Source of the DNA: an uncultured delta proteobacterium | Lineage (GTDB): Bacteria > Desulfobacterota > Syntrophorhabdia > Syntrophorhabdales > WCHB1-27 | Reading direction: 5' to 3' | Assembly: GCA_963810935.1 (NCBI GenBank) | Contig: CAWEPK010000003.1 | Location: forward strand, 32,001-96,000 | DNA: 64,000 nt | In this document: positions 1-64,000 of the stretch, piece after piece | How positions within the stretch are numbered: position 1 is the first letter of the stretch | Layout of the letters: each line of letters starts with the position of its first letter | Position numbers and translations under genes: made by a program | The notes under the pieces: model-generated | Databases searched by the model: none | The model's input: the letters and a program-made list of their open reading frames with translations, nothing else | Told to the model about the DNA's origin: nothing

Positions 1-289
1 TTCCGGAAAATTCCATGACGATGCCGCCGTCCGCGGTCGGGGATATGAATGAATCGTGTTTCTCCGCCGTTATGCCGGTCAGGGGATGGAACCAGTGCGT
101 GTAGTGTGTGGCCCCTTTCTCAATGGCCCAGTCCTTCATGGCGTTCGCAACTATGTCCGCGACATGCGGCTGCAAGGGCAGATCTTTTTCGATCGTTTGC
201 CTCAGGGCCTTGTAAATTTCCTTGGGGAGTCTTTCCTTCATGACCTTATCGTTGAAAACGTTGGAGCCGAAAACTTCCGTAAGCTTCAT
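1..289 (-). CDS. glnN: Glutamine synthetase type III, N-terminal part (runs off window edge)
   Basis: Manual translation from ATG at 289 (not in the ORF track): [26 protein letters not shown]...[32 protein letters not shown], the GSIII N-terminal signature; AAGGAGGA RBS upstream. Confidence 0.93.
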
Positions 290-398
290 GGTCTTATTTT
301 TCCTCCTTGCTTTTTTGTAAATCCTCTCGGACATGGGAGAACAGGCCCAATGACCTTACAGGTCCATTTTTATGCGAGATGTGTAACGTCTCGCCGTT

Positions 399-428
399 TA
401 CAAGTAAAATCTACACTAATATGGTAAC
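399..428 (-). promoter_or_regulatory. Putative alternative-sigma promoter GTTACCA-N16-ACTTGTA upstream of glnN
   Basis: Same 7+7 bipartite motif with the same 16-nt spacer at 2472-2501 and 12169-12198. Confidence 0.75.
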
Positions 429-471
429 TCCCGCCACTGGATTCTCTCGGCGGCTGCCGGAATCCGGCGGC

Positions 472-813
472 CTACCCTATGGCGCTGCCGTCGCGCTCGC
501 CGGTCCGTATCCGGATGCACTCCTCCAGGGGCAGCACGAATATCTTGCCGTCCCCGATTTCTCCGGTACGGCCTCCCTTGATGATCGCCTCGGTCGTCCG
601 CTCCACGAAATCATCGTTGACTGCTATAAGAAGCTGGACCTTTCTGAGCAGGTTTCCCATCTCCTTGACGCCCCTGTAGACTTCGGTCACGCCCATCTGG
701 CGTCCGTGGCCCAGCACCTCGCTTACCGTTATCAGGTTTACTTCCGCCTTGTACAGTTCTTCCTTTACCGCCTCCAGCCTGTCCGGTTTAATAATGGCGA
801 TAATTACTTTCAT
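472..813 (-). CDS. glnK: P-II nitrogen regulatory protein (GlnK/GlnB family)
   Basis: MKVIIAIIKP...GHGRQ...YRG...TGEIGDGKIFV...IRIRTGE; directly downstream of amtB. Confidence 0.95.
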   Translation of the reverse strand: MKVIIAIIKPDRLEAVKEELYKAEVNLITVSEVLGHGRQMGVTEVYRGVKEMGNLLRKVQLLIAVNDDFVERTTEAIIKGGRTGEIGDGKIFVLPLEECIRIRTGERDGSAIG

Positions 814-836
814 GCTCTCCTCCCTCCTCTTAACTT

Positions 837-860
837 TCGGCGCTCGCATACGCTCGCTTT
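837..860 (+). repeat. Partial copy (3' tail) of the intergenic REP-like repeat family
   Basis: TCGGCGCTCGCATACGCTCGCT resembles the tails of the copies at 2145-2222 and 46727-46805. Confidence 0.55.
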
Positions 861-893
861 AATACCCTGCTGCTTGCAGCAGGGTATTTATCG

Positions 894-2120
894 TTATTCG
901 AGTATCGTATATGCGTTCTCGTTGTGCTGCGTGAGGTCGAGGCCCATGATCTCTTCCTTTTCGGGGACCCTCATACCTATCACCCAATCGACCACCTTGT
1001 AAAGAATAATACTTGCGACGAAGCTGTACGCGAGGGTCACCCCGACGGCCGCTGCCTGGATCAGGAGCTGCTTGGGGTTGCCCAGGAAAAGGCCGTTCGC
1101 ACCATCCGGGTTGACGAGCTTCGAGGCGAAAAGCCCGGTGGCCAGCGCGCCGAAGACGCCGCCGACGCAATGGACGCCGAAGGTGTCGAGCGAGTCGTCA
1201 TATCCGAGCAGCGGCTTCACGATTGCGACGGCCAGGAAGCAGAAGAGGCTGACGAATATGCCTATAATGATGGCCGGGATGACGCTTACATAGCCGGACG
1301 CCGGCGTGATCGCCACGAGTCCTGCGACTGCACCCGTTGCCGTACCGAAGGCCGTCGGCTTGCCGTTGTGGATCCATTCTATAAACGCCCATGAAAGGCC
1401 GGCCGTCGCAGCGGCTGTATTAGTCACCACAAACGCGTTTACCGCCAGGCCGTTCGCAGCCAGGGCGCTGCCCGCGTTAAACCCGAACCAGCCGAACCAG
1501 AGCAGCGCGGTGCCAAGGATAACGTGCGGCAGGTTGTGGGGCGGAATGGGCTTCTTATCGTAGCCTTTCCTTTTGCCTATCAGGAGGCAGGTGGCCAGCG
1601 CCGCGATGCCGGAATTGATATGGACGACGGTGCCCCCCGCGAAATCGAGCGCCCCCAGGTCCTTAAGCCATCCGCCTATGCCCCATACCCAGTGTGCGAC
1701 GGGGTCGTAGACAAAGGTGGCCCAAAGGACAATGAATACGCAGAACCCGGAGAACTTCATGCGCTCCGCGAATGCTCCCACGATCAGGGCAGGCGTTATG
1801 ATGGCGAACATGGCCTGGAAGATCATGAACGCCTGGTGGGGGATCGTCGGCGCGTAATCCTTAAACACTTCCAGGCCGACGCCGTTCAGGCCCGCCCACT
1901 GGAGGCCGCCCCAGAACCCCTTGCCGGGCCCGAACGCAAGGCTATACCCGTAGAGTACCCACTGGAGGCTGATAATCGCGAGGATCGTAAAGCACTGCAT
2001 CAGCACGCTGAGGACGTTCTTGCGCCGAACCATACCCCCATAAAAGAAAGCCAGGCCGGGGGTCATGAGCATTACCAGTGCCGAGCACGCCAGCACCCAT
2101 CCAGTATCACCCGTGTTCAT
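894..2120 (-). CDS. amtB: Ammonium transporter (paralogue 1)
   Basis: LMTPGLAFFYGG, DFAGGTVVH, WFGWFGFN and DDSLDTFGVH motifs; twin His present; start at MNTGDT after GGAGG RBS. Confidence 0.97.
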   Translation of the reverse strand: MNTGDTGWVLACSALVMLMTPGLAFFYGGMVRRKNVLSVLMQCFTILAIISLQWVLYGYSLAFGPGKGFWGGLQWAGLNGVGLEVFKDYAPTIPHQAFMIFQAMFAIITPALIVGAFAERMKFSGFCVFIVLWATFVYDPVAHWVWGIGGWLKDLGALDFAGGTVVHINSGIAALATCLLIGKRKGYDKKPIPPHNLPHVILGTALLWFGWFGFNAGSALAANGLAVNAFVVTNTAAATAGLSWAFIEWIHNGKPTAFGTATGAVAGLVAITPASGYVSVIPAIIIGIFVSLFCFLAVAIVKPLLGYDDSLDTFGVHCVGGVFGALATGLFASKLVNPDGANGLFLGNPKQLLIQAAAVGVTLAYSFVASIILYKVVDWVIGMRVPEKEEIMGLDLTQHNENAYTILE

Positions 2121-2144
2121 GAAAGTCTCCTCCTTGGACTCAAA

Positions 2145-2222
2145 CAATTATTGGGGCTCAGCACCCCCTCCACCGGCAAAGCCGGCGGAGCCACCCTGCT
2201 CGGCGCTTCGCATTCGCTCGCT
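2145..2222 (+). repeat. REP-like intergenic repeat, full copy
   Basis: CAATTATTGGGGCTCAGCACCCCCTCCACCGGCAAAGCCGGCGGAG...; close homologues at 46727, 52439, 52533, 62431. Confidence 0.8.
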
Positions 2223-2253
2223 TTTTACTGCCGGCGCTCGGTACTCGCTCCGG

Positions 2254-2309
2254 CAGTAATCGGGTTTGACACCACCTCCACGAGCAAAGCTCGCGGAGCC
2301 TCCCCCTCA
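2254..2309 (+). repeat. REP-like intergenic repeat, second copy
   Basis: CCTCCACGAGCAAAGCTCGCGGAGCCTCCCCCTC hairpin shared with the family. Confidence 0.7.
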
Positions 2310-2324
2310 TAAAAAGGAAAGGGC

Positions 2325-2445
2325 AAAATAAAAAGGCGCCTCCTGTCCTTCAAGTACGTGGACAAGGGACGCCTTCGTCCGGTCGCCAGGGCAAAAAAAT
2401 GGCGCTCTTTTCTAAGAACGCCGCCGTTTTAACACTTCAACGTGT
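2325..2445 (-). promoter_or_regulatory. Putative ANTAR-responsive leader of amtB1-glnK with two tandem intrinsic terminators
   Basis: Hexaloop hairpins ACAC-GTTGAA-GTGT (2432-2445), AAC-GGCGGC-GTT (2417-2428) and GGAC-GAAGGC-GTCC (2367-2380); the last two overlap the 5' arms of terminators at 2393-2422 and 2325-2373. Confidence 0.65.
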
Positions 2446-2471
2446 CTGCCCGATCTGCGGGCTTATATGAC

Positions 2472-2501
2472 TACAAGTAAAAGTTTAAGTCTTTTGGTAA
2501 C
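2472..2501 (-). promoter_or_regulatory. Putative alternative-sigma promoter GTTACCA-N16-ACTTGTA upstream of amtB1
   Basis: Second exact copy of the bipartite motif; about 26 nt upstream of the first leader hairpin. Confidence 0.75.
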
Positions 2502-2504
2502 CGG

Positions 2505-2596
2505 CAATTATTGGGACACCCGCAAGCGGGTACCCGGTCGCCCCCTCCACGTGCGAAGCCCGTGGAGCCTCCCCCTCACAGACTCGCTTTCGCTCG
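2505..2596 (+). repeat. REP-like intergenic repeat, variant with an extra internal hairpin
   Basis: CAATTATTGGG...CCCCCTCCACGTGCGAAGCCCGTGGAGCCTCCCCCTC. Confidence 0.7.
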
Positions 2597-2601
2597 TGGT
2601 C

Positions 2602-3834
2602 CTAGGTACCCGGCGGTTTGCAGCAGGGTAATCTCGAAAGGCCCGGAAAGAGGCGCGCCCATGTGCACCTTGCCTTGATAAGCCCGCCTGTTTCCTGCGA
2701 GACGTCGATCTTTTTGCCTATCAGGCTCACGTAGAGGCCCTCGTTCTGCACGTCGCCCACAAAGGCGAAGCCTTTGAGCACGCCGTCTTCCATCAGGACC
2801 TTCCTGCAAGACCGCTCGTCCTCTTCCCGCAAGACGCCCGGCCCTTCGTCCCTGCTCCTGCCGGCAGTAAATATGGAGACGCCGAATACGCGCAGGACGT
2901 TCCTGGCAAGGCTTCCCGCATATGCGGCCTGCGCCCCCGACATATTGAAGGCCGCTATCCTGCCCTGCTCCACAGCGGCGGGCCACAGGGCATTTACCCT
3001 CGGCTCCCCGTAAACGACGTCCATCGTCTCGACTGCGTCGCCCGCCGCAAAAATGCCGGGCAGGCTTGTCTCCTGGCGATCATCGACGCATATGCCTTTC
3101 TTTACGTCTACGCCGCTGCTTGCGAGAAAGGCGGTGCAGGGGCGGACCCCTTTGCCGAAAATTACCAGGTCGCAGGCCCTCCCGCCGCCCGATTTAAGAG
3201 AAACTTCTCCGTCCTCCCCGATCTCCGTGATGTCGTCGCCGGTGAGGACCTCCACCCCCAGCGCTTCTGCTTTCCGGCGGACGAATTCCGCTGCCGGCTT
3301 GTCGAGCATCGAGGAGAGAATGCGGTCCGAGGAGACGACATAGGTGATTTCCATGCCCAACTTGCGCAGCGCGTCGCCCGTTTCCATGCTCACCGGGCCC
3401 GCGCCCGCTATAACGGCCCGGCCTGCGCTCCCCTTGACCAGCCCCTTCATCCGGGCCACATCGGGCAGGTCGCGGACGGTGAAGACAAACGGCAGGGAAG
3501 CGCCCTTCGTTTGCGGTTTTTCCGGGACGCCGCCGGTCGCGATAAGCAGCCTGTCATAGCTGAAGTCCCGGCCCGGACGGACAAGCACCCGGCGCCTGTA
3601 GTGGTCTATCTCCGTAACCTCCGCACCGGTAATGACCGATACGCCTTCCGGGACAGGCAGAAAAATGTGCTTTTCTTCCACCTCATTCGAAAGGCGGTAG
3701 GGCAGGGCCATCTTCGCGTAGGGGGCGACCCCCTCCTTCGACAGAACCGTAACGGCGCTTGCGGGATCGAGGCGTCGCAGCCATGCAGCGGCCGTCATCC
3801 CTGCGGGACCTGCGCCTATGATAAGGTAGTTCAT
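2602..3834 (-). CDS. NAD(P)/FAD-dependent oxidoreductase (AorC-like subunit)
   Basis: IIGAGPAG, LLIATG, TSLPGIFAAGD motifs; last gene of the aor operon. Confidence 0.85.
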   Translation of the reverse strand: MNYLIIGAGPAGMTAAAWLRRLDPASAVTVLSKEGVAPYAKMALPYRLSNEVEEKHIFLPVPEGVSVITGAEVTEIDHYRRRVLVRPGRDFSYDRLLIATGGVPEKPQTKGASLPFVFTVRDLPDVARMKGLVKGSAGRAVIAGAGPVSMETGDALRKLGMEITYVVSSDRILSSMLDKPAAEFVRRKAEALGVEVLTGDDITEIGEDGEVSLKSGGGRACDLVIFGKGVRPCTAFLASSGVDVKKGICVDDRQETSLPGIFAAGDAVETMDVVYGEPRVNALWPAAVEQGRIAAFNMSGAQAAYAGSLARNVLRVFGVSIFTAGRSRDEGPGVLREEDERSCRKVLMEDGVLKGFAFVGDVQNEGLYVSLIGKKIDVSQETGGLIKARCTWARLFPGLSRLPCCKPPGT

Positions 3835-3843
3835 TGTCCGGTC

Positions 3844-5647
3844 CTAAAGGTCGAGCTCAGCGAGCTTCTCCTTGCCCGGCACCCCTGTCGCGCTCCATCC
3901 GCGCAGGCTGTAGTACTCGGGCAGCATCTTCACAAGCTCGCTCACGTGCCCCTTCGCTCCGCCTTCGGCCAGAGGCACTTTCAACAGGCGCTCGGGCAGC
4001 GTATCGTCTTTCGCCGTAAACCCGGCCTTGATATTATAAAGGCGCTCGAGGTTCCAGATGCGCTCGCCCGCCTTCATAAATTCGTCGGTCGTGTACGGGA
4101 CGCCGGTAGCAGCGCTCAATAGCTCCGCGATCTCGTCCGCGCCGATGCCGAAGGTGGCAAAGAGGCACATGCCCGTCGAATCGAGGGCCGCTGTCAGGTT
4201 CTGGAAGATAATGACCCACTGTGCCTTTCCAACGGTCGCCGTCATATCGATTTTCACAGGGTTGCCGAGCACCTCCACCGCCGTCGTGTAGCCCCGGACG
4301 TGGCAGCCGCCCCGGTTGCCCGTTGCATAATTGAGCCCTATGCCCTGCAGGGCCCGCGGGTCGTAAGCGGGCATCTCCTGCTTCTTCACGGTCATCGAAT
4401 ACTCCGGATGCTCGTAGCTCGCTGCGAGCCGGTAGCTCCCCATCCCAAGCTTTTTGCCGAACCCGACGCCGACGCCTGTCAGGCGGACCATCTCGACCAT
4501 GGCCTCCGCGTTGCCGAAATTCAACGGTATGCCCCCCGTCTCATCGAGACCGATAATACCGTCTTCGAACATCTCCATCGCGCAGGCGACGGTCGAGCCC
4601 ATGGAGATCGTGTCGATGCCGTATTCGTTGCAGAGGTAATTCGCCTTCGTCACCGCATCGAGGTCGTCGACGCCGCACGCGGGCCCGAAGGCCCAGGCGC
4701 TCTCGTACTCCGGCCCCTCTCCGTGGCCCGCGTATTTGGGGTTGGTGACCCGCGTCGCGCGGCCGCAGCTTATGATGCAGGAAAAACACCCTCTGGGGCG
4801 CGTAAGGATCTGTTTGGAAAGCGATTCGCCGCCGACCCTGTCAGCACCGGCAAACATGGGCTGCCGGAAGTTACGGGTGGGCAGGCCGCCGCTTTCGTTG
4901 AGGATATTGACCAGCACGTCCGTTCCGAAGGCCCGCAACCCCCCGCCGCCCACGGGGTGGCTCTTTATCTTCGTCCAGGCATTCGTCATCGCCTTCCGGA
5001 AGGCGTCCGCGTCGGCTACCCGGACCGCGCCTGTGCCCCGGACTGCCACCGCCTTGAGGTTCTTGGCGCCCATGACGGCCCCGACGCCGGTCCGCCCGGC
5101 CGCCCGGCCGTACTCGTTCATGATATTCGCCATGAGGACACCACGCTCTCCGGCAGGCCCGATGCAGGCGACGCTCGCCTCCGGGTCCGTCTCGAGCCGC
5201 ACCGTGTCCGTAGTCTTGTCGGCCGTTTTCCCCCAGAGATGGGCCGCGTCGCGGACCGCAACCGCGTCGTCGTCGATCCAGATATAGACCGGTGTTCTTC
5301 GCCTGCCCTTCAACGACCAGAAGGTCGTAGCCCGCGTACTTCAGCATGGGGCCGAAGACGCCGCCCGAGCTGGAGGCCGCGATCGTGCCCGTAAGGGGGC
5401 CTTTCGTCACGACATCGAAGTGGCCCGCGGACGGGGCGTTCGTGCCCGAAAGCGGCCCAGGCGCGAAGATCAGCTTGTTCTTCGGGCCCAGCGGATCGAT
5501 GGAGGGGTCCGTCTCAGCGAACATCAGATAGGTCCCGAGCCCGCGGGCGCCGATATATTTTTTCGCCGTTGAAAGATCGAGCGGCTCTTTGACGATCGAC
5601 CCGCTCGATAAGTCGATTCGGAGGATCTGGCCGGTCCAGCCGTTCAT
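3844..5647 (-). CDS. aor: Aldehyde:ferredoxin oxidoreductase family W/Mo enzyme (AorB); +1 frameshift near 5295
   Basis: Two overlapping ORFs (MNGWTGQILRIDLS...; GRTGVGAVMGAKNLKAV, CFSCIISCGR, GPEYE, GIDTIS, RGGCH) join into a 600-aa AOR if one base is removed. Confidence 0.9.
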
Positions 5648-5649
5648 CG

Positions 5650-6126
5650 CTACACCTCCTCAAAGCTCTTTTTCAGTTCCGAGGCAATGGCCCTCTGGCG
5701 CGACCGCACGGCATCGGCCTCGTCGACGTAGACGATGGCCTGGGTGGGGCAGAAGGCTACGCATTCCGGCTCTCCCCCGCACAGGTCGCACTTGACGATG
5801 CGCCGCTTCGCGGTCTCGTAAACGACCGCGCCGAAGGGGCAGGCAAGCGCGCACATACGGCAGCCGATGCATTTTGCCTCGTCCCAGCCAACGAGGCCGA
5901 GGGCGCGGTCTTCGTGCATTGCCGTGGTAGGGCAGACCCCAACGCATGGTGCGTCCTCGCACTGCTGGCAGGTGGTGGGCACGGAAAAACCATCCGGCTC
6001 CCACGAAGCGACGTGGATGCGCGCCGTGTGGGGACGGAATTCTCTGTCATGGAAGAAAGAGCACGAAAGCTCACAGTTACGGCAGCCGGTGCACCGGTCC
6101 GGATAGATCATCAGCATTTTACTCAT
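5650..6126 (-). CDS. 4Fe-4S polyferredoxin subunit (AorA/CooF-like)
   Basis: CTGCRNCELSC, CQQCEDAPCVGVCP, CIGCRMCALACP, KCDLC. Confidence 0.9.
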   Translation of the reverse strand: MSKMLMIYPDRCTGCRNCELSCSFFHDREFRPHTARIHVASWEPDGFSVPTTCQQCEDAPCVGVCPTTAMHEDRALGLVGWDEAKCIGCRMCALACPFGAVVYETAKRRIVKCDLCGGEPECVAFCPTQAIVYVDEADAVRSRQRAIASELKKSFEEV

Positions 6127-6499
6127 TGCATGCCTCCCTAAGATAGAAGACTATCCGCGCATACCGGGGCCGCGCCGAAGGTACTTATTTGCGAACGGCC
6201 CCATATGCCTCTTTCCAAAGCATATACGCGCGGTTAGGCGACTTCAATATGTCTTATTTGACATAAATAGAGTGTTTTTTGCGGCTGGACTCGGACCTCC
6301 TGATTTAAGGATGCAAGGCGCACCGAACGTTCGTCGTCCTCGCTGCAAGGAGTAACAGTGTTTCTCTCGCCTCAGCTTTCCCTACACTATTACGAGTGGC
6401 AATCGATGAGGCTTGTAGTTTCCAAAGCAATCAGCTAATATTTACGGCTATTGTACACAATCCTCGACACGCTGACACAGGTTACGGAGGGTCCGGAGC

Positions 6500-9400
6500 A
6501 TGTTGGGCAGATTTCGTTCATGGTCCATAAGCACACATTTAATAACTTTGATAGCTTTCCTGGCAGTCCCCTCCATTAGCCTCATTATCTACTCGGGAAT
6601 AGCCGCGCGCAGGACGGCGATAGACGATGCCGGCGGGGAATGCCTGACACTAGCGGGCAATATTGCGGGTCAGCAGCAGTCCATGGTTGCAGGCGCGGAA
6701 CAACTAGGGGCCGCGCTCTCTGCTCTTCCCCAGGTGCAATCTCGAAACCCCGTCGCCGTCAATGCCCTTTTCTCCGAGCTTTTAAGAAAGAATCCTCAAT
6801 ATGCCAATATCGCCATCTGCGACAAATCGGGCCTGGTCTGGGCATCGGCGCTCCCCGAGGGGGAAAGGGTATCGGTGGCCGACCGGAGGTTCGTTCGGGA
6901 AGCGTTCCGCACGGGGATGTTTTCTTCCGGTGAATACATCGTAGGCCGAATATTGAAAAAACCTGCCATCAGTTTTGGATATCCCGTGAAGGACGTGGCT
7001 AATGAGGTGACAGCAGTAATAGGAATTGTCCTCAACCTGGAATACGCCCAGGGGATGTTCGATAAGCTCGACCTCCCTTCCGGAGCGTCGTACGCCCTTC
7101 TCGACCACCAGGGGGTCATTCTCACCAGAAATATAAATGATCCCCTTACAAAGGGCCTTGTCGGACAGCGTGACACTGTGAAAGAGCTGTTCACAGGCAT
7201 GAAGGCTCCGCCCGAAGAGACAACTTTTCAGGCCATGGGGAACGAGGGGAAGTTCAAGCTGGGCGCCTACAGGAGGATTCGCCTGCCGCATGAGGCGGAG
7301 CCCTATATGTATGTCCGTGCCAGCATACCTCTTTCCTCCGCCGTCGCCGCTGCAAACGCGGCCATGTTCCGCAACCTGGCAACCTTCGTGTCCTTGTTCC
7401 TCACCGGGTTGTTTCTGGCCTGGTTCATCGGGAAGCGCGTCATAGTGAACCCCTTGATGATGTTAAAGGGGGCAGCCGGGCAGTTGGCCGCCGGTGCGGA
7501 TACGGTCAATGTGGCTTCCGTTGTGACAGGCGGCGAACTCGGAGAGTGGCTCGCGCATTCGACGATATGGCTGAGACTTTGATTCAGGAAAAGACCGCCC
7601 TTCGGACAAGCGAGGAGCGTTGGTCCACCACCCTCGCCAGCATAGGGGATGCAGTCATTGCAGCCGATGTTGAAGGAAAGATCACATTCATGAACGCCGT
7701 TGCTGAAGGGCTGACCGGCTGGACTCTCAAAGAAGCCGGAGCGAAACCAGTGACGGAGATATTCAACATCATCAACGAGCAGACCCGTGATCAGGTTGAG
7801 AACCCTGTCATAAAGGTGCTCCGGGAAGGCGTGATCGTCGGTCTTGCGAACCATACGGTCCTCATTAGGAAAGACGGATCGGAGGTCCCCATAGACGACA
7901 GCGGCGCTCCCATAAGAGATGAGGTCGGTAACACCAGCGGGGTGGTACTCATTTTCCGCGATATCACCGAGCGTAAACTGGCCGAAGAGGAGCTTCGTCA
8001 AAGCGAAAAGCGGTATCGGGAACTCTTCGAGACGATGTACGAAGGTTTCATCCTCGGGGAAGTTATAACAGACGAGCAGGGCAGAGCGGTGGATCACCGA
8101 TATCTCGATATCAATCCTCGTGCGGAGCAGCAATTCTTTAAGCGTCCTAGAGAGGAGATTGTTGGCAGTACATATAGAACGGTTGGAGGGGCACGGGCGG
8201 CTGATGAGTGGGCAGAACTGCTCGGTAATGTCGCAATAACTGGCGAGCCTGTATCTGTAGAGCGTTATGCGCCCGTAGGCGATCAGTGGATACACTTGGC
8301 TGCATACTCCCCCCGGATCGGGCAGTTTGCCGCAGTCTTCGAGAATATCACCGAGCGCAAGCAGGCCGAAGAGGCGGTTCAAACAACTCTAAAGCGCCTC
8401 TACACCGTTCTTGCGAGCATGTATGGCGGTCTCTTACTTGTAACGGACGAGAGCCGAGTTGAGTTCGCCAATCAGGCGATTTGCGACTATTTCGATTTGA
8501 GCGAGTCACCCGCAGACCTTGTGGGGCTTACCTCATCCGAAATCTTTGCAAAAATCACTGAAGCCTATTTGCACCCTGATGAAGCGACTGCCCGCGTCAA
8601 GGAAATAGTGGATCGAGGACAACCCGTAGCAAACGAAGAAGTGGCCATGCACAACGGGCGCGAACTCCTACGGGATTTTATCCCCATACGTGTAAACGGA
8701 AAATCGTCTGGCCGGTTGTGGTACCACACAGACATCACCGAACGCAAGGCTATGGAGGAGGCATTACAAAAGGCCCACGACGATCTTGAACAACGAGTGA
8801 TCGAGAGAACTGAGCAGCTCGTTAATAGCGAAAAGGAGTTTCGCTTACTTGCCGAGGCCATGCCCCAAATTGTCTGGATTACCAGAGCGGACGGCTGGAA
8901 CATCTATTTCAACCAGCAGTGGGTGGACTACACGGGACTAACGCTTGAAGAAAGCTACGGTCATGGCTGGAACACACCGTTCCATCCCGATGACAGGCAA
9001 CGCGCCTGGGACGCCTGGCAGAATGCGGTAACGAACAACGGCACTTATTCTCTTGAATGCCGTTTGCGGGCAGCGGATGGGACATATCGCTGGTGGCTGG
9101 CCCGTGGCGTGCCTATTGTGAACGAGGAAGGAGAGACTACGAAGTGGTTTGGTACCTGCACCGATATTGAGGAGCTTAAGAGAGTTGAGGCTCAGCTCCG
9201 CCAGGCGCAGAAAATGGAGGCCCTTGGCACGCTCGCGGGAGGCATCGCCCACGACTTCAACAATATCCTCGCCGCCATCATCGGGTTCACTGAGCTTGTG
9301 GAGGACCACGTCCCTAAAGCGAGCCGGGAGGCACATCACCTGAAGAGGGTCCTGGAGTCTTCCTTGCGAGGCAGGAACCTGGTGCGGCAGATGCTCACCT

Positions 9401-10332
9401 TCAGCAGAAAGGGAGAGCAAGAGAAGAAACCCATGAGTTTGAGCAGCCTCGTCAAGGAGACTGTCAAGCTCATTCGGGCGACCACGCCGACGACGATCAG
9501 CATCAAGGTCAGCACCGGAAGCGAATCGGGTATAATCCTCGCAGACCCTACACAGATGCAGCAGGTCGTCATGAACCTCTGCACCAATGCTGCGCACGCC
9601 ATGCGGGAGAAGGGCGGGACCCTCGACATAAGATTGAACAATTACAACGTCTCTCCATCGGATGGATACCCCCACGGGATCAACCCCGGCCTTTATACGA
9701 GGTTGACCGTCAGTGATACCGGCACCGGCATGTCCTCCGACATCCTCGATAAGATATTCGACCCCTTCTTTACCACGAAGAAATTGGGAGAGGGCACGGG
9801 TCTCGGCCTTTCCGTTGTCCACGGTATCGTGAAGCAATCCAACGGGCATATTACCGTATACAGTGAGCCGGGCAGAGGGTCCGCATTCACCCTGTATTTC
9901 CCTCAGATCACAGACACGGGAGAGCAGGAAGCCTATGCAGCTACTGACGACGAGATTCCCACCGGCTCCGAGCGCATCCTCTTCGTCGATGACGAAGAAG
10001 CTATCGTGGAAATGGGCGAAGACATCCTCGCGGAGCTTGGCTACGACGTGACGTCCCGGGTGAGCAGCAGGGAGGCCCTTGCGCCCTTCAAGCTCGACCC
10101 ATCCCAATTCGATCTTGTCATTACCGACCAGACCATGCCCGAAATGACGGGCGTTGAACTTGCGAAAGAGATCCTCGCTCTCAGGGTGGACATGCCTATC
10201 ATCATGTGCACGGGTTTCAGCTATGTAGTCAATGAGGACAAGGCCAAGGCGGCAGGCATCAAAGCCTTTGCCATGAAGCCCCTAACGAAAAGGGAGATCG
10301 CCCAGACGATCAGAAAAGTACTCGACCAGTAA
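6500..10332 (+). CDS. Hybrid sensor kinase (Cache-HAMP-multiple PAS-HisKA-HATPase-REC); -1 frameshift near 7546
   Basis: ORF 6500-7582 (TM-Cache-TM-HAMP) joins ORF 7546-10332 (AGGIAHDFNN, DPFFTTK, GTGLGL, REC) at GE[L]ARAFDDMA. Confidence 0.88.
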
Positions 10333-10635
10333 GCCCGGTTGCACCTTCCGACTGGTAATCGGTCGTATTCTTCAAATCTCGATTCCGATCAGTTGTAGGT
10401 GAAGGCAACAATCTATGTATGCACTTCCTTAATGTAAATTTCAAAACACATTGAATACTTTTGCGCAATTTGAAGTAAAGAATGACGAGCGCCTCGTTGG
10501 AAGTAAAACGCGTCGGATTCCGTCAGTCTTTAGCCCTCGGTGCACATCCACGTCTAATCGATTTCTTGAGGCGCTCATCCGCCCGTTATTGCCGCAGAGA
10601 TGTCTTTGGAGGACGAGGAACGCGCCGGGCAAGAA

Positions 10636-10761
10636 GCGGCTGCGTATAAAGATGCAGATTTGGTGAAGCGCAAGCCCGAGGAACGGAGGCGTACTCTTTG
10701 TGTACGTCGGAGTCCCGCAGGGCGCGGCGCTACGCCAAAGATGCGCTTTATACGCAGCCGC
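10636..10761. repeat. Long inverted-repeat (MITE/REP-like) element downstream of amtB2
   Basis: Perfect 16-bp terminal IR GCGGCTGCGTATAAAG / CTTTATACGCAGCCGC with further internal pairing. Confidence 0.6.
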
Positions 10762-10767
10762 CCACCC

Positions 10768-11997
10768 CTACTCCATTACGGTATAGGCCGACTCGCGGTG
10801 CTGGCTCAGGTCCAGCCCCACAATCTCTTCCTTCAAGGGCACGCGGACGTCGGTGAAGAGATCGACTGCCTTATAGATGATGTAGGTGGCGACCAGGCTG
10901 TAAGCCGCGACTGCGCCAGTTGCCAGGAGCTGGACAAGGAACTGCCGGCTGTTGCCGAAGAACAGGCCGTCAGCCCCTGCCGCGTTGATCGCCTTCGAGG
11001 CAAATAGGCCCGTAACCAGCATGCCGATGATGCCGCCTATGCCGTGCACGCCGAATGCGTCGAGGGAGTCGTCGTAGCCGAGCTTCGGCTTAATCAGGCT
11101 GACGCAGATAAAGCATATTATGCTCGCGATGAGCCCTATGATTATCGCGGGGAAGGTGCCCACGAAGCCGGAGGCCGCCGTGATCGTGGCAAGGCCCGCG
11201 ATCGAGCCGGTTATCGTGCCGAACATGGTGGGCTTGCCCGTGAAGAGCCATTCGAGAACGGCCCACGTCAGCCCTGCGGTCGCAGCGCCTATGTGCGTGA
11301 CTACCAGGGCATGGACCGCAAGGCCGTTCGCGGCCAGCGCGCTGCCTGCGTTGAACCCGAACCAACCGAACCAGAGCAGCGCTCCGCCCAGCACGGTGAA
11401 GGGCAGGTTGTGCGGGGGAACGGGCCTGTTCTTATATCCGGTGCGCCGGCCGATGACCAGGGCCGTAACGAGGGCGGCGATGCCCGCATTGATGTGGACG
11501 ACGCTGCCTCCCGCGAAATCAATCACGCCCATCTCTTTCAGCCATCCCCCCACGCCCCATACCCAGTGGCAAACGGGGTCGTAAACGAAAGTCGCCCAGA
11601 GGACGGTGAAGATAAGAAAAGCGGAGAACTTCATGCGCTCGGCGAACGCGCCGATGATGAGGGCAGGCGTGATGATCGCAAACATGGCCTGGAAGATCAT
11701 GAAAGCCTCATGCGGAATAGTCGGCGCGTAGTCGGCGTAAGGGGCTGCGCCGACGCCCGCGAGACCGGCCCACGCAAGGCTGCCTATGAACTTATTGCCC
11801 GGTGCGAACGAAAGGCTGTAACCGAAGAAGACCCACTGGAGCGTAAGAATACAAAGGACTACGAAGCACTGCATGAGGACGCCGAGTATGTTCTTGCGCC
11901 GCACCATCCCGCCATAAAAAAAGGCAAGCCCTGGCGTCATGAGCATCACGAGCCCGGTAGAGATCAACACCCACGCGGTATCACCTGCGCTTATCAT
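10768..11997 (-). CDS. amtB: Ammonium transporter (paralogue 2)
   Basis: Same Amt motifs (DFAGGSVVH, WFGWFGFN, DDSLDAFGVH). Confidence 0.97.
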   Translation of the reverse strand: MISAGDTAWVLISTGLVMLMTPGLAFFYGGMVRRKNILGVLMQCFVVLCILTLQWVFFGYSLSFAPGNKFIGSLAWAGLAGVGAAPYADYAPTIPHEAFMIFQAMFAIITPALIIGAFAERMKFSAFLIFTVLWATFVYDPVCHWVWGVGGWLKEMGVIDFAGGSVVHINAGIAALVTALVIGRRTGYKNRPVPPHNLPFTVLGGALLWFGWFGFNAGSALAANGLAVHALVVTHIGAATAGLTWAVLEWLFTGKPTMFGTITGSIAGLATITAASGFVGTFPAIIIGLIASIICFICVSLIKPKLGYDDSLDAFGVHGIGGIIGMLVTGLFASKAINAAGADGLFFGNSRQFLVQLLATGAVAAYSLVATYIIYKAVDLFTDVRVPLKEEIVGLDLSQHRESAYTVME

Positions 11998-12082
11998 TCC
12001 TCTCCTCCCTGGAGTTATCTATGCGGCGACCGCGCCTGCTTGCTTGCGCGGCAACGCCCTTTCGAAAGGCCTTCAGGTGCGC

Positions 12083-12138
12083 AAAAAAGGCTTTCCCTTA
12101 CCGGTAACCTCAATGTTTCCTCGACACGCCAATGTGTC
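12083..12138 (-). promoter_or_regulatory. ANTAR-type dual hexaloop RNA motif in amtB2 leader
   Basis: GACAC-ATTGGC-GTGTC (12123-12138), 5-nt linker, AAC-ATTGAG-GTT (12106-12117); both loops have A1 and G4; followed by a weak hairpin and T6. Confidence 0.72.
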
Positions 12139-12168
12139 AGATTGCGCTTTGGAAGGACTTCCGCCTTT

Positions 12169-12198
12169 TACAAGTCGAAAAGGTGCGTTGATGGTAAC
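12169..12198 (-). promoter_or_regulatory. Putative alternative-sigma promoter GTTACCA-N16-ACTTGTA upstream of amtB2
   Basis: Third exact copy of the motif, just downstream of the sigma-factor stop codon. Confidence 0.75.
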
Positions 12199-12217
12199 TC
12201 GGGGGGGTGCGGCTCGT

Positions 12218-12859
12218 TTAGTTCCGGCAGCCTGCGGTGAGGCGCCTGCTGCCTTTGCGGCCGGCTGCGCGCCCGTTGAGCCTCTCGTATTTTGCCCTTA
12301 TCTTATTGCGGATCTTCACGACGCTGACATGGGAGATGCCCAGTTTCTGCCCTATTTCCCTCGTGGTCAGGCCTTCGAGGCAGAAAAAAAGGACGTCCCG
12401 TTCCCTCTGGCTCGTGCCGGACCCCGTCATCGCCTCAACCTCCAGTATGGTCTCCACCTGGTCGCACGACGGGCGGCCCTCCGCAATGAGCATCTCTTCG
12501 AGGTGCGGCCCGTCCTCTTCCATTATGCGGTTGAGGCTCAAAAGCGTGGTGGGGTCATGCGCTTTCCTTATGTAGTTCTTGAGGTGGAAATAGCAGCCCT
12601 GGAGTATATAACTGTCCGTCTTGTCTTCCAGGTTGCCCGCCAGGAAATCGCACCACAGGTGGATCAGGGCCTCCTGAAGAAGGTCCTGGTCGTCCATGAA
12701 GGAGAAATGGCCGTTCAGCTTGCGGGCAATCCTGCGGAGCGTGGGCGAGAGCTTATCGACGAGGGACTCAAAGGAGAAGTAGCCGGTCCTCGTGCGGACC
12801 TTCTGCGTTCCGGCCGTGTTGTCTACGCTTACAAGATGTCTGCTCGCCATTTCTTCCAT
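12218..12859 (-). CDS. Alternative sigma-70 family RNA polymerase sigma factor (regions 2 and 4; ECF/SigH-like)
   Basis: Region 2-like DDQDLLQEALIHLW...LKNYIRK; region 4 HTH GLTTREIGQKLGISHVSV; no adjacent anti-sigma. Confidence 0.85.
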   Translation of the reverse strand: MEEMASRHLVSVDNTAGTQKVRTRTGYFSFESLVDKLSPTLRRIARKLNGHFSFMDDQDLLQEALIHLWCDFLAGNLEDKTDSYILQGCYFHLKNYIRKAHDPTTLLSLNRIMEEDGPHLEEMLIAEGRPSCDQVETILEVEAMTGSGTSQRERDVLFFCLEGLTTREIGQKLGISHVSVVKIRNKIRAKYERLNGRAAGRKGSRRLTAGCRN

Positions 12860-12876
12860 CCTATGCCCCTCAAACG

Positions 12877-12971
12877 AAAAAAGGCGTCCGAACCCTTTTT
12901 AAGGTTCAGGACGCCTGAGTCCTCTGATTGTCTTTTGCCTACGCAGGCAACGGGAAAGACTTCAATGTCTT
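12877..12971 (-). promoter_or_regulatory. ANTAR-type antitermination leader of the sigma-factor gene
   Basis: P1 AAGAC-ATTGAA-GTCTT (12956-12971); P2 GGAC-TCAGGC-GTCC (12909-12922) overlaps the strong terminator GGCGTCCTGAACCTT-AAAA-AGGGTTCGGACGCC-T6 (12877-12915). Confidence 0.75.
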
Positions 12972-12980
12972 CTTTTCAGT

Positions 12981-13009
12981 AGTATCCTACAAAAACGTAT
13001 CCCTGTCAA
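12981..13009 (-). promoter_or_regulatory. Sigma70-type promoter of the sigma-factor gene
   Basis: TTGACA-N17-GATACT immediately upstream of leader P1. Confidence 0.7.
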
Positions 13010-13080
13010 GCTTGATCGGACGGTAAAACGCGTTTTTTTCTTAGGGGTTGTAAGAGGAGGGCGGTTCGCCGGCTGCTTTT

Positions 13081-14304
13081 CTAACGTCTTATGTCCGCTG
13101 CCACGATGATCGCGTCAGCCACTTCCCTCATGCTCTTTCTTAAGTCCATGCTCTTTTTGTGGATCTTCTTGTACGCCTCGTCCTCTCCGATGCCCATCTC
13201 CTTCATCAGCACGCCCTTGGCCCTCTCTACGACCTTCCTCGTCTCCAGGGCCTCTTTCGCCGACAGTATCTCCTGGTCGAGGCGCGTGTTCTCGATCGCC
13301 ACGGCCGCCTGGTTGGCGATGGCCTGCATGATGTCGATCTCCTCCCTGGAGAAGTTGTGCTGCTTCTGCATGTAGCTGTTTATGACGCCGATGACCCTGT
13401 CCTTAATCATCATCGGCACCGCTATCATGGAGACGACGCCCTCTTTCTTTGCGACGTGCGGGTACATATAGCCCGGCTCTTTCGTAACGTCGGCAACAGT
13501 GATGGGCCGTTTTTCGAGCACCACCCTGCCTGCACTCGATTGGCCCACCTTCAGGTTCGGCTTGTTGATGTATTCCTGGCTGAGGCTCTGCGTTGCCGCA
13601 ATGACAAGCTCCTGCTTCTTTTCGTCGAGGAGCATGATCGAGCAGATCTTCGTGCCCATCACCTGGGCGGTCATGGTCACGATAAGCTGGAGTATCTCTT
13701 TCAGGTAGTAATCGGAGACGATGGTGCGGCTTACCTCCGACAGGAGGTCGAGCTGCTTGGCTTTCCTGTTGATCTCTTCGTAGACGACCGCGTTCTCGAT
13801 GGCGCTCCCCAGGTACTTCGAGATCGTGAAGAGCAGGTTTACCTGGTCCTCGGGATACTCGTACTCTTTTTTGTGGTGCAGGTTCATAACGCCCGTGATC
13901 TTGTCCTTCGCAAGGATGGGGACCGCCAGAAACGCCTCGTACTTGTCTTCGGCCAGCGCGGTGAAGCTCTTGAACCTCGGGTCCTTGTACGCCTGGCGCG
14001 CGAGCGCGACGGGCTTCTTTTCCTTTGCGGCCCAGCCGGTCACGCCTTCGCCCAGCTTAAGCTTGATCGCACCCACGACCTTGCTGTGGCCCGTGCCCGC
14101 GGCGCGGAGCGTCAGTTCGTCGTTCTGCTCGCTATAAAGATAGATAAGGCACGAGTCTGCGCCGGTCAGGCCGACCACCATATCGACGATATGGGCGAGA
14201 AGCTCGTTCAGCTCCAGGTTGCTGCTGATATGCTGGGCCACCTGGTGTAAGATGGCCATCTCCTGTTCTTTCGCGCTCTGTTTCCGCCCTGCTTTGGTCG
14301 CCAT
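13081..14304 (-). CDS. GAF-GAF-ANTAR RNA-binding antiterminator
   Basis: Two GAF repeats (LGEGVTGWAA...DPRF...FLAVPI; SMIAVPM...IGVIN) and a C-terminal ANTAR (LETRKVVERAKGVLM...EDEAYKKIHKKSMDLRKSMREVADAII). Confidence 0.92.
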   Translation of the reverse strand: MATKAGRKQSAKEQEMAILHQVAQHISSNLELNELLAHIVDMVVGLTGADSCLIYLYSEQNDELTLRAAGTGHSKVVGAIKLKLGEGVTGWAAKEKKPVALARQAYKDPRFKSFTALAEDKYEAFLAVPILAKDKITGVMNLHHKKEYEYPEDQVNLLFTISKYLGSAIENAVVYEEINRKAKQLDLLSEVSRTIVSDYYLKEILQLIVTMTAQVMGTKICSIMLLDEKKQELVIAATQSLSQEYINKPNLKVGQSSAGRVVLEKRPITVADVTKEPGYMYPHVAKKEGVVSMIAVPMMIKDRVIGVINSYMQKQHNFSREEIDIMQAIANQAAVAIENTRLDQEILSAKEALETRKVVERAKGVLMKEMGIGEDEAYKKIHKKSMDLRKSMREVADAIIVAADIRR

Positions 14305-14342
14305 TGGTGCTCCGTACGAGAATAAGCCCGGAATAAGAGTCT

Positions 14343-14371
14343 ATCTTATTGTATCGCACCCCCTTTGTCAA
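14343..14371 (-). promoter_or_regulatory. Sigma70-type promoter of the ANTAR gene
   Basis: TTGACA-N17-TAAGAT. Confidence 0.55.
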
Positions 14372-14434
14372 CCTTGCCCTGCCTTGCGTTTCAGCCGCTC
14401 CCGGCTCGCGAATAAAATCTATTTCCCATAGAGA

Positions 14435-15505
14435 TTGTTATGTGATAGAAAGATGTGCGAGGTAAATCCGGAAATGGTTGGCAGACAGAACGAGATGGAC
14501 CGGCTGCTCCAGGCCCTGCGCGACCCCGACTGGGAGAAGCGCTTCAAGGCCGCCGAGGGGCTCGGCAAGCTGAAGAGGGCTAGGGCAGTGCGGCCGCTTA
14601 TCGAGGCGCTCAAGGACGAAGAGGAATACGTCCGGGAGGGGGCCGCCTGGGCCCTGGGCGAGATAGGCCACAAGATGGCGGTCGAGCACCTGACGGAAAC
14701 GCTCGCAGACAAGGACAGGTACGTGCGGGAGGGGGCCGTGACCGCCCTCGGTAAGATAAAAGACCCGGGTGTCGTCGCTCCGCTCGCGGGCTCGTTGAAA
14801 AACCCGGAAGAATCGATGAGGCGGGCCGCCGAAGAGGCCCTGGGAGGGCTCGGGCCCGCCGCACTCGGAGAGATTGCCGGTCTGCTGACGGATGCGGACT
14901 GGGATATCAGGTGGAGGGTCACGCACATAATGGGGCGCATCAAGGACGGCTCGGTCGTCCCCGCCCTGTGCGCAAGCCTGAAGGACGAGAACAAATACGT
15001 GCGGGAAGGGGCGGCGGCGGCGCTCGGCGAGATAGGGGACAAAAAGGCCGTGCCGGCGCTGGTCGAGGCCCTGGGCGACCAGAATAAATACGTGCGCGAA
15101 GAGGTCGTGAACGCCCTGGGCGAGCTGGGCGACAAAAGGGCGGTTGATGCCCTCATGGGCGCCCTCGACGATGCGGACTGGGGCGTCCGGTGGGGCGCAA
15201 CGAACGCCCTTGGCGAGATAAGGGACAAAAAGGCGATTGATGCACTCATCCTCCGCCTGAAAGACGAAGCGCGATACGTCCGCGAGGGCGCGGCGCTCGC
15301 CCTCTCCAGGATAGGCAGGGCGGCGGTCCCGACGCTCATCGAATCCCTCAGGGACAAAGACCGCAACATAAGGCGCTGGGCCGCCTGGACCCTGGGTAAG
15401 ATCAAGGACGAGAGGGCCGCCAGGCACCTCATAGGGGCGCTCAACGACGAGGACGGGGGAGTGCAGTTCGCCGCAGAAGTCGCCCTCGCCGAGATGGAAG
15501 AGTAA
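14435..15505 (+). CDS. HEAT (PBS-lyase-like) repeat protein; start uncertain
   Basis: About 11 tandem 31-aa repeats of the form YVREGAAxALGEIGDKxAVxxLxxALxD. Confidence 0.85.
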   Translation: MLCDRKMCEVNPEMVGRQNEMDRLLQALRDPDWEKRFKAAEGLGKLKRARAVRPLIEALKDEEEYVREGAAWALGEIGHKMAVEHLTETLADKDRYVREGAVTALGKIKDPGVVAPLAGSLKNPEESMRRAAEEALGGLGPAALGEIAGLLTDADWDIRWRVTHIMGRIKDGSVVPALCASLKDENKYVREGAAAALGEIGDKKAVPALVEALGDQNKYVREEVVNALGELGDKRAVDALMGALDDADWGVRWGATNALGEIRDKKAIDALILRLKDEARYVREGAALALSRIGRAAVPTLIESLRDKDRNIRRWAAWTLGKIKDERAARHLIGALNDEDGGVQFAAEVALAEMEE

Positions 15506-15548
15506 CCGTAGCGCAATCTACGAAAAAGGAATATCTTAAGGTAAGACC

Positions 15549-16448
15549 ATGACGTGCTACATGTGCGTAAAGGTGCCCGTAGCGAACCTGCGAAAGACGC
15601 CCAAAGAGGCCATGCCGCTCCTCGTCCGCGATGAAATGCAGGAGAGCCAGCTTCTTTTCAACGAGGTCGTCGCAGTCCGGGAGGAGCGCGGCGATTGGCT
15701 GGCGGTCGATGCGCTCGAGCAGCAGAAGCTCGTCGACGGCACATGGCAGGGCTACCCCGGCTGGATGCGAAAAAAGGACCTTGCGCCTGCGGACGGGCCT
15801 GCACCCTATAACGGTGTAGTAAAGGCGCCCTTCACGACGGCGCGCATTTTACCCGCCGCAAAAGCAGCGGCCGTTTTCCCTCTGGGCCTCGGCACGAGAC
15901 TCTCTTTCACGGACGAGGCGAAGGGGTTTCTGGGGTTTGCGATGGAAGGCGGGAAGCCTGCGTGGGTGGCAAAGGATGCGATTGCGTCGATGCCGCCCAA
16001 AGGCGGCGTAAAGCCCGCGGAAGTAGTCAGGCTCGCACGCCTTTTCCTGGGCGCCGTCTACCTGTGGGGCGGCCGCTCGATGCCGATGCCCTGGGCGGTC
16101 GGCCCCGTCATGGGCATCGATTGCTCGGCCCTCGCGAACCTCGCCTTTCGCGCTGCAGGAATCGATTTACCGAGGGATGCCCACGATCAATGCAAGGCGG
16201 CATCGTCGATAGAGGCAGCATCGTTGAAGGCGGCGGACCTGGTCTTTCTCGCCTCGGCAGGCGTTGACGATACGGTGCGCCACGTGATGGTCCACCTGGG
16301 CGGCGAGCGCCTGATCGAAGCCGCCCAGACGGGCGACATGGTGCGGATAAGCACGTTTCGTGAAAGGCTCGGCGTCTCACTGAAGGAGATCGCGAAAGGG
16401 CATGGCACAGGCCCGGAGAGAAAAATATACTTCGGAAGGATTCTATAA
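15549..16448 (+). CDS. NlpC/P60 cysteine peptidase (YkfC-like, SH3b-like N-terminus)
   Basis: YLWGG...GIDCSAL...LPRDA...DLVF...HV. Confidence 0.85.
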   Translation: MTCYMCVKVPVANLRKTPKEAMPLLVRDEMQESQLLFNEVVAVREERGDWLAVDALEQQKLVDGTWQGYPGWMRKKDLAPADGPAPYNGVVKAPFTTARILPAAKAAAVFPLGLGTRLSFTDEAKGFLGFAMEGGKPAWVAKDAIASMPPKGGVKPAEVVRLARLFLGAVYLWGGRSMPMPWAVGPVMGIDCSALANLAFRAAGIDLPRDAHDQCKAASSIEAASLKAADLVFLASAGVDDTVRHVMVHLGGERLIEAAQTGDMVRISTFRERLGVSLKEIAKGHGTGPERKIYFGRIL

Positions 16449-16460
16449 CGGGAGGAAAAT

Positions 16461-16775
16461 ATGTCTGTCTTGTTGGAGCTTGCGATGTTCCCCACGGACA
16501 AGGGCGCGAGCGTGAGCACCTACGTTGCGCGGATCATCGGTATGTTCGATAAAAAGGGCCTTGATTACCGCCTCACGCCGATGGGTACGGTGATCGAGAC
16601 GGACGACCTCGAAACGGGGCTCAAGGCAATCGCCGACGCCTATAAGGAGCTCGAGCCCGACTGTGGAAGGGTCTACGCGACGGCTAAGCTCGACATCAGG
16701 AAGGGCAAGGGCGGCAGGCTCACGCAGAAGATCGAATCCGTCGAGAGCAAGATGGGGAAAAAGGCGAAGACCTGA
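16461..16775 (+). CDS. MTH1187/YkoF-family thiamine-binding protein
   Basis: SVSTYVA...YRLTPMGTVIE...KLDIR...KIESVE. Confidence 0.85.
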   Translation: MSVLLELAMFPTDKGASVSTYVARIIGMFDKKGLDYRLTPMGTVIETDDLETGLKAIADAYKELEPDCGRVYATAKLDIRKGKGGRLTQKIESVESKMGKKAKT

Positions 16776-16797
16776 GAAAGCCTCGCGCCGCCCCCGG

Positions 16798-17697
16798 TCA
16801 GGCCAACCGGATACGGAACTTCTCGACCATGCGGTCCGGGTTATAGGATAGCTTCGCCTCCCTCAAACCCGGCTCCCCCAGGTCCTGCTCGCGGTTGACG
16901 AAAGGTACGCCCGACCATTCACGCTCGCAGAACTGCTGGTTTATCGCGGCGTAAAGACCGCGTATCTCGACATTCGCTTTCTCTATATGGACGACGGCGG
17001 TCTGCGCATTGAGGCGCTCACCCAGGGTGAACGCCTCGACTTTGCCTTCGATGAGGATCGCCCCGCCTTTTATCTGCAATGCGCGGAAATTCAGGAGGGC
17101 TTCCCGCGTCGCGTCGCCCTCGCCGATCAGGTTCAGGTCCTCTTCGCACCGCCGCAGCTCGCACCACGTGACCGCCATTTCCAGGCAGGCATCGATATGG
17201 CCTTCCTCTATAGGCTCATAAACAAACCTGTAGGAGCGCATGAGGTAATTGAGGTGGTTCCGCTTGGACCGGTACGCCTTGCCTTCCAGCCTGATGAGGT
17301 CGTCGGTCCGGTAGACGTAATCGAAGTGGTCGCGCACGGGCTCGGATGCGAAGCCCCCGTCGGAGGCAAGCTCGGCCGCGAGCCGCGCGTCCGCCCTGTC
17401 TATGCGCGGCGCCTCGACGTGCCTCTCGTCTGCCAGCCACGAAAGGAGCATCCGGGTAACTTCCGCCCGTGACGGCGGCCCGATAGGGGGTAGGGCACAG
17501 ACGCCGTTTCCTGAAGGTGAGCCGATTACCAGCAGCCAATCGCCGAATACGGACCAGGAAAACCCGTAATGCGACCTCCATATGAACATGTTGGTGAAAT
17601 TCAGCTCGGACGTTTCCGGCCCGTAGGCCTCAAGCCTGCCCCTGATGAAGTCCCTGTCTTCGATGCCGACAGGCTTGAATTCCGGAAACTCAGGCAT
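16798..17697 (-). CDS. DUF2156 / phosphatidylglycerol lysyltransferase-domain (GNAT-like) protein
   Basis: SELNFTN, DYVYRTDDL, KRNHLN, HIEKAN, NREQDLGEPGLREAKLSY. Confidence 0.8.
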   Translation of the reverse strand: MPEFPEFKPVGIEDRDFIRGRLEAYGPETSELNFTNMFIWRSHYGFSWSVFGDWLLVIGSPSGNGVCALPPIGPPSRAEVTRMLLSWLADERHVEAPRIDRADARLAAELASDGGFASEPVRDHFDYVYRTDDLIRLEGKAYRSKRNHLNYLMRSYRFVYEPIEEGHIDACLEMAVTWCELRRCEEDLNLIGEGDATREALLNFRALQIKGGAILIEGKVEAFTLGERLNAQTAVVHIEKANVEIRGLYAAINQQFCEREWSGVPFVNREQDLGEPGLREAKLSYNPDRMVEKFRIRLA

Positions 17698-19763
17698 CAG
17701 GACGGTTCCTTTTCGGGAACTTGCGCGAGCGTGGCCTTCCAAGCTTCTGCGCAGGCGTCGCTCGGGGCGCGCCAGTCGGCTCGCGGAGAGAGGGAGCCGC
17801 CCGACCCTACCTTCGGTCCGTTGGCTATGCAGCTTCGCTTGTACTGGCTCGTCTCGAAGAAGCGGTCGACGAAAACGGAGAGCCAGCGCTTGATCTCGCC
17901 TATGGTGTAAGAGACGCGTTTTGCTTCAGGCACGTCGGGCCACGCGCCCTTGCTCTTGTCGTGCCACGCGGTCCATGAGAGGAAGGCCGCCTTCGGCGGC
18001 GCGTAACCGAAACGGAGTATGTAGTAGAGCGTGAAATCCTGCAGGCTGTACGGCCCGACTACGTCCTCCGAGCGCTGCCCCGGCTCTTCGCTGTTTTCCG
18101 CAGGGATAAGCTCCGGGCTGATCTCCGTGTCGAGGACATCCATAAGGGCCCTGCTCGCCTCAGGCCCGAAGAACTCTTTGTCGGCAACCCAGCGGATAAG
18201 GTACTGGACGAGCGTCTTGGGCACGCTCGAATTTACGTGGTAGTGCGCCATGTGGTCACCCACGCCGTATGTAGACCATCCGAGGGCAAGCTCCGACAAA
18301 TCGCTCGTCCCTACCACGAGGCCGCCCCGCAGGTTGGCAAGCCTGAACAGGTGGCTCGTCCGCTCTCCCGCCTGTACGTTCTCGAAGGTAATGTCATAGA
18401 CAGGCTCAGCCTTAGCAAAGGGGTGACCGATGTCTTTGAACATCTGGAGGCACGACGGCTTTATATCGATCTCTTCGAAGGAGCAGCCCAGCGCGGCAAT
18501 CAGCCTGCGCGCCTGGTCCATCGTGCGGGCGCTCGTCGCAAAACCGGGCAGCAGGCAGGCGATGACGTTCGTCCTCGGCAACCCCCTGACGTCCATGGCC
18601 CGGACTGCCACGATGAGCGCCTGCGTAGAGTCGAGGCCGCCTGATACGCCGATCACGACCTTCTTTATGCGCGCGAAATCGAGCCGCTTTGCCAGCCCCT
18701 GCACCTGTATCTCGTAGACCTCTGCGCACCTGTGGTCCTGACCCTCGACGTCCGACGGCACGAAGGGGAACCGCTCGTAGGCGCGGTCGAGTAAAAGGGC
18801 CTTGTCCCGGGGGACTGCCGCGTCGACGGGGAGCGTGCGGAAGGCCGCGACATCGCCGGCGTGGCGCAGGACCGATTGGCCGAAGCTGTTCTGCCGCATC
18901 CGGTCCTGGCTGAGCCTCTCCAGGTCTACATCGCCGGTCACAAGCTGCGCTTCGTAGGAGAAGCGCTTCGATTCGGCGAGTTTCGTCCCGTTCTCGTAGA
19001 TCATGGCCTGGCCGTCCCAGGCGAGGTCTGTCGTCGATTCGCCGAACCCGGCCGACGTGTATACGTAGGCGGCGATGCAGCCGGCCGACTGGTTGGCGAC
19101 GAGCTGCCGCCTGTACCCTGCCTTACCGACAGTTACATTCGACCCCGACAGGTTGACGAGGACGGTCGCGCCTGCGAGGGCCGCGTAAGACGAAGGCGGG
19201 ATGGGCACCCACAGGTCTTCGCAGATCTCGACGAAGAAGCGCAGGTCCGGCTGGGCGGGCGTCTGAAAAATGAGTTTCGTCCCGAAGGGAACGTCGTGTC
19301 CGAAAAGCGCGATCCGGTCACAGGCCGCGTAGTCCGCCGGCGCGAAGTAGCGCATCTCGTAGTACTCGCGATAATTTGGCAGGTACGTCTTCGGCACGAC
19401 GCCGATGATATTCCCGCCGTAGATGGTTGCCGCGCAGTTGAAAAGAAGGCTGTTCAGGCGGAGCGGCAGGCCGACTACCGTAACAATGGGGACCCCTGCG
19501 GAGGCCTCGGCGACTTTCGAAAGGGCGTCGAGGCAGCCTGCAAGCAGCGCCTCCTGGTGGAAGAGGTCATCGCACGAATAGCCGGCAAGGCCCAGCTCCG
19601 GGAAGGCAACGACGAGCGCGTTTCGCTTCGCCGCCTCTTTCATCAAGGCGATTGTCTGCTCCGCGTTGAAAGCGGGGTTTGCTACGCGGACCGCAGGTAT
19701 CGCAGCGGCTATGCGGACGAAATTATGGTTATAAAGGTTGAAAAACTCACCTTCCTGCACCAT
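17697..19763 (-). CDS. nadE: Glutamine-dependent NAD+ synthetase
   Basis: CN-hydrolase domain (FPEL, PKTYLPNYREY, EICEDLW) plus SGGLDST synthetase motif. Confidence 0.95.
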   Translation of the reverse strand: MVQEGEFFNLYNHNFVRIAAAIPAVRVANPAFNAEQTIALMKEAAKRNALVVAFPELGLAGYSCDDLFHQEALLAGCLDALSKVAEASAGVPIVTVVGLPLRLNSLLFNCAATIYGGNIIGVVPKTYLPNYREYYEMRYFAPADYAACDRIALFGHDVPFGTKLIFQTPAQPDLRFFVEICEDLWVPIPPSSYAALAGATVLVNLSGSNVTVGKAGYRRQLVANQSAGCIAAYVYTSAGFGESTTDLAWDGQAMIYENGTKLAESKRFSYEAQLVTGDVDLERLSQDRMRQNSFGQSVLRHAGDVAAFRTLPVDAAVPRDKALLLDRAYERFPFVPSDVEGQDHRCAEVYEIQVQGLAKRLDFARIKKVVIGVSGGLDSTQALIVAVRAMDVRGLPRTNVIACLLPGFATSARTMDQARRLIAALGCSFEEIDIKPSCLQMFKDIGHPFAKAEPVYDITFENVQAGERTSHLFRLANLRGGLVVGTSDLSELALGWSTYGVGDHMAHYHVNSSVPKTLVQYLIRWVADKEFFGPEASRALMDVLDTEISPELIPAENSEEPGQRSEDVVGPYSLQDFTLYYILRFGYAPPKAAFLSWTAWHDKSKGAWPDVPEAKRVSYTIGEIKRWLSVFVDRFFETSQYKRSCIANGPKVGSGGSLSPRADWRAPSDACAEAWKATLAQVPEKEPS

Positions 19764-19810
19764 CTTCCGTCCTCCGTTGGTTAGGGGCGGTTAAAAGGCG
19801 GACGCCCGCG

Positions 19811-23465
<3,655 letters not shown>

Positions 23466-23476
<11 letters not shown>

Positions 23477-24011
23477 GTTTTATCTTCCATAGGGGGGCAT
23501 AAACGGCGCCGCCCGGCGTCAGCGTGCTGCTGTAAAGAACGAGATGCTCTATCGAGAACGTCTTTCCCTCGATAGGTGGGGGGTCGCCGTCGAGAAACGC
23601 CCTCGGCACCCTCCTCCTCCCCAACGTGATATGGGGCACAAAGCCTCTCTTATCCTTTTCTATGTCCAGGGCCGCAAGCCTCTCTTCAATATCCGCGAAT
23701 ACGGCCTGGGTCTCCGCGATGCCTTCCTGCAGGCCCACCACGATGACCCGCGCGCTCCTTTTGCTGGGGAAGGCATCGAGTTGCCCGAGCCTGGCGGCGA
23801 TGGGGCCATGCAGCCCGCTTATCGGGGCCAGCGCCTCCTGCATGGGCAGCACCATCGATTCGGCGATCTCGCCCAGGAACTTCACCGTTATATGTATGCC
23901 TTCGTTCCTGACCCAGCGCACCCCTTCGGTCCGCTTAGCCAGCCTGTCGATCACGCCCTTCAGGTAGGCGGTGATATCGCCCGGGACGTCGAAGGCGAGG
24001 AACGTCCTCAC
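23466..24011 (-). CDS. thpR: RNA 2',3'-cyclic phosphodiesterase (2H family)
   Basis: Two HxT motifs ([15 protein letters not shown]). Confidence 0.9.
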
Positions 24012-24487
24012 AACTGCCTCCCTTCGAGATAGTCGATCGCGAAAGCGAGCGCCTTGTCAGCGCTTTGTTGTTTTATCGCCGGACGGCCGCCCGTGAGCAT
24101 GTGCCGCCTGACGTAAACCCCTTCCTTGACGGCAAGCCCCATGTAGACCGTCCCGACGGGCTTGTCCGGCAGGCCGCCGCCGGGGCCTGCGATGCCTGTA
24201 ACGGAGAGGCCGATATCTGCGCCTGTCGCTCTTTTGACCCCTTCGGCCATCTTCCCGGCCGTCTCCCGGCTCACCGCCCCTTTTGCGGCAATTGTCTTCT
24301 CCGGCACGGACAGGAACGATTCTTTCGCCGCGTTACTGTACGTCACAAGGCCGGCAAGGAAATAGTCCGAGGACCCCGCTATGTCGGTGATCCTGCTCGA
24401 AATGAGGCCGCCCGTGCAGGATTCCGCGACTGCGATGGTCAGGCCCCTTGCCCGCAACGTCTCGCCCAGCCTTTCCTCGGGGCTCAT
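24008..24487 (-). CDS. pncC: CinA C-terminal / NMN deamidase (PncC)
   Basis: AESCTGG, GAVS, TGIAGPGGG. Confidence 0.9.
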   Translation of the reverse strand: MSPEERLGETLRARGLTIAVAESCTGGLISSRITDIAGSSDYFLAGLVTYSNAAKESFLSVPEKTIAAKGAVSRETAGKMAEGVKRATGADIGLSVTGIAGPGGGLPDKPVGTVYMGLAVKEGVYVRRHMLTGGRPAIKQQSADKALAFAIDYLEGRQL

Positions 24488-24921
24488 AAGAGCTTCTCCA
24501 AAATAAGGAGCGCAACGTTCGCGTAAGCGCCGGCGAGTATGTCGTCCGCGATGATGCCGTAGGCGCCCGGCAGGCGCTCCAGGTTTCTTACCGGATAGGG
24601 TTTTAGTATATCAAAGACGCGGAAGAGAATAAAGGCTTCGATGATCGTCTGGACGGTAAGGACATGACCTCCCAGGGCGATCAGCATGCCGAGCATCTCG
24701 TCCACAACGATGCGGCCCGGGTCCGTTTCCCCCCTCCTTGCCACCTCTACGGCGGGATAAGCCAGGATCGCAACGATAGTTATAACAGCGGGGTTGCCGA
24801 AGGAGGGGATGAGGTAGAGGATGATGCATGTGAGGGCCGAGGCCCACGTGCCCGGCGCGATGGGCAGGTAACCCGAATAACTGCATGTGGCGTACCACTC
24901 GCAGACCCTATCTTTTATCAC
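24484..24921 (-). CDS. pgpA: Phosphatidylglycerophosphatase A
   Basis: [33 protein letters not shown]. Confidence 0.92.
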
Positions 24922-25294
24922 CGTAGACCGCTTCCTCGTCGAACACCTTCTCGCCGGCCGTCTCCCAGCCGTCTTTCCATGTCCTGTAGAAGCAACTGAA
25001 ATACCCCGTGTGGCATGCCGCGACCTGCTGGTCGACGACGAGCAGTAGCGTGTCCGCGTCGCAGTCGAGACGGATATTGCGCACTTGCTGGTAGTGGCCG
25101 GACGTCTCCCCCTTGAGCCACAAGGTCTTCCGGGAGCGCGAGTAGTAGTGCGCGCGGCCGGTTTCCTGCGTGAGCTTCAGGGCCTCCGCGTTCATATATG
25201 CGACCATGACGACCTGCCTCGTCTTCTCGTCCTGCACGACTACCGGGACCAGGCCGTTTGCATCCCATTTTATCAATTTGGTTATATCTTCCAT
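24908..25294 (-). CDS. hisI: Phosphoribosyl-AMP cyclohydrolase
   Basis: [27 protein letters not shown]. Confidence 0.95.
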
Positions 25295-25310
25295 ATTCTT
25301 TGCCTCTAGG

Positions 25311-26066
25311 TTACAGCCGGACGTTTACCCCCCTGGATTTCAGGTATTTTTTTGCATCAATCACCGTGTGCTCGCGGTAGTGGAAGATCGAGGCAGCGAG
25401 CACCGCGTCGGCCTTTCCGTCGACGAGGCCTTCATACATGTGCTCGAGCGTCCCGACTCCGCCGGAGGCGATAACGGGTATATTGACCGCCTCCGAGATC
25501 GTCCTCGTCAGCGGTATGTGGTAGCCGATCTTGGTGCCGTCCCTGTCCATGCTCGTAAGGAGTATCTCGCCTGCGCCGAGGCCTTGCGCTTTTTTCGCCC
25601 ATTCGACCGCGTCGACGCCCGTGGCCTTTCGGCCTCCGTACGTGTAAACCTCGTAGCCGTCTCCTTTTGCCTTTGCGTCGATGGCTACGCAGATGCACTG
25701 GCTGCCGAAAATCTCGCTTGACCGGGCTATGATGTCCGGGTCCTCGACTGCGGCCGTGTTGATAGTCACTTTGTCCGCCCCCGCGAGGAGTATGTCCCTT
25801 ATGTCGTCGAGGCCCCGTATCCCGCCGCCTACCGTAAGGGGCATGAAGACCTCCGCGGCTACCGCCTCGACTACGTTGATGATTGTCTTCCTCGACTCGT
25901 GGGACGCGGTTATGTCGAGGAAGCACAGCTCGTCCGCCATCTGCTCCTCGTATGCCTTTGCGTTCTCGACAGGCCCGCCTGCGTCCTTCAGGTCGATGAA
26001 GTTCGTACCCTTCACGACCCTTCCTTCCTTGACGTCGAGGCAGGGGATGATCCGTTTAGTCAGCAT
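25311..26066 (-). CDS. hisF: Imidazole glycerol phosphate synthase, cyclase subunit
   Basis: [22 protein letters not shown]. Confidence 0.97.
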
Positions 26067-26763
26067 AACTCATTGCCTCCCCGATGCCGATGCGCCCTTC
26101 GTAAAACGCCTTGCCGACGATTGCGGCCCAGACGTCCAAGTCTTTGAGCGCCTTCAAATCGTCGATGCCCGCCACCCCGCCGCTGGCTATGACGGGGAGG
26201 TCCGTCATCGATTTTATTTTTTTCAGGCCGGCGTAATCCGCGCCTGTCAGCATACCGTCTCTCGCGATGTTCGTGCACAGGAGCGCCATGATGCCCACCC
26301 TGCGGGCGTCTTCCAGGGTCTTTTCCAGCGTGACGGCGGCAGCCTCTTTCCAGCCTTTCACCATCAGCTTGCCCTCGTACGTGTCGAGGCCGAGCACGAT
26401 GTTGCGCCAGGCGGCGAGGCCTTCGAAGAAGACGGGGTCCGTAAGCGCCCTCGTCCCTACGATCAGGCCGTTCACGCCTGCGGCCTGGTATGCGGCTATA
26501 TCTTCCGTGGAGCGGATGCCGCCCCCGACTTCCAGGTAGCCCGCAATTTTTTCGCGGATCGCCTCTATCACGGGGCGGTGCGCTGCGCTGCCCGTCCGCG
26601 CGCCGTCCAAGTCGATCACGTGGAAGTCGCGCGCGCCTTCGGCAGTCATGCGCCCGATCATCGCGGCCGGGTCGCCGCCGTAGACGGTCATCCGCTCGAA
26701 GTCGCCCCGGACGAGCCTGACAAAGCGCCCGCCTGATAAATCCATCGCAAAGAGTATCTTCAC
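26056..26763 (-). CDS. hisA: ProFAR isomerase
   Basis: [25 protein letters not shown]. Confidence 0.92.
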
Positions 26764-27302
26764 TGCCCTTCTGCCTGGCGGCCAGGCGCAAGCTCCTGCG
26801 CCATGCTGTCGAGCGCCTTATCGACGCCCTCTCGCGCAAGCGCCTCCGCAGTGATCCACTTCGCCCCGCGCCGCAGGAAAGTAAAGAAGCCGAAGACGTT
26901 CTCGGAGAGCGCCTGCTGCGTCTCCTGGAAGACATAAACCTTCAGGAGGCCTCCGGGGCCGATGAGGTGGACGTGGTAGCCTACGCTCGCAGGCCGCTCC
27001 ACCGAAAAATTGCCGCCCCTGCGCTGCTGGAAGCGGTAAACGAGCACGTTGAGGTAGCTCGTCTCCCCCTGTTCCGTCGTAAACGATATGCCTCTTTCCC
27101 GGAGTGCGCTGCCGAACTCCGTTGAAAGCACGGTCTCCGCGTCTTCGTGTACGCCCCCCGGCACGATCACCCGGTGGCAGATAGGGCAGACGTTCGTCTC
27201 CGTATCCGCGAGCCGCTCTACGTAGAGCCCCAGGGCTGAGGCGCCGCCGGCCAGCCCCAGAAGCATGACGAGCATCATGACTATCGGTCTTGCTACGCGC
27301 AT
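26760..27302 (-). CDS. Hypothetical exported protein with CPxC motif inside the his operon
   Basis: ATG at 27302, signal-like N-terminus; overlaps the hisH stop and the hisA start. Confidence 0.7.
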   Translation of the reverse strand: MRVARPIVMMLVMLLGLAGGASALGLYVERLADTETNVCPICHRVIVPGGVHEDAETVLSTEFGSALRERGISFTTEQGETSYLNVLVYRFQQRRGGNFSVERPASVGYHVHLIGPGGLLKVYVFQETQQALSENVFGFFTFLRRGAKWITAEALAREGVDKALDSMAQELAPGRQAEGQ

Positions 27303-27898
27303 AAGCGCACAAAATTCCTCAGGAGCTGCATGCCGATGGCCTGGCTTTTCTCGGGATGGTACTGGCAGGCGAAGATGTTCTCCTTCTGCAGCGCCGAGGT
27401 GAACCGCCCGCCGTAATCGGTAAACGTGGCGGTGACCGGCTCCTCCGGCGACGGATAGTAGGAGTGGACGAAATAGAAGTAGGAGCCGTCGGCGACGCCG
27501 TCGAACATGGGCGACGGCTTTGCGATCTCCACGTTGTTCCAGCCCATGTGGGGTATCTTCATGTCGCCCTTGAAACGGACCACCCGGCCCCGGATCACGG
27601 ACATGCCTTCGACCCCCGGCGCCTCTTCGGATGAATCGAGGAGGATCTGCATGCCGAGGCAGATGCCGAGATACGGCTTGCCGGCCGCAATCGCTTCCTT
27701 GATGACGTCTATAAGGCCCGAGTTCCTCAGGTTCTCCATGCACTTGCCGAAGGCGCCTACGCCCGGCAGCACGAGGCCGGCTGCTTCCCTGACGGTACTA
27801 GCGTCGCTCGTTATCATGATGGGAGCGTCGAGGCGCCTGAAGGCGTTCGTAACGCTCCTCAGGTTCCCCATCCCGTAGTCGATTATTGCTATCATCAC
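27293..27898 (-). CDS. hisH: IGP synthase glutaminase subunit
   Basis: DYGMGNL, LPGVGAF, GICLGMQ, PHMGWN, QYHPEKS. Confidence 0.96.
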   Translation of the reverse strand: MMIAIIDYGMGNLRSVTNAFRRLDAPIMITSDASTVREAAGLVLPGVGAFGKCMENLRNSGLIDVIKEAIAAGKPYLGICLGMQILLDSSEEAPGVEGMSVIRGRVVRFKGDMKIPHMGWNNVEIAKPSPMFDGVADGSYFYFVHSYYPSPEEPVTATFTDYGGRFTSALQKENIFACQYHPEKSQAIGMQLLRNFVRLCA

Positions 27899-28479
27899 AG
27901 GCAGCCTTTTGTCGAGAGCGCTCCCTTCACCCTTTCGTCGCAGGTCACCGCGTCCCGCAGCGCCCTTCCGGAGGCCTTGAATATCGCTTCGATCTTATGG
28001 TGCAGGTTTTCGCCTGCCATGAGGTTCACGTGGAGGGTGATGCGCGCCTCGTTCGCGAAGCCCCTGAAAAATTCCTTTATCACCTCGCCGTCGAAGGAGC
28101 CCACCTTGCCGTTGATATCTCCCTGCCAGAAAAGGCCCGGCCTGCCGGAGAGGTCTACGGCGACCATGCAGAGCGCCTCGTCCATGGGCAGCACGCAGTG
28201 GCCGAACCGCCTTATGCCTTCGAACGCGGGCAGCGCCTCCCGCAATGCCTTCCCGAGGGTGATGCCCGTATCCTCGATCGTGTGGTGCGAGTCGATATCG
28301 ATGTCGCCGACTGCTTCTATGGTGAGGTCGAAGAAGCCGTGCCTGGCGAAAAGCTCCAGCATGTGGTTGAAGAAGGGGACCCCTGTAGACACCTTGTAGG
28401 TGCCGCTGCCGTCGAGCTTCCAGCCGACCTTTATCCGGGTCTCGTTCGTCTTCCGCTTGACTTCCGATTTCCTCTTCAT
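27895..28479 (-). CDS. hisB: Imidazoleglycerol-phosphate dehydratase
   Basis: RKTNET, HHTIED, NLHHKIEAIFK, STKG. Confidence 0.96.
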   Translation of the reverse strand: MKRKSEVKRKTNETRIKVGWKLDGSGTYKVSTGVPFFNHMLELFARHGFFDLTIEAVGDIDIDSHHTIEDTGITLGKALREALPAFEGIRRFGHCVLPMDEALCMVAVDLSGRPGLFWQGDINGKVGSFDGEVIKEFFRGFANEARITLHVNLMAGENLHHKIEAIFKASGRALRDAVTCDERVKGALSTKGCL

Positions 28480-28488
28480 CGCCTCCCC

Positions 28489-29358
28489 CTAGAGTATAAC
28501 CTTATTCAGCGGATATTCCACGATGCCCGTGGCCCCCGCCCTGCGCAGGGTCGGTATGATGTCCCGCACTATGTTCTCGTCGATGATCACCTCTATCGCG
28601 ACCCATTCCCCGTCTGCCAGGCCCGAAACCGTAGGCGTGTGCAGGGAAGGGAGGATGCGCGTCACGGCGGCCAGCTTGTTCTTCGGGATATTCATCTTGA
28701 GGCCGACCTTCCCGTCGGCCAGAAGCGCCGCGTCGAGGAGCATGACCAGGTTTTCGATCTTCGTCTTTTTCCACTTGTTCTGCATGGCCGCCTTGTTGGC
28801 GATCACGACGGTTTCCGATTCGAGTATCGTCTCTATGATGCGCAGGTTGTTTGCCACAAGAGAGGCGCCCGTCTCCGTCACCTCGACGATGGCGTCTGCC
28901 AGCCGCGGCGGCTTCGCCTCCGTCGCGCCCCATGAATACTCGACGACTGCGTCGATCTTCTGCGATTTGAGGTAGCGCGTCGTAAAGCCGACGAGCTCGG
29001 TCGCGATCTTCTTTCCCTTAAGGCCCGAAATGCTCTTTATGGGTGAATCGACCGGCACGGCCACGACCCACTTGACGGCCCGGAAGCCGACTTTGCCGTA
29101 GCGCAGTCGCGCCACTTCGACGACCTTGGCGTTCTGTTCGAGCACCCAGTCGAGGCCCGTGATCCCCATGTCCAGGATGCCGTTCTCGACGTAGCGCCCC
29201 ATCTCCTGCGCCCTTATTACGAGCCCTTCGAGCTCGGGGTCGTCGATATCCGGCACGTAGGAGCGCTCACGCAGCTTCACGTGATACCCGGCGTTCTTGA
29301 AAAGCCTGAGCGTGCTCTCCTGCAAGCTCCCTTTCGGTATGCCTATCTTCAATATCAA
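28489..29358 (-). CDS. hisG: ATP phosphoribosyltransferase (long form)
   Basis: IPKGSL, GITGLD, SWGATE, TETGASL, plus C-terminal regulatory domain; TTG start inferred. Confidence 0.93.
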
Positions 29359-29360
29359 CT

Positions 29361-30635
29361 CTAAAGCTCCTTTCTCGCCCTTATCGCCTCGCCGTGCGCA
29401 TACAACCCTTCCGTATCTGCGAGCCGGGCAGCCCATTCCCCGTGTTTTGCGAGGAATGACTCATCTATCTTAACCAAAACCTGCCTCTTTGTAAATCGTT
29501 CCACGGAAAGCCCCGATGAGAACCTGCCCGCCCCGCCCGTAGGCAGCACGTGGTTCGTGCCTATCGCGTAATCGCCCATGGCTACAGGCGTAAGAGGGCC
29601 GATGTAAGTGACGCCCGCGTAGCGGATGCGCTCGGCCAGCTTTTCGTCGCCTATCACTTCCAGGTGCTCGGGCGCTATGCGGTCGATTGCGCGGATCGCA
29701 TCCTCGACGCTCGTGTAATGGACCAAAAAACCGTTCTTGGCCAGCGCCCGCTCCACGATGGCCCGCCGCTTGTTGCCGCCGATGAGGCGCTCCATGCACT
29801 TGAGCAGGCCGTAGAGCTCTTCCTGGGAAGGGGAGAAAAGTCCGACCGTCGCCATCTCGTCATGCTCCGCCTGCGAAAAGAGGTCCCATGCGAGCGCATC
29901 CGCGCTCATGCGTTCCTCGGCAAGGATGATAAGCTCGCTCGGGCCTGCGAGCATGTCGATGCCGACTGTGCCGTAGACGTCCCTTTTCGCCTCTTCGACG
30001 TATGCGTTGCCCGGCCCCACGATCATGTCGACTTTGGGTATCGAGCCGACGCCGTAGGCGAACGCGTAAATTGCCTGCGCTCCGCCGATACGGTAAAGGC
30101 CGGTGACGTTAAGGAGCTTCGCTGCAGCGGCGATGTGCGGGTTGATCGCCCCGTCATGGGCGGGTGTCGTCGCATAAATCCTCTCGACCCCCGCAATCCG
30201 GGCCGGCACGGCCCCCATTACGAGGCTCGAAGGGTAGGGCGCAGTGCCGCCGGGCACATAGACGAGGGCCGTCTCGACCGGCACGGGCCGGTCCGTCACT
30301 TTAAGGCCCTGCCTCCTATACGTGCGCACCCGCTGCCGCTGGCTGCGGTGAAAGAGGGTCACATTGCGTATCATCGCCTGGAGGGCAAGCTTCTCTTCTT
30401 TGCCGATGCCGGAGGCGCACGCCTCGATCTCTTCGTCGCTTACCTTAAGGGGGTAGTCGCGCGTCCAGCCGTCGAATTGCCTGCCATATGCGCACAGGGC
30501 GGCCTCACCTTTCTCGACAACCCCGGCCTTTATGGCCGCGACCCTTCCTCTGACATCCGCCTTCCGCCCCTCTCTCGCAGAACAGACCGCTTCGATGAAG
30601 GCGTCGAATTCGCTCTCAAGATGCCAGATTTTCAT
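29361..30635 (-). CDS. hisD: Histidinol dehydrogenase
   Basis: [37 protein letters not shown]. Confidence 0.95.
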
Positions 30636-31890
30636 CCTTCCTCCTCTCGATGCGCGCGCCGAGGCTGCGCAGTTTCTTTTCTATCGCCTCGTAACCCCTG
30701 TCTATGTGGTAGATGCGGGAGACTTCCGTAGTTCCGTAGGCGCAAAGCCCCGCCAGGATAAGCGAGGCGCTCGCCCGGAGGTCCGTCGCCATCACCTTTG
30801 CGCCCTGGAGGCTCTTCACCCCTTTGACTATGGCCGTATTGCCCATAACCTGCACGTCGGCGCCCATCCTCCGCAGCTCCGCGGCGTGCATCATCCTGTT
30901 TTCGAAGATCGTCTCGCTGATCACGCTGACCCCGCCGGTTATGCACATCAGGGCCATTACCTGGGCCTGCATGTCCGTAGGGAACCCGGGGTAGGCCAGT
31001 GTTTTGGCGTCGAACGCCATGGGCCTCTTCCTCGTCATGGACGCGTTAAGCGCGTCTCCTTTCTCCTCTATCTCCATGCCTGCTTCCCTCAGCTTCTCGA
31101 TCACCGCCTTCAGGTGGTCCGCCCTGGCGTCTTCAAGGGTGACGCTGCCGCGCGTGATGCCGCAGCCTACGAGGAAGGTCCCCGCCTCTATGCGGTCGGG
31201 GATGACCTTGTGGTCGCACGTCGTAAGCCCGTCGACGCCTTTTATCCGCAGGGTCTCGGTGCCGACGCCGTCGATCTGCGCGCCCATCTTTACGAGCATG
31301 TCGGCCAGGTCTACCACCTCCGGCTCCCGCGCGGCGTTCTGGATGATCGTCTCGCCCTCCGCCAGCACCGCGGCCATCAAAATATTCTCCGTGCCCCCTA
31401 CCGTGGACGAGTCGAAGGCCACCTTGCCGCCGCGGAGCTTGTCCGCCCTTACGTCTACGTAGCCCTCGTGGATGCGCACGTCGCAGCCTAACTGGGCAAG
31501 CCCCTTCAGATGGAGGTCGATGGGCCGGACCCCGATGGCGCACCCGCCGGGATACGAGACGACTGCGCGCTTCAGCCTTCCGACGAGGGCGCCGAGGACG
31601 AGGACGGAAGCCCGCATCTCCTTCACCATCTCGTACGGGGCCGTATAGTTCTGCGCGGCCGTGGTATCGACAATAAGCTCGCTGTCTCCCGTACGCTCGC
31701 ACTTCGCGCCAATGAAGGAAAGGAGCTTAACCATGGAGCCCACGTCGCGTAAGGCCGGGACGGACGTTATCCTGTACGCGCCTTCGGCGAGCAGGGTTGC
31801 CGCCAGCACGGGGAGCACCGCGTTTTTCGACCCGCTCACCCGGACGGAGCCCCTAAGACGCTCGCCGCCTTCTATTACAAACTTTTCCAT
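30616..31890 (-). CDS. murA: UDP-N-acetylglucosamine 1-carboxyvinyltransferase
   Basis: SGSKNA, PGGCAIGVRPID, YPGFPTD, DLRASA. Confidence 0.97.
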   Translation of the reverse strand: MEKFVIEGGERLRGSVRVSGSKNAVLPVLAATLLAEGAYRITSVPALRDVGSMVKLLSFIGAKCERTGDSELIVDTTAAQNYTAPYEMVKEMRASVLVLGALVGRLKRAVVSYPGGCAIGVRPIDLHLKGLAQLGCDVRIHEGYVDVRADKLRGGKVAFDSSTVGGTENILMAAVLAEGETIIQNAAREPEVVDLADMLVKMGAQIDGVGTETLRIKGVDGLTTCDHKVIPDRIEAGTFLVGCGITRGSVTLEDARADHLKAVIEKLREAGMEIEEKGDALNASMTRKRPMAFDAKTLAYPGFPTDMQAQVMALMCITGGVSVISETIFENRMMHAAELRRMGADVQVMGNTAIVKGVKSLQGAKVMATDLRASASLILAGLCAYGTTEVSRIYHIDRGYEAIEKKLRSLGARIERRKDENLAS

Positions 31891-32702
31891 AACCCCCTCA
31901 AAAGTCTCTGCCGCCCTGCGAGGTCAGCCAGGACCGCAGTCTCGAAGCCTGCGTCCTGGAGGCGCGCGCTTAAAGACGCGCCTTGAGCATCGCCGCCTAT
32001 CTCAAAAAGCACCGACGCGCCCGGCGCCAGGTGCGCAGGCATTTCGGAAATGCACCGCTCGTAGCTTTCCGTGCCGGCCGCGCCCGCGACGAGGGCACAC
32101 TTCGGCTCGAAGCCCCTGACGTCCACCATCAGCCCGTCCCACTCGCAAGCAGCCACGTACGGCAGGTTCGCGCAGACAAGGTCGAATACCGTTCCTTCCT
32201 TAAGCGCGGAGAAGAGGTCCGACGCGCAGAAGCTCACGCGTTCCCGGACGCTTAAGCGCCGGGCGTTCTTGTCTGCGACTGCAAGCGCCCCCGGTGAGAT
32301 ATCGACGCACGTTACGGAAGCGGCGCCCGCCTTCGCAAGGAGTATGCCTATGATGCCCGACCCCGTCCCCATATCGAGGACGCGAGAGGTCCTTTTTCGC
32401 CGGACGATCTCCATCGCCTCTTCGACGAGAAGTTCCGTCTCGGGCCTCGGTATGAGGACCCGCTCGTCCACGTAGAACGTCTCGGAGAAGAACTCCCGGC
32501 GGTTCGTCAGGTACGCAACGGGCCTGCCTTTCCGCCTTTCCCCGACAAGCCGGCCTATCGTTCCCGCTTCCCGGGGGTTGAGGGTCCGCTCGGACGCCGC
32601 CAGCACCCCCTCGGTCGTAAGGCCGAGAGCTGATGCGACGATCGCCAGAACGTCGACCCTGGGCAGGTCCTTTTCTGAAAGAAGTATTTCCTTAATGCGC
32701 AA
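31875..32702 (-). CDS. prmC: Release factor glutamine methyltransferase
   Basis: VLIPRPETE, DMGTGSG, NLPY; follows prfA. Confidence 0.92.
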   Translation of the reverse strand: MRIKEILLSEKDLPRVDVLAIVASALGLTTEGVLAASERTLNPREAGTIGRLVGERRKGRPVAYLTNRREFFSETFYVDERVLIPRPETELLVEEAMEIVRRKRTSRVLDMGTGSGIIGILLAKAGAASVTCVDISPGALAVADKNARRLSVRERVSFCASDLFSALKEGTVFDLVCANLPYVAACEWDGLMVDVRGFEPKCALVAGAAGTESYERCISEMPAHLAPGASVLFEIGGDAQGASLSARLQDAGFETAVLADLAGRQRLLRGLWKSL

Positions 32703-32708
32703 AGCGTT

Positions 32709-33776
32709 TTACCGCTCTTTAAGGGATTCTGTCTGAAAGTGTGAGATGAGGGGGTCGAGAAGGGGGTCGAGGTTGCCGGCAAGCACGTCTTCCAGCTTGT
32801 ACAGAGTAAGCCCGACCCTGTGGTCCGTCACCCTGCCCTGAGGGAAATTGTAGGTGCGTATGCGCTCGCTCCTGTCGCCTGTCCCCACCTGCTTCCTTCT
32901 CTCCTCGGAAACCTCTTGCTCCTTTTCCTGCTCCATCCTCTCCTTGAGACGGGCGCGGAGCACCCGGAGCGCCTTCGCCTTGTTCTTGTGCTGCGATTTC
33001 TCGTCCTGGCACGTCACGACGAGGCCCGTAGGGATATGCGTTATCCTTACCGCGGAATCGGTCGTGTTGACATGCTGGCCGCCGGGGCCGCTCGACCGGT
33101 ATACGTCGATGCGCAGATCGTCCGGGCCGATGCTCAGCTCCAGCTCCTCCGGCTCGGCCAGGACCGCGACCGTCACGGTGGACGTGTGGATCCGGCCCTG
33201 GGACTCCGTCTCCGGCACCCGCTGCACCCTGTGGACGCCGCTCTCGTAGCGCAGCCTCTGAAATGCCTCCGGCGCCTCTATGGCGACGACGACCTCTTTG
33301 AGGCCGCCCAAATCGGACATGTTCATGTTGAGCAGCTCGGTCTTCCAGCGCATCCTTTCGGCGTACTTCATGTACATGGTGAAGAGGTCCCTTGCGAAAA
33401 GCGCCGCCTCCTCGCCGCCCGTGCCGCCCCTTATCTCCAGAAAGCTGGTCTTAACCTCCTGCTCGTCCTTGGCCAGGAGCTTGCTTTTGAGGAGGGCCTC
33501 CAGCCGCTCGTCTTCACCCTGCAGGCGGTCCGTCTCTTCGCGCGCGAGGGCCTTCATTTCCTCGTCCGCCTCGTGGCGCAGCATCTCCCGCATCTTTCCT
33601 AGCTCGTCCCTGACCCCCTTCCATTCCCGGAAAAGGCCGACCACGTCGCGCAACTCCGCGTACTCGCGGGCGAGCTTCTTATATTCCTCCATGTTCGAGG
33701 TGGCGTTCGGGTTCGCCATGTCTGTCTCTATGGCGTCGAACCGCCTCTCCATGGCTTCCAGCTTTTCCGCAATCAT
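32709..33776 (-). CDS. prfA: Peptide chain release factor 1
   Basis: PET anticodon-like motif, GGQ, RIRTYNF. Confidence 0.97.
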
Positions 33777-33991
33777 TCCTTAGCCTTGGGCACCCTCTTG
33801 CCGTATTTTCGCTCGAACTTCTCGACCCTTCCGGCCGAGTCGCGCAGCTTCTCCCTCCCGGTGAAGATCGGGTGGCACTTGGCGCAGATCTCGACGGTGA
33901 TCTTGTCTTTCGTCGAGAGCGTCTCGAAGGTGTGACCGCAGGCGCAGCGCACCTGAGCCGTTTTAAGCTCGGGGTGAATCTTCTCTTTCAT
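33773..33991 (-). CDS. rpmE: 50S ribosomal protein L31 (zinc-binding form)
   Basis: IHP...CACG...CAKCHP...GRVEKF. Confidence 0.96.
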
Positions 33992-34046
33992 TGCATCCTC
34001 CTGTTTATGATGTGACCGGCTCGCGTTTGAAAAGCGCGCCCTTTTC

Positions 34047-35287
34047 TTAAGCCCTGCTCATCGAGTTGAGGAAGTCTTTGTTGGACTCCGTGTCGGAGAG
34101 CTTTTCCAGCAGGAACTCCATCGACTCCACCGTGTTCATCGGCTGCAGGACCTTACGCAGCAGCCATATGCGCGACAGGTCTCCGTTGCCGACGAGAAGC
34201 TCTTCTTTCCTCGTGCCCGACTTGTTGATATCGATGGAGGGGAAGACCCTCTTCTCGGTCAGCTTGCGGTCGAGGTAGATCTCAGAGTTGCCCGTGCCCT
34301 TGAATTCCTCGAAAATGACCTCGTCCATCCTGCTGCCCGTGTCTATCAGGGCCGTTGCTATGATGGTGAGGCTCCCGCCTTCTTCTATCTTCCTGGCCGC
34401 CCCGAAGAAGCGCTTCGGCTTCTGCATGGCGGACGCGTCGATGCCGCCCGAGAGGATCTTGCCGCTGCTCGGGACTACCGTGTTGTAGGCGCGGGCGAGC
34501 CGCGTTATGCTGTCGAGCAGGATCACGACGTCTTTTTTGTGCTCGACCAGCCTTTTGGCCTTCTCTATGACGATCTCGGCCACCTGGACGTGGCGCGTGG
34601 CCGGCTCGTCGAAGGTGCTGCTTATCACCTCGCCGTTCACCGATCTCTCCATGTCGGTGACCTCCTCGGGCCTCTCGTCGATCAGCAGGACGATCAGGTA
34701 GATCTCCTCGTGGTTCGAGGTGATGCTGTTCGCCAGCCCCTGGAGGAGCATTGTCTTGCCCGTACGGGGCGGGGCGACGATTAAGCCCCTCTGGCCCTTG
34801 CCTATGGGCGTAAAGAGGTCCATGACCCTGGAGGACAGCCTGTTGCCCGCCGTCTCCAGCTTTATCCGCTCGCACGGGTATATAGGCGTGAGATTGTCGA
34901 AGATGATCTTGTCCTTGGCTATCTCGGGGTCGTCGAAGTTGATCTTTTCGATCTTGAGGAGGGCGAAATATTTCTCGTTGTCCTTCGGCGGCCTTATCTG
35001 GCCGGCGATGGTGTCGCCTGTCCGCAAGCCGAACCTCTTTATCTGCGACGGGGAGACGTAGATGTCGTCAGGCCCCGGCAGGTAGTTGGAGTCCGTCGAT
35101 CTGAGGAAGCCGAACCCCTCGGGTAGTATCTCCAGTATCCCCTCGCCGTGGATCAGCTCGTTCTTGTCCACGAGCGACTGGAGGATGGAGAAAATAAGCT
35201 CCTGTTTCCTCAGCCCCGTTGCATTCTCCACGCTCAGTTCTTTCGCTATATGCGTGAGATCCCCGATCTTCTTCCTCTTTAGCTCGT

Positions 35288-35297
<10 letters not shown>
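34047..35297 (-). CDS. rho: Transcription termination factor Rho
   Basis: [27 protein letters not shown]. Confidence 0.98.
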
Positions 35298-39325
<4,028 letters not shown>

Positions 39326-39444
39326 ACTATCTCCTTATACGTCGTCATAAGGGATGTTTATTTGTGGAAAACCGGTCCTCCCTCTGGAAAGAGAAGGGGA
39401 AATAATACGCCGCGCCGTTACCATTCTGTTAAAAGAGTGTACAC

Positions 39445-40770
39445 TCATGTCGACTTAATCCGCGCTTCTATCTTTTCCACAGTGTCGCTAACATCCTTGC
39501 GCGCCGCCATGGCTTCCTCGACTTTTTTGATGGAGTGGATAACCGTCGCGTGGTCCTTACCGCCGAATTTCTCCCCGATACTGACGAGGGAGCCGGTTGT
39601 CAACTTCCTTGACAGAAATATGGCTACCTGCCGGGGGAACATTATCGTCTTTATTCTTTTGGCGGACTTGAGATCGGATGGCTTGACGGAAAAGTGTGAA
39701 GCTACTTCCTTAATAATATTGTCGATCGTTATTTCCTTTTTCTTGTCTACCAGGATATTTCCCATCACCTCCCTGGCAAGGGATATCGTTATAGGCACGT
39801 TGCGCAGCGAGGCAAATGCCCCGAGGCGTATCAGTGACCCCTCTAAGACGCGGATATTATGCTCGATGTTCGTGGCGAGGTAAAAGGCGACGTCCTGCGG
39901 GAGGGTCACATTCTCCATCTCCGCCTTCTTGTTCAGGATCGCGACTTTTGTTTCGAAGTCCGGGGGCTGGATATCGGCAATGAGGCCCCATTCGAAGCGC
40001 GTCCGGAGCCTCTCCTCAAAATTCGGGATATCCTTCGGGAACTTATCGCTCGTAACCACGATCTGTTTCGTGTTGTCATAGAGGGTGTTGAAAGTGTGGA
40101 AAAACTCCGCCTGGGTCCTTTCCTTGCCCGCTATGAACTGTATGTCGTCGATTAAAAGAACGTCCATCTTGCGAAATTTATTCCTGAAATCTTCCATCTT
40201 CTCAAAGCGCAGCGCGTTTATCAACTCGTTAGTAAATTCCTCGGCGGTTATATACGACATCCGGCTGATCCCGCTCCCGGGCCGCGAAGTGAGGGAATTG
40301 CCGATGGCGTTCAGGAGGTGGGTCTTCCCCAGGCCGACACCGCCGTATATAAATAAAGGGTTATAGACCTTACCCGGGTTATTCGCTACAGCCAGGCAGG
40401 CGGCAGTTGCGAACTGGTTGCTCTCCCCCACCACGAAGTTCTCAAAAGTGTACCTCGGCTTAAAGAGGGCCGAGGCCGGCTGTTTTTTGAGGGCTACGTT
40501 CTTCTTCTCGACCTTTACGTCTTCCCTTTCGAGAAGGTAATCCATCCTTATGTCCTGCCCTGTCGCCTCCTTGAGGAGGGACCTGAAAATGGGCTCGAAA
40601 TTCTCTATAATCCAGTCCCGAAAAAACGCGTTGGGGACGATGACCGAGCAGACGCCGTCCGTGCATTCCTTGATTTTCAGGGGCTCGATCCACGTTTTGT
40701 AATTGTCCTCGCTTATCACCTTGGCAAGGCGAAGCTTTATCTGCGAGCAAGCGTCATCCATGCAAATCAT
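39445..40770 (-). CDS. dnaA: Chromosomal replication initiator
   Basis: YNPLFIYGGVGLGKTHL, IDDIQF, GKDHATVIH. Confidence 0.98.
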   Translation of the reverse strand: MICMDDACSQIKLRLAKVISEDNYKTWIEPLKIKECTDGVCSVIVPNAFFRDWIIENFEPIFRSLLKEATGQDIRMDYLLEREDVKVEKKNVALKKQPASALFKPRYTFENFVVGESNQFATAACLAVANNPGKVYNPLFIYGGVGLGKTHLLNAIGNSLTSRPGSGISRMSYITAEEFTNELINALRFEKMEDFRNKFRKMDVLLIDDIQFIAGKERTQAEFFHTFNTLYDNTKQIVVTSDKFPKDIPNFEERLRTRFEWGLIADIQPPDFETKVAILNKKAEMENVTLPQDVAFYLATNIEHNIRVLEGSLIRLGAFASLRNVPITISLAREVMGNILVDKKKEITIDNIIKEVASHFSVKPSDLKSAKRIKTIMFPRQVAIFLSRKLTTGSLVSIGEKFGGKDHATVIHSIKKVEEAMAARKDVSDTVEKIEARIKST

Positions 40771-40786
40771 GCCTTTTGTGAAGTCG

Positions 40787-40885
40787 ATTTCAACACGTTT
40801 TCAACATTTGTGGAAAACTTTTTGGATTCCTGCAGAATTGAATGCTCTATATTCTACACTAAAATAGAGTTTCTTTCAATTCCTT
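40787..40885. promoter_or_regulatory. DnaA-box-like cluster and AT-rich stretch upstream of dnaA (candidate oriC part or autoregulatory site)
   Basis: TTTTCAACA 40798-40806 and TGTGGAAAA 40809-40817; further boxes at 39363-39371 and 39473-39481. Confidence 0.5.
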
Positions 40886-40968
40886 TATGGAGTGTGCGCT
40901 CCGCCCGTTTTCGTACCGTTCGGGGCCAGCCGGAACGGGACCCCTATAAAAAGCAGAAAAAGCCGGGA

Positions 40969-42213
40969 TTACTTCTGTTTCAGGTATACGAGGTCCGTTG
41001 GGGCAAACGATACGTCCTTGCCGGCCTTTGCCCAGGAGGCGTCGACTCCGAAAACCTCCACAACCTCGATCTCACCCTTGAAGCCGCCCTTGGTCCTGCC
41101 GAGGGTTAGGCTTGTCCCTTTGTCTACGACGGGGTCGCCTGGGGCGAATACCTCTAGGACGTCCCCTTTTTGCAGGCCCGACAACCTGCCGGCATTGAGG
41201 TAGATCCTGTCGTTCTCGACCGAGGCTATCCTGGCGTGCCAGTCGAGGTTGAGCAGGGTCTTCAGCAGGTCGTCGGCCATAAGCTCTATGGCGAGGTCAA
41301 TGGCTCTGACCTTGGCCTTCTCTGAGCTCATATCTCCGTTCTCCTTGGAGAGAAAGAACGGGTTGCGGGCAGAGAGCTGGCGGAGCGGCTTGCCTGTTTC
41401 GGTGTTATAGATGTCGAGAGATACCTTGGAGAGGGCGAAGGAGACCTCTTTATCTTCCTTGCCGTCGATTTTTGACGTGCTGCTGTAAACGTCCGAGAGG
41501 GTGCCTTTGATCACTGCCTCGATCCCATAGAGGTCCCAGAGCGACCGCATGACGTCCGGCTTTAAGGGGTCGCCGTGTAACTCAAGGGCATGCAGGTCAA
41601 CAGCGATGATCGCGCCCGTGTCTTCGAGGCGGGAGACGAGCCTCTTGGTTGTCAGCTCGTCGAGGTGCTCTTCCTTATAGTTGGTCTGGTCCGCGAGAGG
41701 GAGCAGGAGGACGCGCCTTTTCATCTTGGGCGAGGGGTATGTGAAACCCACGACCGCGCCGGGCCTTCCCTGGTACGGCCCCTGGAACGCCGCCTGCTGC
41801 ACCTGCGGCTGCGCCAGAGGGCGGGCGGCCGGCCCCGCGGCGCTTCTCTGCTTGATGCTTTCCTCCAGCTTGGCCATCCGCGTTTCCATCTCGGCCCGTT
41901 CTTTCTTGGCCGCGCCGGCCCCCGTCAGCTTGTCGCTGACCGAATCAAAAAGGCCGCCGGAGTAGTCATCCTTCCGCACCCACTCGTACTCGGGTTCATA
42001 CGGAGTGAGCTGGAACCTCCGGTTTCTGGCGTAAATGTACTCTATTCCGTTTACAAGCCTTATATCGCCCGGTTTAGGCTGGTCGTTTCCAGTTACGATT
42101 TCGCCCTTTTCGGTCTTGGTTGGCTGGCTCGTCTCTTTGGCCGACTTCTTGCCAAAAGGAAGACTACAGGATGCTAATAGTACTATAAGGAATAACACCA
42201 AAACTTTTCGCAT
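40969..42213 (-). CDS. Lipoprotein with CsgG/FlgT-like C-terminal domains
   Basis: Lipobox LASC; C-terminal RIYLNAG...GDVLEV...G.IEV resembles FlgT_C. Confidence 0.65.
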   Translation of the reverse strand: MRKVLVLFLIVLLASCSLPFGKKSAKETSQPTKTEKGEIVTGNDQPKPGDIRLVNGIEYIYARNRRFQLTPYEPEYEWVRKDDYSGGLFDSVSDKLTGAGAAKKERAEMETRMAKLEESIKQRSAAGPAARPLAQPQVQQAAFQGPYQGRPGAVVGFTYPSPKMKRRVLLLPLADQTNYKEEHLDELTTKRLVSRLEDTGAIIAVDLHALELHGDPLKPDVMRSLWDLYGIEAVIKGTLSDVYSSTSKIDGKEDKEVSFALSKVSLDIYNTETGKPLRQLSARNPFFLSKENGDMSSEKAKVRAIDLAIELMADDLLKTLLNLDWHARIASVENDRIYLNAGRLSGLQKGDVLEVFAPGDPVVDKGTSLTLGRTKGGFKGEIEVVEVFGVDASWAKAGKDVSFAPTDLVYLKQK

Positions 42214-42295
42214 AGTGGCTATGTTACACATAAGGTAAATCAAATGTCAAAGGGAATCTCGTGGCGCGAAACCGGCCTTCAGCGGGTCTTCGCCT

Positions 42296-43561
42296 TCAGT
42301 GTGTGGCGCAGCCTATGCAGGGGTCGTAAGACCTGATGAGCATTTCGCAAAGGCGCCTCAGGTCCTCTCCGTCCATGCCGCCGCTTTCGCGGACGACGGC
42401 CTCCAGGTCCTCTTGTATACTGCCGTTGTTCTGGTTCGTGGGTATTACCAGGTTGGCATGCGCGATGCGGCCCGTGTCGTCGTAAGTGTAATCGTGGATC
42501 AGAAGCCCCCGCGGCGCCTCGACCGCCCCGACTCCACGCCCGGCCCTGACAGGAATGAGCGGGTCTTCCTCGACAAGACCGGTCTCGAGGAGGCGGCCGA
42601 CGATTGCCCTGGCCTCTTCTATCTCGTGGGCGCATTCGACTATCTGGGCGATGGTGTTCATGAAAGGGCTGCAGGATTCGGGCCCGAGGCCCAGCTCACG
42701 GGCTGCCAGCAATGCCTGTCCGTTAAGGTGCTCGTAGTTGATCTTGACCCGCGACAATGCGCCGACCGCGTATGACGCCCGCGCGTGCCGGGTGTATTTG
42801 GCCGTGGAATGGGGCAGTACGTACTCGTTTACGATGTCGAGGTAATCGCCGGGCACTGCTGCGCCCGTGTCCGTGGAATAGATCTTTCCCCGGATAAGTG
42901 CATACTCTGACGGGTGCCTGAGGGCAATATACTCCGTCGGCCGCGAAAAGTCGGGCAGGGCAATGCCCTTAAAGAGCGCAACGCTGGCCTCGATGTCGGG
43001 CACGGCCTCGTCGAGGCGCCCTTGCAGGCGGCGCAGGGTCTCCCGCGTGGGCAGGCGCAGCCACTTCGCTACAGTCGGGGACTGGGCGTGGATCGACCTG
43101 CCGCCGATGCTCTCCATGATCTCGTTGCCCAGTTTCTTCAGCCGCAGGCCGGGCGCGACCTTGTCGGGGTCTTTTTCAAGGAGAGGGAAGACGCTGCCTG
43201 TCCCGAAAAAGTCAGGGCCGGCGAGGAGGTATATATGGAGCATGTGGCTCTCCAGCATTTCCCCTGCGTAAAGCAGCTTCCTAAGCAGCAGGGTCTGCTC
43301 CGAGGGCTCGATGCCGAAGGCGGCCTCAGTCGCCTGAAGGGAGGCGAAAAGGTGGGAGACTGAACAGATGCCACAGACACGCGAGGCAAGCACGTGGGCG
43401 TCGAGCCAGGGCCTGCCCTTCAGCATCGCCTCGAAGAAGCGAGGCGACTCCGTGATCTCCCAGGAGACTTCCGGCGGTCCGCCGGCGCCTGAGCGCAGCA
43501 CCAGCCTGCCATGGCCCTCGCACCTCGTTAACCTGTCGGTCCTGACATTGAGCCTCGTCAC
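42296..43561 (-). CDS. hydA: Group 3b [NiFe]-hydrogenase large subunit (alpha)
   Basis: RCEGHG, RVCGICSVSH (L1), EAPRG, DPCIGCATH (L2); GTG start overlaps upstream stop. Confidence 0.9.
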   Translation of the reverse strand: MTRLNVRTDRLTRCEGHGRLVLRSGAGGPPEVSWEITESPRFFEAMLKGRPWLDAHVLASRVCGICSVSHLFASLQATEAAFGIEPSEQTLLLRKLLYAGEMLESHMLHIYLLAGPDFFGTGSVFPLLEKDPDKVAPGLRLKKLGNEIMESIGGRSIHAQSPTVAKWLRLPTRETLRRLQGRLDEAVPDIEASVALFKGIALPDFSRPTEYIALRHPSEYALIRGKIYSTDTGAAVPGDYLDIVNEYVLPHSTAKYTRHARASYAVGALSRVKINYEHLNGQALLAARELGLGPESCSPFMNTIAQIVECAHEIEEARAIVGRLLETGLVEEDPLIPVRAGRGVGAVEAPRGLLIHDYTYDDTGRIAHANLVIPTNQNNGSIQEDLEAVVRESGGMDGEDLRRLCEMLIRSYDPCIGCATH

Positions 43562-44295
43562 TTCCAGGCGGCCTCCTGGCACGCGTTGAACAGGTTGAAG
43601 CTGGCGGCGATGTCCCCGGGCGAAAGACCCGCCTGCTTGAGTATCAGCCTCTCCGACTCGATGTTCGGGTCGTCGATAAAGCCGCGGCAGCCCCAGCAGA
43701 CTGCCCCGGCAGTCACGCACGTCGCAGCGCAGCCGCCCCGGGTGACGGGCCCGAGGCACGTGCGTCCCAGGTCGAAGACACAGACGTTCTCGGCGACTTT
43801 GCATTCAGCGCAGACGGGGTTGTTCGGCTGGTAAGGCACACGGCCGGCCAGAAGCTCCTGCACGACGCGCAGGAACTCGTCTTTGACGATGGGGCAGCCG
43901 GGGATAAAATAGTCTACCGGTATTACGGCGCTTATAGGCCGGGCGGATATGGTGTCGACCGGCGCATCCGGCCCGAACTCTGCTGCGACCAGCTCCTCCA
44001 TGGGGTACCGGTTCTTGAGGCAGTTGACATTGCCCAGGTGGGCGCAGCTCCCCAGGGGTATCACCATCTTCGACCGCCTGCGTATCTCCTTCAGGGCGGA
44101 GAGCTCGGAGCGCCTGGAGCACGCGCCGTCGATGAAGGCGATATCGTAGTGCTCGGCGCGCTCCGTCTTGGCCTCCCTGAACTCGACGATATCGAGGATG
44201 CGGGCGAGGTCCGGCAGCTCCTCTTCGCAGTTGAGCACTTGCAGTTCGCAGCCCTCACAGCAGGTGAGGTCGAATACGGCGATCTTCGGCCTCAT
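43558..44295 (-). CDS. hydD: Group 3b hydrogenase small subunit (delta)
   Basis: TCCEGC, GSCA, PGCP, VCAEC...CLGPVT..GC...C...CWGCRG. Confidence 0.88.
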   Translation of the reverse strand: MRPKIAVFDLTCCEGCELQVLNCEEELPDLARILDIVEFREAKTERAEHYDIAFIDGACSRRSELSALKEIRRRSKMVIPLGSCAHLGNVNCLKNRYPMEELVAAEFGPDAPVDTISARPISAVIPVDYFIPGCPIVKDEFLRVVQELLAGRVPYQPNNPVCAECKVAENVCVFDLGRTCLGPVTRGGCAATCVTAGAVCWGCRGFIDDPNIESERLILKQAGLSPGDIAASFNLFNACQEAAWK

Positions 44296-45131
44296 AAGGC
44301 CTCGTGCACCCCCGCGAGGCGGGCGCAGCTAAAAACCGGCCCCTCGCGGCAGACAAGCATGTTCTCAATTTGGCAGTGGCCGCACAGGCCGACGCCGCAT
44401 TCCATCCTCCGTTCAAGCGACACCAGTATGTGCTCCTCTTTTATGCCTTTTTTCAGACATTCCTCGATAACGAAACGGTACATCACGGGAGGGCCGACGA
44501 TGATCGCGCTCGTTTGCTCCGGCCTGATCTGCAGTCCGGCAAAAAGGCCCGTGATGACGCCTACGCTTCCCGTCCACCCGACGCCTGCGGGTACGCGGTC
44601 TACGGACTGTAGGACGTCCATGCACCCTCCTTGCTTCCACGCGGCGATCTCGCTGGGGAAGAGCAGCTCGGCCGGCTCCCGGCAGCCATAAAGGAGCGTG
44701 AGCCTCCCGAACTCTCCCGGCCTGTCCGCTGCGTACTGGACTATCGAGCGCAAAGGGTAGAACCCGCAGCCGCCTGCCACGAATAGAAGGTCCCGCCCCG
44801 CAAGCTGCGCGAGGGGGAAGCCGTTGCCGAAGGGGCCGCGGACGCCGAAGAGATCGCCGGGCATCAGCCTGTGTATTGCGTCCGTAACACTGCCCACGGC
44901 CCGGACCCCCAGCTCGAAGGAAGGGCCCCGCGTAGGAGACGAGGCGATGGAGATCGGCGCCTCGCCTATCCCGAATATGGAAAGCTGGATGAACTGCCCG
45001 GGCGCGTGCCCCAGGCTGCTTCCGTCCTCGAGCCGCACAGCCAGAAGCATTTCTTTTGCGGCCATTTTCTCTTTAGTCTCGACTACGGCGAACCTCGGAA
45101 GGAAGATGCCGTGCTCTGCCGCCTGCTTCAA
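44292..45131 (-). CDS. hydG: Group 3b hydrogenase FAD/NAD(P) subunit (gamma, AsrB-like)
   Basis: PGQF, RGPFGNGF, GPPVM, ERRMECGVGLCGHC; TTG start inferred. Confidence 0.87.
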   Translation of the reverse strand: MKQAAEHGIFLPRFAVVETKEKMAAKEMLLAVRLEDGSSLGHAPGQFIQLSIFGIGEAPISIASSPTRGPSFELGVRAVGSVTDAIHRLMPGDLFGVRGPFGNGFPLAQLAGRDLLFVAGGCGFYPLRSIVQYAADRPGEFGRLTLLYGCREPAELLFPSEIAAWKQGGCMDVLQSVDRVPAGVGWTGSVGVITGLFAGLQIRPEQTSAIIVGPPVMYRFVIEECLKKGIKEEHILVSLERRMECGVGLCGHCQIENMLVCREGPVFSCARLAGVHEAL

Positions 45132-46174
45132 GTCGCCCTTCCTGCCGCCTCTTTCGCCAGGCGGTTCCACGCGTAGACGGGGCTTGCGATGTCGACGAGG
45201 CAGGCGTGGATGCAGCGGCCGCAGCCGACGCAGCCCGTGGCGCCCCAACGCTCCAGCATATATTTCCCCTTGCGGTGCAGCCTGTGACGCAGCCTTTCCG
45301 TGCCCGTAGGGCGGAAGTTTTCTCCGCTCGCCACCTCGGCGAAGCCGTCGAACATGCAGCTATCCCACCTGCGCAAGCGCATCCCTGAAGTCCCGTCGGC
45401 CGCGTTCCTATCCATGATCCTGAAGCAGACGCACGTAGGGCAGGTCATCGTGCATGACGCGCAGGAGAAGCATTTCCTTCCCAGCTCCTCCCACATGGGG
45501 CTGTCCCAGCCTGCGTCCAATACGCGCGGTATCTCCGCCGCCGGCACATCGAGGCGGAGGCGGTAGCGGCCCAGGGCCTCGGCGCGCAGCTCATCCCTGC
45601 GGGGGGCGGCCGTCTTAGCTGCGACGCGCGTTTTCAGGTATCGCTTGCAGAGGGCCGAGCCCTTTTCCGTTGCCGCTTCTATCAGGTATGCGTCCCCAAG
45701 ATCCGTAAGCCAGAGGTCGAAGAGACCTTCCGGGGGGAGGGCGGTGCCCATGCTGGGCGCGAAGGCGTAAGGCCAGGGATGGAGGCAGTCTACGCCGACG
45801 ATAACGTTTGCCTCGCGCCTAGCTTTGTAGCTGTCGTCCGGCCCGTATCCGAGGAAGACCGCGTCGAGCGTCTTTAGGGCGTGCAGGTCGTACGGGTGTA
45901 CGCCTATTACTATCGCAGGGCCGCTTTGACCGGCCGGAAGGGTGCGCGCCTTCGGGGGCGGCTCGTATCGAAAGAGAGGCGTTTCCTCGGGGAGCCAGTA
46001 TTTATTCGGCGGCAGGAGGGTAATATCGTAATCGAGCCGCAGGTCGTCTTCGGCCGAAAGCCTGCCGTAGGCGAAACCCGTCCCTTTGCGCTTAACTCCA
46101 TAGACCGTCGCCTCGTCCGCCATCGCGGCTAAGCCCGCATGGAGGCCTGTTTTATCTGCCGTTAGAAGTCGCAT
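45128..46174 (-). CDS. hydB: Group 3b hydrogenase Fe-S subunit (beta, AsrA-like)
   Basis: CFSCASCTMTCPTCVC, WDSC, CVGCGRCIHAC. Confidence 0.87.
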   Translation of the reverse strand: MRLLTADKTGLHAGLAAMADEATVYGVKRKGTGFAYGRLSAEDDLRLDYDITLLPPNKYWLPEETPLFRYEPPPKARTLPAGQSGPAIVIGVHPYDLHALKTLDAVFLGYGPDDSYKARREANVIVGVDCLHPWPYAFAPSMGTALPPEGLFDLWLTDLGDAYLIEAATEKGSALCKRYLKTRVAAKTAAPRRDELRAEALGRYRLRLDVPAAEIPRVLDAGWDSPMWEELGRKCFSCASCTMTCPTCVCFRIMDRNAADGTSGMRLRRWDSCMFDGFAEVASGENFRPTGTERLRHRLHRKGKYMLERWGATGCVGCGRCIHACLVDIASPVYAWNRLAKEAAGRAT

Positions 46175-46239
46175 CGTCTCTCGCCATAACGCCTATGCCA
46201 AACATATACATTCCACGCAGGTCGTTCAACCAGACGATA

Positions 46240-46695
46240 CTAAAACCCGACCTTCGCGCCGGTGCGGCTACCCGCTGTCGATCTCGGCGGCGCAGCCCCC
46301 GGCCGGCTGCCCTCGCTATCGTACAGGTGCGCCTGCGCCTGCGCCACGGTGACCGTGTACCTGCCCGCCTCTCTTTCCGTGACCGCGGGCCAGTATGTAT
46401 TGCGCATGATGAGGCAGCTCACGGGGCAGACCTCGACGCAGCGGCGGCACGAGCAGCATTTCAGGCTGTCGATCCGCCACGCTGCCTCTTCCTTTGCGAC
46501 GAGGATCGCGCCGGTGGGGCATTTTCTCTGGCATTGGCCGCAGAAGATGCAGCGGATTATGTCGTTCGCCACGCTGCCCCTCGCAGCGTCGGGGTAGGCC
46601 CGCCTGCGCTCGGGATACATCTCTGTCGCAGGCCGGCCGAAGAGGCTGCGGCCGACCATGCGCGATATACCTGAAAGGCGCTTCGAGTTTTGCAT
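46240..46695 (-). CDS. echF: Ech hydrogenase Fe-S subunit F
   Basis: PATEMYP, CIFCGQCQRKCP, CCSCRRCVEVCP. Confidence 0.88.
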   Translation of the reverse strand: MQNSKRLSGISRMVGRSLFGRPATEMYPERRRAYPDAARGSVANDIIRCIFCGQCQRKCPTGAILVAKEEAAWRIDSLKCCSCRRCVEVCPVSCLIMRNTYWPAVTEREAGRYTVTVAQAQAHLYDSEGSRPGAAPPRSTAGSRTGAKVGF

Positions 46696-46726
46696 GCCTT
46701 ACCTCTCCGTGCAGCTTATGCACGGG

Positions 46727-46805
46727 CAATAATTGGGGTTAAGCACCCCCTCCACGGGCAAAGCTCGTGGAGCCTCCCTGCTCGGCGCTTCGCATACGCT
46801 CGCTC
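46727..46805 (+). repeat. REP-like repeat between echE and echF, bracketed by a 27-bp direct repeat
   Basis: TACCTCTCCGTGCAGCTTATGCACGGG at 46700-46726 and 46815-46841. Confidence 0.85.
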
Positions 46806-46813
46806 TATTCACA

Positions 46814-47893
46814 CTACCTCTCCGTGCAGCTTATGCACGGGTCGATTGTGAGGATGATGACCGGCACGTCGGCCACCTGGCTTCCTTTAAGCATCCGGAC
46901 CATGCCGGGCAGGTTGGCGAACGTCGGCACCCTGACGTGGAAGCGCTCCAGAAACTTTTCCCCGTTGCCTTTGACGTAGTAGACGACCTCTCCCCTCGGC
47001 TGCTCGACCCTGCCGAAAAACTCGCCCTGGGGCGCGCCGGTCACCCGCACCTCGACAGGTCCGGGGGGCGTTTTATCGACTGCCTGTTTTATCAGGTCGA
47101 TGGCGGCGAATATCTCCTCGATCCGCACCCGGCAGCGGGCGTAGCAATCCCCGCCCCGGACCGTTACAGGCGTAAAAGTGAGGTCTTTGTAGGCGGCATA
47201 GCCGAGCAGGCGGGTGTCGGAAGGAACGCCGCTAGCCCTGAGCATGGGGCCGACCATGCCGAGCGCGTAGGCCTCCTCTCCCGATATCACGCCGACCCCT
47301 TCAAGGCGCTGCCTGACGGAATAATCGTCCAGGAAGACACCGGCCAGCTCCCGAATCTCCGGGGCGAGGGCGGTAAGCCTGTCGCAGACCGCGCGGAGCA
47401 TCGAGTCTTCGACGTCCCGCCTCACGCCGCCGATCCTGACGCACCCGAAGATCATCCTGCCCCCGGCAGTCGCCTCTACCATGTCGAGTACGTGCTCCCT
47501 CAGCCTGAAGGTATGCATAAAAAGGCTCTCGAAACCGAGGGCGTCCGCGGTGAGGCCCAGCCAGAGCAGGTGGCTGTTTACCCGCGACAGCTCGGCCCAT
47601 ATCGTCCGCAGGTATTGCGCGCGGGCAGGGACCTCGATGCCCATGACCTGCTCGACCGTCTGGCAGTAGCCGAACCCGTGGGTATAGCCGCAGATGCCGC
47701 AGATGCGCTCTGCGACAAAGGTGTAATCGACGAAGTCTTTCTTCTCGATCAAGCGCTCGAGGCCGCGGTGCTGGTAGCCGATAACCGGAAATGCGTCCAC
47801 GACCGTCTCGTCTTCGGTGACCAGATCGAAGTGGATCGGCTCCGGCAGCACCGGGTGCTGAGGCCCGAAGGGTATGACGCTTTTTTCAGCCAC
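46814..47893 (-). CDS. echE: Ech hydrogenase large subunit
   Basis: PFGPQHP, ERICGIC, DPCISCTER*. Confidence 0.94.
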   Translation of the reverse strand: MAEKSVIPFGPQHPVLPEPIHFDLVTEDETVVDAFPVIGYQHRGLERLIEKKDFVDYTFVAERICGICGYTHGFGYCQTVEQVMGIEVPARAQYLRTIWAELSRVNSHLLWLGLTADALGFESLFMHTFRLREHVLDMVEATAGGRMIFGCVRIGGVRRDVEDSMLRAVCDRLTALAPEIRELAGVFLDDYSVRQRLEGVGVISGEEAYALGMVGPMLRASGVPSDTRLLGYAAYKDLTFTPVTVRGGDCYARCRVRIEEIFAAIDLIKQAVDKTPPGPVEVRVTGAPQGEFFGRVEQPRGEVVYYVKGNGEKFLERFHVRVPTFANLPGMVRMLKGSQVADVPVIILTIDPCISCTER

Positions 47894-48354
47894 CGGCCCC
47901 TTCCTTGAGGCGCGGTGCAACCCCTGCGCCCTCTTCTTCCTTCTCGGGTTCGGGGCCCTTACGCCTCTTGGCCGCCTTCGCTTTGCGCGCCTGCGTCGCC
48001 TCAGCCACCCGCTCGATGGAGAAGGGCGCGGGGACGGCAGTCCGGTAAAGCGTACCCCCGTAGTCTACCGTCATGTTCTCGACGTTTATGCCGAAAAGGT
48101 CGTGAATTTCGTTCTCGTAGAGGAATGCGCTCTCGTAAATGAGGCTTATGCTCGGCAGGCTTTCCCCCGGCGCAAGATCGAAGCGCAGGGTAGCCAGGCG
48201 CATCTCCTTGTCGAAGGAATAGTTCATTTCGTACCGGTCGGGCAACGTGGTCGGGCTTATCTGGACAAGCCGCCAGCCGGAGGCGCGCATGGCAGCGATG
48301 CGCCCAAGCAGACTCGCCCTTGGTTATCCTGACTGTTTCTTGTTCCTCGATCAC
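47886..48354 (-). CDS. echD: Ech hydrogenase subunit D; +1 frameshift at 48312
   Basis: MIEEQE...RLVQI...YSFD...YENEIHDLFG once the extra base is removed. Confidence 0.87.
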
Positions 48355-48789
48355 TGTAAAGCCTCTCGATGTCCGCCCTTTGCTTCGAGTGCGGCCGCCG
48401 CCTTGAGCAGGCCGTCGATGACCGCCTCCGGCCTTGCGGCGCAGCCCGGCACGTAGATGTCGACGGGCAGGGCGACGTCTACGCCGCCCAGGATGTTGTA
48501 AGCGTTATGGAAGACGCAGCCCGAAGTGGCGCAGAGGCCGACCGCAACTACGACCTTAGGGGCGGCCATCTGGTCGTAGAGACTGCGCAGCACACCGGCG
48601 TTATCCGGGTTGACTGCGCCTGTGACCAGGAAGATGTCCGCGTGCTTCGGGTTGCCTACGTTCAGGACGCCGAACCGCTCCGGGTCGTACCTGGGGCCGA
48701 GGGCGGCGAACAGACTCCAGTACGCATCCGTTGCAGCTCGTCGCGTTGTAGTGAAATATCCAGGGGGACCGGCGGCGGGCGCGCATCAT
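48351..48789 (-). CDS. echC: Ech hydrogenase small subunit; +1 frameshift at 48714
   Basis: RSPW...SCNGC, GNPKHAD, GLCA, PGCAARPE once the extra base is removed. Confidence 0.88.
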
Positions 48790-49688
48790 TGCCTTCCCAT
48801 GACGAACGGCAGGACGGTCAGGTTCGAGACCGCCGCCATGACGGTGAAGATCCAGGTGGAGGCGAACGTCGCCTGCCACCGCAGCCTCGCATGTGTGTTG
48901 TCGATGAATACCTCCAGGAAATAGGTGAGAAGGGTGATGACTACGCCTAAGACAGCGTTGAAGGAGAAGAACAGGTAGACGACCGACATGAGGAGAATAT
49001 CTTCGTACCAGTGGGTTATCTCGATAAGTGCCAGATGTGGCCCTGAAAACTCGGTGGAGAGGCCGCTTACGATTTCCTGGTGTGCGTGGCGCGACATCGA
49101 AAGGTCGAAAGGCGACTTCCGCAGCTTTATCGTCAGCGCATAGAGATAGGCGGCAAAGATGCCGGGCAGGTAGGCGATGAGGTAGACGTGCCTGGATGCG
49201 CCGTAGATGCCCGTCAGGTCGAAACTCCCCGTCACCACGTAAAAGCCGATGGCCAGGATAATGATCGCCGGGTCGTAGGCCATCATCTGTATCAGCTCGC
49301 GCTCCGCCCCTATATGCGAGTACGGCGAGTTTACGCAAAAACCGGCCAGGGCAAAGAAGAGGGAAGCGAGGGTAAGGGCGAAGACGACCAGGAGAAAGCT
49401 GCCCCCCGAAAAGAAGAGGCAGCCCGTAAAGACCATGAACAGGAAAAAGAGGATGACAAAGAAGTTCTGCACCCGGTTTACGGCAATCCGCTCCTTGCGC
49501 AGCAGCTTCAGCACGTCATAGAACGGCTGGAGGACCGGCGGCCCGACGCGCGCCTGCATCCATGCCGAGACCTTGCGGTCGAGACCGGCCAGAAGGCCGC
49601 CCGCGAGCGGCGCAAGGACGATATAGGCAAACGCCCGGAAGAAGGCGGCCGCATCCTGCTCTGCGGGGAAGGCGGCGGGCAGGCTCAT
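48786..49688 (-). CDS. echB: Ech membrane subunit B (NuoH-like)
   Basis: RVGPPVLQPFYD, KLRKSPFD, HQEIV. Confidence 0.92.
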   Translation of the reverse strand: MSLPAAFPAEQDAAAFFRAFAYIVLAPLAGGLLAGLDRKVSAWMQARVGPPVLQPFYDVLKLLRKERIAVNRVQNFFVILFFLFMVFTGCLFFSGGSFLLVVFALTLASLFFALAGFCVNSPYSHIGAERELIQMMAYDPAIIILAIGFYVVTGSFDLTGIYGASRHVYLIAYLPGIFAAYLYALTIKLRKSPFDLSMSRHAHQEIVSGLSTEFSGPHLALIEITHWYEDILLMSVVYLFFSFNAVLGVVITLLTYFLEVFIDNTHARLRWQATFASTWIFTVMAAVSNLTVLPFVMGRQ

Positions 49689-51586
49689 AGGAGAACAACC
49701 CCGAACATGATGATCGTGCAGAAGCCCGCGGCGAGCAGGCCGGCCGGCAGAAGGCGCGACTCGTCGAACTGGCGGGCCAGGTAGTAGTTGCGGGTGCCTG
49801 CCTCGATGTGGGCGCCCCGTGCGCCGAGGAAAGACCGCCTGCCCGTGTTGCCCCCTGAAAGGTAGATCCCGACAAAGCGGTAGCGCTTACGCAAGGTCCG
49901 GTAAAAGAGACCGAGGGGGAAGATGATCAGCAGGCTCGCCATGATGCCGACGATCATATAGAGGTTGAACGGCTCGACGGTAGTGCCCGTCCCGTAGGCC
50001 GTAACAATGTACGGGTCGATCAGCACGTCCGTGATCGCCGGAAACAGCAGGCAGGTGGCGATAGTGAGGCCCGAAAGGGCTGCCATTGCCGCCCATTCCC
50101 ATATGCCGACGGACCCCTCCCTGTTTTCCGACCGCGTCCTCACCATAATGAGCTTCCCCATCCATTTGGCGTAGAAGAAAAGCGTGGCGCCGCTCCCGAA
50201 CGCCAGGATCACCCCCAGGAGCGGATGCGTATCGACCAGGGCCTTCAGGGTTACAGCCTTGCTTATGACGACCCCGAACGGCGCAAGGAACATGCCTGCG
50301 AGGCCGATGTTCATCATGACGGCGACCTTGGGCATCTTCGTGATGAGCGAACCCATATCCTCGATGTCTCTGCTGCCCGTGCGTTGCTCCACGACCCCGA
50401 CGCACAGGAAAAGCAAGGATTTTGCGACTGCATGGAAAATAATCAGCAGGAGGGCGGACCAGGCGGCCTCATATGTGCCGACGCCTGCGCACATCACGAT
50501 AAGGCCCAGAGTCGATATCGTCGAATAGGCGAGGACGCGCTTCGCGTCGCTCTGGGAAACTGCGATGAGGGAGGCGAAAAGGAAGGTAACGCCGCCTATG
50601 AATGTGAGGCTTACGCCTGCGGGCGTGTTGTTGAGGACCGGGGAGACGCGCAGGAGCAGGTAGACCCCCGCTTTTACCATAGTGCTCGAATGAAGCAGGG
50701 CGGAGACGGGCGTGGGTGCGACCATAGCGGCAGTCAGCCAGGGGGAGAAAGGCATCTGGGCTGATTTCACTATGCCCGCAAAGGAAAGGAAGACCGCGGG
50801 CAGCAGAATAGGGGCCGCCGAGCGTGCTAGGATCATGCGGTCGAGCTCCGTTATCCCCATGCGGCCTAGGTAAAAGATGGCCACAGAGAAGGCCAGGCCG
50901 CCCAGCAGGTTCATCCACAGGGCCCTGAAGGCCGCATCGTCCGATTCCGCGTCGCCGTTGTAGCCGATCAGGAAAAAGGAACAGAGGGTCGTGACTTCCC
51001 AGAAGAAGAGCATCCACCTGAGATCGTTCGAGAAAACGAGCCCGAACATGGCCGATATGAAGAGGTAGAGAAAAAAACCGAAGATCCGGCGACGGTCTTT
51101 GGCCTCCGGGTGGTCCGCATGGTGGCGGGCCATGTAGCCGATGGCGTAGCTCACGATAAGGGCGCCGAGGATGCCGACCAGGAGGGCCATCATCACGGAG
51201 AACTTGTCTGCGAAAAGCTGGCGGCTTCCCCGGAAGGCGCCGGCAACAGGCAAGGCAGCTTCGAAGACAACGGTAAGGCAGGCCATTACACCGCCGAGGG
51301 CGGAGATAAGGTAGCGCTTCCCCGTAAAGCCGAGATACGCAACGAGGAGGCCGAAGGCGAACTCTGCGCCGGTAAGGAGACGGCCGATAACGGGCTGATC
51401 TATTGCGAAGAACAGCGGGTCAGGGCCGGCCTCCAAAAAGAGCAGGACCGCGCCCCCTGCAATAAGGACGTTGGCGATGGAGAAGACCATGCGGCGGAGC
51501 CTTCCGAGCGGCACGGCGAGGCTGCACAGCGAGACGAAAAAAGGGAAGGCGATGAGGAAGACAAGGACGGGCAGTATGCTTCTCAC
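49685..51586 (-). CDS. echA: Ech antiporter-like membrane subunit A (NuoL-like)
   Basis: WEVTT, KSAQMPF, APTPVSALLHSSTMVKAG, KRVLAYST. Confidence 0.92.
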   Translation of the reverse strand: MRSILPVLVFLIAFPFFVSLCSLAVPLGRLRRMVFSIANVLIAGGAVLLFLEAGPDPLFFAIDQPVIGRLLTGAEFAFGLLVAYLGFTGKRYLISALGGVMACLTVVFEAALPVAGAFRGSRQLFADKFSVMMALLVGILGALIVSYAIGYMARHHADHPEAKDRRRIFGFFLYLFISAMFGLVFSNDLRWMLFFWEVTTLCSFFLIGYNGDAESDDAAFRALWMNLLGGLAFSVAIFYLGRMGITELDRMILARSAAPILLPAVFLSFAGIVKSAQMPFSPWLTAAMVAPTPVSALLHSSTMVKAGVYLLLRVSPVLNNTPAGVSLTFIGGVTFLFASLIAVSQSDAKRVLAYSTISTLGLIVMCAGVGTYEAAWSALLLIIFHAVAKSLLFLCVGVVEQRTGSRDIEDMGSLITKMPKVAVMMNIGLAGMFLAPFGVVISKAVTLKALVDTHPLLGVILAFGSGATLFFYAKWMGKLIMVRTRSENREGSVGIWEWAAMAALSGLTIATCLLFPAITDVLIDPYIVTAYGTGTTVEPFNLYMIVGIMASLLIIFPLGLFYRTLRKRYRFVGIYLSGGNTGRRSFLGARGAHIEAGTRNYYLARQFDESRLLPAGLLAAGFCTIIMFGVVLL

Positions 51587-51661
51587 GGGGGAAAGACCCT
51601 TCCAAGAACATAAGTACTGTAAGGGAAATCTGCACCGGGCGGGCAGGGACGGCTCTGGCCC

Positions 51662-52273
51662 TCAGTTGACGGCGACGGCTGATTTCCGGATCGGTCCCGT
51701 ATATCCGTCGATTGTACTCACGATTATCAGGACCCATCGGTCCGAGCCGTCTTCCTTCAGGAGGGCGTAGTTGTACCCCCGCATCATCCCGGTCACCGCG
51801 TCTTCGGAAACGAGGCCGGAGGATGGGGTGGCGATCAGCCCGCGCCCTCCGCCTGCGTCTTGGGCGGCGGCCGCGGCAGATTGTTCCGGCGTTTGGGAAG
51901 TTACGTACCCGGGCGGCGGCTTCTCCATACCCGCGACTGCGGGGCTTGCCCCAGGCATAGGTGGGGCGGGCGCTGCAAAAACAATGGGGCGCACGATCTT
52001 CCGCGGCGCGGCGGCCGTACGGACATGGCGGCTTAAGGCAGTCCGCCCGTACGCGTGCCTCACCCTCGCCTTATGGCGGCCCACGAATTTCCGGTGACGG
52101 TTATGTTTCTTTCGCGCGTTCAGGGCGTGCCGTTTTTGCCCATAGGAATGGTCAGCCGCGCGCCGCCAGGTTGCCGTAGTGACTTTCCGGCTCTTGTGCG
52201 CCGCGTACAGCTCAGGGCAGCACAGGAGGCAGCAGACTGTCAGTATGATGGAGAGCAGGGCGACCCGTCGCAT
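51662..52273 (-). CDS. Hypothetical exported protein with a basic His/Arg-rich low-complexity region
   Basis: Signal-like MRRVALLSIILTVCCLLCC, basic segment, Pro/Ala linker, short globular C-terminus. Confidence 0.6.
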   Translation of the reverse strand: MRRVALLSIILTVCCLLCCPELYAAHKSRKVTTATWRRAADHSYGQKRHALNARKKHNRHRKFVGRHKARVRHAYGRTALSRHVRTAAAPRKIVRPIVFAAPAPPMPGASPAVAGMEKPPPGYVTSQTPEQSAAAAAQDAGGGRGLIATPSSGLVSEDAVTGMMRGYNYALLKEDGSDRWVLIIVSTIDGYTGPIRKSAVAVN

Positions 52274-52334
52274 CGTTTTGGCAGGCTTCACGCGTCCCCC
52301 CTTTCGCGGCAGCAAGACCGGCGAGCGATAGACC

Positions 52335-52351
52335 TGCGAGAACCGTGCCAA
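52335..52351 (-). promoter_or_regulatory. Putative sigma54 -24/-12 promoter
   Basis: TTGGCACGGTTCTCGCA (GG-N10-GC), about 60 nt upstream of the hypothetical gene. Confidence 0.5.
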
Positions 52352-52438
52352 ATGGTAAGAATTGGTTATTATTTGGAATTTCTGATTTAGCCGGCCCGTG
52401 AAGTGTAAAACGAGGGGACGAACCTGTAAACAATATGG

Positions 52439-52591
52439 CAATTACTGGGGTTCAGCACCCCCTCACCGGGCAAAGCCCGGCGAATCTCCCCGCTCGTAAA
52501 AGCAAACTATCTCAGGTGGAGATGGCGGGATGCAATTACTGGGGCTCAGCGCCCCCTCCACGAGCAAAGCCCGTGGAGCCTCCCCCCTCGC
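52439..52591 (+). repeat. Two tandem REP-like repeats (52439-52495, 52533-52591) with a duplicated tRNA 3' end between them
   Basis: CAATTACTGGGG(T/C)TCAGC(A/G)CCCCCTC... twice; GGTGGAGATGGCGGGAT at 52515-52531 equals 52643-52659. Confidence 0.8.
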
Positions 52592-52641
52592 AAAAGCAGG
52601 ATGGCCCCATTAGAGTTGACGATAATTTTCGGAGAAATGTA

Positions 52642-52716
52642 TGGTGGAGATGGCGGGATTCGAACCCGCGACCCCCTCGTTGCGAACGAGGTGCTCTCCC
52701 ACTGAGCTACACCCCC
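52642..52716 (-). tRNA. tRNA-Ala (anticodon CGC)
   Basis: 75-nt cloverleaf GGGGGTG...CCTCG-TTCGCAA-CGAGG...TTCGAAT...CATCTCC-ACCA; G3:U70 Ala identity pair; encoded CCA. Confidence 0.97.
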
Positions 52717-52734
52717 ACACAGGAGAATTATATC

Positions 52735-53616
52735 CTATTTCATTATGGAGTCCAGGTCAAGCTCTCTGATGAATGCGCAAAGATCTTCCCGCACTTCCTT
52801 GTGGTGCAGGCCGCAGTAGAGGTTCGCCTTAATGAAGCCTGCCTTGTTGCCCGCATCGAAGCGCAGCCCCTCGTATTGAAGGCCGAGGAACGGGTTTGTG
52901 ACGAGGAGCCGCCGTATGGCGTCCGTAAGCTGTATCTCTCCGCCCGCGCCCGCGCCTGTGTCACCGAGTACGGTGAAGATTTCGGGGGGCAGCACGTAGC
53001 GGCCGATTATGGCAAGGTTGCTCGGCGCGTCTTTCATGCTGGGCTTTTCGACCACGTCTTTTATCGCGTAGAGCCTTTCCCTTACCGGCTCCGGCGTGAT
53101 TATGCCGTACTGGGGCGCTGCCTCTTTCGGCACGGCCTGCACGGCTATAACGGGCTTGCCGAATTCATCGAAGACGTCAAGGAGCTGTCGCAGGCACGGC
53201 TTTGTTGCGATAATAAGGTCGTCGGGCAGGAGAACGGCGAAGGGCTCGTTGTTGATAAGGTTCCGCGCGCACAGTACGGCATGGCCCAGGCCCATCGGGT
53301 ATGATTGCCTCACCGAGACGATGCGCACCAGGCCGGAAAGCCCCCTGATCATGTCGAGAAGCTCGGCCTTCTTCTTGTTCTCGAGGAACAATTCGAGCTC
53401 TGCGCAACTGTCGAAATGGTCTTCGACGGAGGCCTTCTGCCTTCCCGTGATGAGGATGATCTCTTCTATCCCGGACTCCGCCACCTCTTCGACGATGAAT
53501 TGTATGAGGGGCTTATCCACGACAGGGAGGAGCTCTTTCGGAACGACTTTGGTTGCGGGGAGCATGCGCGTTCCGAACCCGCCCGCCGGGATAATGGCCT
53601 TTCTCACTTTATGCAT
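52735..53616 (-). CDS. galU: UTP-glucose-1-phosphate uridylyltransferase
   Basis: KAIIPAGGFGTRMLPATK..PKE, GLGHAV, VEKP, GEIQLTD. Confidence 0.95.
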   Translation of the reverse strand: MHKVRKAIIPAGGFGTRMLPATKVVPKELLPVVDKPLIQFIVEEVAESGIEEIILITGRQKASVEDHFDSCAELELFLENKKKAELLDMIRGLSGLVRIVSVRQSYPMGLGHAVLCARNLINNEPFAVLLPDDLIIATKPCLRQLLDVFDEFGKPVIAVQAVPKEAAPQYGIITPEPVRERLYAIKDVVEKPSMKDAPSNLAIIGRYVLPPEIFTVLGDTGAGAGGEIQLTDAIRRLLVTNPFLGLQYEGLRFDAGNKAGFIKANLYCGLHHKEVREDLCAFIRELDLDSIMK

Positions 53617-53618
53617 AT

Positions 53619-53978
53619 CTATGCCCCCAGGACGTTTTTGATGGTCTCTTTCAGTTCTCGCGTGTCAGCAGACTTTACTACATATGCATCGGAGACCCAA
53701 CTGGAGAAATCCTGCTGGTATTCGCCGTAAGCCGAGCAAAGTATGACCCGCTGGTCCTTGTTGAGCTTCTTTATCTCACTGAGCGTCTGTATGCCGTCCA
53801 TGCCCGGCATTTTGATATCGAGCACCACAAGGTCGAAGCTGCCTGTCTGCATGACCTCGAGGGCCTCGAAACCGTTCGAGGCGAGAGATATGGTGTAGCC
53901 TTCCTCTTCAAGCTCTTCCTTGAACAGGAGCCTTATGTGCTCTTCGTCATCGACCAGCAGGATTTTTACGTTTTCCAT
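53619..53978 (-). CDS. Single-domain response regulator
   Basis: LVDDE, LDIKMPGMDG, VVKS. Confidence 0.9.
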   Translation of the reverse strand: MENVKILLVDDEEHIRLLFKEELEEEGYTISLASNGFEALEVMQTGSFDLVVLDIKMPGMDGIQTLSEIKKLNKDQRVILCSAYGEYQQDFSSWVSDAYVVKSADTRELKETIKNVLGA

Positions 53979-54031
53979 GGCTTTCCACCCCTATTTTTTG
54001 ATGGGCCGGCCCAAAAGCGGCCTATCCGCCT

Positions 54032-55798
54032 TCATGCCTGCCCGCCCGGCGTTACGGGTGCGCCCGGCCCTTCCGCGGGTTTTTCCTGGCAGGGAAGGTG
54101 CACGATAAACAGGGCGCCCTCCCCAGGCGTGTTCTTTACTTCGATGTCGCCTCCGTGATGGACGACGATCTTGTTTGCGATCGCCAGCCCGAGCCCTATA
54201 CCTTTCTCCTTTGTCGTAAAGAACGGGTTAAAGATGTTGTCGAGGAAGGCGGGCTCGATGCCGCCGCCCGTGTCCCTGACCGATATGGCGAGGAACTGCT
54301 TGTCGGCCAACATCACCCGCTCCGTGGTTACTGTGATGGTGCCTCGCCCGCGCATAGCCTCGAAGGAATTCATCAGCAGACTTATGAAGACCTGCTTGAT
54401 CTGCTGGACGTCGCAGAAGGCGAGGGGCAAATCGGGCTCGTACTGCTTCGCGATCTTTATTGCCGACCAGCTCTTGTCGGACGAGAGGAGGTAAATGATC
54501 TCGTCGAGCAGGCTGTTGACCTCGCACTTCTCGAAAAGGAGCGACGTCTCTTTGACATAGTTCAAGATTTCGGTGAGTATCGCCTCCAACCGGGTGACCT
54601 CTTTGGTGATGATCTCGACATATCTGTTCTCGGCAGGGTCGAGGCGCGCCGTTTTTGCAAGCCGCTTCGTGAAGCCCCCGATTACGACGAGGGGGTTCTT
54701 TATCTCGTGGGCGATGTTCGCCGTCATCTCGCCCAGGCTGCGCAATTTTTCGTTCTCGATCATCCGCCTCTGCGCGTCGCCTAATTCGCGCAGCGCATCC
54801 CGCAGCTTGATGTTTAGAAGCGCGTTATCCAGGCCGCTGGAAATGTAATTGGCAATCATTCCAAGGAGATACTGGTCCTGCTGCTCGTTTGCGACGTCCC
54901 TTTGCTCGACCTTCCTGCCTAACGTGATGGTGCCCAGTATGCGGTCCTTGGCCGCGATCGGGGCGGCCAGGATCGTGAACGCCGCAGCCGCCTGCGCGCC
55001 CCCTTCGTCCGCCTGCACCTCGGAGAAAGAGACGGGCCGGTTGAGGCGCGAGGCCTCGCCTTCGAGGTGGAGGACGCGGCCTTCGATGCTCCCGGCAATG
55101 CCGCCCGATGTAAAGCGCTGGCCGTTCAGTTTCATGAAGGCGAGGTCGAGCTTGATCGTGGCGAAAGAGGCGTTAAGGGCCTTCGACGTAATGAGCGCGA
55201 TATTCTCGAGAATCGCCGAAGGCTCCATGGTGGACGTCAGGATGCGGCCCAGCTCGGAGAGGGTAGCCAGCTCGGTGATGCGTTTTTTCGATGAGAGGAG
55301 GAGGTCGTAGGTGCGGAATATGCCGCCCAGCTCACGGGCGAGGATGGCCAGGACGACTTTCTCGCCGGGGCTGATCGCCTCCCTCGCGGAAGAGGCCGCA
55401 AGGAGAACGCCATACAGGAAGCTGTCGTCGGACAGCGGGATGAAGGCAAATGCCTTGTACCTGGGCAGGATGTCGTCCAGATGGGCATAGAAAAGGCAGC
55501 CAAACCGGGGCGGCACGTCCTTCAGGGTGAAGAAGAGGGGCGAGCGCTTTTGCGCCACCGTGCCGACAACTCCTTCTCCAACGTGGCAGCGGTAGTCGCC
55601 CAAAAGGCCGAAGAGCGCGCTCGTGCGGTTGGTGTACCTGCACGAGAGCCGCTTGTCCTTATCGAGGGTGTAGATAACCGCCTCGTCGAAGTGGAGGTCG
55701 GTCGAGACGAGGTTGAGGATGGCGTTGATGCGCGCCTCTATCTCCAGGTTTGAATGGGAGATCTCGATGACCCTGCCGAGAATGCTAGCGAAATTCAT
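54032..55798 (-). CDS. GAF-domain sensor histidine kinase (NtrB-like HisKA)
   Basis: GEGVVG GAF; AHEIKNPL, NPFFTTK, GLGL. Confidence 0.9.
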   Translation of the reverse strand: MNFASILGRVIEISHSNLEIEARINAILNLVSTDLHFDEAVIYTLDKDKRLSCRYTNRTSALFGLLGDYRCHVGEGVVGTVAQKRSPLFFTLKDVPPRFGCLFYAHLDDILPRYKAFAFIPLSDDSFLYGVLLAASSAREAISPGEKVVLAILARELGGIFRTYDLLLSSKKRITELATLSELGRILTSTMEPSAILENIALITSKALNASFATIKLDLAFMKLNGQRFTSGGIAGSIEGRVLHLEGEASRLNRPVSFSEVQADEGGAQAAAAFTILAAPIAAKDRILGTITLGRKVEQRDVANEQQDQYLLGMIANYISSGLDNALLNIKLRDALRELGDAQRRMIENEKLRSLGEMTANIAHEIKNPLVVIGGFTKRLAKTARLDPAENRYVEIITKEVTRLEAILTEILNYVKETSLLFEKCEVNSLLDEIIYLLSSDKSWSAIKIAKQYEPDLPLAFCDVQQIKQVFISLLMNSFEAMRGRGTITVTTERVMLADKQFLAISVRDTGGGIEPAFLDNIFNPFFTTKEKGIGLGLAIANKIVVHHGGDIEVKNTPGEGALFIVHLPCQEKPAEGPGAPVTPGGQA

Positions 55799-57242
55799 GG
55801 TGCTTTATGGCTTTTTCGTAAAGCGACCGGTATTCGCCGGCCGATTTGTCCCACGAAAAATCCTGTGCCATGCCACGTTTCATCAGCCCGGTCCATCTGG
55901 CGTCGTCGGCGCGTACGGTAAGGGCGCGCTCCACGGCGACCATCATGGCGCCGACCGTGTATTCCCGGAACTTAAAGCCGGTATTCGAATCGGGTTCCGC
56001 GGGGTCGTCTCTGATCGTGTCTTCAAGCCCACCGACTGCGCGAACGATGGGGACGGTGCCGTACCGGAGGCTGTAAAGCTGGTTGAGTCCGCACGGCTCA
56101 TATTGCGACGGCATGAGGAACATATCCGCGCCGGCCTCGATGAGGTGGGCCAGGGCGTTATCGTATGCGATCTTCAACGCGAACGACCGCGGGTATTTCC
56201 GGGCAAGCTCGGTGAACAACTCGTGGTACTTGCGCTCCCCGGTACCGAGCAGGATGTACTGAACGCCGCTGGAAACGAGCTTTTCGAACCCTTGCGCTAT
56301 AAGGTCGAACCCCTTCTGGTCCGCAAGGCGGGAGATGCCGGCTATGAGGGTCGCGTTCTCATCGACCGGCAGGCCGAACGCCTTTTGCAAGGCCGCTTTG
56401 CAGGCCGCTTTTCCCTTGAGGTCGTCTGCGCTGTAGCGCTCCGGAATGAATCGGTCCGTCTCCGGGTTCCAATCATCGTAGTCGATCCCGTTGACTATGC
56501 CGTACAGGTCTTCCTTCCGCGTCCGGAGGATGCCGTCGAGGCCCGCGCCGAACTCGCGCGTCTGGATCTCCTGGCTGTATTTCCTGCTGACCGTATTGAT
56601 GACATCGGCAAAGACGATGCCGCCCTTCAGGAAATTGATTTTCCCGTAGAATTCCAAGAAGTTAGGCGTGAAATATTCCCAGCCTATGTTGAGGAGGTGC
56701 CAATCGAGGTGCCAGAAAAGCCCCGGATAACCGAGGTTGTGGACGGTCAGGAGGGTGGAGATGCGCGAAAGCAGGGGGTCAGGCCTGAAAATAGTGCTCA
56801 GGTAGACGGGCACGAGTGCTGTTTGCCAATCGTTGCAATGGATGACGTCGGGCACGAAGCCCGTCTGGCGGGCCGTCTCGATGATTGCCCGCGAAAAGAA
56901 GACGAAGCGCTCGGCGTTGTCTATAAAATCCCCATCCTGCGTGCTGTAAAGGTTGTCCCGGTAAAAATATTCGTCCCTTTCAACGAGGTAGACCGTCACT
57001 CCATTTAAGCGGCTCTCGACGATCTCAGCATCGACGACCGTCTGCGAGACAGGGACCGCGACGTGGATACCCGTATAATCTATAGGCAGGCCCTTCTCCT
57101 CGACACCCTTATATTTGGGCAGAATGAGCCGCACATCGACGCCGGCCTTTGCAAGTGCCTTGGGAAGCGCCCCCGCCACGTCCGCCAGCCCGCCTGTTTT
57201 CGCGAAGGGAACCGCCTCCGAAGACGCCAGAAGGACCTTCAT
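55785..57242 (-). CDS. glgA: Glycogen synthase
   Basis: KTGGLADV, HCNDWQ, SRLADQKG, EPCGLNQ. Confidence 0.95.
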   Translation of the reverse strand: MKVLLASSEAVPFAKTGGLADVAGALPKALAKAGVDVRLILPKYKGVEEKGLPIDYTGIHVAVPVSQTVVDAEIVESRLNGVTVYLVERDEYFYRDNLYSTQDGDFIDNAERFVFFSRAIIETARQTGFVPDVIHCNDWQTALVPVYLSTIFRPDPLLSRISTLLTVHNLGYPGLFWHLDWHLLNIGWEYFTPNFLEFYGKINFLKGGIVFADVINTVSRKYSQEIQTREFGAGLDGILRTRKEDLYGIVNGIDYDDWNPETDRFIPERYSADDLKGKAACKAALQKAFGLPVDENATLIAGISRLADQKGFDLIAQGFEKLVSSGVQYILLGTGERKYHELFTELARKYPRSFALKIAYDNALAHLIEAGADMFLMPSQYEPCGLNQLYSLRYGTVPIVRAVGGLEDTIRDDPAEPDSNTGFKFREYTVGAMMVAVERALTVRADDARWTGLMKRGMAQDFSWDKSAGEYRSLYEKAIKHHEFR

Positions 57243-57254
57243 CCGTTCCTCCCT

Positions 57255-58265
57255 TTAGAACTCGGCCTCCTGAAGAAAAATGGTCGCCTCTTCAGGAGGG
57301 GTAGGGTTGATATAGAAACCGGTCCCCCATTCGAAACCGGCCATTTTAGTGAGCCTGGGTATGACCTCCATGTGCCAGTGGTAGAAAGGCGCGTCGGTCA
57401 TCTCGACAGGGGTGGTGTGGATCATGTAATTGTACGGCGGGCAGTTGAGCACCTTTTCGAGCTTCTTCAGGACTACCGAGAGGGCGTCGGCTGCCGCGAA
57501 GTAGTTGTCGTGGGCCCTTGAAAAGAGGAAAGATTCCTCGTGGACCTTGGGAAGGATCCATGTCTCGAACGGGAAGCGGGAGGCGAAGGGGGAAAGGGCG
57601 ATGAAACTCTCATTTTCGTAAATGATCCTGCGCCTTTCCTCCATTTCCTGCGCAATTATATCGCAGAAAACGCACCTGTCCCGGTACTTGTAATAATTGA
57701 GAGAGCCGGAGATCTCCTCCGAAAGCCGCTTGGGGATGATGGGCAGGGCGATGAGCTGCGAGTGCGAATGGGCCAGCGAGGCGCCCGCCATGGAGCCCTG
57801 GTTCTTGAAGATCATGATGAACTTGAAGCGTTTGTCCCGGAGCAGGTCGAGGGTCCGTTCCCTGTATGCGATGAAGACATTCTGCACGGAAGGCACGTCC
57901 ATCCCGGTAAGGGTCTGGCTGTGTATGGGCGTCTCGACGATAACCTCGTGCGCCCCGACCCCGTTCATCTTGTCGTAAAGACCAAGCCCCTGCTTGTTCA
58001 GCTCGCCCTCGATGCGCAGCGCCGGGAACTTGTTGGGCACGACTCTTAGTATCCAGTTTGCGCTGTTCGGCGGGGACGAGACGAAGGCCGGGCGGATGGC
58101 GAAGACCTCCGGGGGCGTCATGGCCTCGTTGCCCGGGCAGAGCGGGCAAATGGCGCCCGGCTTGGGCGCTTCCTCCGCCTCGGCGAGGAAGACGGGCCTC
58201 TTTCCGCGCTCGGACGATATGATCACCCATCGGTCGATGATCGGGTCTTTTCTCAACTCCGGCAT
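57255..58265 (-). CDS. galT: Galactose-1-phosphate uridylyltransferase family (HIT) protein
   Basis: ELRKDP, CPLCPGNE, PNKFPAL, HSHSQ. Confidence 0.88.
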   Translation of the reverse strand: MPELRKDPIIDRWVIISSERGKRPVFLAEAEEAPKPGAICPLCPGNEAMTPPEVFAIRPAFVSSPPNSANWILRVVPNKFPALRIEGELNKQGLGLYDKMNGVGAHEVIVETPIHSQTLTGMDVPSVQNVFIAYRERTLDLLRDKRFKFIMIFKNQGSMAGASLAHSHSQLIALPIIPKRLSEEISGSLNYYKYRDRCVFCDIIAQEMEERRRIIYENESFIALSPFASRFPFETWILPKVHEESFLFSRAHDNYFAAADALSVVLKKLEKVLNCPPYNYMIHTTPVEMTDAPFYHWHMEVIPRLTKMAGFEWGTGFYINPTPPEEATIFLQEAEF

Positions 58266-58326
58266 CTACTGCTCCAGTGCGGTGATCTCTTTGACACGGG
58301 CTAAGCTGCGTGGTAATACATAGACG

Positions 58327-59001
58327 ATGATACCGTTGAAGGACAACGTCCCAACGCGCACATTTCCCATTATAACAATTGCCATAGTCCTTGTAAACAT
58401 CTTCATTTTCGCATGGTCCTTCACCCTTTCGCCTGACATGGAACAGGGCCTTGTACACAAGTTCGCCTTGATCCCGAATGACCTGATGATTGCCCTTTCG
58501 TCCAACATTGAACTCCTACCTTATAATGTAATGACTATATTTACCTCGATGTTTCTCCACGGCGGTTTTCTCCACATAGGCGGGAACATGCTTTATCTAT
58601 GGATATTCGGGAACAATGTGGAAGACGCAGCGGGTCATATGCGGTTCATTCTCTTTTATCTTTTGTCCGGGGTCGCCGCGGGCCTCGTGCAGTGCTCCTT
58701 CGACCCGTCCTCCCCGGTGCCGATGATCGGCGCCAGCGGGGCGGTCTCCGGCGTCCTGGGCGCCTATCTGATACTCTACCCGAGAGCCAAGGTTAAGACC
58801 CTCGTCTTTGTCTTTCTGTTCATCACTACCATAGATGTGCCGGCCATGCTGCTTCTGACGGTCTGGTTCTTTGTCCAGATTGCGTTCTCCCACGGGGCCG
58901 GGGGCGTGGCGTGGTTCGCCCATATAGGCGGTTTTATCTTCGGGATGCTCGCCATAAAGATATTCGCCAGGGGCAGGCCGAAGCCGCGCGTCGCCTGGTG
59001 A
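58327..59001 (+). CDS. Rhomboid family intramembrane serine protease
   Basis: HIGGNM, GASGAVSG, AHIGG. Confidence 0.92.
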   Translation: MIPLKDNVPTRTFPIITIAIVLVNIFIFAWSFTLSPDMEQGLVHKFALIPNDLMIALSSNIELLPYNVMTIFTSMFLHGGFLHIGGNMLYLWIFGNNVEDAAGHMRFILFYLLSGVAAGLVQCSFDPSSPVPMIGASGAVSGVLGAYLILYPRAKVKTLVFVFLFITTIDVPAMLLLTVWFFVQIAFSHGAGGVAWFAHIGGFIFGMLAIKIFARGRPKPRVAW

Positions 59002-59004
59002 TAA

Positions 59005-59020
59005 TGTTTCACGTGAAACA
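59005..59020. other. parS centromere-like site
   Basis: Perfect TGTTTCACGTGAAACA within a 26-bp perfect palindrome (59000-59025). Confidence 0.9.
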
Positions 59021-59040
59021 TTATCGCGGGTCGGAAAGAT

Positions 59041-60462
59041 CTAATGCAGTAAAATAGCTCCCTGCCTGCGCAGTTCGGCGCGGACATCGTCCGGGTCGAT
59101 GTCACGAACACGGACCGCCTTTCGCGCTGCGACGGCTGCGCAGACGCCCGCCGCCTGGCCGGTAGCGACGGAGATGGGCATGACGCGATAAGAGGAAAGT
59201 GCCTCGTGCGTGCCGGAAATGCAGCGGCCGGCCAAAAGGAGGCCCTCCGTCGACTCCGGTATAAGGCACCGCAGCGGGATGTCGTACGCCTCGCCTGCCG
59301 GTACGCGCCGGAGCGTAGTGCCGCGGCCGGCCGGGTTATGTATGTCAATGGGGTAGGTGCCGTGCGCGATTGCGTCATCGAACTTTCGCGCGGACAGGAT
59401 GTCTTCAGCGGTAAGGACGTAACGACCCGTTATCCTTCGCGTTTCCCTCACTCCCACCGTCGCGCCGCTCTGCGCCAGGTAGGCGTTTTCGAAACCCGGC
59501 ACGTATTTCTTGAGGAAAGCCGCTATCTGGCGCACCTGGCGGCGTCCCTGCCATTCGGCATGGGTCAGGTCGAAAATCTCCATGCCCGACACGTTTGTGA
59601 CGCGGGTGCTGTTGACCGACACGTCCTGCCTGTGTGTCGTAGAGAAGAGCAAGATATCTTCGCGGGGCAGGTCGAGCTCCCCGGCCTGCGTTGCCCGATC
59701 TATAAGCTCCCACAGCCCATGGACGCCCTGCCACTGGCCGGGGTGCGTGCGGCAGTAACCCTGCAGGGCGGATGCCTCGAACTGCGCCATAAGGAACATA
59801 AGGCTCATCGGCTGGACCAGCCCGTCCTCTTTCCGGCCGGATTCGAAGGCGCACCCGGCCAAAGCGGCCACGTCCCCATCCCCGGTGCAGTCTACTATGA
59901 CCTTGGCCCGAAGAACGACGGGCCCCGACTTGGTCTCGAAGACAACGCCCCGGCTCCCTTCGTCCCCGGCCACCCCGCCCGCGAAGGTGTGGAGCAGAAA
60001 TTGTACGCCCGCCTCATCGAGGAGGTCGAAGGCTACGGTCTTGAAGACCTCTGCGTCGAAAGGGACGACGAAGCCCGTAGAAGGCGACGCCGCTATTGCC
60101 CCACCGGCCCTGACGAGCCGTTCCACCAGCGTGCCGAGTGCGCCCCCTATGACGGGTTTGCCTGCGCTGTGGTCCTGTGGGAGCAGCATGCAGACGTCCT
60201 GACCCTTCCGGCCGTCCTTCGCCGGAAGCTCCGTATAATAGGTTGCGATGGGCATGACAAGGGCAGCGGTAGCGTTTCCGCCAAGGAAACCGTACTGCTC
60301 GGCCAGGACAACGCCGGCGCCTGCTCCCGCTGCACCGAGGGCTGCGCCGAGGCCGGCCGGCCCGCCCCCCGCGATGAGGACGTCCGCCTCTCCCAGGTCG
60401 AGGGCGTCTCTCGGGGGGAGTCTAATCTGTGTGGCGTGAGGGGGCCGCTTGAGGGGCGGCAT
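59041..60462 (-). CDS. FAD-dependent oxidoreductase
   Basis: AGGGPAG, DCTGDGD, GVRETRRI, AGRCISG. Confidence 0.85.
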   Translation of the reverse strand: MPPLKRPPHATQIRLPPRDALDLGEADVLIAGGGPAGLGAALGAAGAGAGVVLAEQYGFLGGNATAALVMPIATYYTELPAKDGRKGQDVCMLLPQDHSAGKPVIGGALGTLVERLVRAGGAIAASPSTGFVVPFDAEVFKTVAFDLLDEAGVQFLLHTFAGGVAGDEGSRGVVFETKSGPVVLRAKVIVDCTGDGDVAALAGCAFESGRKEDGLVQPMSLMFLMAQFEASALQGYCRTHPGQWQGVHGLWELIDRATQAGELDLPREDILLFSTTHRQDVSVNSTRVTNVSGMEIFDLTHAEWQGRRQVRQIAAFLKKYVPGFENAYLAQSGATVGVRETRRITGRYVLTAEDILSARKFDDAIAHGTYPIDIHNPAGRGTTLRRVPAGEAYDIPLRCLIPESTEGLLLAGRCISGTHEALSSYRVMPISVATGQAAGVCAAVAARKAVRVRDIDPDDVRAELRRQGAILLH

Positions 60463-61627
60463 TTCTCCTCCGGTGTGCTGCCCCTGCCGCGACGTGCTGC
60501 TTCCCGGCCCCGACCTGCGTAAGAAGCTGTACGGCGAGCATGTTTGTTTCCTGGGCGCGCTTTTTTAAGGCAGGCAGGGCCGCGTTGATCTGGGCCTGAA
60601 GGGCGGCGTGGCCATCCCAGGCCCTGTCGATGTAAGCGATAAGGCGACCCGAGTTTACGAGCTTCATGGGCGGCATGTCGATGTTTAGGTCCTGAAGGAA
60701 CCCGAAGACCTTGGACGCATAAGGAAGGGCCACGAAGGGCACCCCCCGGAGCGCAGCAAAGATAAGGAAATGGAGGCGCATGCCGACCGCAAATCTGAAA
60801 TCCTTCATGATTGTCAGCATTTGGCCGGCCGTGTAGTTGGCGGAGAGCACGCCTGCCTTTTGCGGCCGGAGCATCTGGGAGATGACGGCGTGGGCGTGCT
60901 GCATGTCGAGCACCTTCCGCTCCATCGGAACAAAGACTACCTGCACGTTATAGCGATCGACTATATAATCTGCGGCGTTTGCGAGCAGGGCATGGTAGGA
61001 ATCCTGGTTAATGTCCGGTGCGGCCAGCCCCGGCTCCCGGACCGACATGCCAACCAGTTGCCCCCTCTCCTCAATGCCTTCGCACTGGAAGGTTTTTGTA
61101 GGGAGCGGCTCGGGGGTCAGGAGCAGGGCCGGGTCTGCCGTCACGACGATCTCTCTAGCGACGCCCGCGTCTTCCAGCACCTTTTTGGCGCTCCGCTCCC
61201 GAACTGTCACGATAGCCGCCTTTTCCAGGGCCTCGCGGACAAGCCGCTGATTGCGGGGGTCGCGCAAAGGGCCCGCGCCAACCGCGTAGAGCATGACCGG
61301 CACGCCCCTTTCGTGCGCCATGTTGACCTCGCGCAGGTATTCCTGCACCTCCCCGTCGAAAAGGATCCCGCCGCCTCCCAGGATGAAAAGGTCGAGACCC
61401 TCGATCTCCGGCAGCACTTCATCGCGCGACATGGTCCGCACGGGCACTGCCTTCTCCACCCTGTGGCGCCCCAGTGTATCGGCCGGGTCTTTGCTGAAAA
61501 CGGTAATATCGACATGGAGGGATGACCGGAGCCCGGCGATGATCGACTGCAAAATGGCCTCGTCGCCCAGGTTGAGGCCCCCGTAAGACCCGGATATCCC
61601 TACCCGATATGTTTTCCGGCCTTTCAT
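60422..61627 (-). CDS. Polysaccharide pyruvyl transferase family (CsaB-like)
   Basis: NLGDEA, GGGGI, TVRE, ADPA, GMRLH. Confidence 0.85.
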   Translation of the reverse strand: MKGRKTYRVGISGSYGGLNLGDEAILQSIIAGLRSSLHVDITVFSKDPADTLGRHRVEKAVPVRTMSRDEVLPEIEGLDLFILGGGGILFDGEVQEYLREVNMAHERGVPVMLYAVGAGPLRDPRNQRLVREALEKAAIVTVRERSAKKVLEDAGVAREIVVTADPALLLTPEPLPTKTFQCEGIEERGQLVGMSVREPGLAAPDINQDSYHALLANAADYIVDRYNVQVVFVPMERKVLDMQHAHAVISQMLRPQKAGVLSANYTAGQMLTIMKDFRFAVGMRLHFLIFAALRGVPFVALPYASKVFGFLQDLNIDMPPMKLVNSGRLIAYIDRAWDGHAALQAQINAALPALKKRAQETNMLAVQLLTQVGAGKQHVAAGAAHRRRNAAPQAAPSRHTD

Positions 61628-61695
61628 GGCCTCCTTCCTTTCCGGGTCCGCCCGGGTTTCCCCCGGATCCCTTCCCCTAATAATGGAGGAAGGAA

Positions 61696-61711
61696 TGTTT
61701 CACGTGAAACA
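61696..61711. other. parS centromere-like site
   Basis: Perfect TGTTTCACGTGAAACA. Confidence 0.9.
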
Positions 61712-61744
61712 TTTTCGCGACCTTCGCCTTTGCTGCCGGCCGGA

Positions 61745-62320
61745 TCAGGCCGCCCGCCTCTTTCCGGCCTTCTTCCAATGCGCCGAGAAAAGAGAAATCA
61801 TTTCGCGGTTAAAGGCGGGGATGTCTTTGGGGCTGCGGCTGCTCACCCAGTTGCGGTCCCGCACGACCTCCTTGTCTTCCCATTCAGCCCCGCCGTTTAT
61901 CAAATCGTCGCGGATCGTGTGGTAGCTCGTAAGTCTTCTGCCCTTGAGGAGGCAGGCCGATACGAGCAGCCAGGGGCCGTGGCAGATGACTGCTATCGGC
62001 TTGCCTGCCGAGTCGATCTCCTTGACTATCTGTTGCGCTTTCTTCTCGATGCGCAAGGCGTCTGCGTTGAGCGCCCCACCCGGCAGAAGGACCGCGTCGA
62101 AGCGGGACGCGTCGGCCTTATCGAGTGACAGGTCAACAGGGAAGGTGTCGGCCATTTCGGTGTGGTTTACCCCCCGCACCTTTCCGCTGTGCGGTGCGAC
62201 GAGTAGAGTCTCGGCGCCTGCGGCCTTGAGCGCCTTTCTCGGCTCGGTCATCTCCGCCTGCTCGAAATGGTCCGTAACAAGAATAGCCACCCTCATGCCG
62301 TCGAGTACTTTATCTGTCAT
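61745..62320 (-). CDS. PfpI/DJ-1 family protein (YhbO-like)
   Basis: FEQAE, LPGG, ICHGPW, SSRSP. Confidence 0.9.
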   Translation of the reverse strand: MTDKVLDGMRVAILVTDHFEQAEMTEPRKALKAAGAETLLVAPHSGKVRGVNHTEMADTFPVDLSLDKADASRFDAVLLPGGALNADALRIEKKAQQIVKEIDSAGKPIAVICHGPWLLVSACLLKGRRLTSYHTIRDDLINGGAEWEDKEVVRDRNWVSSRSPKDIPAFNREMISLFSAHWKKAGKRRAA

Positions 62321-62430
62321 ATTACCTCCTTTCCCGCCGCCCGCCAATCGGGGGCGGAATGCGCAGCGGGCCTACCGTATTCATGCATTACTTAAAATTA
62401 GGGCGCGAAACGGGTTTGTCAATCACAGCA

Positions 62431-62484
62431 AGGGCCATTCCATGCGGCTGAAGCCGGTGTAGGGGGTGCTGAACCCCAATGATA
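62431..62484 (-). repeat. Degenerate REP-like repeat copy
   Basis: Minus strand TATCATTGGGGTTCAGCACCCCCTACACCGGC... Confidence 0.65.
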
Positions 62485-62529
62485 ACCCTGCTTGACTTTC
62501 TCGGGGTGGTAGGAATAAGCTCTTTCGCT

Positions 62530-63351
62530 ATGAAAGACCTCTCCCTCGGCATGTTCGATTCGGGCATCGGCGGCCTGACCGTCCTCAAGGAAGTCAGAAA
62601 GCTCCTGCCCCACGAGCATATCGTCTACCTTGGCGACACTGCGCGCGTGCCTTACGGCAACAGGTCGGCCGCTGCCGTCACCCGCTATTCCCTGGAAAAT
62701 GCGCGGTTTCTGCTGTCGAAGGGCATAAAAATGCTGATCGTCGCCTGCAACACGTCGAGCGCCATAGCGCTGCCCGTGCTCAAAAAACGGCTGCCCGTCC
62801 CAGTGATCGGCGTCATCGAGCCGCCGTCCAGAGAGGCGGTCAGCCGCACCCGGACCAAAAGGATCGGGGTGATAGGCACGAGGGCGACGATAGGGAGCCG
62901 CGCCTACGAGCGGACGATCGGGCGCCTCGACCCCTCGGCGCAGGTTGTCTCCAGGGCATGCCCTCTTTTCGTGCCTATCGTGGAAGAAGGGCTCGAGGCA
63001 GACGAGATCGCAAAGCTTACGGTTGAAAAATACCTGGGCGATTTTTCCCGCCTGTCGATAGACGTCCTCGTTATGGGCTGTACCCATTATCCCATCCTCG
63101 AAAAAAAGATCCGCAGCCTCCTCGGAAAGGGCGTTTACATAGTCAATACGGGGAGGGAGACGGCGGCCGAGGTCCGCAGGGTGCTGGAAAAGAACGGCTC
63201 ACTGAGGTCGTCCGGAAAGGGCGGGTGCGATTATTTCGTGACCGATGCCCCCGACAAGCTTTCAGACCTGGGCAGCCGCGTGCTCGGCGAGCCCCTGAAA
63301 AAAGTGAGGCTCGCGAGGTTAGAGACGACGCAGCCCCCGCTTTCCCCATGA
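62530..63351 (+). CDS. murI: Glutamate racemase
   Basis: FDSGIGGLTV, PYG, ACNT, GCTHY. Confidence 0.96.
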   Translation: MKDLSLGMFDSGIGGLTVLKEVRKLLPHEHIVYLGDTARVPYGNRSAAAVTRYSLENARFLLSKGIKMLIVACNTSSAIALPVLKKRLPVPVIGVIEPPSREAVSRTRTKRIGVIGTRATIGSRAYERTIGRLDPSAQVVSRACPLFVPIVEEGLEADEIAKLTVEKYLGDFSRLSIDVLVMGCTHYPILEKKIRSLLGKGVYIVNTGRETAAEVRRVLEKNGSLRSSGKGGCDYFVTDAPDKLSDLGSRVLGEPLKKVRLARLETTQPPLSP

Positions 63352-64000
63352 TCGCGCAGGTAGCGCTGCCTCTGCCCATCGACAAACTCTTCTCTTACGC
63401 AGTCCCGCAGTTGCTTGCGCCTTTCGCGCGCCCGCTTATGCGCGTAAAAGTCCCTTTCCACAACCGCTCGGCAGTCGGCTACATCATCGATCTTGAGGAT
63501 GGCGACGCGGGCGGCCTCAAAAGCATCCAGACCCTCGTCGATTGCGTGCCGCTGATCGACGGGGCCTGCTTCGAGCTGTGCAAATGGGCGTCCCTCTATT
63601 ACGCCGTCCCTATCGGCCTTGTCCTCAAGTACGCCCTCTCGTCGACCATAAGTATCGAGAAATACTGTGTTTTACGTGCAACAGACCCGGCCCTCGCCCA
63701 CCTCGACGGGCTAACCCTGAAGAAGGCGTGCACCCAGACGAGCAGGCTGCGCATCCTCGAATACCTTGCCGGCTCGCAGGTGGAGTTGGCAGACCCGTTT
63801 ACCGGAGGGAAGGTCGCCGGCCGGACCTCGCCGGGGCTGCAAGCAACAGGGGCAGCGAGGCCCACGCTTTTCACCGGCTGCGTCGAGGAGCGGCTCAACC
63901 TTTACACCTCTCTTATCGCCGAGGAGCTGGGCCGGGGCAGGAGCGTCCTCATGCTTTTGCCCGATTACCGGGCGGCCGGCGCCTATTTCTACCGCTCCCT
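63348..64000 (+). CDS. priA: Primosomal protein N' (PriA)-like, partial; Walker A degenerate
   Basis: Manual translation MIAQVALPLPIDKLFSYAVP...RVKVPF...WASLYY matches the PriA 3'-binding domain; open to the window end. Confidence 0.75.
   Translation, partial: MIAQVALPLPIDKLFSYAVPQLLAPFARPLMRVKVPFHNRSAVGYIIDLEDGDAGGLKSIQTLVDCVPLIDGACFELCKWASLYYAVPIGLVLKYALSSTISIEKYCVLRATDPALAHLDGLTLKKACTQTSRLRILEYLAGSQVELADPFTGGKVAGRTSPGLQATGAARPTLFTGCVEERLNLYTSLIAEELGRGRSVLMLLPDYRAAGAYFYRS

Follow-up and report, generated by a model that had tools for sequence, protein, structure and literature searches.

Nitrogen assimilation is controlled in the familiar bacterial systems by NtrBC/sigma54, GlnR/TnrA and NtcA, DNA-binding activators or repressors whose regulons comprise amt, glnK, glnA or glnN, glt, urea uptake and a NifA-type activator, with NtrBC/sigma54 the usual arrangement in proteobacteria. 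Genes for ammonium, urea and amino-acid uptake and for GS-GOGAT are induced by nitrogen limitation in these systems and, to our knowledge, the global nitrogen regulators are all DNA-binding factors or sigma54 activators. At the level of RNA, the ANTAR proteins EutV, NasR and AmiR antiterminate at dual hexaloops. The locus described here shares the gene set of the NtrBC, GlnR and NtcA type, but without a sigma54 box and with a non-palindromic site.

A comparable two-layer nitrogen control exists in a related phylum, in Geobacter sulfurreducens, where GnfL/GnfM and GnfK/GnfR combine alternative promoter recognition with ANTAR antitermination, the latter acting at the nifH, glnK and amtB leaders (accessible portions of PMC2995071). 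There, sigma54 and GnfM stand on top and GnfK/GnfR act downstream, driven by phosphorylation (PMC2995071, in part), whereas here a one-component GAF-ANTAR protein would stand above a sigma70-family factor and a sigma54 activator would be a target. The G4 hexaloops overlapping intrinsic terminators and the preserved RNA-binding residues recall EutV, NasR and AmiR, and among the targets predicted for ANTAR nitrogen regulons are PII, amt, GS and one NAD+ synthetase (PMC3369931, PMC8934654 and PMC12591593, each in part). The sensors of those proteins are REC, NIT or AmiC, in contrast to the GAF domains found here, and further differences are a sigma gene as target, tandem terminators, a 31-nt structured linker and a variable first loop position. 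Group 4 (ECF) sigma factors offer a third likeness, with sigma2 and sigma4 only, a variable linker, a bipartite promoter and co-encoded targets (PMC7826278, in part), yet the present factor is not autoregulated, has no conserved anti-sigma neighbour that we could see, and would serve nitrogen assimilation. Our literature search, outside which most subscription papers lay, turned up no paper that links ANTAR with a sigma factor; 'sigma' as a word did not appear in the seven supplements of PMC3369931, and the accessible text of PMC7826278 yielded no mention of ANTAR, ammonium or the motif.

The features of the locus, all on the minus strand, are collected in Table 1, with positions counted in the window, that is, the whole 64,000-nt stretch analysed. 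Gene calls bore out the initial observation that an ANTAR gene and a sigma gene lie upstream of amtB2.

Table 1. Positions of genes, promoters and leader elements in the window.
Feature	Position	Strand	Basis
GAF-GAF-ANTAR antiterminator gene, 407 aa	13081..14304	-	profile matches
ANTAR gene promoter, housekeeping-type TTGACA-17-TAAGAT	14343..14371	-	
Sigma gene promoter, housekeeping-type TTGACA-17-GATACT	12981..13009	-	
Sigma leader hexaloop hairpin P1, loop ATTGAA	12955..12972	-	
Sigma leader hexaloop hairpin P2, loop TCAGGC	12908..12923	-	
Intrinsic terminator before sigma gene, U6 tail, -23.6 kcal/mol segment	12877..12916	-	
Putative sigma2+sigma4-only (ECF-like) sigma factor gene, 213 aa	12218..12859	-	
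amtB2 promoter motif GTTACCA-N16-ACTTGTA	12169..12198	-	
amtB2 leader, hexaloops ATTGGC (12133-12128) and ATTGAG (12114-12109)	12083..12138	-	
amtB2 ammonium transporter	10768..11997	-	
amtB1-glnK promoter motif GTTACCA-N16-ACTTGTA	2472..2501	-	
amtB1 leader, hexaloops GTTGAA, GGCGGC, GAAGGC; tandem terminators 2422-2393 and 2374-2325	2325..2446	-	
amtB1 ammonium transporter	894..2120	-	
glnK (PII)	472..813	-	
glnN promoter motif GTTACCA-N16-ACTTGTA	399..428	-	
glnN 5' end (glutamine synthetase III, GSIII_N)	1..289, runs off the left edge	-	

We consider it probable that this locus encodes an ANTAR-gated sigma factor that reads the GTTACCA-N16-ACTTGTA motif at nitrogen genes in response to low nitrogen. 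The first-pass interpretation is supported at the comparative level: three computational checks that could have counted against it, on the linkage of sigma homologues, the distribution of the motif and the conservation of the attenuator, all went its way. The GAF-GAF-ANTAR protein is likely constitutive and is likely activated through its GAF domains by a metabolite that signals low nitrogen. By binding G4-hexaloop hairpins, the active protein would then keep the terminator before the adjacent sigma gene from acting, and the sigma factor would steer RNA polymerase to the motif promoters of amtB2, amtB1-glnK, glnN and, on another contig, a NifA-like activator. Most targets would themselves require both the sigma factor and active ANTAR protein, a coherent feed-forward loop.

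The ANTAR domain (PF03861) was recognized with an E value of 1.4e-20 (73.3 bits against a cut-off of 27.3) and belongs to the only ANTAR protein in the genome; the two GAF stretches match at 1.9e-40. GAF1 is nearest to the GAF domains of PtsP (EI-Ntr), and GAF2 is the domain held in common with single-GAF Omnitrophota homologues. In E. coli, the PtsP GAF domains bind glutamine and 2-oxoglutarate (PMC13104625, in part). All seven of the EutV RNA-contact residues R142, K143, K149, E160, Y164, M172 and R175 are present, with deviations from EutV at R168 (H), N173 (D) and R177 (S). The residues that touch G4 or the loop in EutV are well kept in a set of 63: R142, K149 and M172 in all 63, Y164 as Y or F in 62 and E160 in 56. 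The protein is predicted to bind the leader and promote read-through. Its own gene has a leader of about 30 nt, in which no attenuator was seen.

The product of the sigma gene is a putative sigma70-family factor, with a likely group 4 (ECF-like) layout of sigma2 and sigma4 and neither sigma3 nor sigma1. It scores 40.5 bits against TIGR02937, just below the cut-off of 42.9, and 19.3 against Sigma70_r4_2 (cut-off 25.7), while its best Pfam match is GerE; because it falls below the curated family cut-offs, we assign it to no named ECF group. Profile comparison gave matches to FliA and SigB that cover region 2 as well as region 4. In the structure model (pTM 0.43), helices at 30-101 and 132-200 are joined by a low-confidence linker, the N domain is a sigma2-like three-helix fold, and every Foldseek match shown was a sigma70-family chain (SigH, SigL, SigE, RpoE, SigW; best E 1.4e-4). 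The family is uncharacterised and comprises more than 1000 clusters. No copy of the motif was found upstream of the window gene, which gives no sign of autoregulation, although one paralogue (L018/L122) does carry it. Among the labelled neighbours at 80 homologous loci we saw no conserved anti-sigma gene; the first gene downstream encodes a barrel, Amt, PII-type or NifA-like protein at 38 loci, is unlabelled at 17 and is missing at 25.

The first-pass annotation had described a housekeeping promoter before the sigma gene, followed by an ANTAR-type leader and terminator, and this description stands. The promoter is credible through its conservation among homologous leaders, since the search itself was not significant (5 promoter-like sites per 15 kb, against 5.4 in shuffles). 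P1 (A1, G4) sits at the predicted RNA 5' end and overlaps, through its 3' strand, another hairpin; in Omnitrophota the latter is the first terminator, with a U tail that has been lost in the window. P2 has G4 but U1 and cannot form together with the terminator, whose 5' arm it overlaps; stems of at least 3 bp and 6-nt loops with G4 complete the features shared with canonical targets. The linker, about 5-12 nt in canonical targets, measures 31 nt here, with an inner hairpin and similar dimensions in homologues, and we therefore class the leader as an ANTAR-type variant rather than a canonical dual-hexaloop target. Longer linkers abolish EutV antitermination (PMC3369931 and PMC8934654, in part). 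Of 62 sigma-unit leaders, 56 contain a G4 hexaloop (8.1 after shuffling; 7, 6 and 4 in the loop-position-4 controls), and 40 have at least two hexaloop hairpins (shuffled 0.5). An alignment of 20 leaders shows two-sided changes at 9 of its 17 consensus pairs, all within the terminator, which indicates an attenuator that is conserved across relatives with compensatory changes. The P1 and P2 stems are nearly invariant and so yield little covariation signal, present at two of 10 pairs, a count that 143 of 500 shuffles reached.

The exact motif occurs four times in the genome of 4,057,801 bp (reversed-pattern control, 0), once before each of the three nitrogen units of the window, which were correctly said to share it, and once before the NifA-like gene. 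The latter is a predicted target to which we attach no role in nitrogen fixation, since nifH was not found in the genome. Across the order there are 73 exact sites, 51 of them annotated; 40 of these precede amt, glnA, glnN, NifA-like, urtA or glutamine amidotransferase genes and 6 more precede beta-barrels, so that the wider predicted regulon takes in the NifA-like activator, glnA, gltB, outer-membrane barrels and urtA. The motif is directional and non-palindromic: 92 of 93 loose-pattern matches have spans of 28-29 (14-17 per shuffle), and 88 of those 92 lie on the cassette sense strand. Neither TGG-N10-GC nor a sigma54 consensus within 2 mismatches was found upstream of glnN, amtB1, amtB2, the sigma gene or the ANTAR gene, in agreement with the earlier reading of the nitrogen genes. 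The genome does contain rpoN, along with 23 strict sigma54 sites that have no obvious nitrogen target, and none of its 23 activator matches passed the cut-off as NtrC.

Behind these promoters, 73 of 80 leaders carry a G4 hexaloop (shuffled 7.6) and 57 of 80 at least two hexaloop hairpins (shuffled 0.5). The first hexaloop begins at least 6 nt past ACTTGTA, and within 38 nt in 66 of 71, which leaves no room for another promoter. Loop position 1 is A in 149 of 249 loops, the seven window loops beginning A, T, A, A, G, G and G; EutV makes no protein contact with loop A1 (PMC8934654, in part). Hairpins had been proposed for both amtB leaders and are present in both. That of amtB1 combines three hexaloops with two terminators, P2 overlapping the terminator 5' arm and the P1-P2 linker falling within 5-12 nt, and that of amtB2 has two hexaloops and a 5-nt linker, but its terminator is weak and was missed by terminator scans. 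A strict genome-wide scan for dual hexaloops plus terminator gave three matches, all in the window, and none with A, C or T at position 4; because the pattern was derived from the window leaders, only its rarity elsewhere is informative. A loose single-hairpin scan was too noisy to use (41 G4 matches against 10-17 in controls). With a hexaloop attenuator directly behind the promoter, most targets would need sigma factor and active ANTAR protein together, whereas glnN in the window, whose leader shows neither hexaloop nor terminator, could respond only through the sigma factor. The feed-forward loop proposed for the amtB genes is supported and appears wider than first drawn, since most motif promoters elsewhere, glnN included, carry hexaloops.

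An ANTAR gene lies just upstream of the sigma gene in 60 of 80 sigma-homologue loci, spread over Syntrophorhabdales, Omnitrophota, Planctomycetota and Elusimicrobiota, and linkage to nitrogen genes likewise extends across several phyla, although no gene for Amt, PII, GS or GOGAT lies close to 26 of the 54 loci with at least 5 kb downstream. We found no homologue in plasmids, nor outside the order in a 101-genome sample of the phylum. The ANTAR-sigma tandem holds in the window, but in most relatives nadE intervenes and the ANTAR-gated unit begins with nadE(Gln); this gene directly precedes the sigma gene in 58 of 80 loci, by no more than 40 nt in 41. The attenuator might then serve mainly nadE, with the sigma factor reading the motif at a leaky constant level or under post-translational control (e.g. 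by PII) and nitrogen sensed only by the ANTAR protein at the target leaders. The non-canonical linker of the sigma leader, the target leaders' own hexaloops and an ANTAR match before an NAD+ synthetase gene (PMC3369931 supplement, in part) would fit this account. We nevertheless judge it unlikely, because at the 13 loci where sigma directly follows ANTAR the attenuator precedes sigma in the listed leaders, in several Omnitrophota an additional terminator separates nadE from sigma, and glnN in the window has the promoter without an attenuator.

The gated sigma factor might also answer to energy, carbon or nucleotide status, or with reversed polarity in some lineages, a reading we regard as slightly less plausible still. 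The sequence of a GAF domain does not reveal its ligand, and the PtsP-like GAF1 is missing from the single-GAF homologues. Low-nitrogen polarity is made less certain by the ANTAR leader that precedes gdhA in several sigma-less Omnitrophota, given that Geobacter represses glutamate dehydrogenase under nitrogen limitation (PMC2995071, in part). Against this, the predicted targets are almost all uptake genes for ammonium, urea and amino acids or GS-GOGAT genes, and Geobacter induces amtB and glnK under nitrogen limitation (PMC2995071, in part).

In the Omnitrophota sample, the motif goes with the sigma gene and not with ANTAR: 15 of the 22 genomes that have the sigma gene contain it, against none of the 99 that lack the gene, and 56 of these 99 retain ANTAR. 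Within the order, 15 of 46 sigma-positive genomes lack the exact motif, most of them having one-mismatch sites. Four sigma-negative relatives possess it or a near copy: G006 and G021 are 84% and 75% complete, in G031 nadE runs off the contig, and G003 has an ANTAR gene with neither leader nor sigma gene behind it. Each motif half also co-varies with the matching sigma domain, in two clades only. In the L026/L039 clade, with a sigma4 helix reading SHMMVWK, all five sites of its two genomes (two omp, glnN, amt and one without an assigned gene) read GTTGAC. In a clade of eight members whose sigma2 loop is changed, GTTACCA is kept and ACTTGTA appears in 0 of 14 local sites, versus 96 of 105 elsewhere (L162-L169 against the rest, tallied by hand; quick tree, L052 left out); in G111, which belongs to this clade with the relaxed -10, a different contig carries two exact sites. 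On this comparative evidence the predicted sigma-motif pairing is likely. That the motif is instead the operator of an ordinary DNA-binding regulator, be it the window protein acting as a LuxR/GerE-type factor devoid of sigma activity or, for example, the product of the CRP-family gene that occurs in 29 of 80 loci and adjoins the cassette in one lineage, is the least probable account, for its support (the GerE match, the sub-threshold TIGR02937 score and weakly inverted TTAC/GTAA halves) is opposed by the sigma2-like N domain, the one-way orientation and 6-nt lower bound, the fact that -35 co-varies with sigma4 and, separately, -10 with sigma2, and the lack, at the three window sites, of a correctly spaced housekeeping -10 on the sense strand.

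Sigma-less Omnitrophota place the same leaders behind housekeeping promoters, and 20 loci around their ANTAR genes showed no second sigma gene; for the former reason the sigma layer appears to have been added onto an older ANTAR-only regulon. With somewhat less assurance than for the gated sigma factor itself, we favour a broader reading in which a dedicated sigma70-family 'nitrogen sigma' exerts global nitrogen control, RNA antitermination takes the place of an anti-sigma factor, and the cassette, grafted on that regulon, moved between phyla, replaced NtrBC and stands above sigma54 via the NifA-like activator. If true, this would add a nitrogen-dedicated sigma70-family factor and a sigma factor gated by an ANTAR switch, in a system of anaerobic, mostly uncultured bacteria, and would provide a first candidate function for GAF-ANTAR proteins, which have been termed uncharacterised (PMC3369931, in part). 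The near-invariant 14-base promoter allows nitrogen regulons to be predicted for uncultured Syntrophorhabdales and Omnitrophota, the natural specificity variants make sigma-promoter pairing directly testable in E. coli, and the compact two-input module may be of use in synthetic circuits.

Two neighbours are best regarded as bystanders: the AOR operon (2602-6126) shows no sign of belonging to the system, and the kinase (6500-10332) falls in a block (6268-10623) absent from the two closest relatives. An Rfam search over 1-16000 returned two matches, neither meaningful (E 0.72 and 2.7). Positions 11285-14500 were recovered gap-free in short-read contigs, which may include the source sample, and beyond the window the glnN side leads to a metV-metF-split glutamate synthase cluster.

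The GAF-GAF-ANTAR gene, the gene for a 213-aa protein with sigma2 and sigma4 regions only, and the neighboring nitrogen genes form a real and conserved system, probably wired as the first-pass annotation proposed, from ANTAR protein to sigma to nitrogen genes. The parts are of known kinds: ANTAR control over nitrogen genes (PMC3369931), the Geobacter GnfM/GnfR cascade (PMC2995071) and sigma factors of the ECF type (PMC7826278). Neither this layer order nor this family of sigma factors turned up in the literature searched, supplement terms of PMC3369931 and PMC7826278 included. The window's system genes lie on the minus strand within 1-14371, the ANTAR gene is the only one of its kind in the genome, and the region from amtB2 through sigma to ANTAR is recovered gap-free in short-read contigs.

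Features of the nitrogen locus and related sites (window positions; prefixes give source genome G000 with contigs C3 and C7, or individual loci, L)
Feature	Position	Strand	Remark
Start of glnN	left end of window	-	
amtB1-glnK	2120-472	-	
Dispersed repeat, ~42 nt	2536-2580, 2275-2309		either side of amtB1 promoter and leader
AOR gene	3844-5647		frameshifted near 5300
Hybrid kinase gene	6500-10332		frameshifted near 7546
amtB2	11997-10768	-	
Sigma-like gene	12859-12218	-	213 aa
GAF-GAF-ANTAR gene	14304-13081	-	
Glutamine-dependent nadE	17697-19763		688 aa; 3 kb upstream of ANTAR gene
NifA-like GAF-AAA-HTH gene	G000:C7:726-2486 (L218)		fourth motif copy, hexaloop leader
Amino-acid permease family gene	G000:C3:115286-117398 (L217)		677 aa; one-mismatch motif upstream
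Secreted/beta-barrel proteins	L102:1719-2603, L051:973-1773, L121:1598-2896		unannotated
Permease with C-terminal PII domain	L012:11816-13786; L015, L030, L035		motif promoter

The window sigma scores marginally against TIGR02937 (40.5, cut-off 42.9) and its top Pfam match is GerE; a profile of its family picked up both region 2 and region 4 of FliA and SigB. Its AlphaFold model has two helical domains on a loose linker (mean pLDDT 72, pTM 0.43), and the Foldseek matches listed were sigma70-family chains throughout, with ECF types prominent and only two matches at E < 0.001. The family comprises 1098 clusters by word search, and the nearest named relatives are from Syntrophorhabdales.

The exact bipartite motif first noticed before three nitrogen-assimilation units, GTTACCA-N16-ACTTGTA, does precede amtB2, amtB1 and glnN, and we infer that it is a promoter read by the sigma. 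Only one further exact copy exists in 4.06 Mb, before a gene for a NifA-like sigma54 activator (TIGR01817 508.6 bits, cut-off 528.85) that is conserved as a motif target in 9 relatives; nifH was not found in the source genome. The permease gene on contig C3 is a possible fifth regulon member. Both sites were invisible in the window from which the proposal was drawn, and thus lend it independent support. The reported lack of a sigma54 box held for all five upstream regions examined; rpoN is present, and none of the 23 activator matches in the genome reaches the NtrC cut-off.

Among 61 relatives there are 73 exact motif sites (reversed control, 3), counts that are not independent because the genomes are kin. 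The 51 annotated targets are amt (16), NifA-like (9), glnA (7), barrels (6), glnN (5), glutamine amidotransferase (2), urtA (1), sigma (1) and unassigned (4). In the best 80 of 212 sigma loci a looser pattern gave 93 matches, against 14-17 per shuffle; 78 of these lie on the sense strand with 16-nt spacing, 75 of them with the full consensus. The motif frequently overlaps the final codons of the sigma gene. The first leader hairpin begins at least 6 nt behind ACTTGTA, and within 38 nt in 66/71, as expected of a -10 element. The gene that immediately follows the motif often encodes a secreted or beta-barrel protein, a candidate outer-membrane channel for nitrogen sources, and several cassettes carry a motif-led amino-acid permease fused to PII. 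One sigma paralogue (L018/L122, G011:C459) has the motif both downstream and upstream, the latter suggesting self-activation.

The motif tracks the sigma. Across 121 Omnitrophota genomes it occurs exactly in 15 of 22 sigma-positive and 0 of 99 sigma-negative members, 56 of which have the ANTAR gene. No sigma was found in 20 loci from sigma-less, ANTAR-bearing Omnitrophota, where amt-glnK-glnN or gdhA follow ANTAR behind housekeeping-type promoters and hexaloop leaders. NADP glutamate dehydrogenase stands behind the ANTAR leader at L199 (confirmed by family scan), L205, L208-L210, L212 and L213, followed by a shared gene block. The seven sigma-positive exceptions all fall in one divergent eight-member clade with an altered sigma2 loop, in which GTTACCA is kept and the -10 relaxed (0/14 local sites exact versus 96/105). 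A second clade, of two members and with the sigma4 helix SHMMVWK, has GTTGAC at 5/5 sites; omp, glnN or amt follows 4 of these. As sigma4 reads the -35 and sigma2 the -10 in ECF factors (PMC7826278), each change falls at the expected element, a covariation of two events only. Three observations limit the case: G111, a genome of the relaxed clade, carries two exact sites on another contig; an exact site is missing from 15 of the 46 sigma-positive genomes in the window's order; and G003 has motif and ANTAR with no sigma found.

The predicted linkage of sigma and ANTAR genes recurs across genomes. In the best 80 of 212 confirmed sigma loci of the GTDB collection, assigned by record title to Syntrophorhabdales, Omnitrophota, Planctomycetota, Elusimicrobiota and Firestonebacteria, an ANTAR gene is found no more than 2.3 kb upstream of the sigma in 60 (59 of the 69 with enough flank). 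In 58 loci the gene directly before the sigma is a glutamine-dependent nadE, at a distance of up to 40 nt in 41, and 13 have the window's arrangement, sigma directly after ANTAR; control of NadE by PII is the subject of PMC7196632. Genes for amt, PII, GS or GOGAT are present in 43 of these 80, and 26 of the 54 with 5 kb downstream, mostly Syntrophorhabdaceae, are without them. The sigma occurs in 46 of 61 genomes of the window's order, and none was found outside it in a phylum-wide sample. The window locus is missing the cassette-type nadE; the 688-aa nadE nearby is a different one.

The leaders would be targets of the ANTAR antiterminator. Between ANTAR and nadE or sigma, a hexaloop with G at position 4 (G4) closed by C-G occurs in 56/62 (shuffled, 8.1) and a terminator in 44/62 (6.2); for 80 motif-led leaders the G4 hexaloop and terminator counts are 73 (7.6) and 68 (8.0). 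Twenty hand-picked leaders align as promoter, hexaloop hairpin P1, mid hairpin (the first terminator in Omnitrophota), hexaloop hairpin P2 and a terminator that shows compensatory changes. Pairing in the P1 and P2 stems holds for 92% of alignment cells, and because these stems hardly vary, their covariation is weak. The EutV residues that hold G4 are kept in the window protein. EutV tolerates P1-P2 linkers of 5-12 nt (PMC3369931) and fails with 20 nt added (PMC8934654), so the 31-nt linker of the sigma leader counts against a canonical dual-hexaloop reading. An inner hairpin may shorten the effective linker; alternatively, each hexaloop may act alone on a separate terminator, in keeping with the binding of single hexaloops in PMC8934654. 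In the window, amtB2 has a weak terminator and glnN has no attenuator, but hexaloops do occur in 7/8 homologous glnN leaders scanned. GAF1 is nearest to the PtsP GAF domains, glutamine and 2-oxoglutarate sensors (PMC13104625), and GAF2 is the match of single-GAF homologues (52% identity).

The AOR operon and hybrid kinase within the span were rejected as system parts and are counted as bystanders; neither of the two closest relatives (L001, L002) has the kinase block 6268-10623. Both frameshifts are probably assembly errors, since short-read contigs differ there by one base, in two runs each. The dispersed repeat has 44 blastn matches in the genome. In several Omnitrophota cassettes (L162, L163, L167, L173, L174, L176), inspection by eye showed a small gene directly upstream of gltB whose C-terminus resembles a Fis-type helix-turn-helix.

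Follow-up and report, generated by a model that had tools for sequence, protein, structure and literature searches.

What reads the sequence GTTACCA-N16-ACTTGTA, which stands ahead of the nitrogen-assimilation genes at this locus of an uncultured member of the Syntrophorhabdales? The stretch of DNA analysed here, 64,000 nucleotides long and referred to as the window, had been predicted to hold three minus-strand copies of this motif, and all three lie at the coordinates given for them, identical at 14 of 14 positions (Table 1). As also predicted, the spacer is 16 nt in each copy but differs in sequence, every copy points the same way as the gene downstream, and the window contains no further copy, even when up to two mismatches are allowed. 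Shuffling yields a mean of 0.02 exact copies, and none of 100 shuffles gave three. The whole 4.06-Mb genome has four exact copies with the 16-nt spacer, the fourth upstream of a NifA-like activator gene, and none at the other spacer lengths between 8 and 30 nt.

Table 1. Coordinates of the motif copies and associated features in the window.
Feature	Position	Strand	Remarks
glnN 5' end (glutamine synthetase III)	1..289	-	start 289 from ribosome-binding site; ORF finder start 334
Motif 1, predicted glnN-operon promoter	399..428	-	left box 428-422, right box 405-399
glnK (PII)	472..813	-	PF00543
amtB1 ammonium transporter	894..2120	-	PF00909
amtB1 leader	2325..2446	-	twin hexaloop hairpins 2446-2431, 2428-2417; folding z -4.1 and -3.0
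Motif 2, predicted amtB1-glnK promoter	2472..2501	-	exact bipartite match
amtB2 ammonium transporter	10768..11997	-	PF00909
amtB2 leader	12083..12139	-	twin hexaloop hairpins 12139-12122, 12117-12106; z only -1.15
Motif 3, predicted amtB2 promoter	12169..12198	-	20 nt past sigma stop codon
sigma70-family protein, 213 aa, predicted motif reader	12218..12859	-	single copy; sigma2-like and sigma4-like domains
sigma leader, predicted ANTAR attenuator	12877..12972	-	hexaloop hairpin 12972-12955, strong terminator 12915-12877, z -4.8
housekeeping-type promoter-like site before sigma leader	12981..13009	-	TTGACA-17-GATACT
GAF-GAF-ANTAR protein, 407 aa, predicted nitrogen-sensing antiterminator	13081..14304	-	
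housekeeping-type promoter-like site of GAF-GAF-ANTAR gene	14343..14371	-	TTGACA-17-TAAGAT

The claim that the motif precedes all nitrogen units holds within the window, where glnN is followed past the edge by FlpD-, MTHFR- and glutamate-synthase-domain genes, but not genome-wide: it is missing from glnK3-amtB3, a porin gene, the urt/ure operon and an orphan glnK, and sigma54-type sites are present at other nitrogen units of the genome. Across relatives, the motif precedes amtB, glnK, glnA/glnN, gltB, porin-like genes and one nifH, with 84 of 98 near-exact sites directly 5' of amtB, operon-leading porin-like genes, glnA/glnN, PII, gltB or companions of these genes. Among the wider targets originally expected, gltB and nifH are preceded directly in relatives and an amino-acid-permease-family gene has a site with one mismatch, whereas urt in this genome has a sigma54-type site; one query for nifH did not find it in the window's genome.

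The motif has the layout of a sigma70-type promoter, namely two asymmetric boxes at a constant spacing, in a single orientation and directly 5' of the RNA. The -24 GG/-12 GC pattern of sigma54 is absent from it. At logo position 35, 80 of the 91 sites have a purine, which is no more than suggestive with regard to the start site. We also considered ACTTGTA as a -35 box and rejected this assignment, as no conserved -10 element occurs 17 nt downstream. A TATA-like stretch 5 nt downstream at two of the four sites in this genome was likewise rejected as a -10 element; it overlaps the first hairpin at the nifA-like site.

Presence and absence in two phyla link the motif to the sigma70-family gene beside it. 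Scored on exact matches, the motif occurs in 46 of 66 sigma-bearing Syntrophorhabdales genomes versus 3 of 30 others, and in a sample of Omnitrophota in 42 of 65 versus 4 of 186; because kin are not independent, these genome counts are overstated. Exact matches were counted because scans allowing one mismatch were noisy, the reversed control matching many genomes. In 80 sigma loci, exact N16 copies number 84 on the strand of the sigma gene and 0 on the opposite strand. The correspondence is incomplete in both directions. An exact copy is missing from 20 of the 66 and 23 of the 65 sigma-bearing genomes, respectively, and the motif is present where the sigma was not found in G085, G075, G095, G230, G251, G268, G306 and G352. 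In G251 nadE leads straight to amtB, yet the motif persists upstream of the glnN operon. Elsewhere the amtB operons of five sigma-less genomes carry, in the motif's place, sigma54-type sites that mostly adjoin a NifA-like gene. A scan of Elusimicrobiota with a relaxed right box gave matches in 11 of 151 genomes, and 4 of these carry the sigma. Five of the remaining matches were checked: one lies before a PII gene and four before no nitrogen gene of the reference set.

These distributions bear on the possibility that the motif is an unusual housekeeping sigma70 promoter, perhaps assisted by an activator, with the small sigma as a bystander. TTACCA agrees with TTGACA at four of six positions, one lineage has GTTGACA exactly, and the TATA-like stretch described above would suit such a reading. 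However, ACTTGTA lacks the TAnnnT pattern, ordinary TTGACA-17-TAnnnT sites serve the sigma and ANTAR genes in the same genomes, and the motif is mostly gone where the sigma is not found. We regard a housekeeping promoter as very improbable.

The predicted protein aligns with sigma factors in both its sigma2-like and its sigma4-like domain. Residues 29-100 of its model superpose on residues 375-446 of E. coli sigma70 (1sig) with a moderate Z-score of 8.4 and an rmsd of 2.0 over 68 residues, and the motif D59-L60-Q62-E63, resembling core-binding region 2.2, is invariant in 33 of 33 alignment rows. The sigma4-like helix-turn-helix matches PF00196 and, weakly, PF08281, and aligns to region 4 of FliA, SigB and SigF. 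The best fold matches, of moderate score and 16-27% identity, are the PDB entries of SigB (8x6g), FliA (9wsf) and Fusobacterium sigma-H (3mzy). Roughly 1,100 homologues with genomic context are available. The only Pfam match above cutoff is the LuxR-type helix-turn-helix; Pfam Sigma70_r2 gave no match, and the cutoff of the ECF model TIGR02937 was narrowly missed (40.5 versus 42.9 bits).

Two-way covariation between boxes and domains is the strongest evidence for the predicted pairing of sigma and motif, albeit from few independent events and with exceptions. Where the recognition helix of region 4.2 is altered, the left box is changed and the right box kept; in a clade whose region 2 has diverged, the right box is changed and the left box kept. 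At canonical loci, 88 of 90 sites carry AC as the fourth and fifth bases of the left box. Sigmas with the helix sequence SHMMVWK have an altered left box in five of five cases (GTTGACA three times, GTTTACA and GTTAACA), those with SHTMV have GTTTCCA in two of two, and those with SFVRV have GTTTACA and GTTAACA, all of them retaining ACTTGTA. For the right box, with the comparison anchored on GTTACC[AG], 58 of 59 canonical Omnitrophota-like sites end in TGTA versus 2 of 35 sites in the 19 loci with diverged region 2. From an alignment to FliA, we take the changed region-4.2 residues to be the counterparts of R584, E585 and R588 in sigma70 numbering. In sigma70 these residues govern promoter positions -31 and -33 (PMC2613000). 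Quick trees indicate one independent event, a single clade, for the right box and two to four for the left. Among the exceptions, L187 (SHVRVFK) and L036 (SHARIVK) retain GTTACCA, and canonical sigmas also use GTTAACA, ACTTTTA, ACTCGTA and ACTTATA. L187, L036 and L086 led us to reject a code of one residue to one base. A metagenome scan aimed at SHMMVWK sigmas returned one such locus in 23. Taken with the presence and absence data, the matching of box changes to sigma domains supports the assignment of the motif to the adjacent gene, which had originally been made from proximity.

The same data weigh on whether the motif is instead an operator, bound by a transcription factor resembling Crp, Lrp or Fis or by the sigma-like protein itself acting without polymerase, with the promoter lying elsewhere. 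The LuxR-type match would fit such a factor, some loci are flanked by Crp and Lrp genes, and a 3-bp inverted TAC/GTA is common to the two boxes. Against this, Crp is encoded at 24 and Lrp at 10 of the 80 loci, the model of the protein shows a sigma2 fold, and the boxes are not complements and dyad symmetry is not kept across sites, because they change independently. The first hairpin lies at least 9 nt past the motif in 72 of 82 cases and 7 nt past it at the nifA-like site, a short distance that therefore leaves little room for another promoter. An operator thus explains the motif only with low probability.

What follows the motif is, in most cases, a leader with ANTAR-type hairpins, which occur 3' of it at 82 of 87 sites versus 15 upstream (shuffled mean 19.8). 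In the amtB1 leader the twin hairpins overlap a first terminator (about 2422-2393), and a further hairpin at 2380-2367 overlaps a second; two hexaloops, the second overlapping a terminator, constitute the ANTAR dual-hairpin arrangement. The amtB2 leader has, besides its two hairpins, a stem and T run that weakly resemble a terminator. The statement that the motif lies upstream of leader hairpins is accordingly limited to amtB1 and amtB2, because ANTAR-type hairpins are missing from the glnN leader, whose folding is unremarkable (z 0.0). That the motif acts in the RNA as part of the leader might be suggested by its strand specificity and its position adjoining hairpins. Its boxes do not pair, however, the spacer is fixed in length but free in sequence, the motif covaries with DNA-binding helices, and Rfam matched no family in window positions 1-15000 (a single chance-level match only), making such a role hardly credible.

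The sigma gene itself lies behind a strong terminator that separates it from its housekeeping-type promoter-like site. A similar site is found in 57 of 76 related sigma loci, and a crude, uncontrolled scan finds all three elements, promoter, hairpin and terminator, in 45 of the 76. The sigma gene has no copy of the motif ahead of it here, and among the 98 sites one, at L021, stands before a sigma gene. It is conceivable, though unlikely, that the sigma reads the promoter while its control rests with an anti-sigma, PII, NadE or proteolysis, the leader attenuator being minor. Its leader has just one fully canonical hexaloop hairpin (the loop of the second begins with U, off the ANTAR consensus), nadE adjoins it in most loci (clustering in 64 of 80), and G050, G052 and G061 retain GAF-ANTAR without the sigma. 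Opposed to this stand the terminator, its co-occurrence with promoter and hairpin, and the conserved neighbours, none of which is anti-sigma-like; no conserved anti-sigma candidate was found among the neighbour gene clusters of the 80 loci, although anti-sigmas are poorly conserved.

Because the motif precedes ammonium-uptake and glutamine-synthesis genes and changes in step with the sigma, it is likely the promoter of a nitrogen-specific sigma. On sequence grounds we consider it likely that the motif is the -35/-10 promoter of the adjacent sigma, which is predicted to be dedicated to nitrogen assimilation and whose synthesis the neighbouring GAF-GAF-ANTAR antiterminator would gate. The housekeeping polymerase would transcribe the GAF-GAF-ANTAR gene and start the sigma leader, with termination as the default. 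At low nitrogen the GAF domains, whose probable ligand is glutamine or 2-oxoglutarate, would free the ANTAR domain and allow read-through into the sigma gene. Region 4.2 of the sigma would then read GTTACCA and region 2 ACTTGTA, with the RNA predicted to start about 6-7 nt past the last A of ACTTGTA. Most target leaders would need ANTAR again, giving a feed-forward loop from which glnN is exempt here. The NifA-like target may relay the signal to the sigma54 promoters of amtB3, porin and urt/ure as a second tier.

Classical bacterial nitrogen regulons depend on sigma54 activators or operator-binding factors. NtrC/sigma54, GlnR, TnrA, NtcA and NrpR share a core regulon of amtB, glnK, glnA, gltB and nif; the operators of the last four factors are symmetric, and NtrC/sigma54 sites are of the -24/-12 type. 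The regulon described here has the same core, but its motif is asymmetric. A close parallel in layering is Geobacter sulfurreducens, where, in the account given in PMC2995071, GnfL/GnfM and RpoN act at sigma54 -24/-12 promoters and the activator controls the GnfK/GnfR ANTAR system. In both, nitrogen control has two layers, with ANTAR antitermination acting after a special promoter, and nifH and PII genes are among the targets. They differ in that the site here is a 7+16+7 sigma70-type element, and in that a one-component GAF ANTAR protein is predicted above the sigma and a sigma54 activator below it. The hexaloop hairpins resemble the dual-hexaloop antiterminator targets of EutV, NasR and AmiR in the purine at loop position 1, G at position 4, terminator overlap and location before nitrogen genes, although the amtB1 loops begin with G whereas the EutV model loops begin with A (PMC3369931). 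That paper calls GAF-ANTAR proteins uncharacterised, and its main text has no sigma-factor target, "sigma" occurring only as a supplier's name. In its small sigma2 plus sigma4 form, stringent bipartite promoter, 16-nt spacer and small regulon, the protein is like ECF (group 4) and small group 3/SigH-like factors, and some ECFs are controlled solely via production (PMC8103513); the words "nitrogen" and "antitermination" are absent from the main text of that review. Unlike those factors, it has no adjacent anti-sigma that we could find, no self-motif, a retained SigB-like linker segment and predicted control by antitermination. A literature search at the level of listings found no description of the motif or the sigma; some of the leaders may be contained in the supplementary hit tables of PMC3369931.

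It is somewhat more probable than not that an undescribed sigma70-family factor is the master sigma for nitrogen in the Syntrophorhabdales, in many Omnitrophota and in some Elusimicrobiota. This factor would take the role that sigma54/NtrC plays elsewhere with no anti-sigma or kinase, be switched on by a metabolite-sensing GAF-ANTAR antiterminator and transcribe nifH directly in one or more Omnitrophota genomes, its natural variants spelling out a residue-to-base code for both boxes. If true, an RNA-controlled, dedicated sigma70-type nitrogen sigma would be a further design for such regulons, in lineages for which hardly any regulatory data exist. The exactness of the motif would permit regulon prediction in uncultured genomes, including for nitrogen fixation in Omnitrophota, and the natural sigma/promoter variants would be ready-made tests of specificity and might supply synthetic circuits with orthogonal parts.

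The motif GTTACCA-N16-ACTTGTA, whose left and right boxes are a putative -35 and -10, is present in the window at each of the three sites originally claimed, with 14 of 14 positions identical and 16-nt spacers that differ. The claimed absence of further copies also held at up to two mismatches (shuffled mean 0.02). On the minus strand the order is GAF-GAF-ANTAR, sigma-like gene, motif, amtB2, an unrelated block, motif, amtB1, glnK, motif and glnN, with one housekeeping-type promoter-like site ahead of the ANTAR gene and another ahead of the sigma gene. A hexaloop hairpin in the sigma leader is accompanied by a strong terminator (z -4.8). Two attenuator-like units are present in the leader of amtB1, and in that of amtB2 the twin hairpins come with a weak terminator. 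The proposed placement of the motif upstream of leader hairpins thus stands for amtB1 and amtB2 and falls for glnN, in whose leader we found neither hairpin nor attenuator-like unit.

Coordinates of features in the window (plain numbers), on contigs of its own genome (G000; C numbers) and in related loci (L numbers)
Feature	Position	Strand	Remark
GAF-GAF-ANTAR gene	13081-14304	-	First in minus-strand order
Sigma-like gene	12218-12859	-	After GAF-GAF-ANTAR, before motif and amtB2
Motif, amtB2	12169-12198	-	
Motif, amtB1-glnK	2472-2501	-	
Motif, glnN	399-428	-	
Motif, NifA-like gene	C7:726		Fourth exact copy
HEAT-repeat gene	14435-15505	+	Divergently oriented relative to GAF-GAF-ANTAR (7 related loci)
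nadE	17697-19763		Apart from the sigma gene
Aldehyde:ferredoxin oxidoreductase gene	3844-5647	-	Seemingly split, overlapping frames 4871-5647 and 3844-5313; appears to be a frameshift or sequence error
Short palindromic REP-like repeat	~862-885, ~2610-2630, G000:C9 ~37,900		Recurs intergenically
Sigma54-type site, glnK3-amtB3	C7:253432-253446	-	
Sigma54-type site, BBP2 porin gene	C9:187319-187333	+	
Sigma54-type site, urtA-urease	C9 ~37,400	-	
Orphan glnK	G000:C5:15042-15383		Resembles the window's glnK; no motif
FlpD, MTHFR-C, MTHFR and split glutamate-synthase genes after glnN	L003:5970-8006		Left of the window; similar FlpD-MTHFR genes also downstream of nitrogen genes in several relatives
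Motif, nifH and two PII-like genes	L083:1042-2042		Omnitrophota-labelled contig; motif immediately ahead
Amino-acid-permease-PII fusion gene	L031:2648-4522		In a motif-led operon; also in L015, L018, L034
Large Ig-repeat protein gene	L065:10659-13202		Omnitrophota; SpvB-domain match; downstream of the sigma gene

Across the 4.06-Mb genome the exact motif occurs four times at spacer 16, and the exact boxes are absent at spacers 8-15 and 17-30. The fourth copy lies upstream of a NifA-like gene (GAF-AAA-HTH) whose leader contains hairpins and terminators. A fifth site, which departs from the motif at one position, is found ahead of an amino-acid-permease-family gene. In a weight-matrix scan of the genome these five sites score at least 25 bits and the next best 13. 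In four relatives, the permease gene is preceded by the motif in one and by a sigma54-type site in one. Of the targets originally expected, amino-acid transporters are represented by the permease gene with its one-mismatch site; urtA has a sigma54-type site instead.

We analyzed the best 80 of 178 related stretches, titled as Syntrophorhabdales, other deltaproteobacterial bins and Omnitrophota, with a few labelled Planctomycetes, Elusimicrobia or Patescibacteria. In these 80 loci the exact boxes occur on the sigma strand 84 times at spacer 16 and five times at spacer 15, and never on the opposite strand. Allowing one mismatch, 84 of 98 sites lie directly upstream of nitrogen or operon-leading porin-like genes, an enrichment that is partly built in because the loci were picked around the sigma; the own-genome scan is free of that bias. 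The targets are operon-leading porin-like genes (36; one cluster without a Pfam match), amtB (21), glnN (9), glnA (7), PII-cluster genes (5), gltB (3), a small gene preceding gltB (2) and a glutamine amidotransferase (1); six further sites are at locus ends, and nifH and a prismane gene are among the genes behind the rest. The expectation of gltB and nifH as targets was thereby borne out in relatives. Neighbor clusters in the same 80 loci include GAF-ANTAR (64), nadE (64), Crp (24) and Lrp (10). In L014-L018 and in many Omnitrophota loci the left box overlaps the 3' end of the sigma coding sequence, which explains the C-terminal G-Y-Q of many homologues; at this overlapping site five loci of one clade have a spacer of 15 nt. 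Translational coupling of nadE with the sigma gene is frequent in L014-L082 and would place NAD synthetase under the same attenuator.

Sigma and motif occur together, in genome counts that ignore kinship and so do not represent independent cases. Among 96 genomes of the order, 66 carry the sigma and 49 the exact motif, which is found in 46/66 sigma-bearing versus 3/30 sigma-negative genomes; in the largest family the figures are 27/45 versus 0/24. Two further sigma-negative genomes (G074, G065) have one-mismatch sites ahead of nitrogen genes on contigs that end in nadE just before the usual position of the sigma, and three (G050, G052, G061) represent genuine local loss. amtB is present in 22 of the 30 sigma-negative genomes, and five have a sigma54-type site upstream of the amtB operon. 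Among 251 Omnitrophota genomes the motif is found in 42/65 with the sigma versus 4/186 without; in two of these four the contig breaks off at the locus, in one the site has no recognized nitrogen gene close by, and the last, G251, is a genuine exception. In Elusimicrobiota the sigma is present in 7/151 genomes.

The left box varies with sigma region 4.2. In canonical loci, left-box positions 4-5 are AC in 88/90 sites. Three sigmas with an SHMMVWK recognition helix, one clade nested within the canonical ones, have five sites, all upstream of nitrogen or operon-leading porin-like genes, reading GTTGACA (three), GTTTACA and GTTAACA, each with right box ACTTGTA; two whole genomes with such a sigma contain no exact canonical motif. 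The left box is GTTTCCA with SHTMV sigmas (n = 2) and GTTTACA and GTTAACA with SFVRV sigmas (n = 2), in each genome the sole GTTNNCA-N16-ACTTGTA match, and GTTAACA with the one SHVMVF sigma. The recognition helix aligns with FliA SESRVSQ, and the changed positions presumably correspond to sigma70 R584, E585 and R588. These residues are linked to promoter positions -31 and -33 in PMC2613000. A simple residue-to-base code is contradicted by L187 and L036, which keep GTTACCA with an altered helix, and by the occasional use of GTTAACA by canonical sigmas. By the tree, the left-box changes amount to two to four independent events.

The right box varies with region 2. From the 20 weakest full-length Omnitrophota matches we set aside L187, whose region 2 is canonical; the remaining 19 loci have a diverged region 2 and have kept region 4.2. 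With GTTACC[AG]-N16/17-ACT as search anchor, the right box ends in TGTA in 2/35 sites of these loci versus 58/59 in canonical Omnitrophota-like loci, and in 28/35 in the remaining canonical loci. An ACTTATA right box also accompanies an Elusimicrobiota sigma from the diverged-region-2 clade, and this covariation represents one clade in the tree. That each box shifts with its own domain, the other box remaining constant, is the expectation for a sigma that reads -35 and -10; a symmetric dimer or a bystander sigma does not predict such independent changes. Assignment of the motif to this sigma, originally made from proximity, is thus backed, at the level of sequence, by co-occurrence in the order and in Omnitrophota and by two-way box/domain covariation.

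The sigma gene is single-copy and has 1,098 homologues at E ≤0.001; the nearest relatives of the window are Syntrophorhabdales. Atlas neighbors of the sigma are unnamed clusters, the top three mainly Omnitrophota. Pfam Sigma70_r2 does not match the protein; profile comparison with solved structures ranks SigB and FliA highest. The structure model predicts two helical domains with confidence, and its top Foldseek rows are all sigma70-family yet weak (best E 1.8e-4). By VIA-align, modelled residues 29-100 superpose on E. coli sigma70 375-446 with Z 8.4 and an rmsd of 2.0 over 68 residues. SigF region 4 is matched by residues 135-195, with Z 8.3 and an rmsd of 1.9 over 56 residues; both Z-scores are moderate for helical domains. 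The score lies slightly below the TIGR02937 cutoff and no copy of the motif precedes the sigma's own gene, so we do not class the protein as an ECF sigma (PMC8103513).

A purine stands 6 nt past the last A of the motif in 80/91 sites and is a plausible candidate transcription start. Hairpins of ANTAR type (loop purine 1, G 4, after PMC3369931) lie within 120 nt downstream of 82/87 sites. The corresponding counts are 15 on the upstream side and 34 for the reverse strand, with an average of 19.8 after shuffling. The first hairpin starts at least 9 nt past the motif in 72/82 and within 4 nt in five. Ahead of the sigma unit, a crude scan with no control returned a housekeeping-type site in 57/76 loci, a hairpin in 73/76, a terminator in 58/76 and all three in 45/76.

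The GAF domains of GAF-GAF-ANTAR are nearest to those of PtsP and NifA. Because the PtsP GAF domain binds glutamine, according to PMC4848567, glutamine or 2-oxoglutarate is the predicted signal. In the window's own genome glnK3-amtB3, the BBP2 porin gene and urtA-ure lack the motif and share near-identical sigma54-type sites with ATTGA/ATTGG where TTGC is usual; two of the three units also have a similar leader. rpoN is present and the NifA-like gene is under the motif; a sigma54 second tier below that gene is likely. The nearest design is the Geobacter cascade, in which, by PMC2995071, sigma54 instead stands above ANTAR. Literature searches, of incomplete coverage, returned no description of the motif and sigma. 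In the five sigma-negative Syntrophorhabdales genomes with a sigma54-type site ahead of amtB, that site takes the place of the motif. The system probably behaves as an alternative sigma70 promoter to which ANTAR attenuation is added, each of an already known kind.

Follow-up and report, generated by a model that had tools for sequence, protein, structure and literature searches.

A predicted ANTAR-controlled attenuator before an ECF-like sigma-factor gene, and its candidate nitrogen-assimilation regulon, in an uncultured delta proteobacterium

The window (the whole stretch of DNA analysed here, 64,000 nucleotides from an uncultured delta proteobacterium) carries on its minus strand a gene for an ECF-like sigma factor and a gene for a predicted antiterminator of the ANTAR type, with a leader placed between the two. 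In what follows, A1 and G4 denote A in the first and G in the fourth place within a hairpin loop. The elements concerned are:

12218..12859, minus strand: gene for an ECF-like sigma70-family factor of 213 aa, with two helical domains and no named family
12916-12877, minus strand: intrinsic terminator, 15-bp stem at 12916-12882, T6 then CGTTT
12922-12909, minus strand: hairpin P2, GGAC-TCAGGC-GTCC, loop 12918-12913, with U1 and G4 (12915)
12950-12935, minus strand: middle hairpin, TTGCCT-GCGT-AGGCAA, within the 33-nt P1-P2 linker
12950-12930, minus strand: middle hairpin together with AAGAC 12934-12930, TTGCC-TGCGTA-GGCAA; G4 is 12942 if the loop is a hexaloop
12972-12955, minus strand: hairpin P1, GAAGAC-ATTGAA-GTCTTT, loop 12966-12961, with A1 and G4 (12963)
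13009-12981, minus strand: sigma70-type promoter of the sigma gene, TTGACA 13009-13004, 17 nt, GATACT 12986-12981; kept in homologous leaders
13081..14304, minus strand: gene for a GAF-GAF-ANTAR protein of 407 aa, PF03861 at 73 bits, a predicted antiterminator
14343..14371, minus strand: sigma70-type promoter of the ANTAR gene, TTGACA-17-TAAGAT

All parts of the leader described by the initial annotation, namely promoter, P1, linker hairpin, P2 and terminator, were recovered at these coordinates on the minus strand. The 3' half of P2 is the 5' arm of the terminator, whose T-run ends at 12877, leaving 17 nt to the ATG (12859), and the mutual exclusion of P2 and terminator that the annotation had claimed was borne out: the terminated fold has an energy of -37.0 kcal/mol against -27.7 kcal/mol with P2 forced, a bias of 9 kcal/mol to termination, and the overlap is kept in 63 of the 69 related leaders considered below. 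Since the terminated fold is favoured over the P2 fold, the default state of the leader is predicted to be off. Translational control was considered and rejected, because the ribosome site comes after the U-run.

The terminator by itself folds at -26.6 kcal/mol (z -5.4; none of 200 shuffles equals it). The hairpins folded singly are weak, with z of -2.4 for P1, -1.6 for the linker hairpin and -1.1 for P2, and the bare hairpin pattern matches six times in the window against 2.4 expected; the reality of the small hairpins therefore rests on their conservation. A loose genome-wide scan for a hexaloop combined with a terminator was not discriminating, giving 35 matches for G4 against 12, 26 and 18 for A, C and T at that position. 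The strict form of the scan gave two matches, of which only the sigma leader has an upstream A1/G4 hairpin, and is insensitive, because it missed the amtB2 leader listed below. Searching positions 10000-16000 with Rfam returned no relevant family up to E 5, the two matches obtained being unrelated chance ones.

The sigma protein scores 40.5 bits against TIGR02937, whose cut-off is 42.9, and does not match Sigma70_r2. Its predicted structure has two confident helical domains and a low-confidence linker (pTM 0.42), and a fold search returned ECF and other alternative sigmas as best matches, which supports the sigma70-family fold presumed when the downstream gene was first annotated as a sigma-factor gene. 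At E 0.001 or better, 1098 homologues were counted for it, its own genome has no paralogue, and the nearest clusters in an Atlas search are without a name and mostly from Omnitrophota. ECF-type sigmas are usually controlled by an anti-sigma factor, and a cognate gene adjacent to the sigma gene is typical, not universal. Among the neighbour clusters of the 80 loci analysed below (ORFs of at least 80 aa), no conserved anti-sigma candidate was found. The sigma gene lies behind a sigma70 promoter here and in 69 leaders, instead of showing the usual autoregulation from its own promoter. In one related genome (G011 C459, L020/L094) a second sigma copy is preceded by the motif GTTACCA-N16-ACTTGTA, discussed below, and by hexaloop hairpins; judging from this arrangement, the second copy may be under its own control or that of the first.

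The ANTAR gene is the only one found in the genome (4.06 Mb, 93% complete), and no hexaloop leader was seen downstream of its own promoter at 14343..14371. When EutV residue numbering is mapped onto the protein by alignment, with a two-residue offset, equivalents of R142, K149, E160 and Y164, which hold G4, are kept, as are those of K143, M172 and R175; K147 is replaced by R, and R168, N173 and R177 by H, D and S. The roles of these RNA-contact residues in EutV, where A1 makes no protein contact, are taken from the available text of PMC8934654. Among the best NCBIfam and PDB matches of the GAF part are the GAF domains of PtsP (EI-Ntr) and NifA, a likeness by homology only, and the best solved relatives of GAF1 include the PtsP GAF domain. 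As this GAF domain is required for glutamine sensing by EI-Ntr (available text of PMC4848567), our guess, by analogy, would be that the GAF domains of the ANTAR protein sense glutamine or 2-oxoglutarate.

The motif GTTACCA-N16-ACTTGTA has four strict copies in the genome against 0.23 expected, and all of them precede nitrogen genes. Those in the window, with the genes behind them, are:

12198-12169, minus strand: predicted sigma promoter of amtB1, GTTACCA-N16-ACTTGTA
12083..12138, minus strand: amtB1 leader, GACAC-ATTGGC-GTGTC and AAC-ATTGAG-GTT, then a weak degenerate terminator with T6
10768..11997, minus strand: amtB1 ammonium transporter gene
2501-2472, minus strand: predicted sigma promoter of amtB2-glnK, second copy of the motif
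2325..2445, minus strand: amtB2 leader, with three G4 hexaloops (loops start at 2441, 2425 and 2376) and two tandem terminators
894..2120, minus strand: amtB2 ammonium transporter gene, named from likeness to amtB1
472..813, minus strand: glnK-like PII gene, named after visual comparison with a P-II match
428-399, minus strand: predicted sigma promoter of the glutamine synthetase gene, third copy of the motif, without a hexaloop leader
1..289, minus strand: 5' end of a glutamine synthetase gene of about 700 aa, type-III size, which runs off the window

The amtB1 leader region folds with z near 0, and the glutamine synthetase is the only one found in the genome. The fourth strict copy precedes a gene for a NifA-like activator (508.6 bits against a cut-off of 528.85; G000:C7:726-2486, L123), which also has an ANTAR leader. 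The genome contains rpoN, and neither nifH nor glnD was found in it over cut-off. A copy with one mismatch (G000:C3:115286; L125:1286-1366) precedes the gene of a 677-aa protein, which has no NCBIfam match at E 1e-10 and is a possible fifth target. About 2 kb before the window and just past the glutamine synthetase gene, a sigma70 promoter is followed by the hexaloop CAC-AGAGGG-GTG (A1/G4) and a terminator-overlapped GAC/GTC hairpin with a 5-nt loop, ahead of a glutamate synthase/MTHFR-like operon (L124:6000-6120, G000 C3); this is possibly a further ANTAR target outside the sigma regulon. Three genes in the window appear split into overlapping frames, probably by assembly indels: a PAS hybrid kinase gene at 6500-10332, and those at 3844-5647 and 19811-22433, which by their motifs would encode an aldehyde:ferredoxin oxidoreductase-like protein and alanyl-tRNA synthetase.

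In relatives the motif was gathered via the sigma gene or via the motif itself, and the counts that follow describe the motif and are not a census. The 88 distinct instances share two adjacent spacings, with 83 and 3 instances at the two lengths and none at any other from 5 to 39. A G4 hexaloop lies 7-45 nt downstream of the motif in 81 of 88 instances and upstream in 1 of 87, and the AC-N6-GT hairpins behind the motif, unfiltered, have G4 in 189 of 198 cases. These downstream hairpins typically form a close pair with a terminator, often followed by a third loop and a second terminator. Many loci have GGTTACCA-N16-ACTTGTA directly 3' of the sigma gene, then further hexaloop-terminator leaders. 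The genes behind the motif in relatives encode amt, porin-like, glnK, two types of glutamine synthetase, NifA-like and glutamine amidotransferase proteins.

Conservation of the sigma leader was followed in the loci of sigma relatives, which are encoded on 304 genome stretches, the best 80 of 304 being analysed. Their records carry the labels Syntrophorhabdia, deltaproteobacteria and Omnitrophota, and in one case each Elusimicrobia and Firestonebacteria; the Omnitrophota sample includes at least one record labelled 'Planctomycetia' (G228). The 69 leaders compared are those of 68 loci and the window; 11 of the 80 loci gave no pattern match (short contigs or variant promoters), and L020 was excluded because a wrong promoter had been assigned to it. 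P1 is also present upstream in 33 of the 63 leaders that retain P2 and the terminator. Across 88 homologous upstream regions, RGAC-N6-GTCY hairpins have G4 in 103 of 103 cases with the loop unfiltered, kin among them not being independent, and the same pattern with loops of 4, 5, 7 and 8 nt matches 0, 0, 4 and 4 times; the conservation of hairpin loops in orthologues, on which the initial annotation had staked its reading, therefore holds for G4. Its view of U1 in P2 as non-canonical needs correction to the extent that U1 is normal in this family: position 1 of the P2 loop is T in 35, A in 19, G in 6 and C in 3 of the 63 homologues. A1 is found in 30 of 33 P1 homologues against those 19 of 63 for P2, and the freedom of P2 at this position fits G4 being the sole base-specific contact (available text of PMC8934654). 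Covariation across orthologous leaders, which the annotation had suggested as a check, is seen for part of the structure: among 27 leaders that have both hairpins and were picked by hand, 13 of 22 pairs in the stems of terminator and linker have compensatory changes, with a covariation score that none of 500 shuffles reaches and far lower scores in slid controls, whereas the P1 and P2 stems give almost no covariation because they are nearly invariant.

Leader, sigma gene and ANTAR gene tend to stay together: of the 80 loci, 62 have an ANTAR gene within 4 kb of the sigma gene, 61 have nadE and 30 have amt as a neighbour; the glnK neighbour cluster, inflated by chained ORFs, was left out of the counts. 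The window has a gene for a 688-aa glutamine-dependent NAD synthetase at 17697-19763, 3.4 kb upstream of the ANTAR gene, and in the 61 related loci it is a shorter nadE that separates the leader from the sigma gene. In 26 of the 80 loci, the gene immediately upstream of the ANTAR gene encodes a Crp/Fnr-family regulator, for example at L038:180-854.

We propose, and regard as likely, that an ANTAR-controlled attenuator holds the sigma gene off until the GAF-GAF-ANTAR protein binds, and that the sigma factor then transcribes nitrogen-assimilation genes. Housekeeping polymerase would start at TTGACA-17-GATACT, a sequence plainly present whose activity we presume, and would by default stop at about 12877. 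Under nitrogen limitation, the ANTAR dimer would become active, load on P1, probably pass via the middle G4 loop and hold P2, thereby blocking the terminator. The sigma factor, on strong comparative grounds, would then transcribe amtB1, amtB2-glnK, and the genes for glutamine synthetase and the NifA-like activator. Most target transcripts would carry their own hexaloop-terminator leaders, and the same ANTAR protein would gate both the sigma factor and its targets, forming a coherent feed-forward AND gate in which attenuation would replace the anti-sigma factor usual for ECF-type sigmas. The weak amtB1 terminator and the glutamine synthetase promoter without an ANTAR leader count against this proposal, as do the EutV residues that differ, the near absence of covariation in P1 and P2, and the low scores and pTM of the sigma protein.

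A further point against this circuit is the P1-P2 spacing of 33 nt, which is 28-41 nt in 32 of 33 relatives and lies beyond the 5-12 nt range of eut, where a spacing of 14 nt (PMC3369931) and a spacing increased by 20 nt (PMC8934654) abolished antitermination, according to the available text of these papers. The initial annotation had compared the exclusion of P2 and terminator with eut leaders. That exclusion stands, but to treat P1 and P2 as a simple pair of the eut kind is probably wrong, the linker being the remnant of a first terminator whose hairpin tends to have G4 itself. In 10 of the 33 leaders with P1, mostly Omnitrophota-labelled, the 3' arm of P1 begins its own terminator with a U-run, and several of these have an extra A1/G4 hairpin 5' of P1; by their sequence, such leaders are two attenuators in tandem. 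In the window, GTCTT of the P1 3' arm can still pair with AAGAC 12934-12930 at -10.6 kcal/mol, against -12.0 kcal/mol for P1, and the U-run is gone. Because these relatives keep the terminator and the window stem can still form without a U-run, the linker hairpin in the window is, on this comparison, the apex of a former first terminator that is still intact in Omnitrophota.

The middle hairpin itself might take part in recognition. Of 32 distinct middle hairpins, from sequences that are kin, 26 have G4, compared with a G content of 24% at the other loop positions and with G4 in 5 of 22 loops at the apex of the second terminator. Read as TGCGTA, the middle loop of the window has G4, and its hairpin is 5 nt away from P1 and 12 nt away from P2, both spacings within the 5-12 nt eut range (available text of PMC3369931). 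Its U1 and A6 can pair, closing it to a tetraloop, and many middle loops among relatives are of 7 nt. A GC-closed middle hairpin was not found in 21 of the 63 leaders, four of which have another G4 hexaloop near P2. We give about even odds to a three-loop relay over P1, the middle loop and P2, as against long-range or single-loop action.

Let us suppose instead that the attenuator is real and that the ANTAR protein acts on P2 alone, with P1 and the middle hairpin being relics of the lost first attenuator or loading aids. We hold this for a possibility worth keeping in mind, if a somewhat doubtful one. It would accord with EutV contacting one hexaloop at a time (available text of PMC8934654), with the 30 of 63 leaders that have P2 and the terminator without this type of P1 (L035 and L037 having P2 only), and with the sigma-dependent leaders, where in most of 32 cases the second hexaloop is followed, at a loop-to-loop distance of 38-53 nt, by a third that has a terminator of its own, as P1 is by P2 in the window (48 nt loop-to-loop). 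It would leave aside that P1 is nearly invariant in those Syntrophorhabdia leaders that are without its terminator, and that, of 27 middle loops in leaders without P1, 25 have G4, 23 have A1 and 12 are hexaloops, as if a partner loop were needed.

For the second half of the proposed circuit, we consider it likely, from patterns of co-occurrence and co-variation, that the sigma factor reads GTTACCA-N16-ACTTGTA. Among 31 relatives, the motif is present in 21 of 24 sigma-positive and 2 of 7 sigma-negative genomes, the latter two being 84% and 92% complete, and in an Omnitrophota sample of 121 genomes it is present in 14 of 21 sigma-positive and none of 100 sigma-negative genomes, 56 of these 100 having an ANTAR gene. 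Within its own phylum, the sigma gene is found in only 4 of 201 genomes, so that this survey serves as background; the motif is present in 3 of these 4, a single motif copy occurs in 6 of the 197 sigma-negative ones, three copies being identical, and the reversed control matches at least as often. Five distant genomes, picked for having the sigma gene, have two motif copies each. One sigma-positive genome, G027, has neither of the promoter variants described next.

Where the sigma factor changes, the motif changes with it. All eight sigmas of the Omnitrophota sample scoring below about E 1e-45 have an altered region 2 (for example, NEAYIIKACEF for TDSYILQGCYF), and are followed by an intact GTTACCA, the same spacing, and a -10 half ending in ACTTAT, ACTTTA, ACTTAG or ACTTGT plus another base; a search of five genomes showed second copies of the -10-altered motif ahead of glutamine synthetase in four. 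Only two of the 80 loci (family-f2 sigmas) have HMMVWK as their region-4.2 helix, and both have GTTGACA-N16-ACTTGTA. The genome G022 has four sites of the GTTGACA type, of which one is intracoding and the other three stand before amt, before glutamine synthetase and before the gene that follows the sigma gene, and none of the GTTACC type. Since sigma4 reads the -35 and sigma2 the -10 half (available text of PMC7826278), each change falls in the half where it would be expected; a single evolutionary event probably accounts for each co-variation. In a subclade (L013-L017), a 15-nt motif spacer occurs together with HVAVVKV in the region-4.2 helix.

These patterns make it unlikely, in our estimate, that the leader is ANTAR-gated while the motif is the site of another factor, for example one of the Crp/Fnr family, with the sigma regulon being different or absent. 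A Crp-family gene is a frequent upstream neighbour of the ANTAR gene, as noted above, and the sigma protein scores below family cut-offs, which would suit such a factor; but the motif is asymmetric, has a fixed spacer and the position required of a -35/-10 pair, it tracks the sigma gene and not the ANTAR gene, each half changes with the matching sigma domain, and the Crp gene was not seen in motif-bearing Omnitrophota-labelled loci.

It could also be that glutamine-dependent NAD synthetase (nadE) was the original target of the leader and the sigma gene a passenger of the operon, as nadE separates the leader from the sigma gene in 47 of the 69 cases, in a set of 80 loci selected via the sigma gene, where nadE-only leaders could not appear. 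Against this we set the leaders directly on the sigma gene, 21 of 69 with the window included (the remaining one being placed otherwise), which occur in records labelled Syntrophorhabdia as well as Omnitrophota, and we think the passenger role improbable. That the stem-loop terminates constitutively, either to close the ANTAR transcript or to dampen the sigma gene, with incidental small hairpins, might be argued from the individual weakness of these hairpins and the poor separation of G4 in the loose genome scan, yet seems very hard to sustain, given a conserved promoter 65-130 nt upstream pointing into the terminator, the G4 of 103 of 103 homologous hairpins with strict 6-nt loops, and a leader that stays on the sigma operon both with nadE intervening and without an adjacent ANTAR gene (L005, L008, L010).

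Returning to the proposed circuit, its extension to nitrogen fixation appears to be indirect. nifH is found in 9 of the 31 relatives, and nifH as a direct sigma target was rejected, as the motif or a hexaloop was found in 0 of 6 upstream regions; 5 of these 6 match a sigma54 pattern. The order in nitrogen fixers would run from ANTAR protein to sigma factor to NifA to sigma54-dependent genes.

ANTAR attenuation of nitrogen genes is already well known (PMC3369931, PMC12591593; this and the following comparisons draw on the available parts of the papers cited). With EutV/eut of Enterococcus faecalis, NasR/nasF and AmiR/amiE, the present system has in common the G4-reading ANTAR residues, short G4 hexaloops (PMC3369931, PMC8934654), a last hairpin overlapping the terminator 5' arm, and nitrogen-related targets. 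It differs from them in its tandem GAF sensor in place of a receiver or NIT domain, its sigma-factor target, the A1 not kept in P2 and the structured 33-nt spacing, and its relatives have tandem attenuators. Of the features of eut-type dual hexaloops, it has the ANTAR protein, two 6-nt loops with stems of at least three pairs, G4 and the terminator overlap; it does not have A1 in both loops or a short linker (eut linkers span 5-12 nt, and those of PMC8164766 reach 25 nt), the latter being present, with spacings of 5 and 12 nt, on condition that the middle loop is included. Because these two features are absent, we do not file the leader as a canonical member; to judge by its sequence, it would work like a dual-hexaloop attenuator, and it fits the single-hexaloop definition of PMC8934654.

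The Gnf system of Geobacter sulfurreducens (GnfL/GnfM and GnfK/GnfR) also combines promoter activation with ANTAR antitermination on glnK and amtB, and its terminator arms are similar to those of the present leader (GGCGCC/GGCGTC; PMC2995071). There, sigma54 and an enhancer-binding protein stand above the ANTAR regulator; here, the ANTAR protein would be on top, gating a sigma70-family factor that feeds a NifA-like gene, and has no adjacent kinase partner. Instead of a receiver-ANTAR protein with a histidine kinase and sigma54 targets, as in GnfK/GnfR, we find GAF-GAF-ANTAR and GTTACCA-N16-ACTTGTA targets. With ECF (group 4) sigmas, the sigma protein shares a core of about 175 aa, two helical domains and a predicted bipartite non-canonical promoter (PMC7826278); it differs in having no conserved anti-sigma neighbour, in usually not being autoregulated and in scoring below family cut-offs. 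PMC7826278 gives ECF282 as an example of control by transcription, and the text and the part of its supplement available contain no mention of ANTAR or ammonium, which would be compatible with an unremarked group. ANTAR RNAs before transcription-factor genes in Actinobacteria likewise stand upstream of regulators with indirect regulons; they are mostly translational, serve LacI/TetR-type factors and have linkers of 2-25 nt (PMC8164766). The word 'sigma' is absent from the main text of PMC8164766 and from the target tables of PMC3369931, as far as available, and the latter paper called the GAF-ANTAR protein type uncharacterized in 2012. In a literature search that covered few subscription papers, no report of an ANTAR-gated sigma factor or of a GTTACCA-N16-ACTTGTA promoter was found.

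Bacterial nitrogen control is described via a few master regulators: NtrBC with sigma54, GlnR, TnrA, AmtR, NtcA and NrpR. We lean somewhat towards regarding the present system as a separate class of global nitrogen regulator, an attenuation-controlled sigma70-family factor without an anti-sigma factor, switched by a one-component GAF-ANTAR protein, placed above NifA/sigma54 in nitrogen-fixing relatives, and with a three-loop relay leader derived from tandem attenuators; in Syntrophorhabdia, in Omnitrophota and in further uncultured anaerobes, it would fill the role of NtrBC, GlnR, TnrA or NtcA. As its parts are small and lie side by side, a laboratory strain could be given the whole circuit. 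It would provide a test case for the GAF-ANTAR protein and for the use of one, two or three hexaloops by an ANTAR dimer, the natural -35 and -10 swaps amount to a ready-made map of the specificity between sigma and promoter, and an orthogonal switch could be made from the sigma/promoter pair. If our reading is true, the uncultured anaerobes that abound in digesters, sediments and groundwater would have another master regulator of nitrogen.
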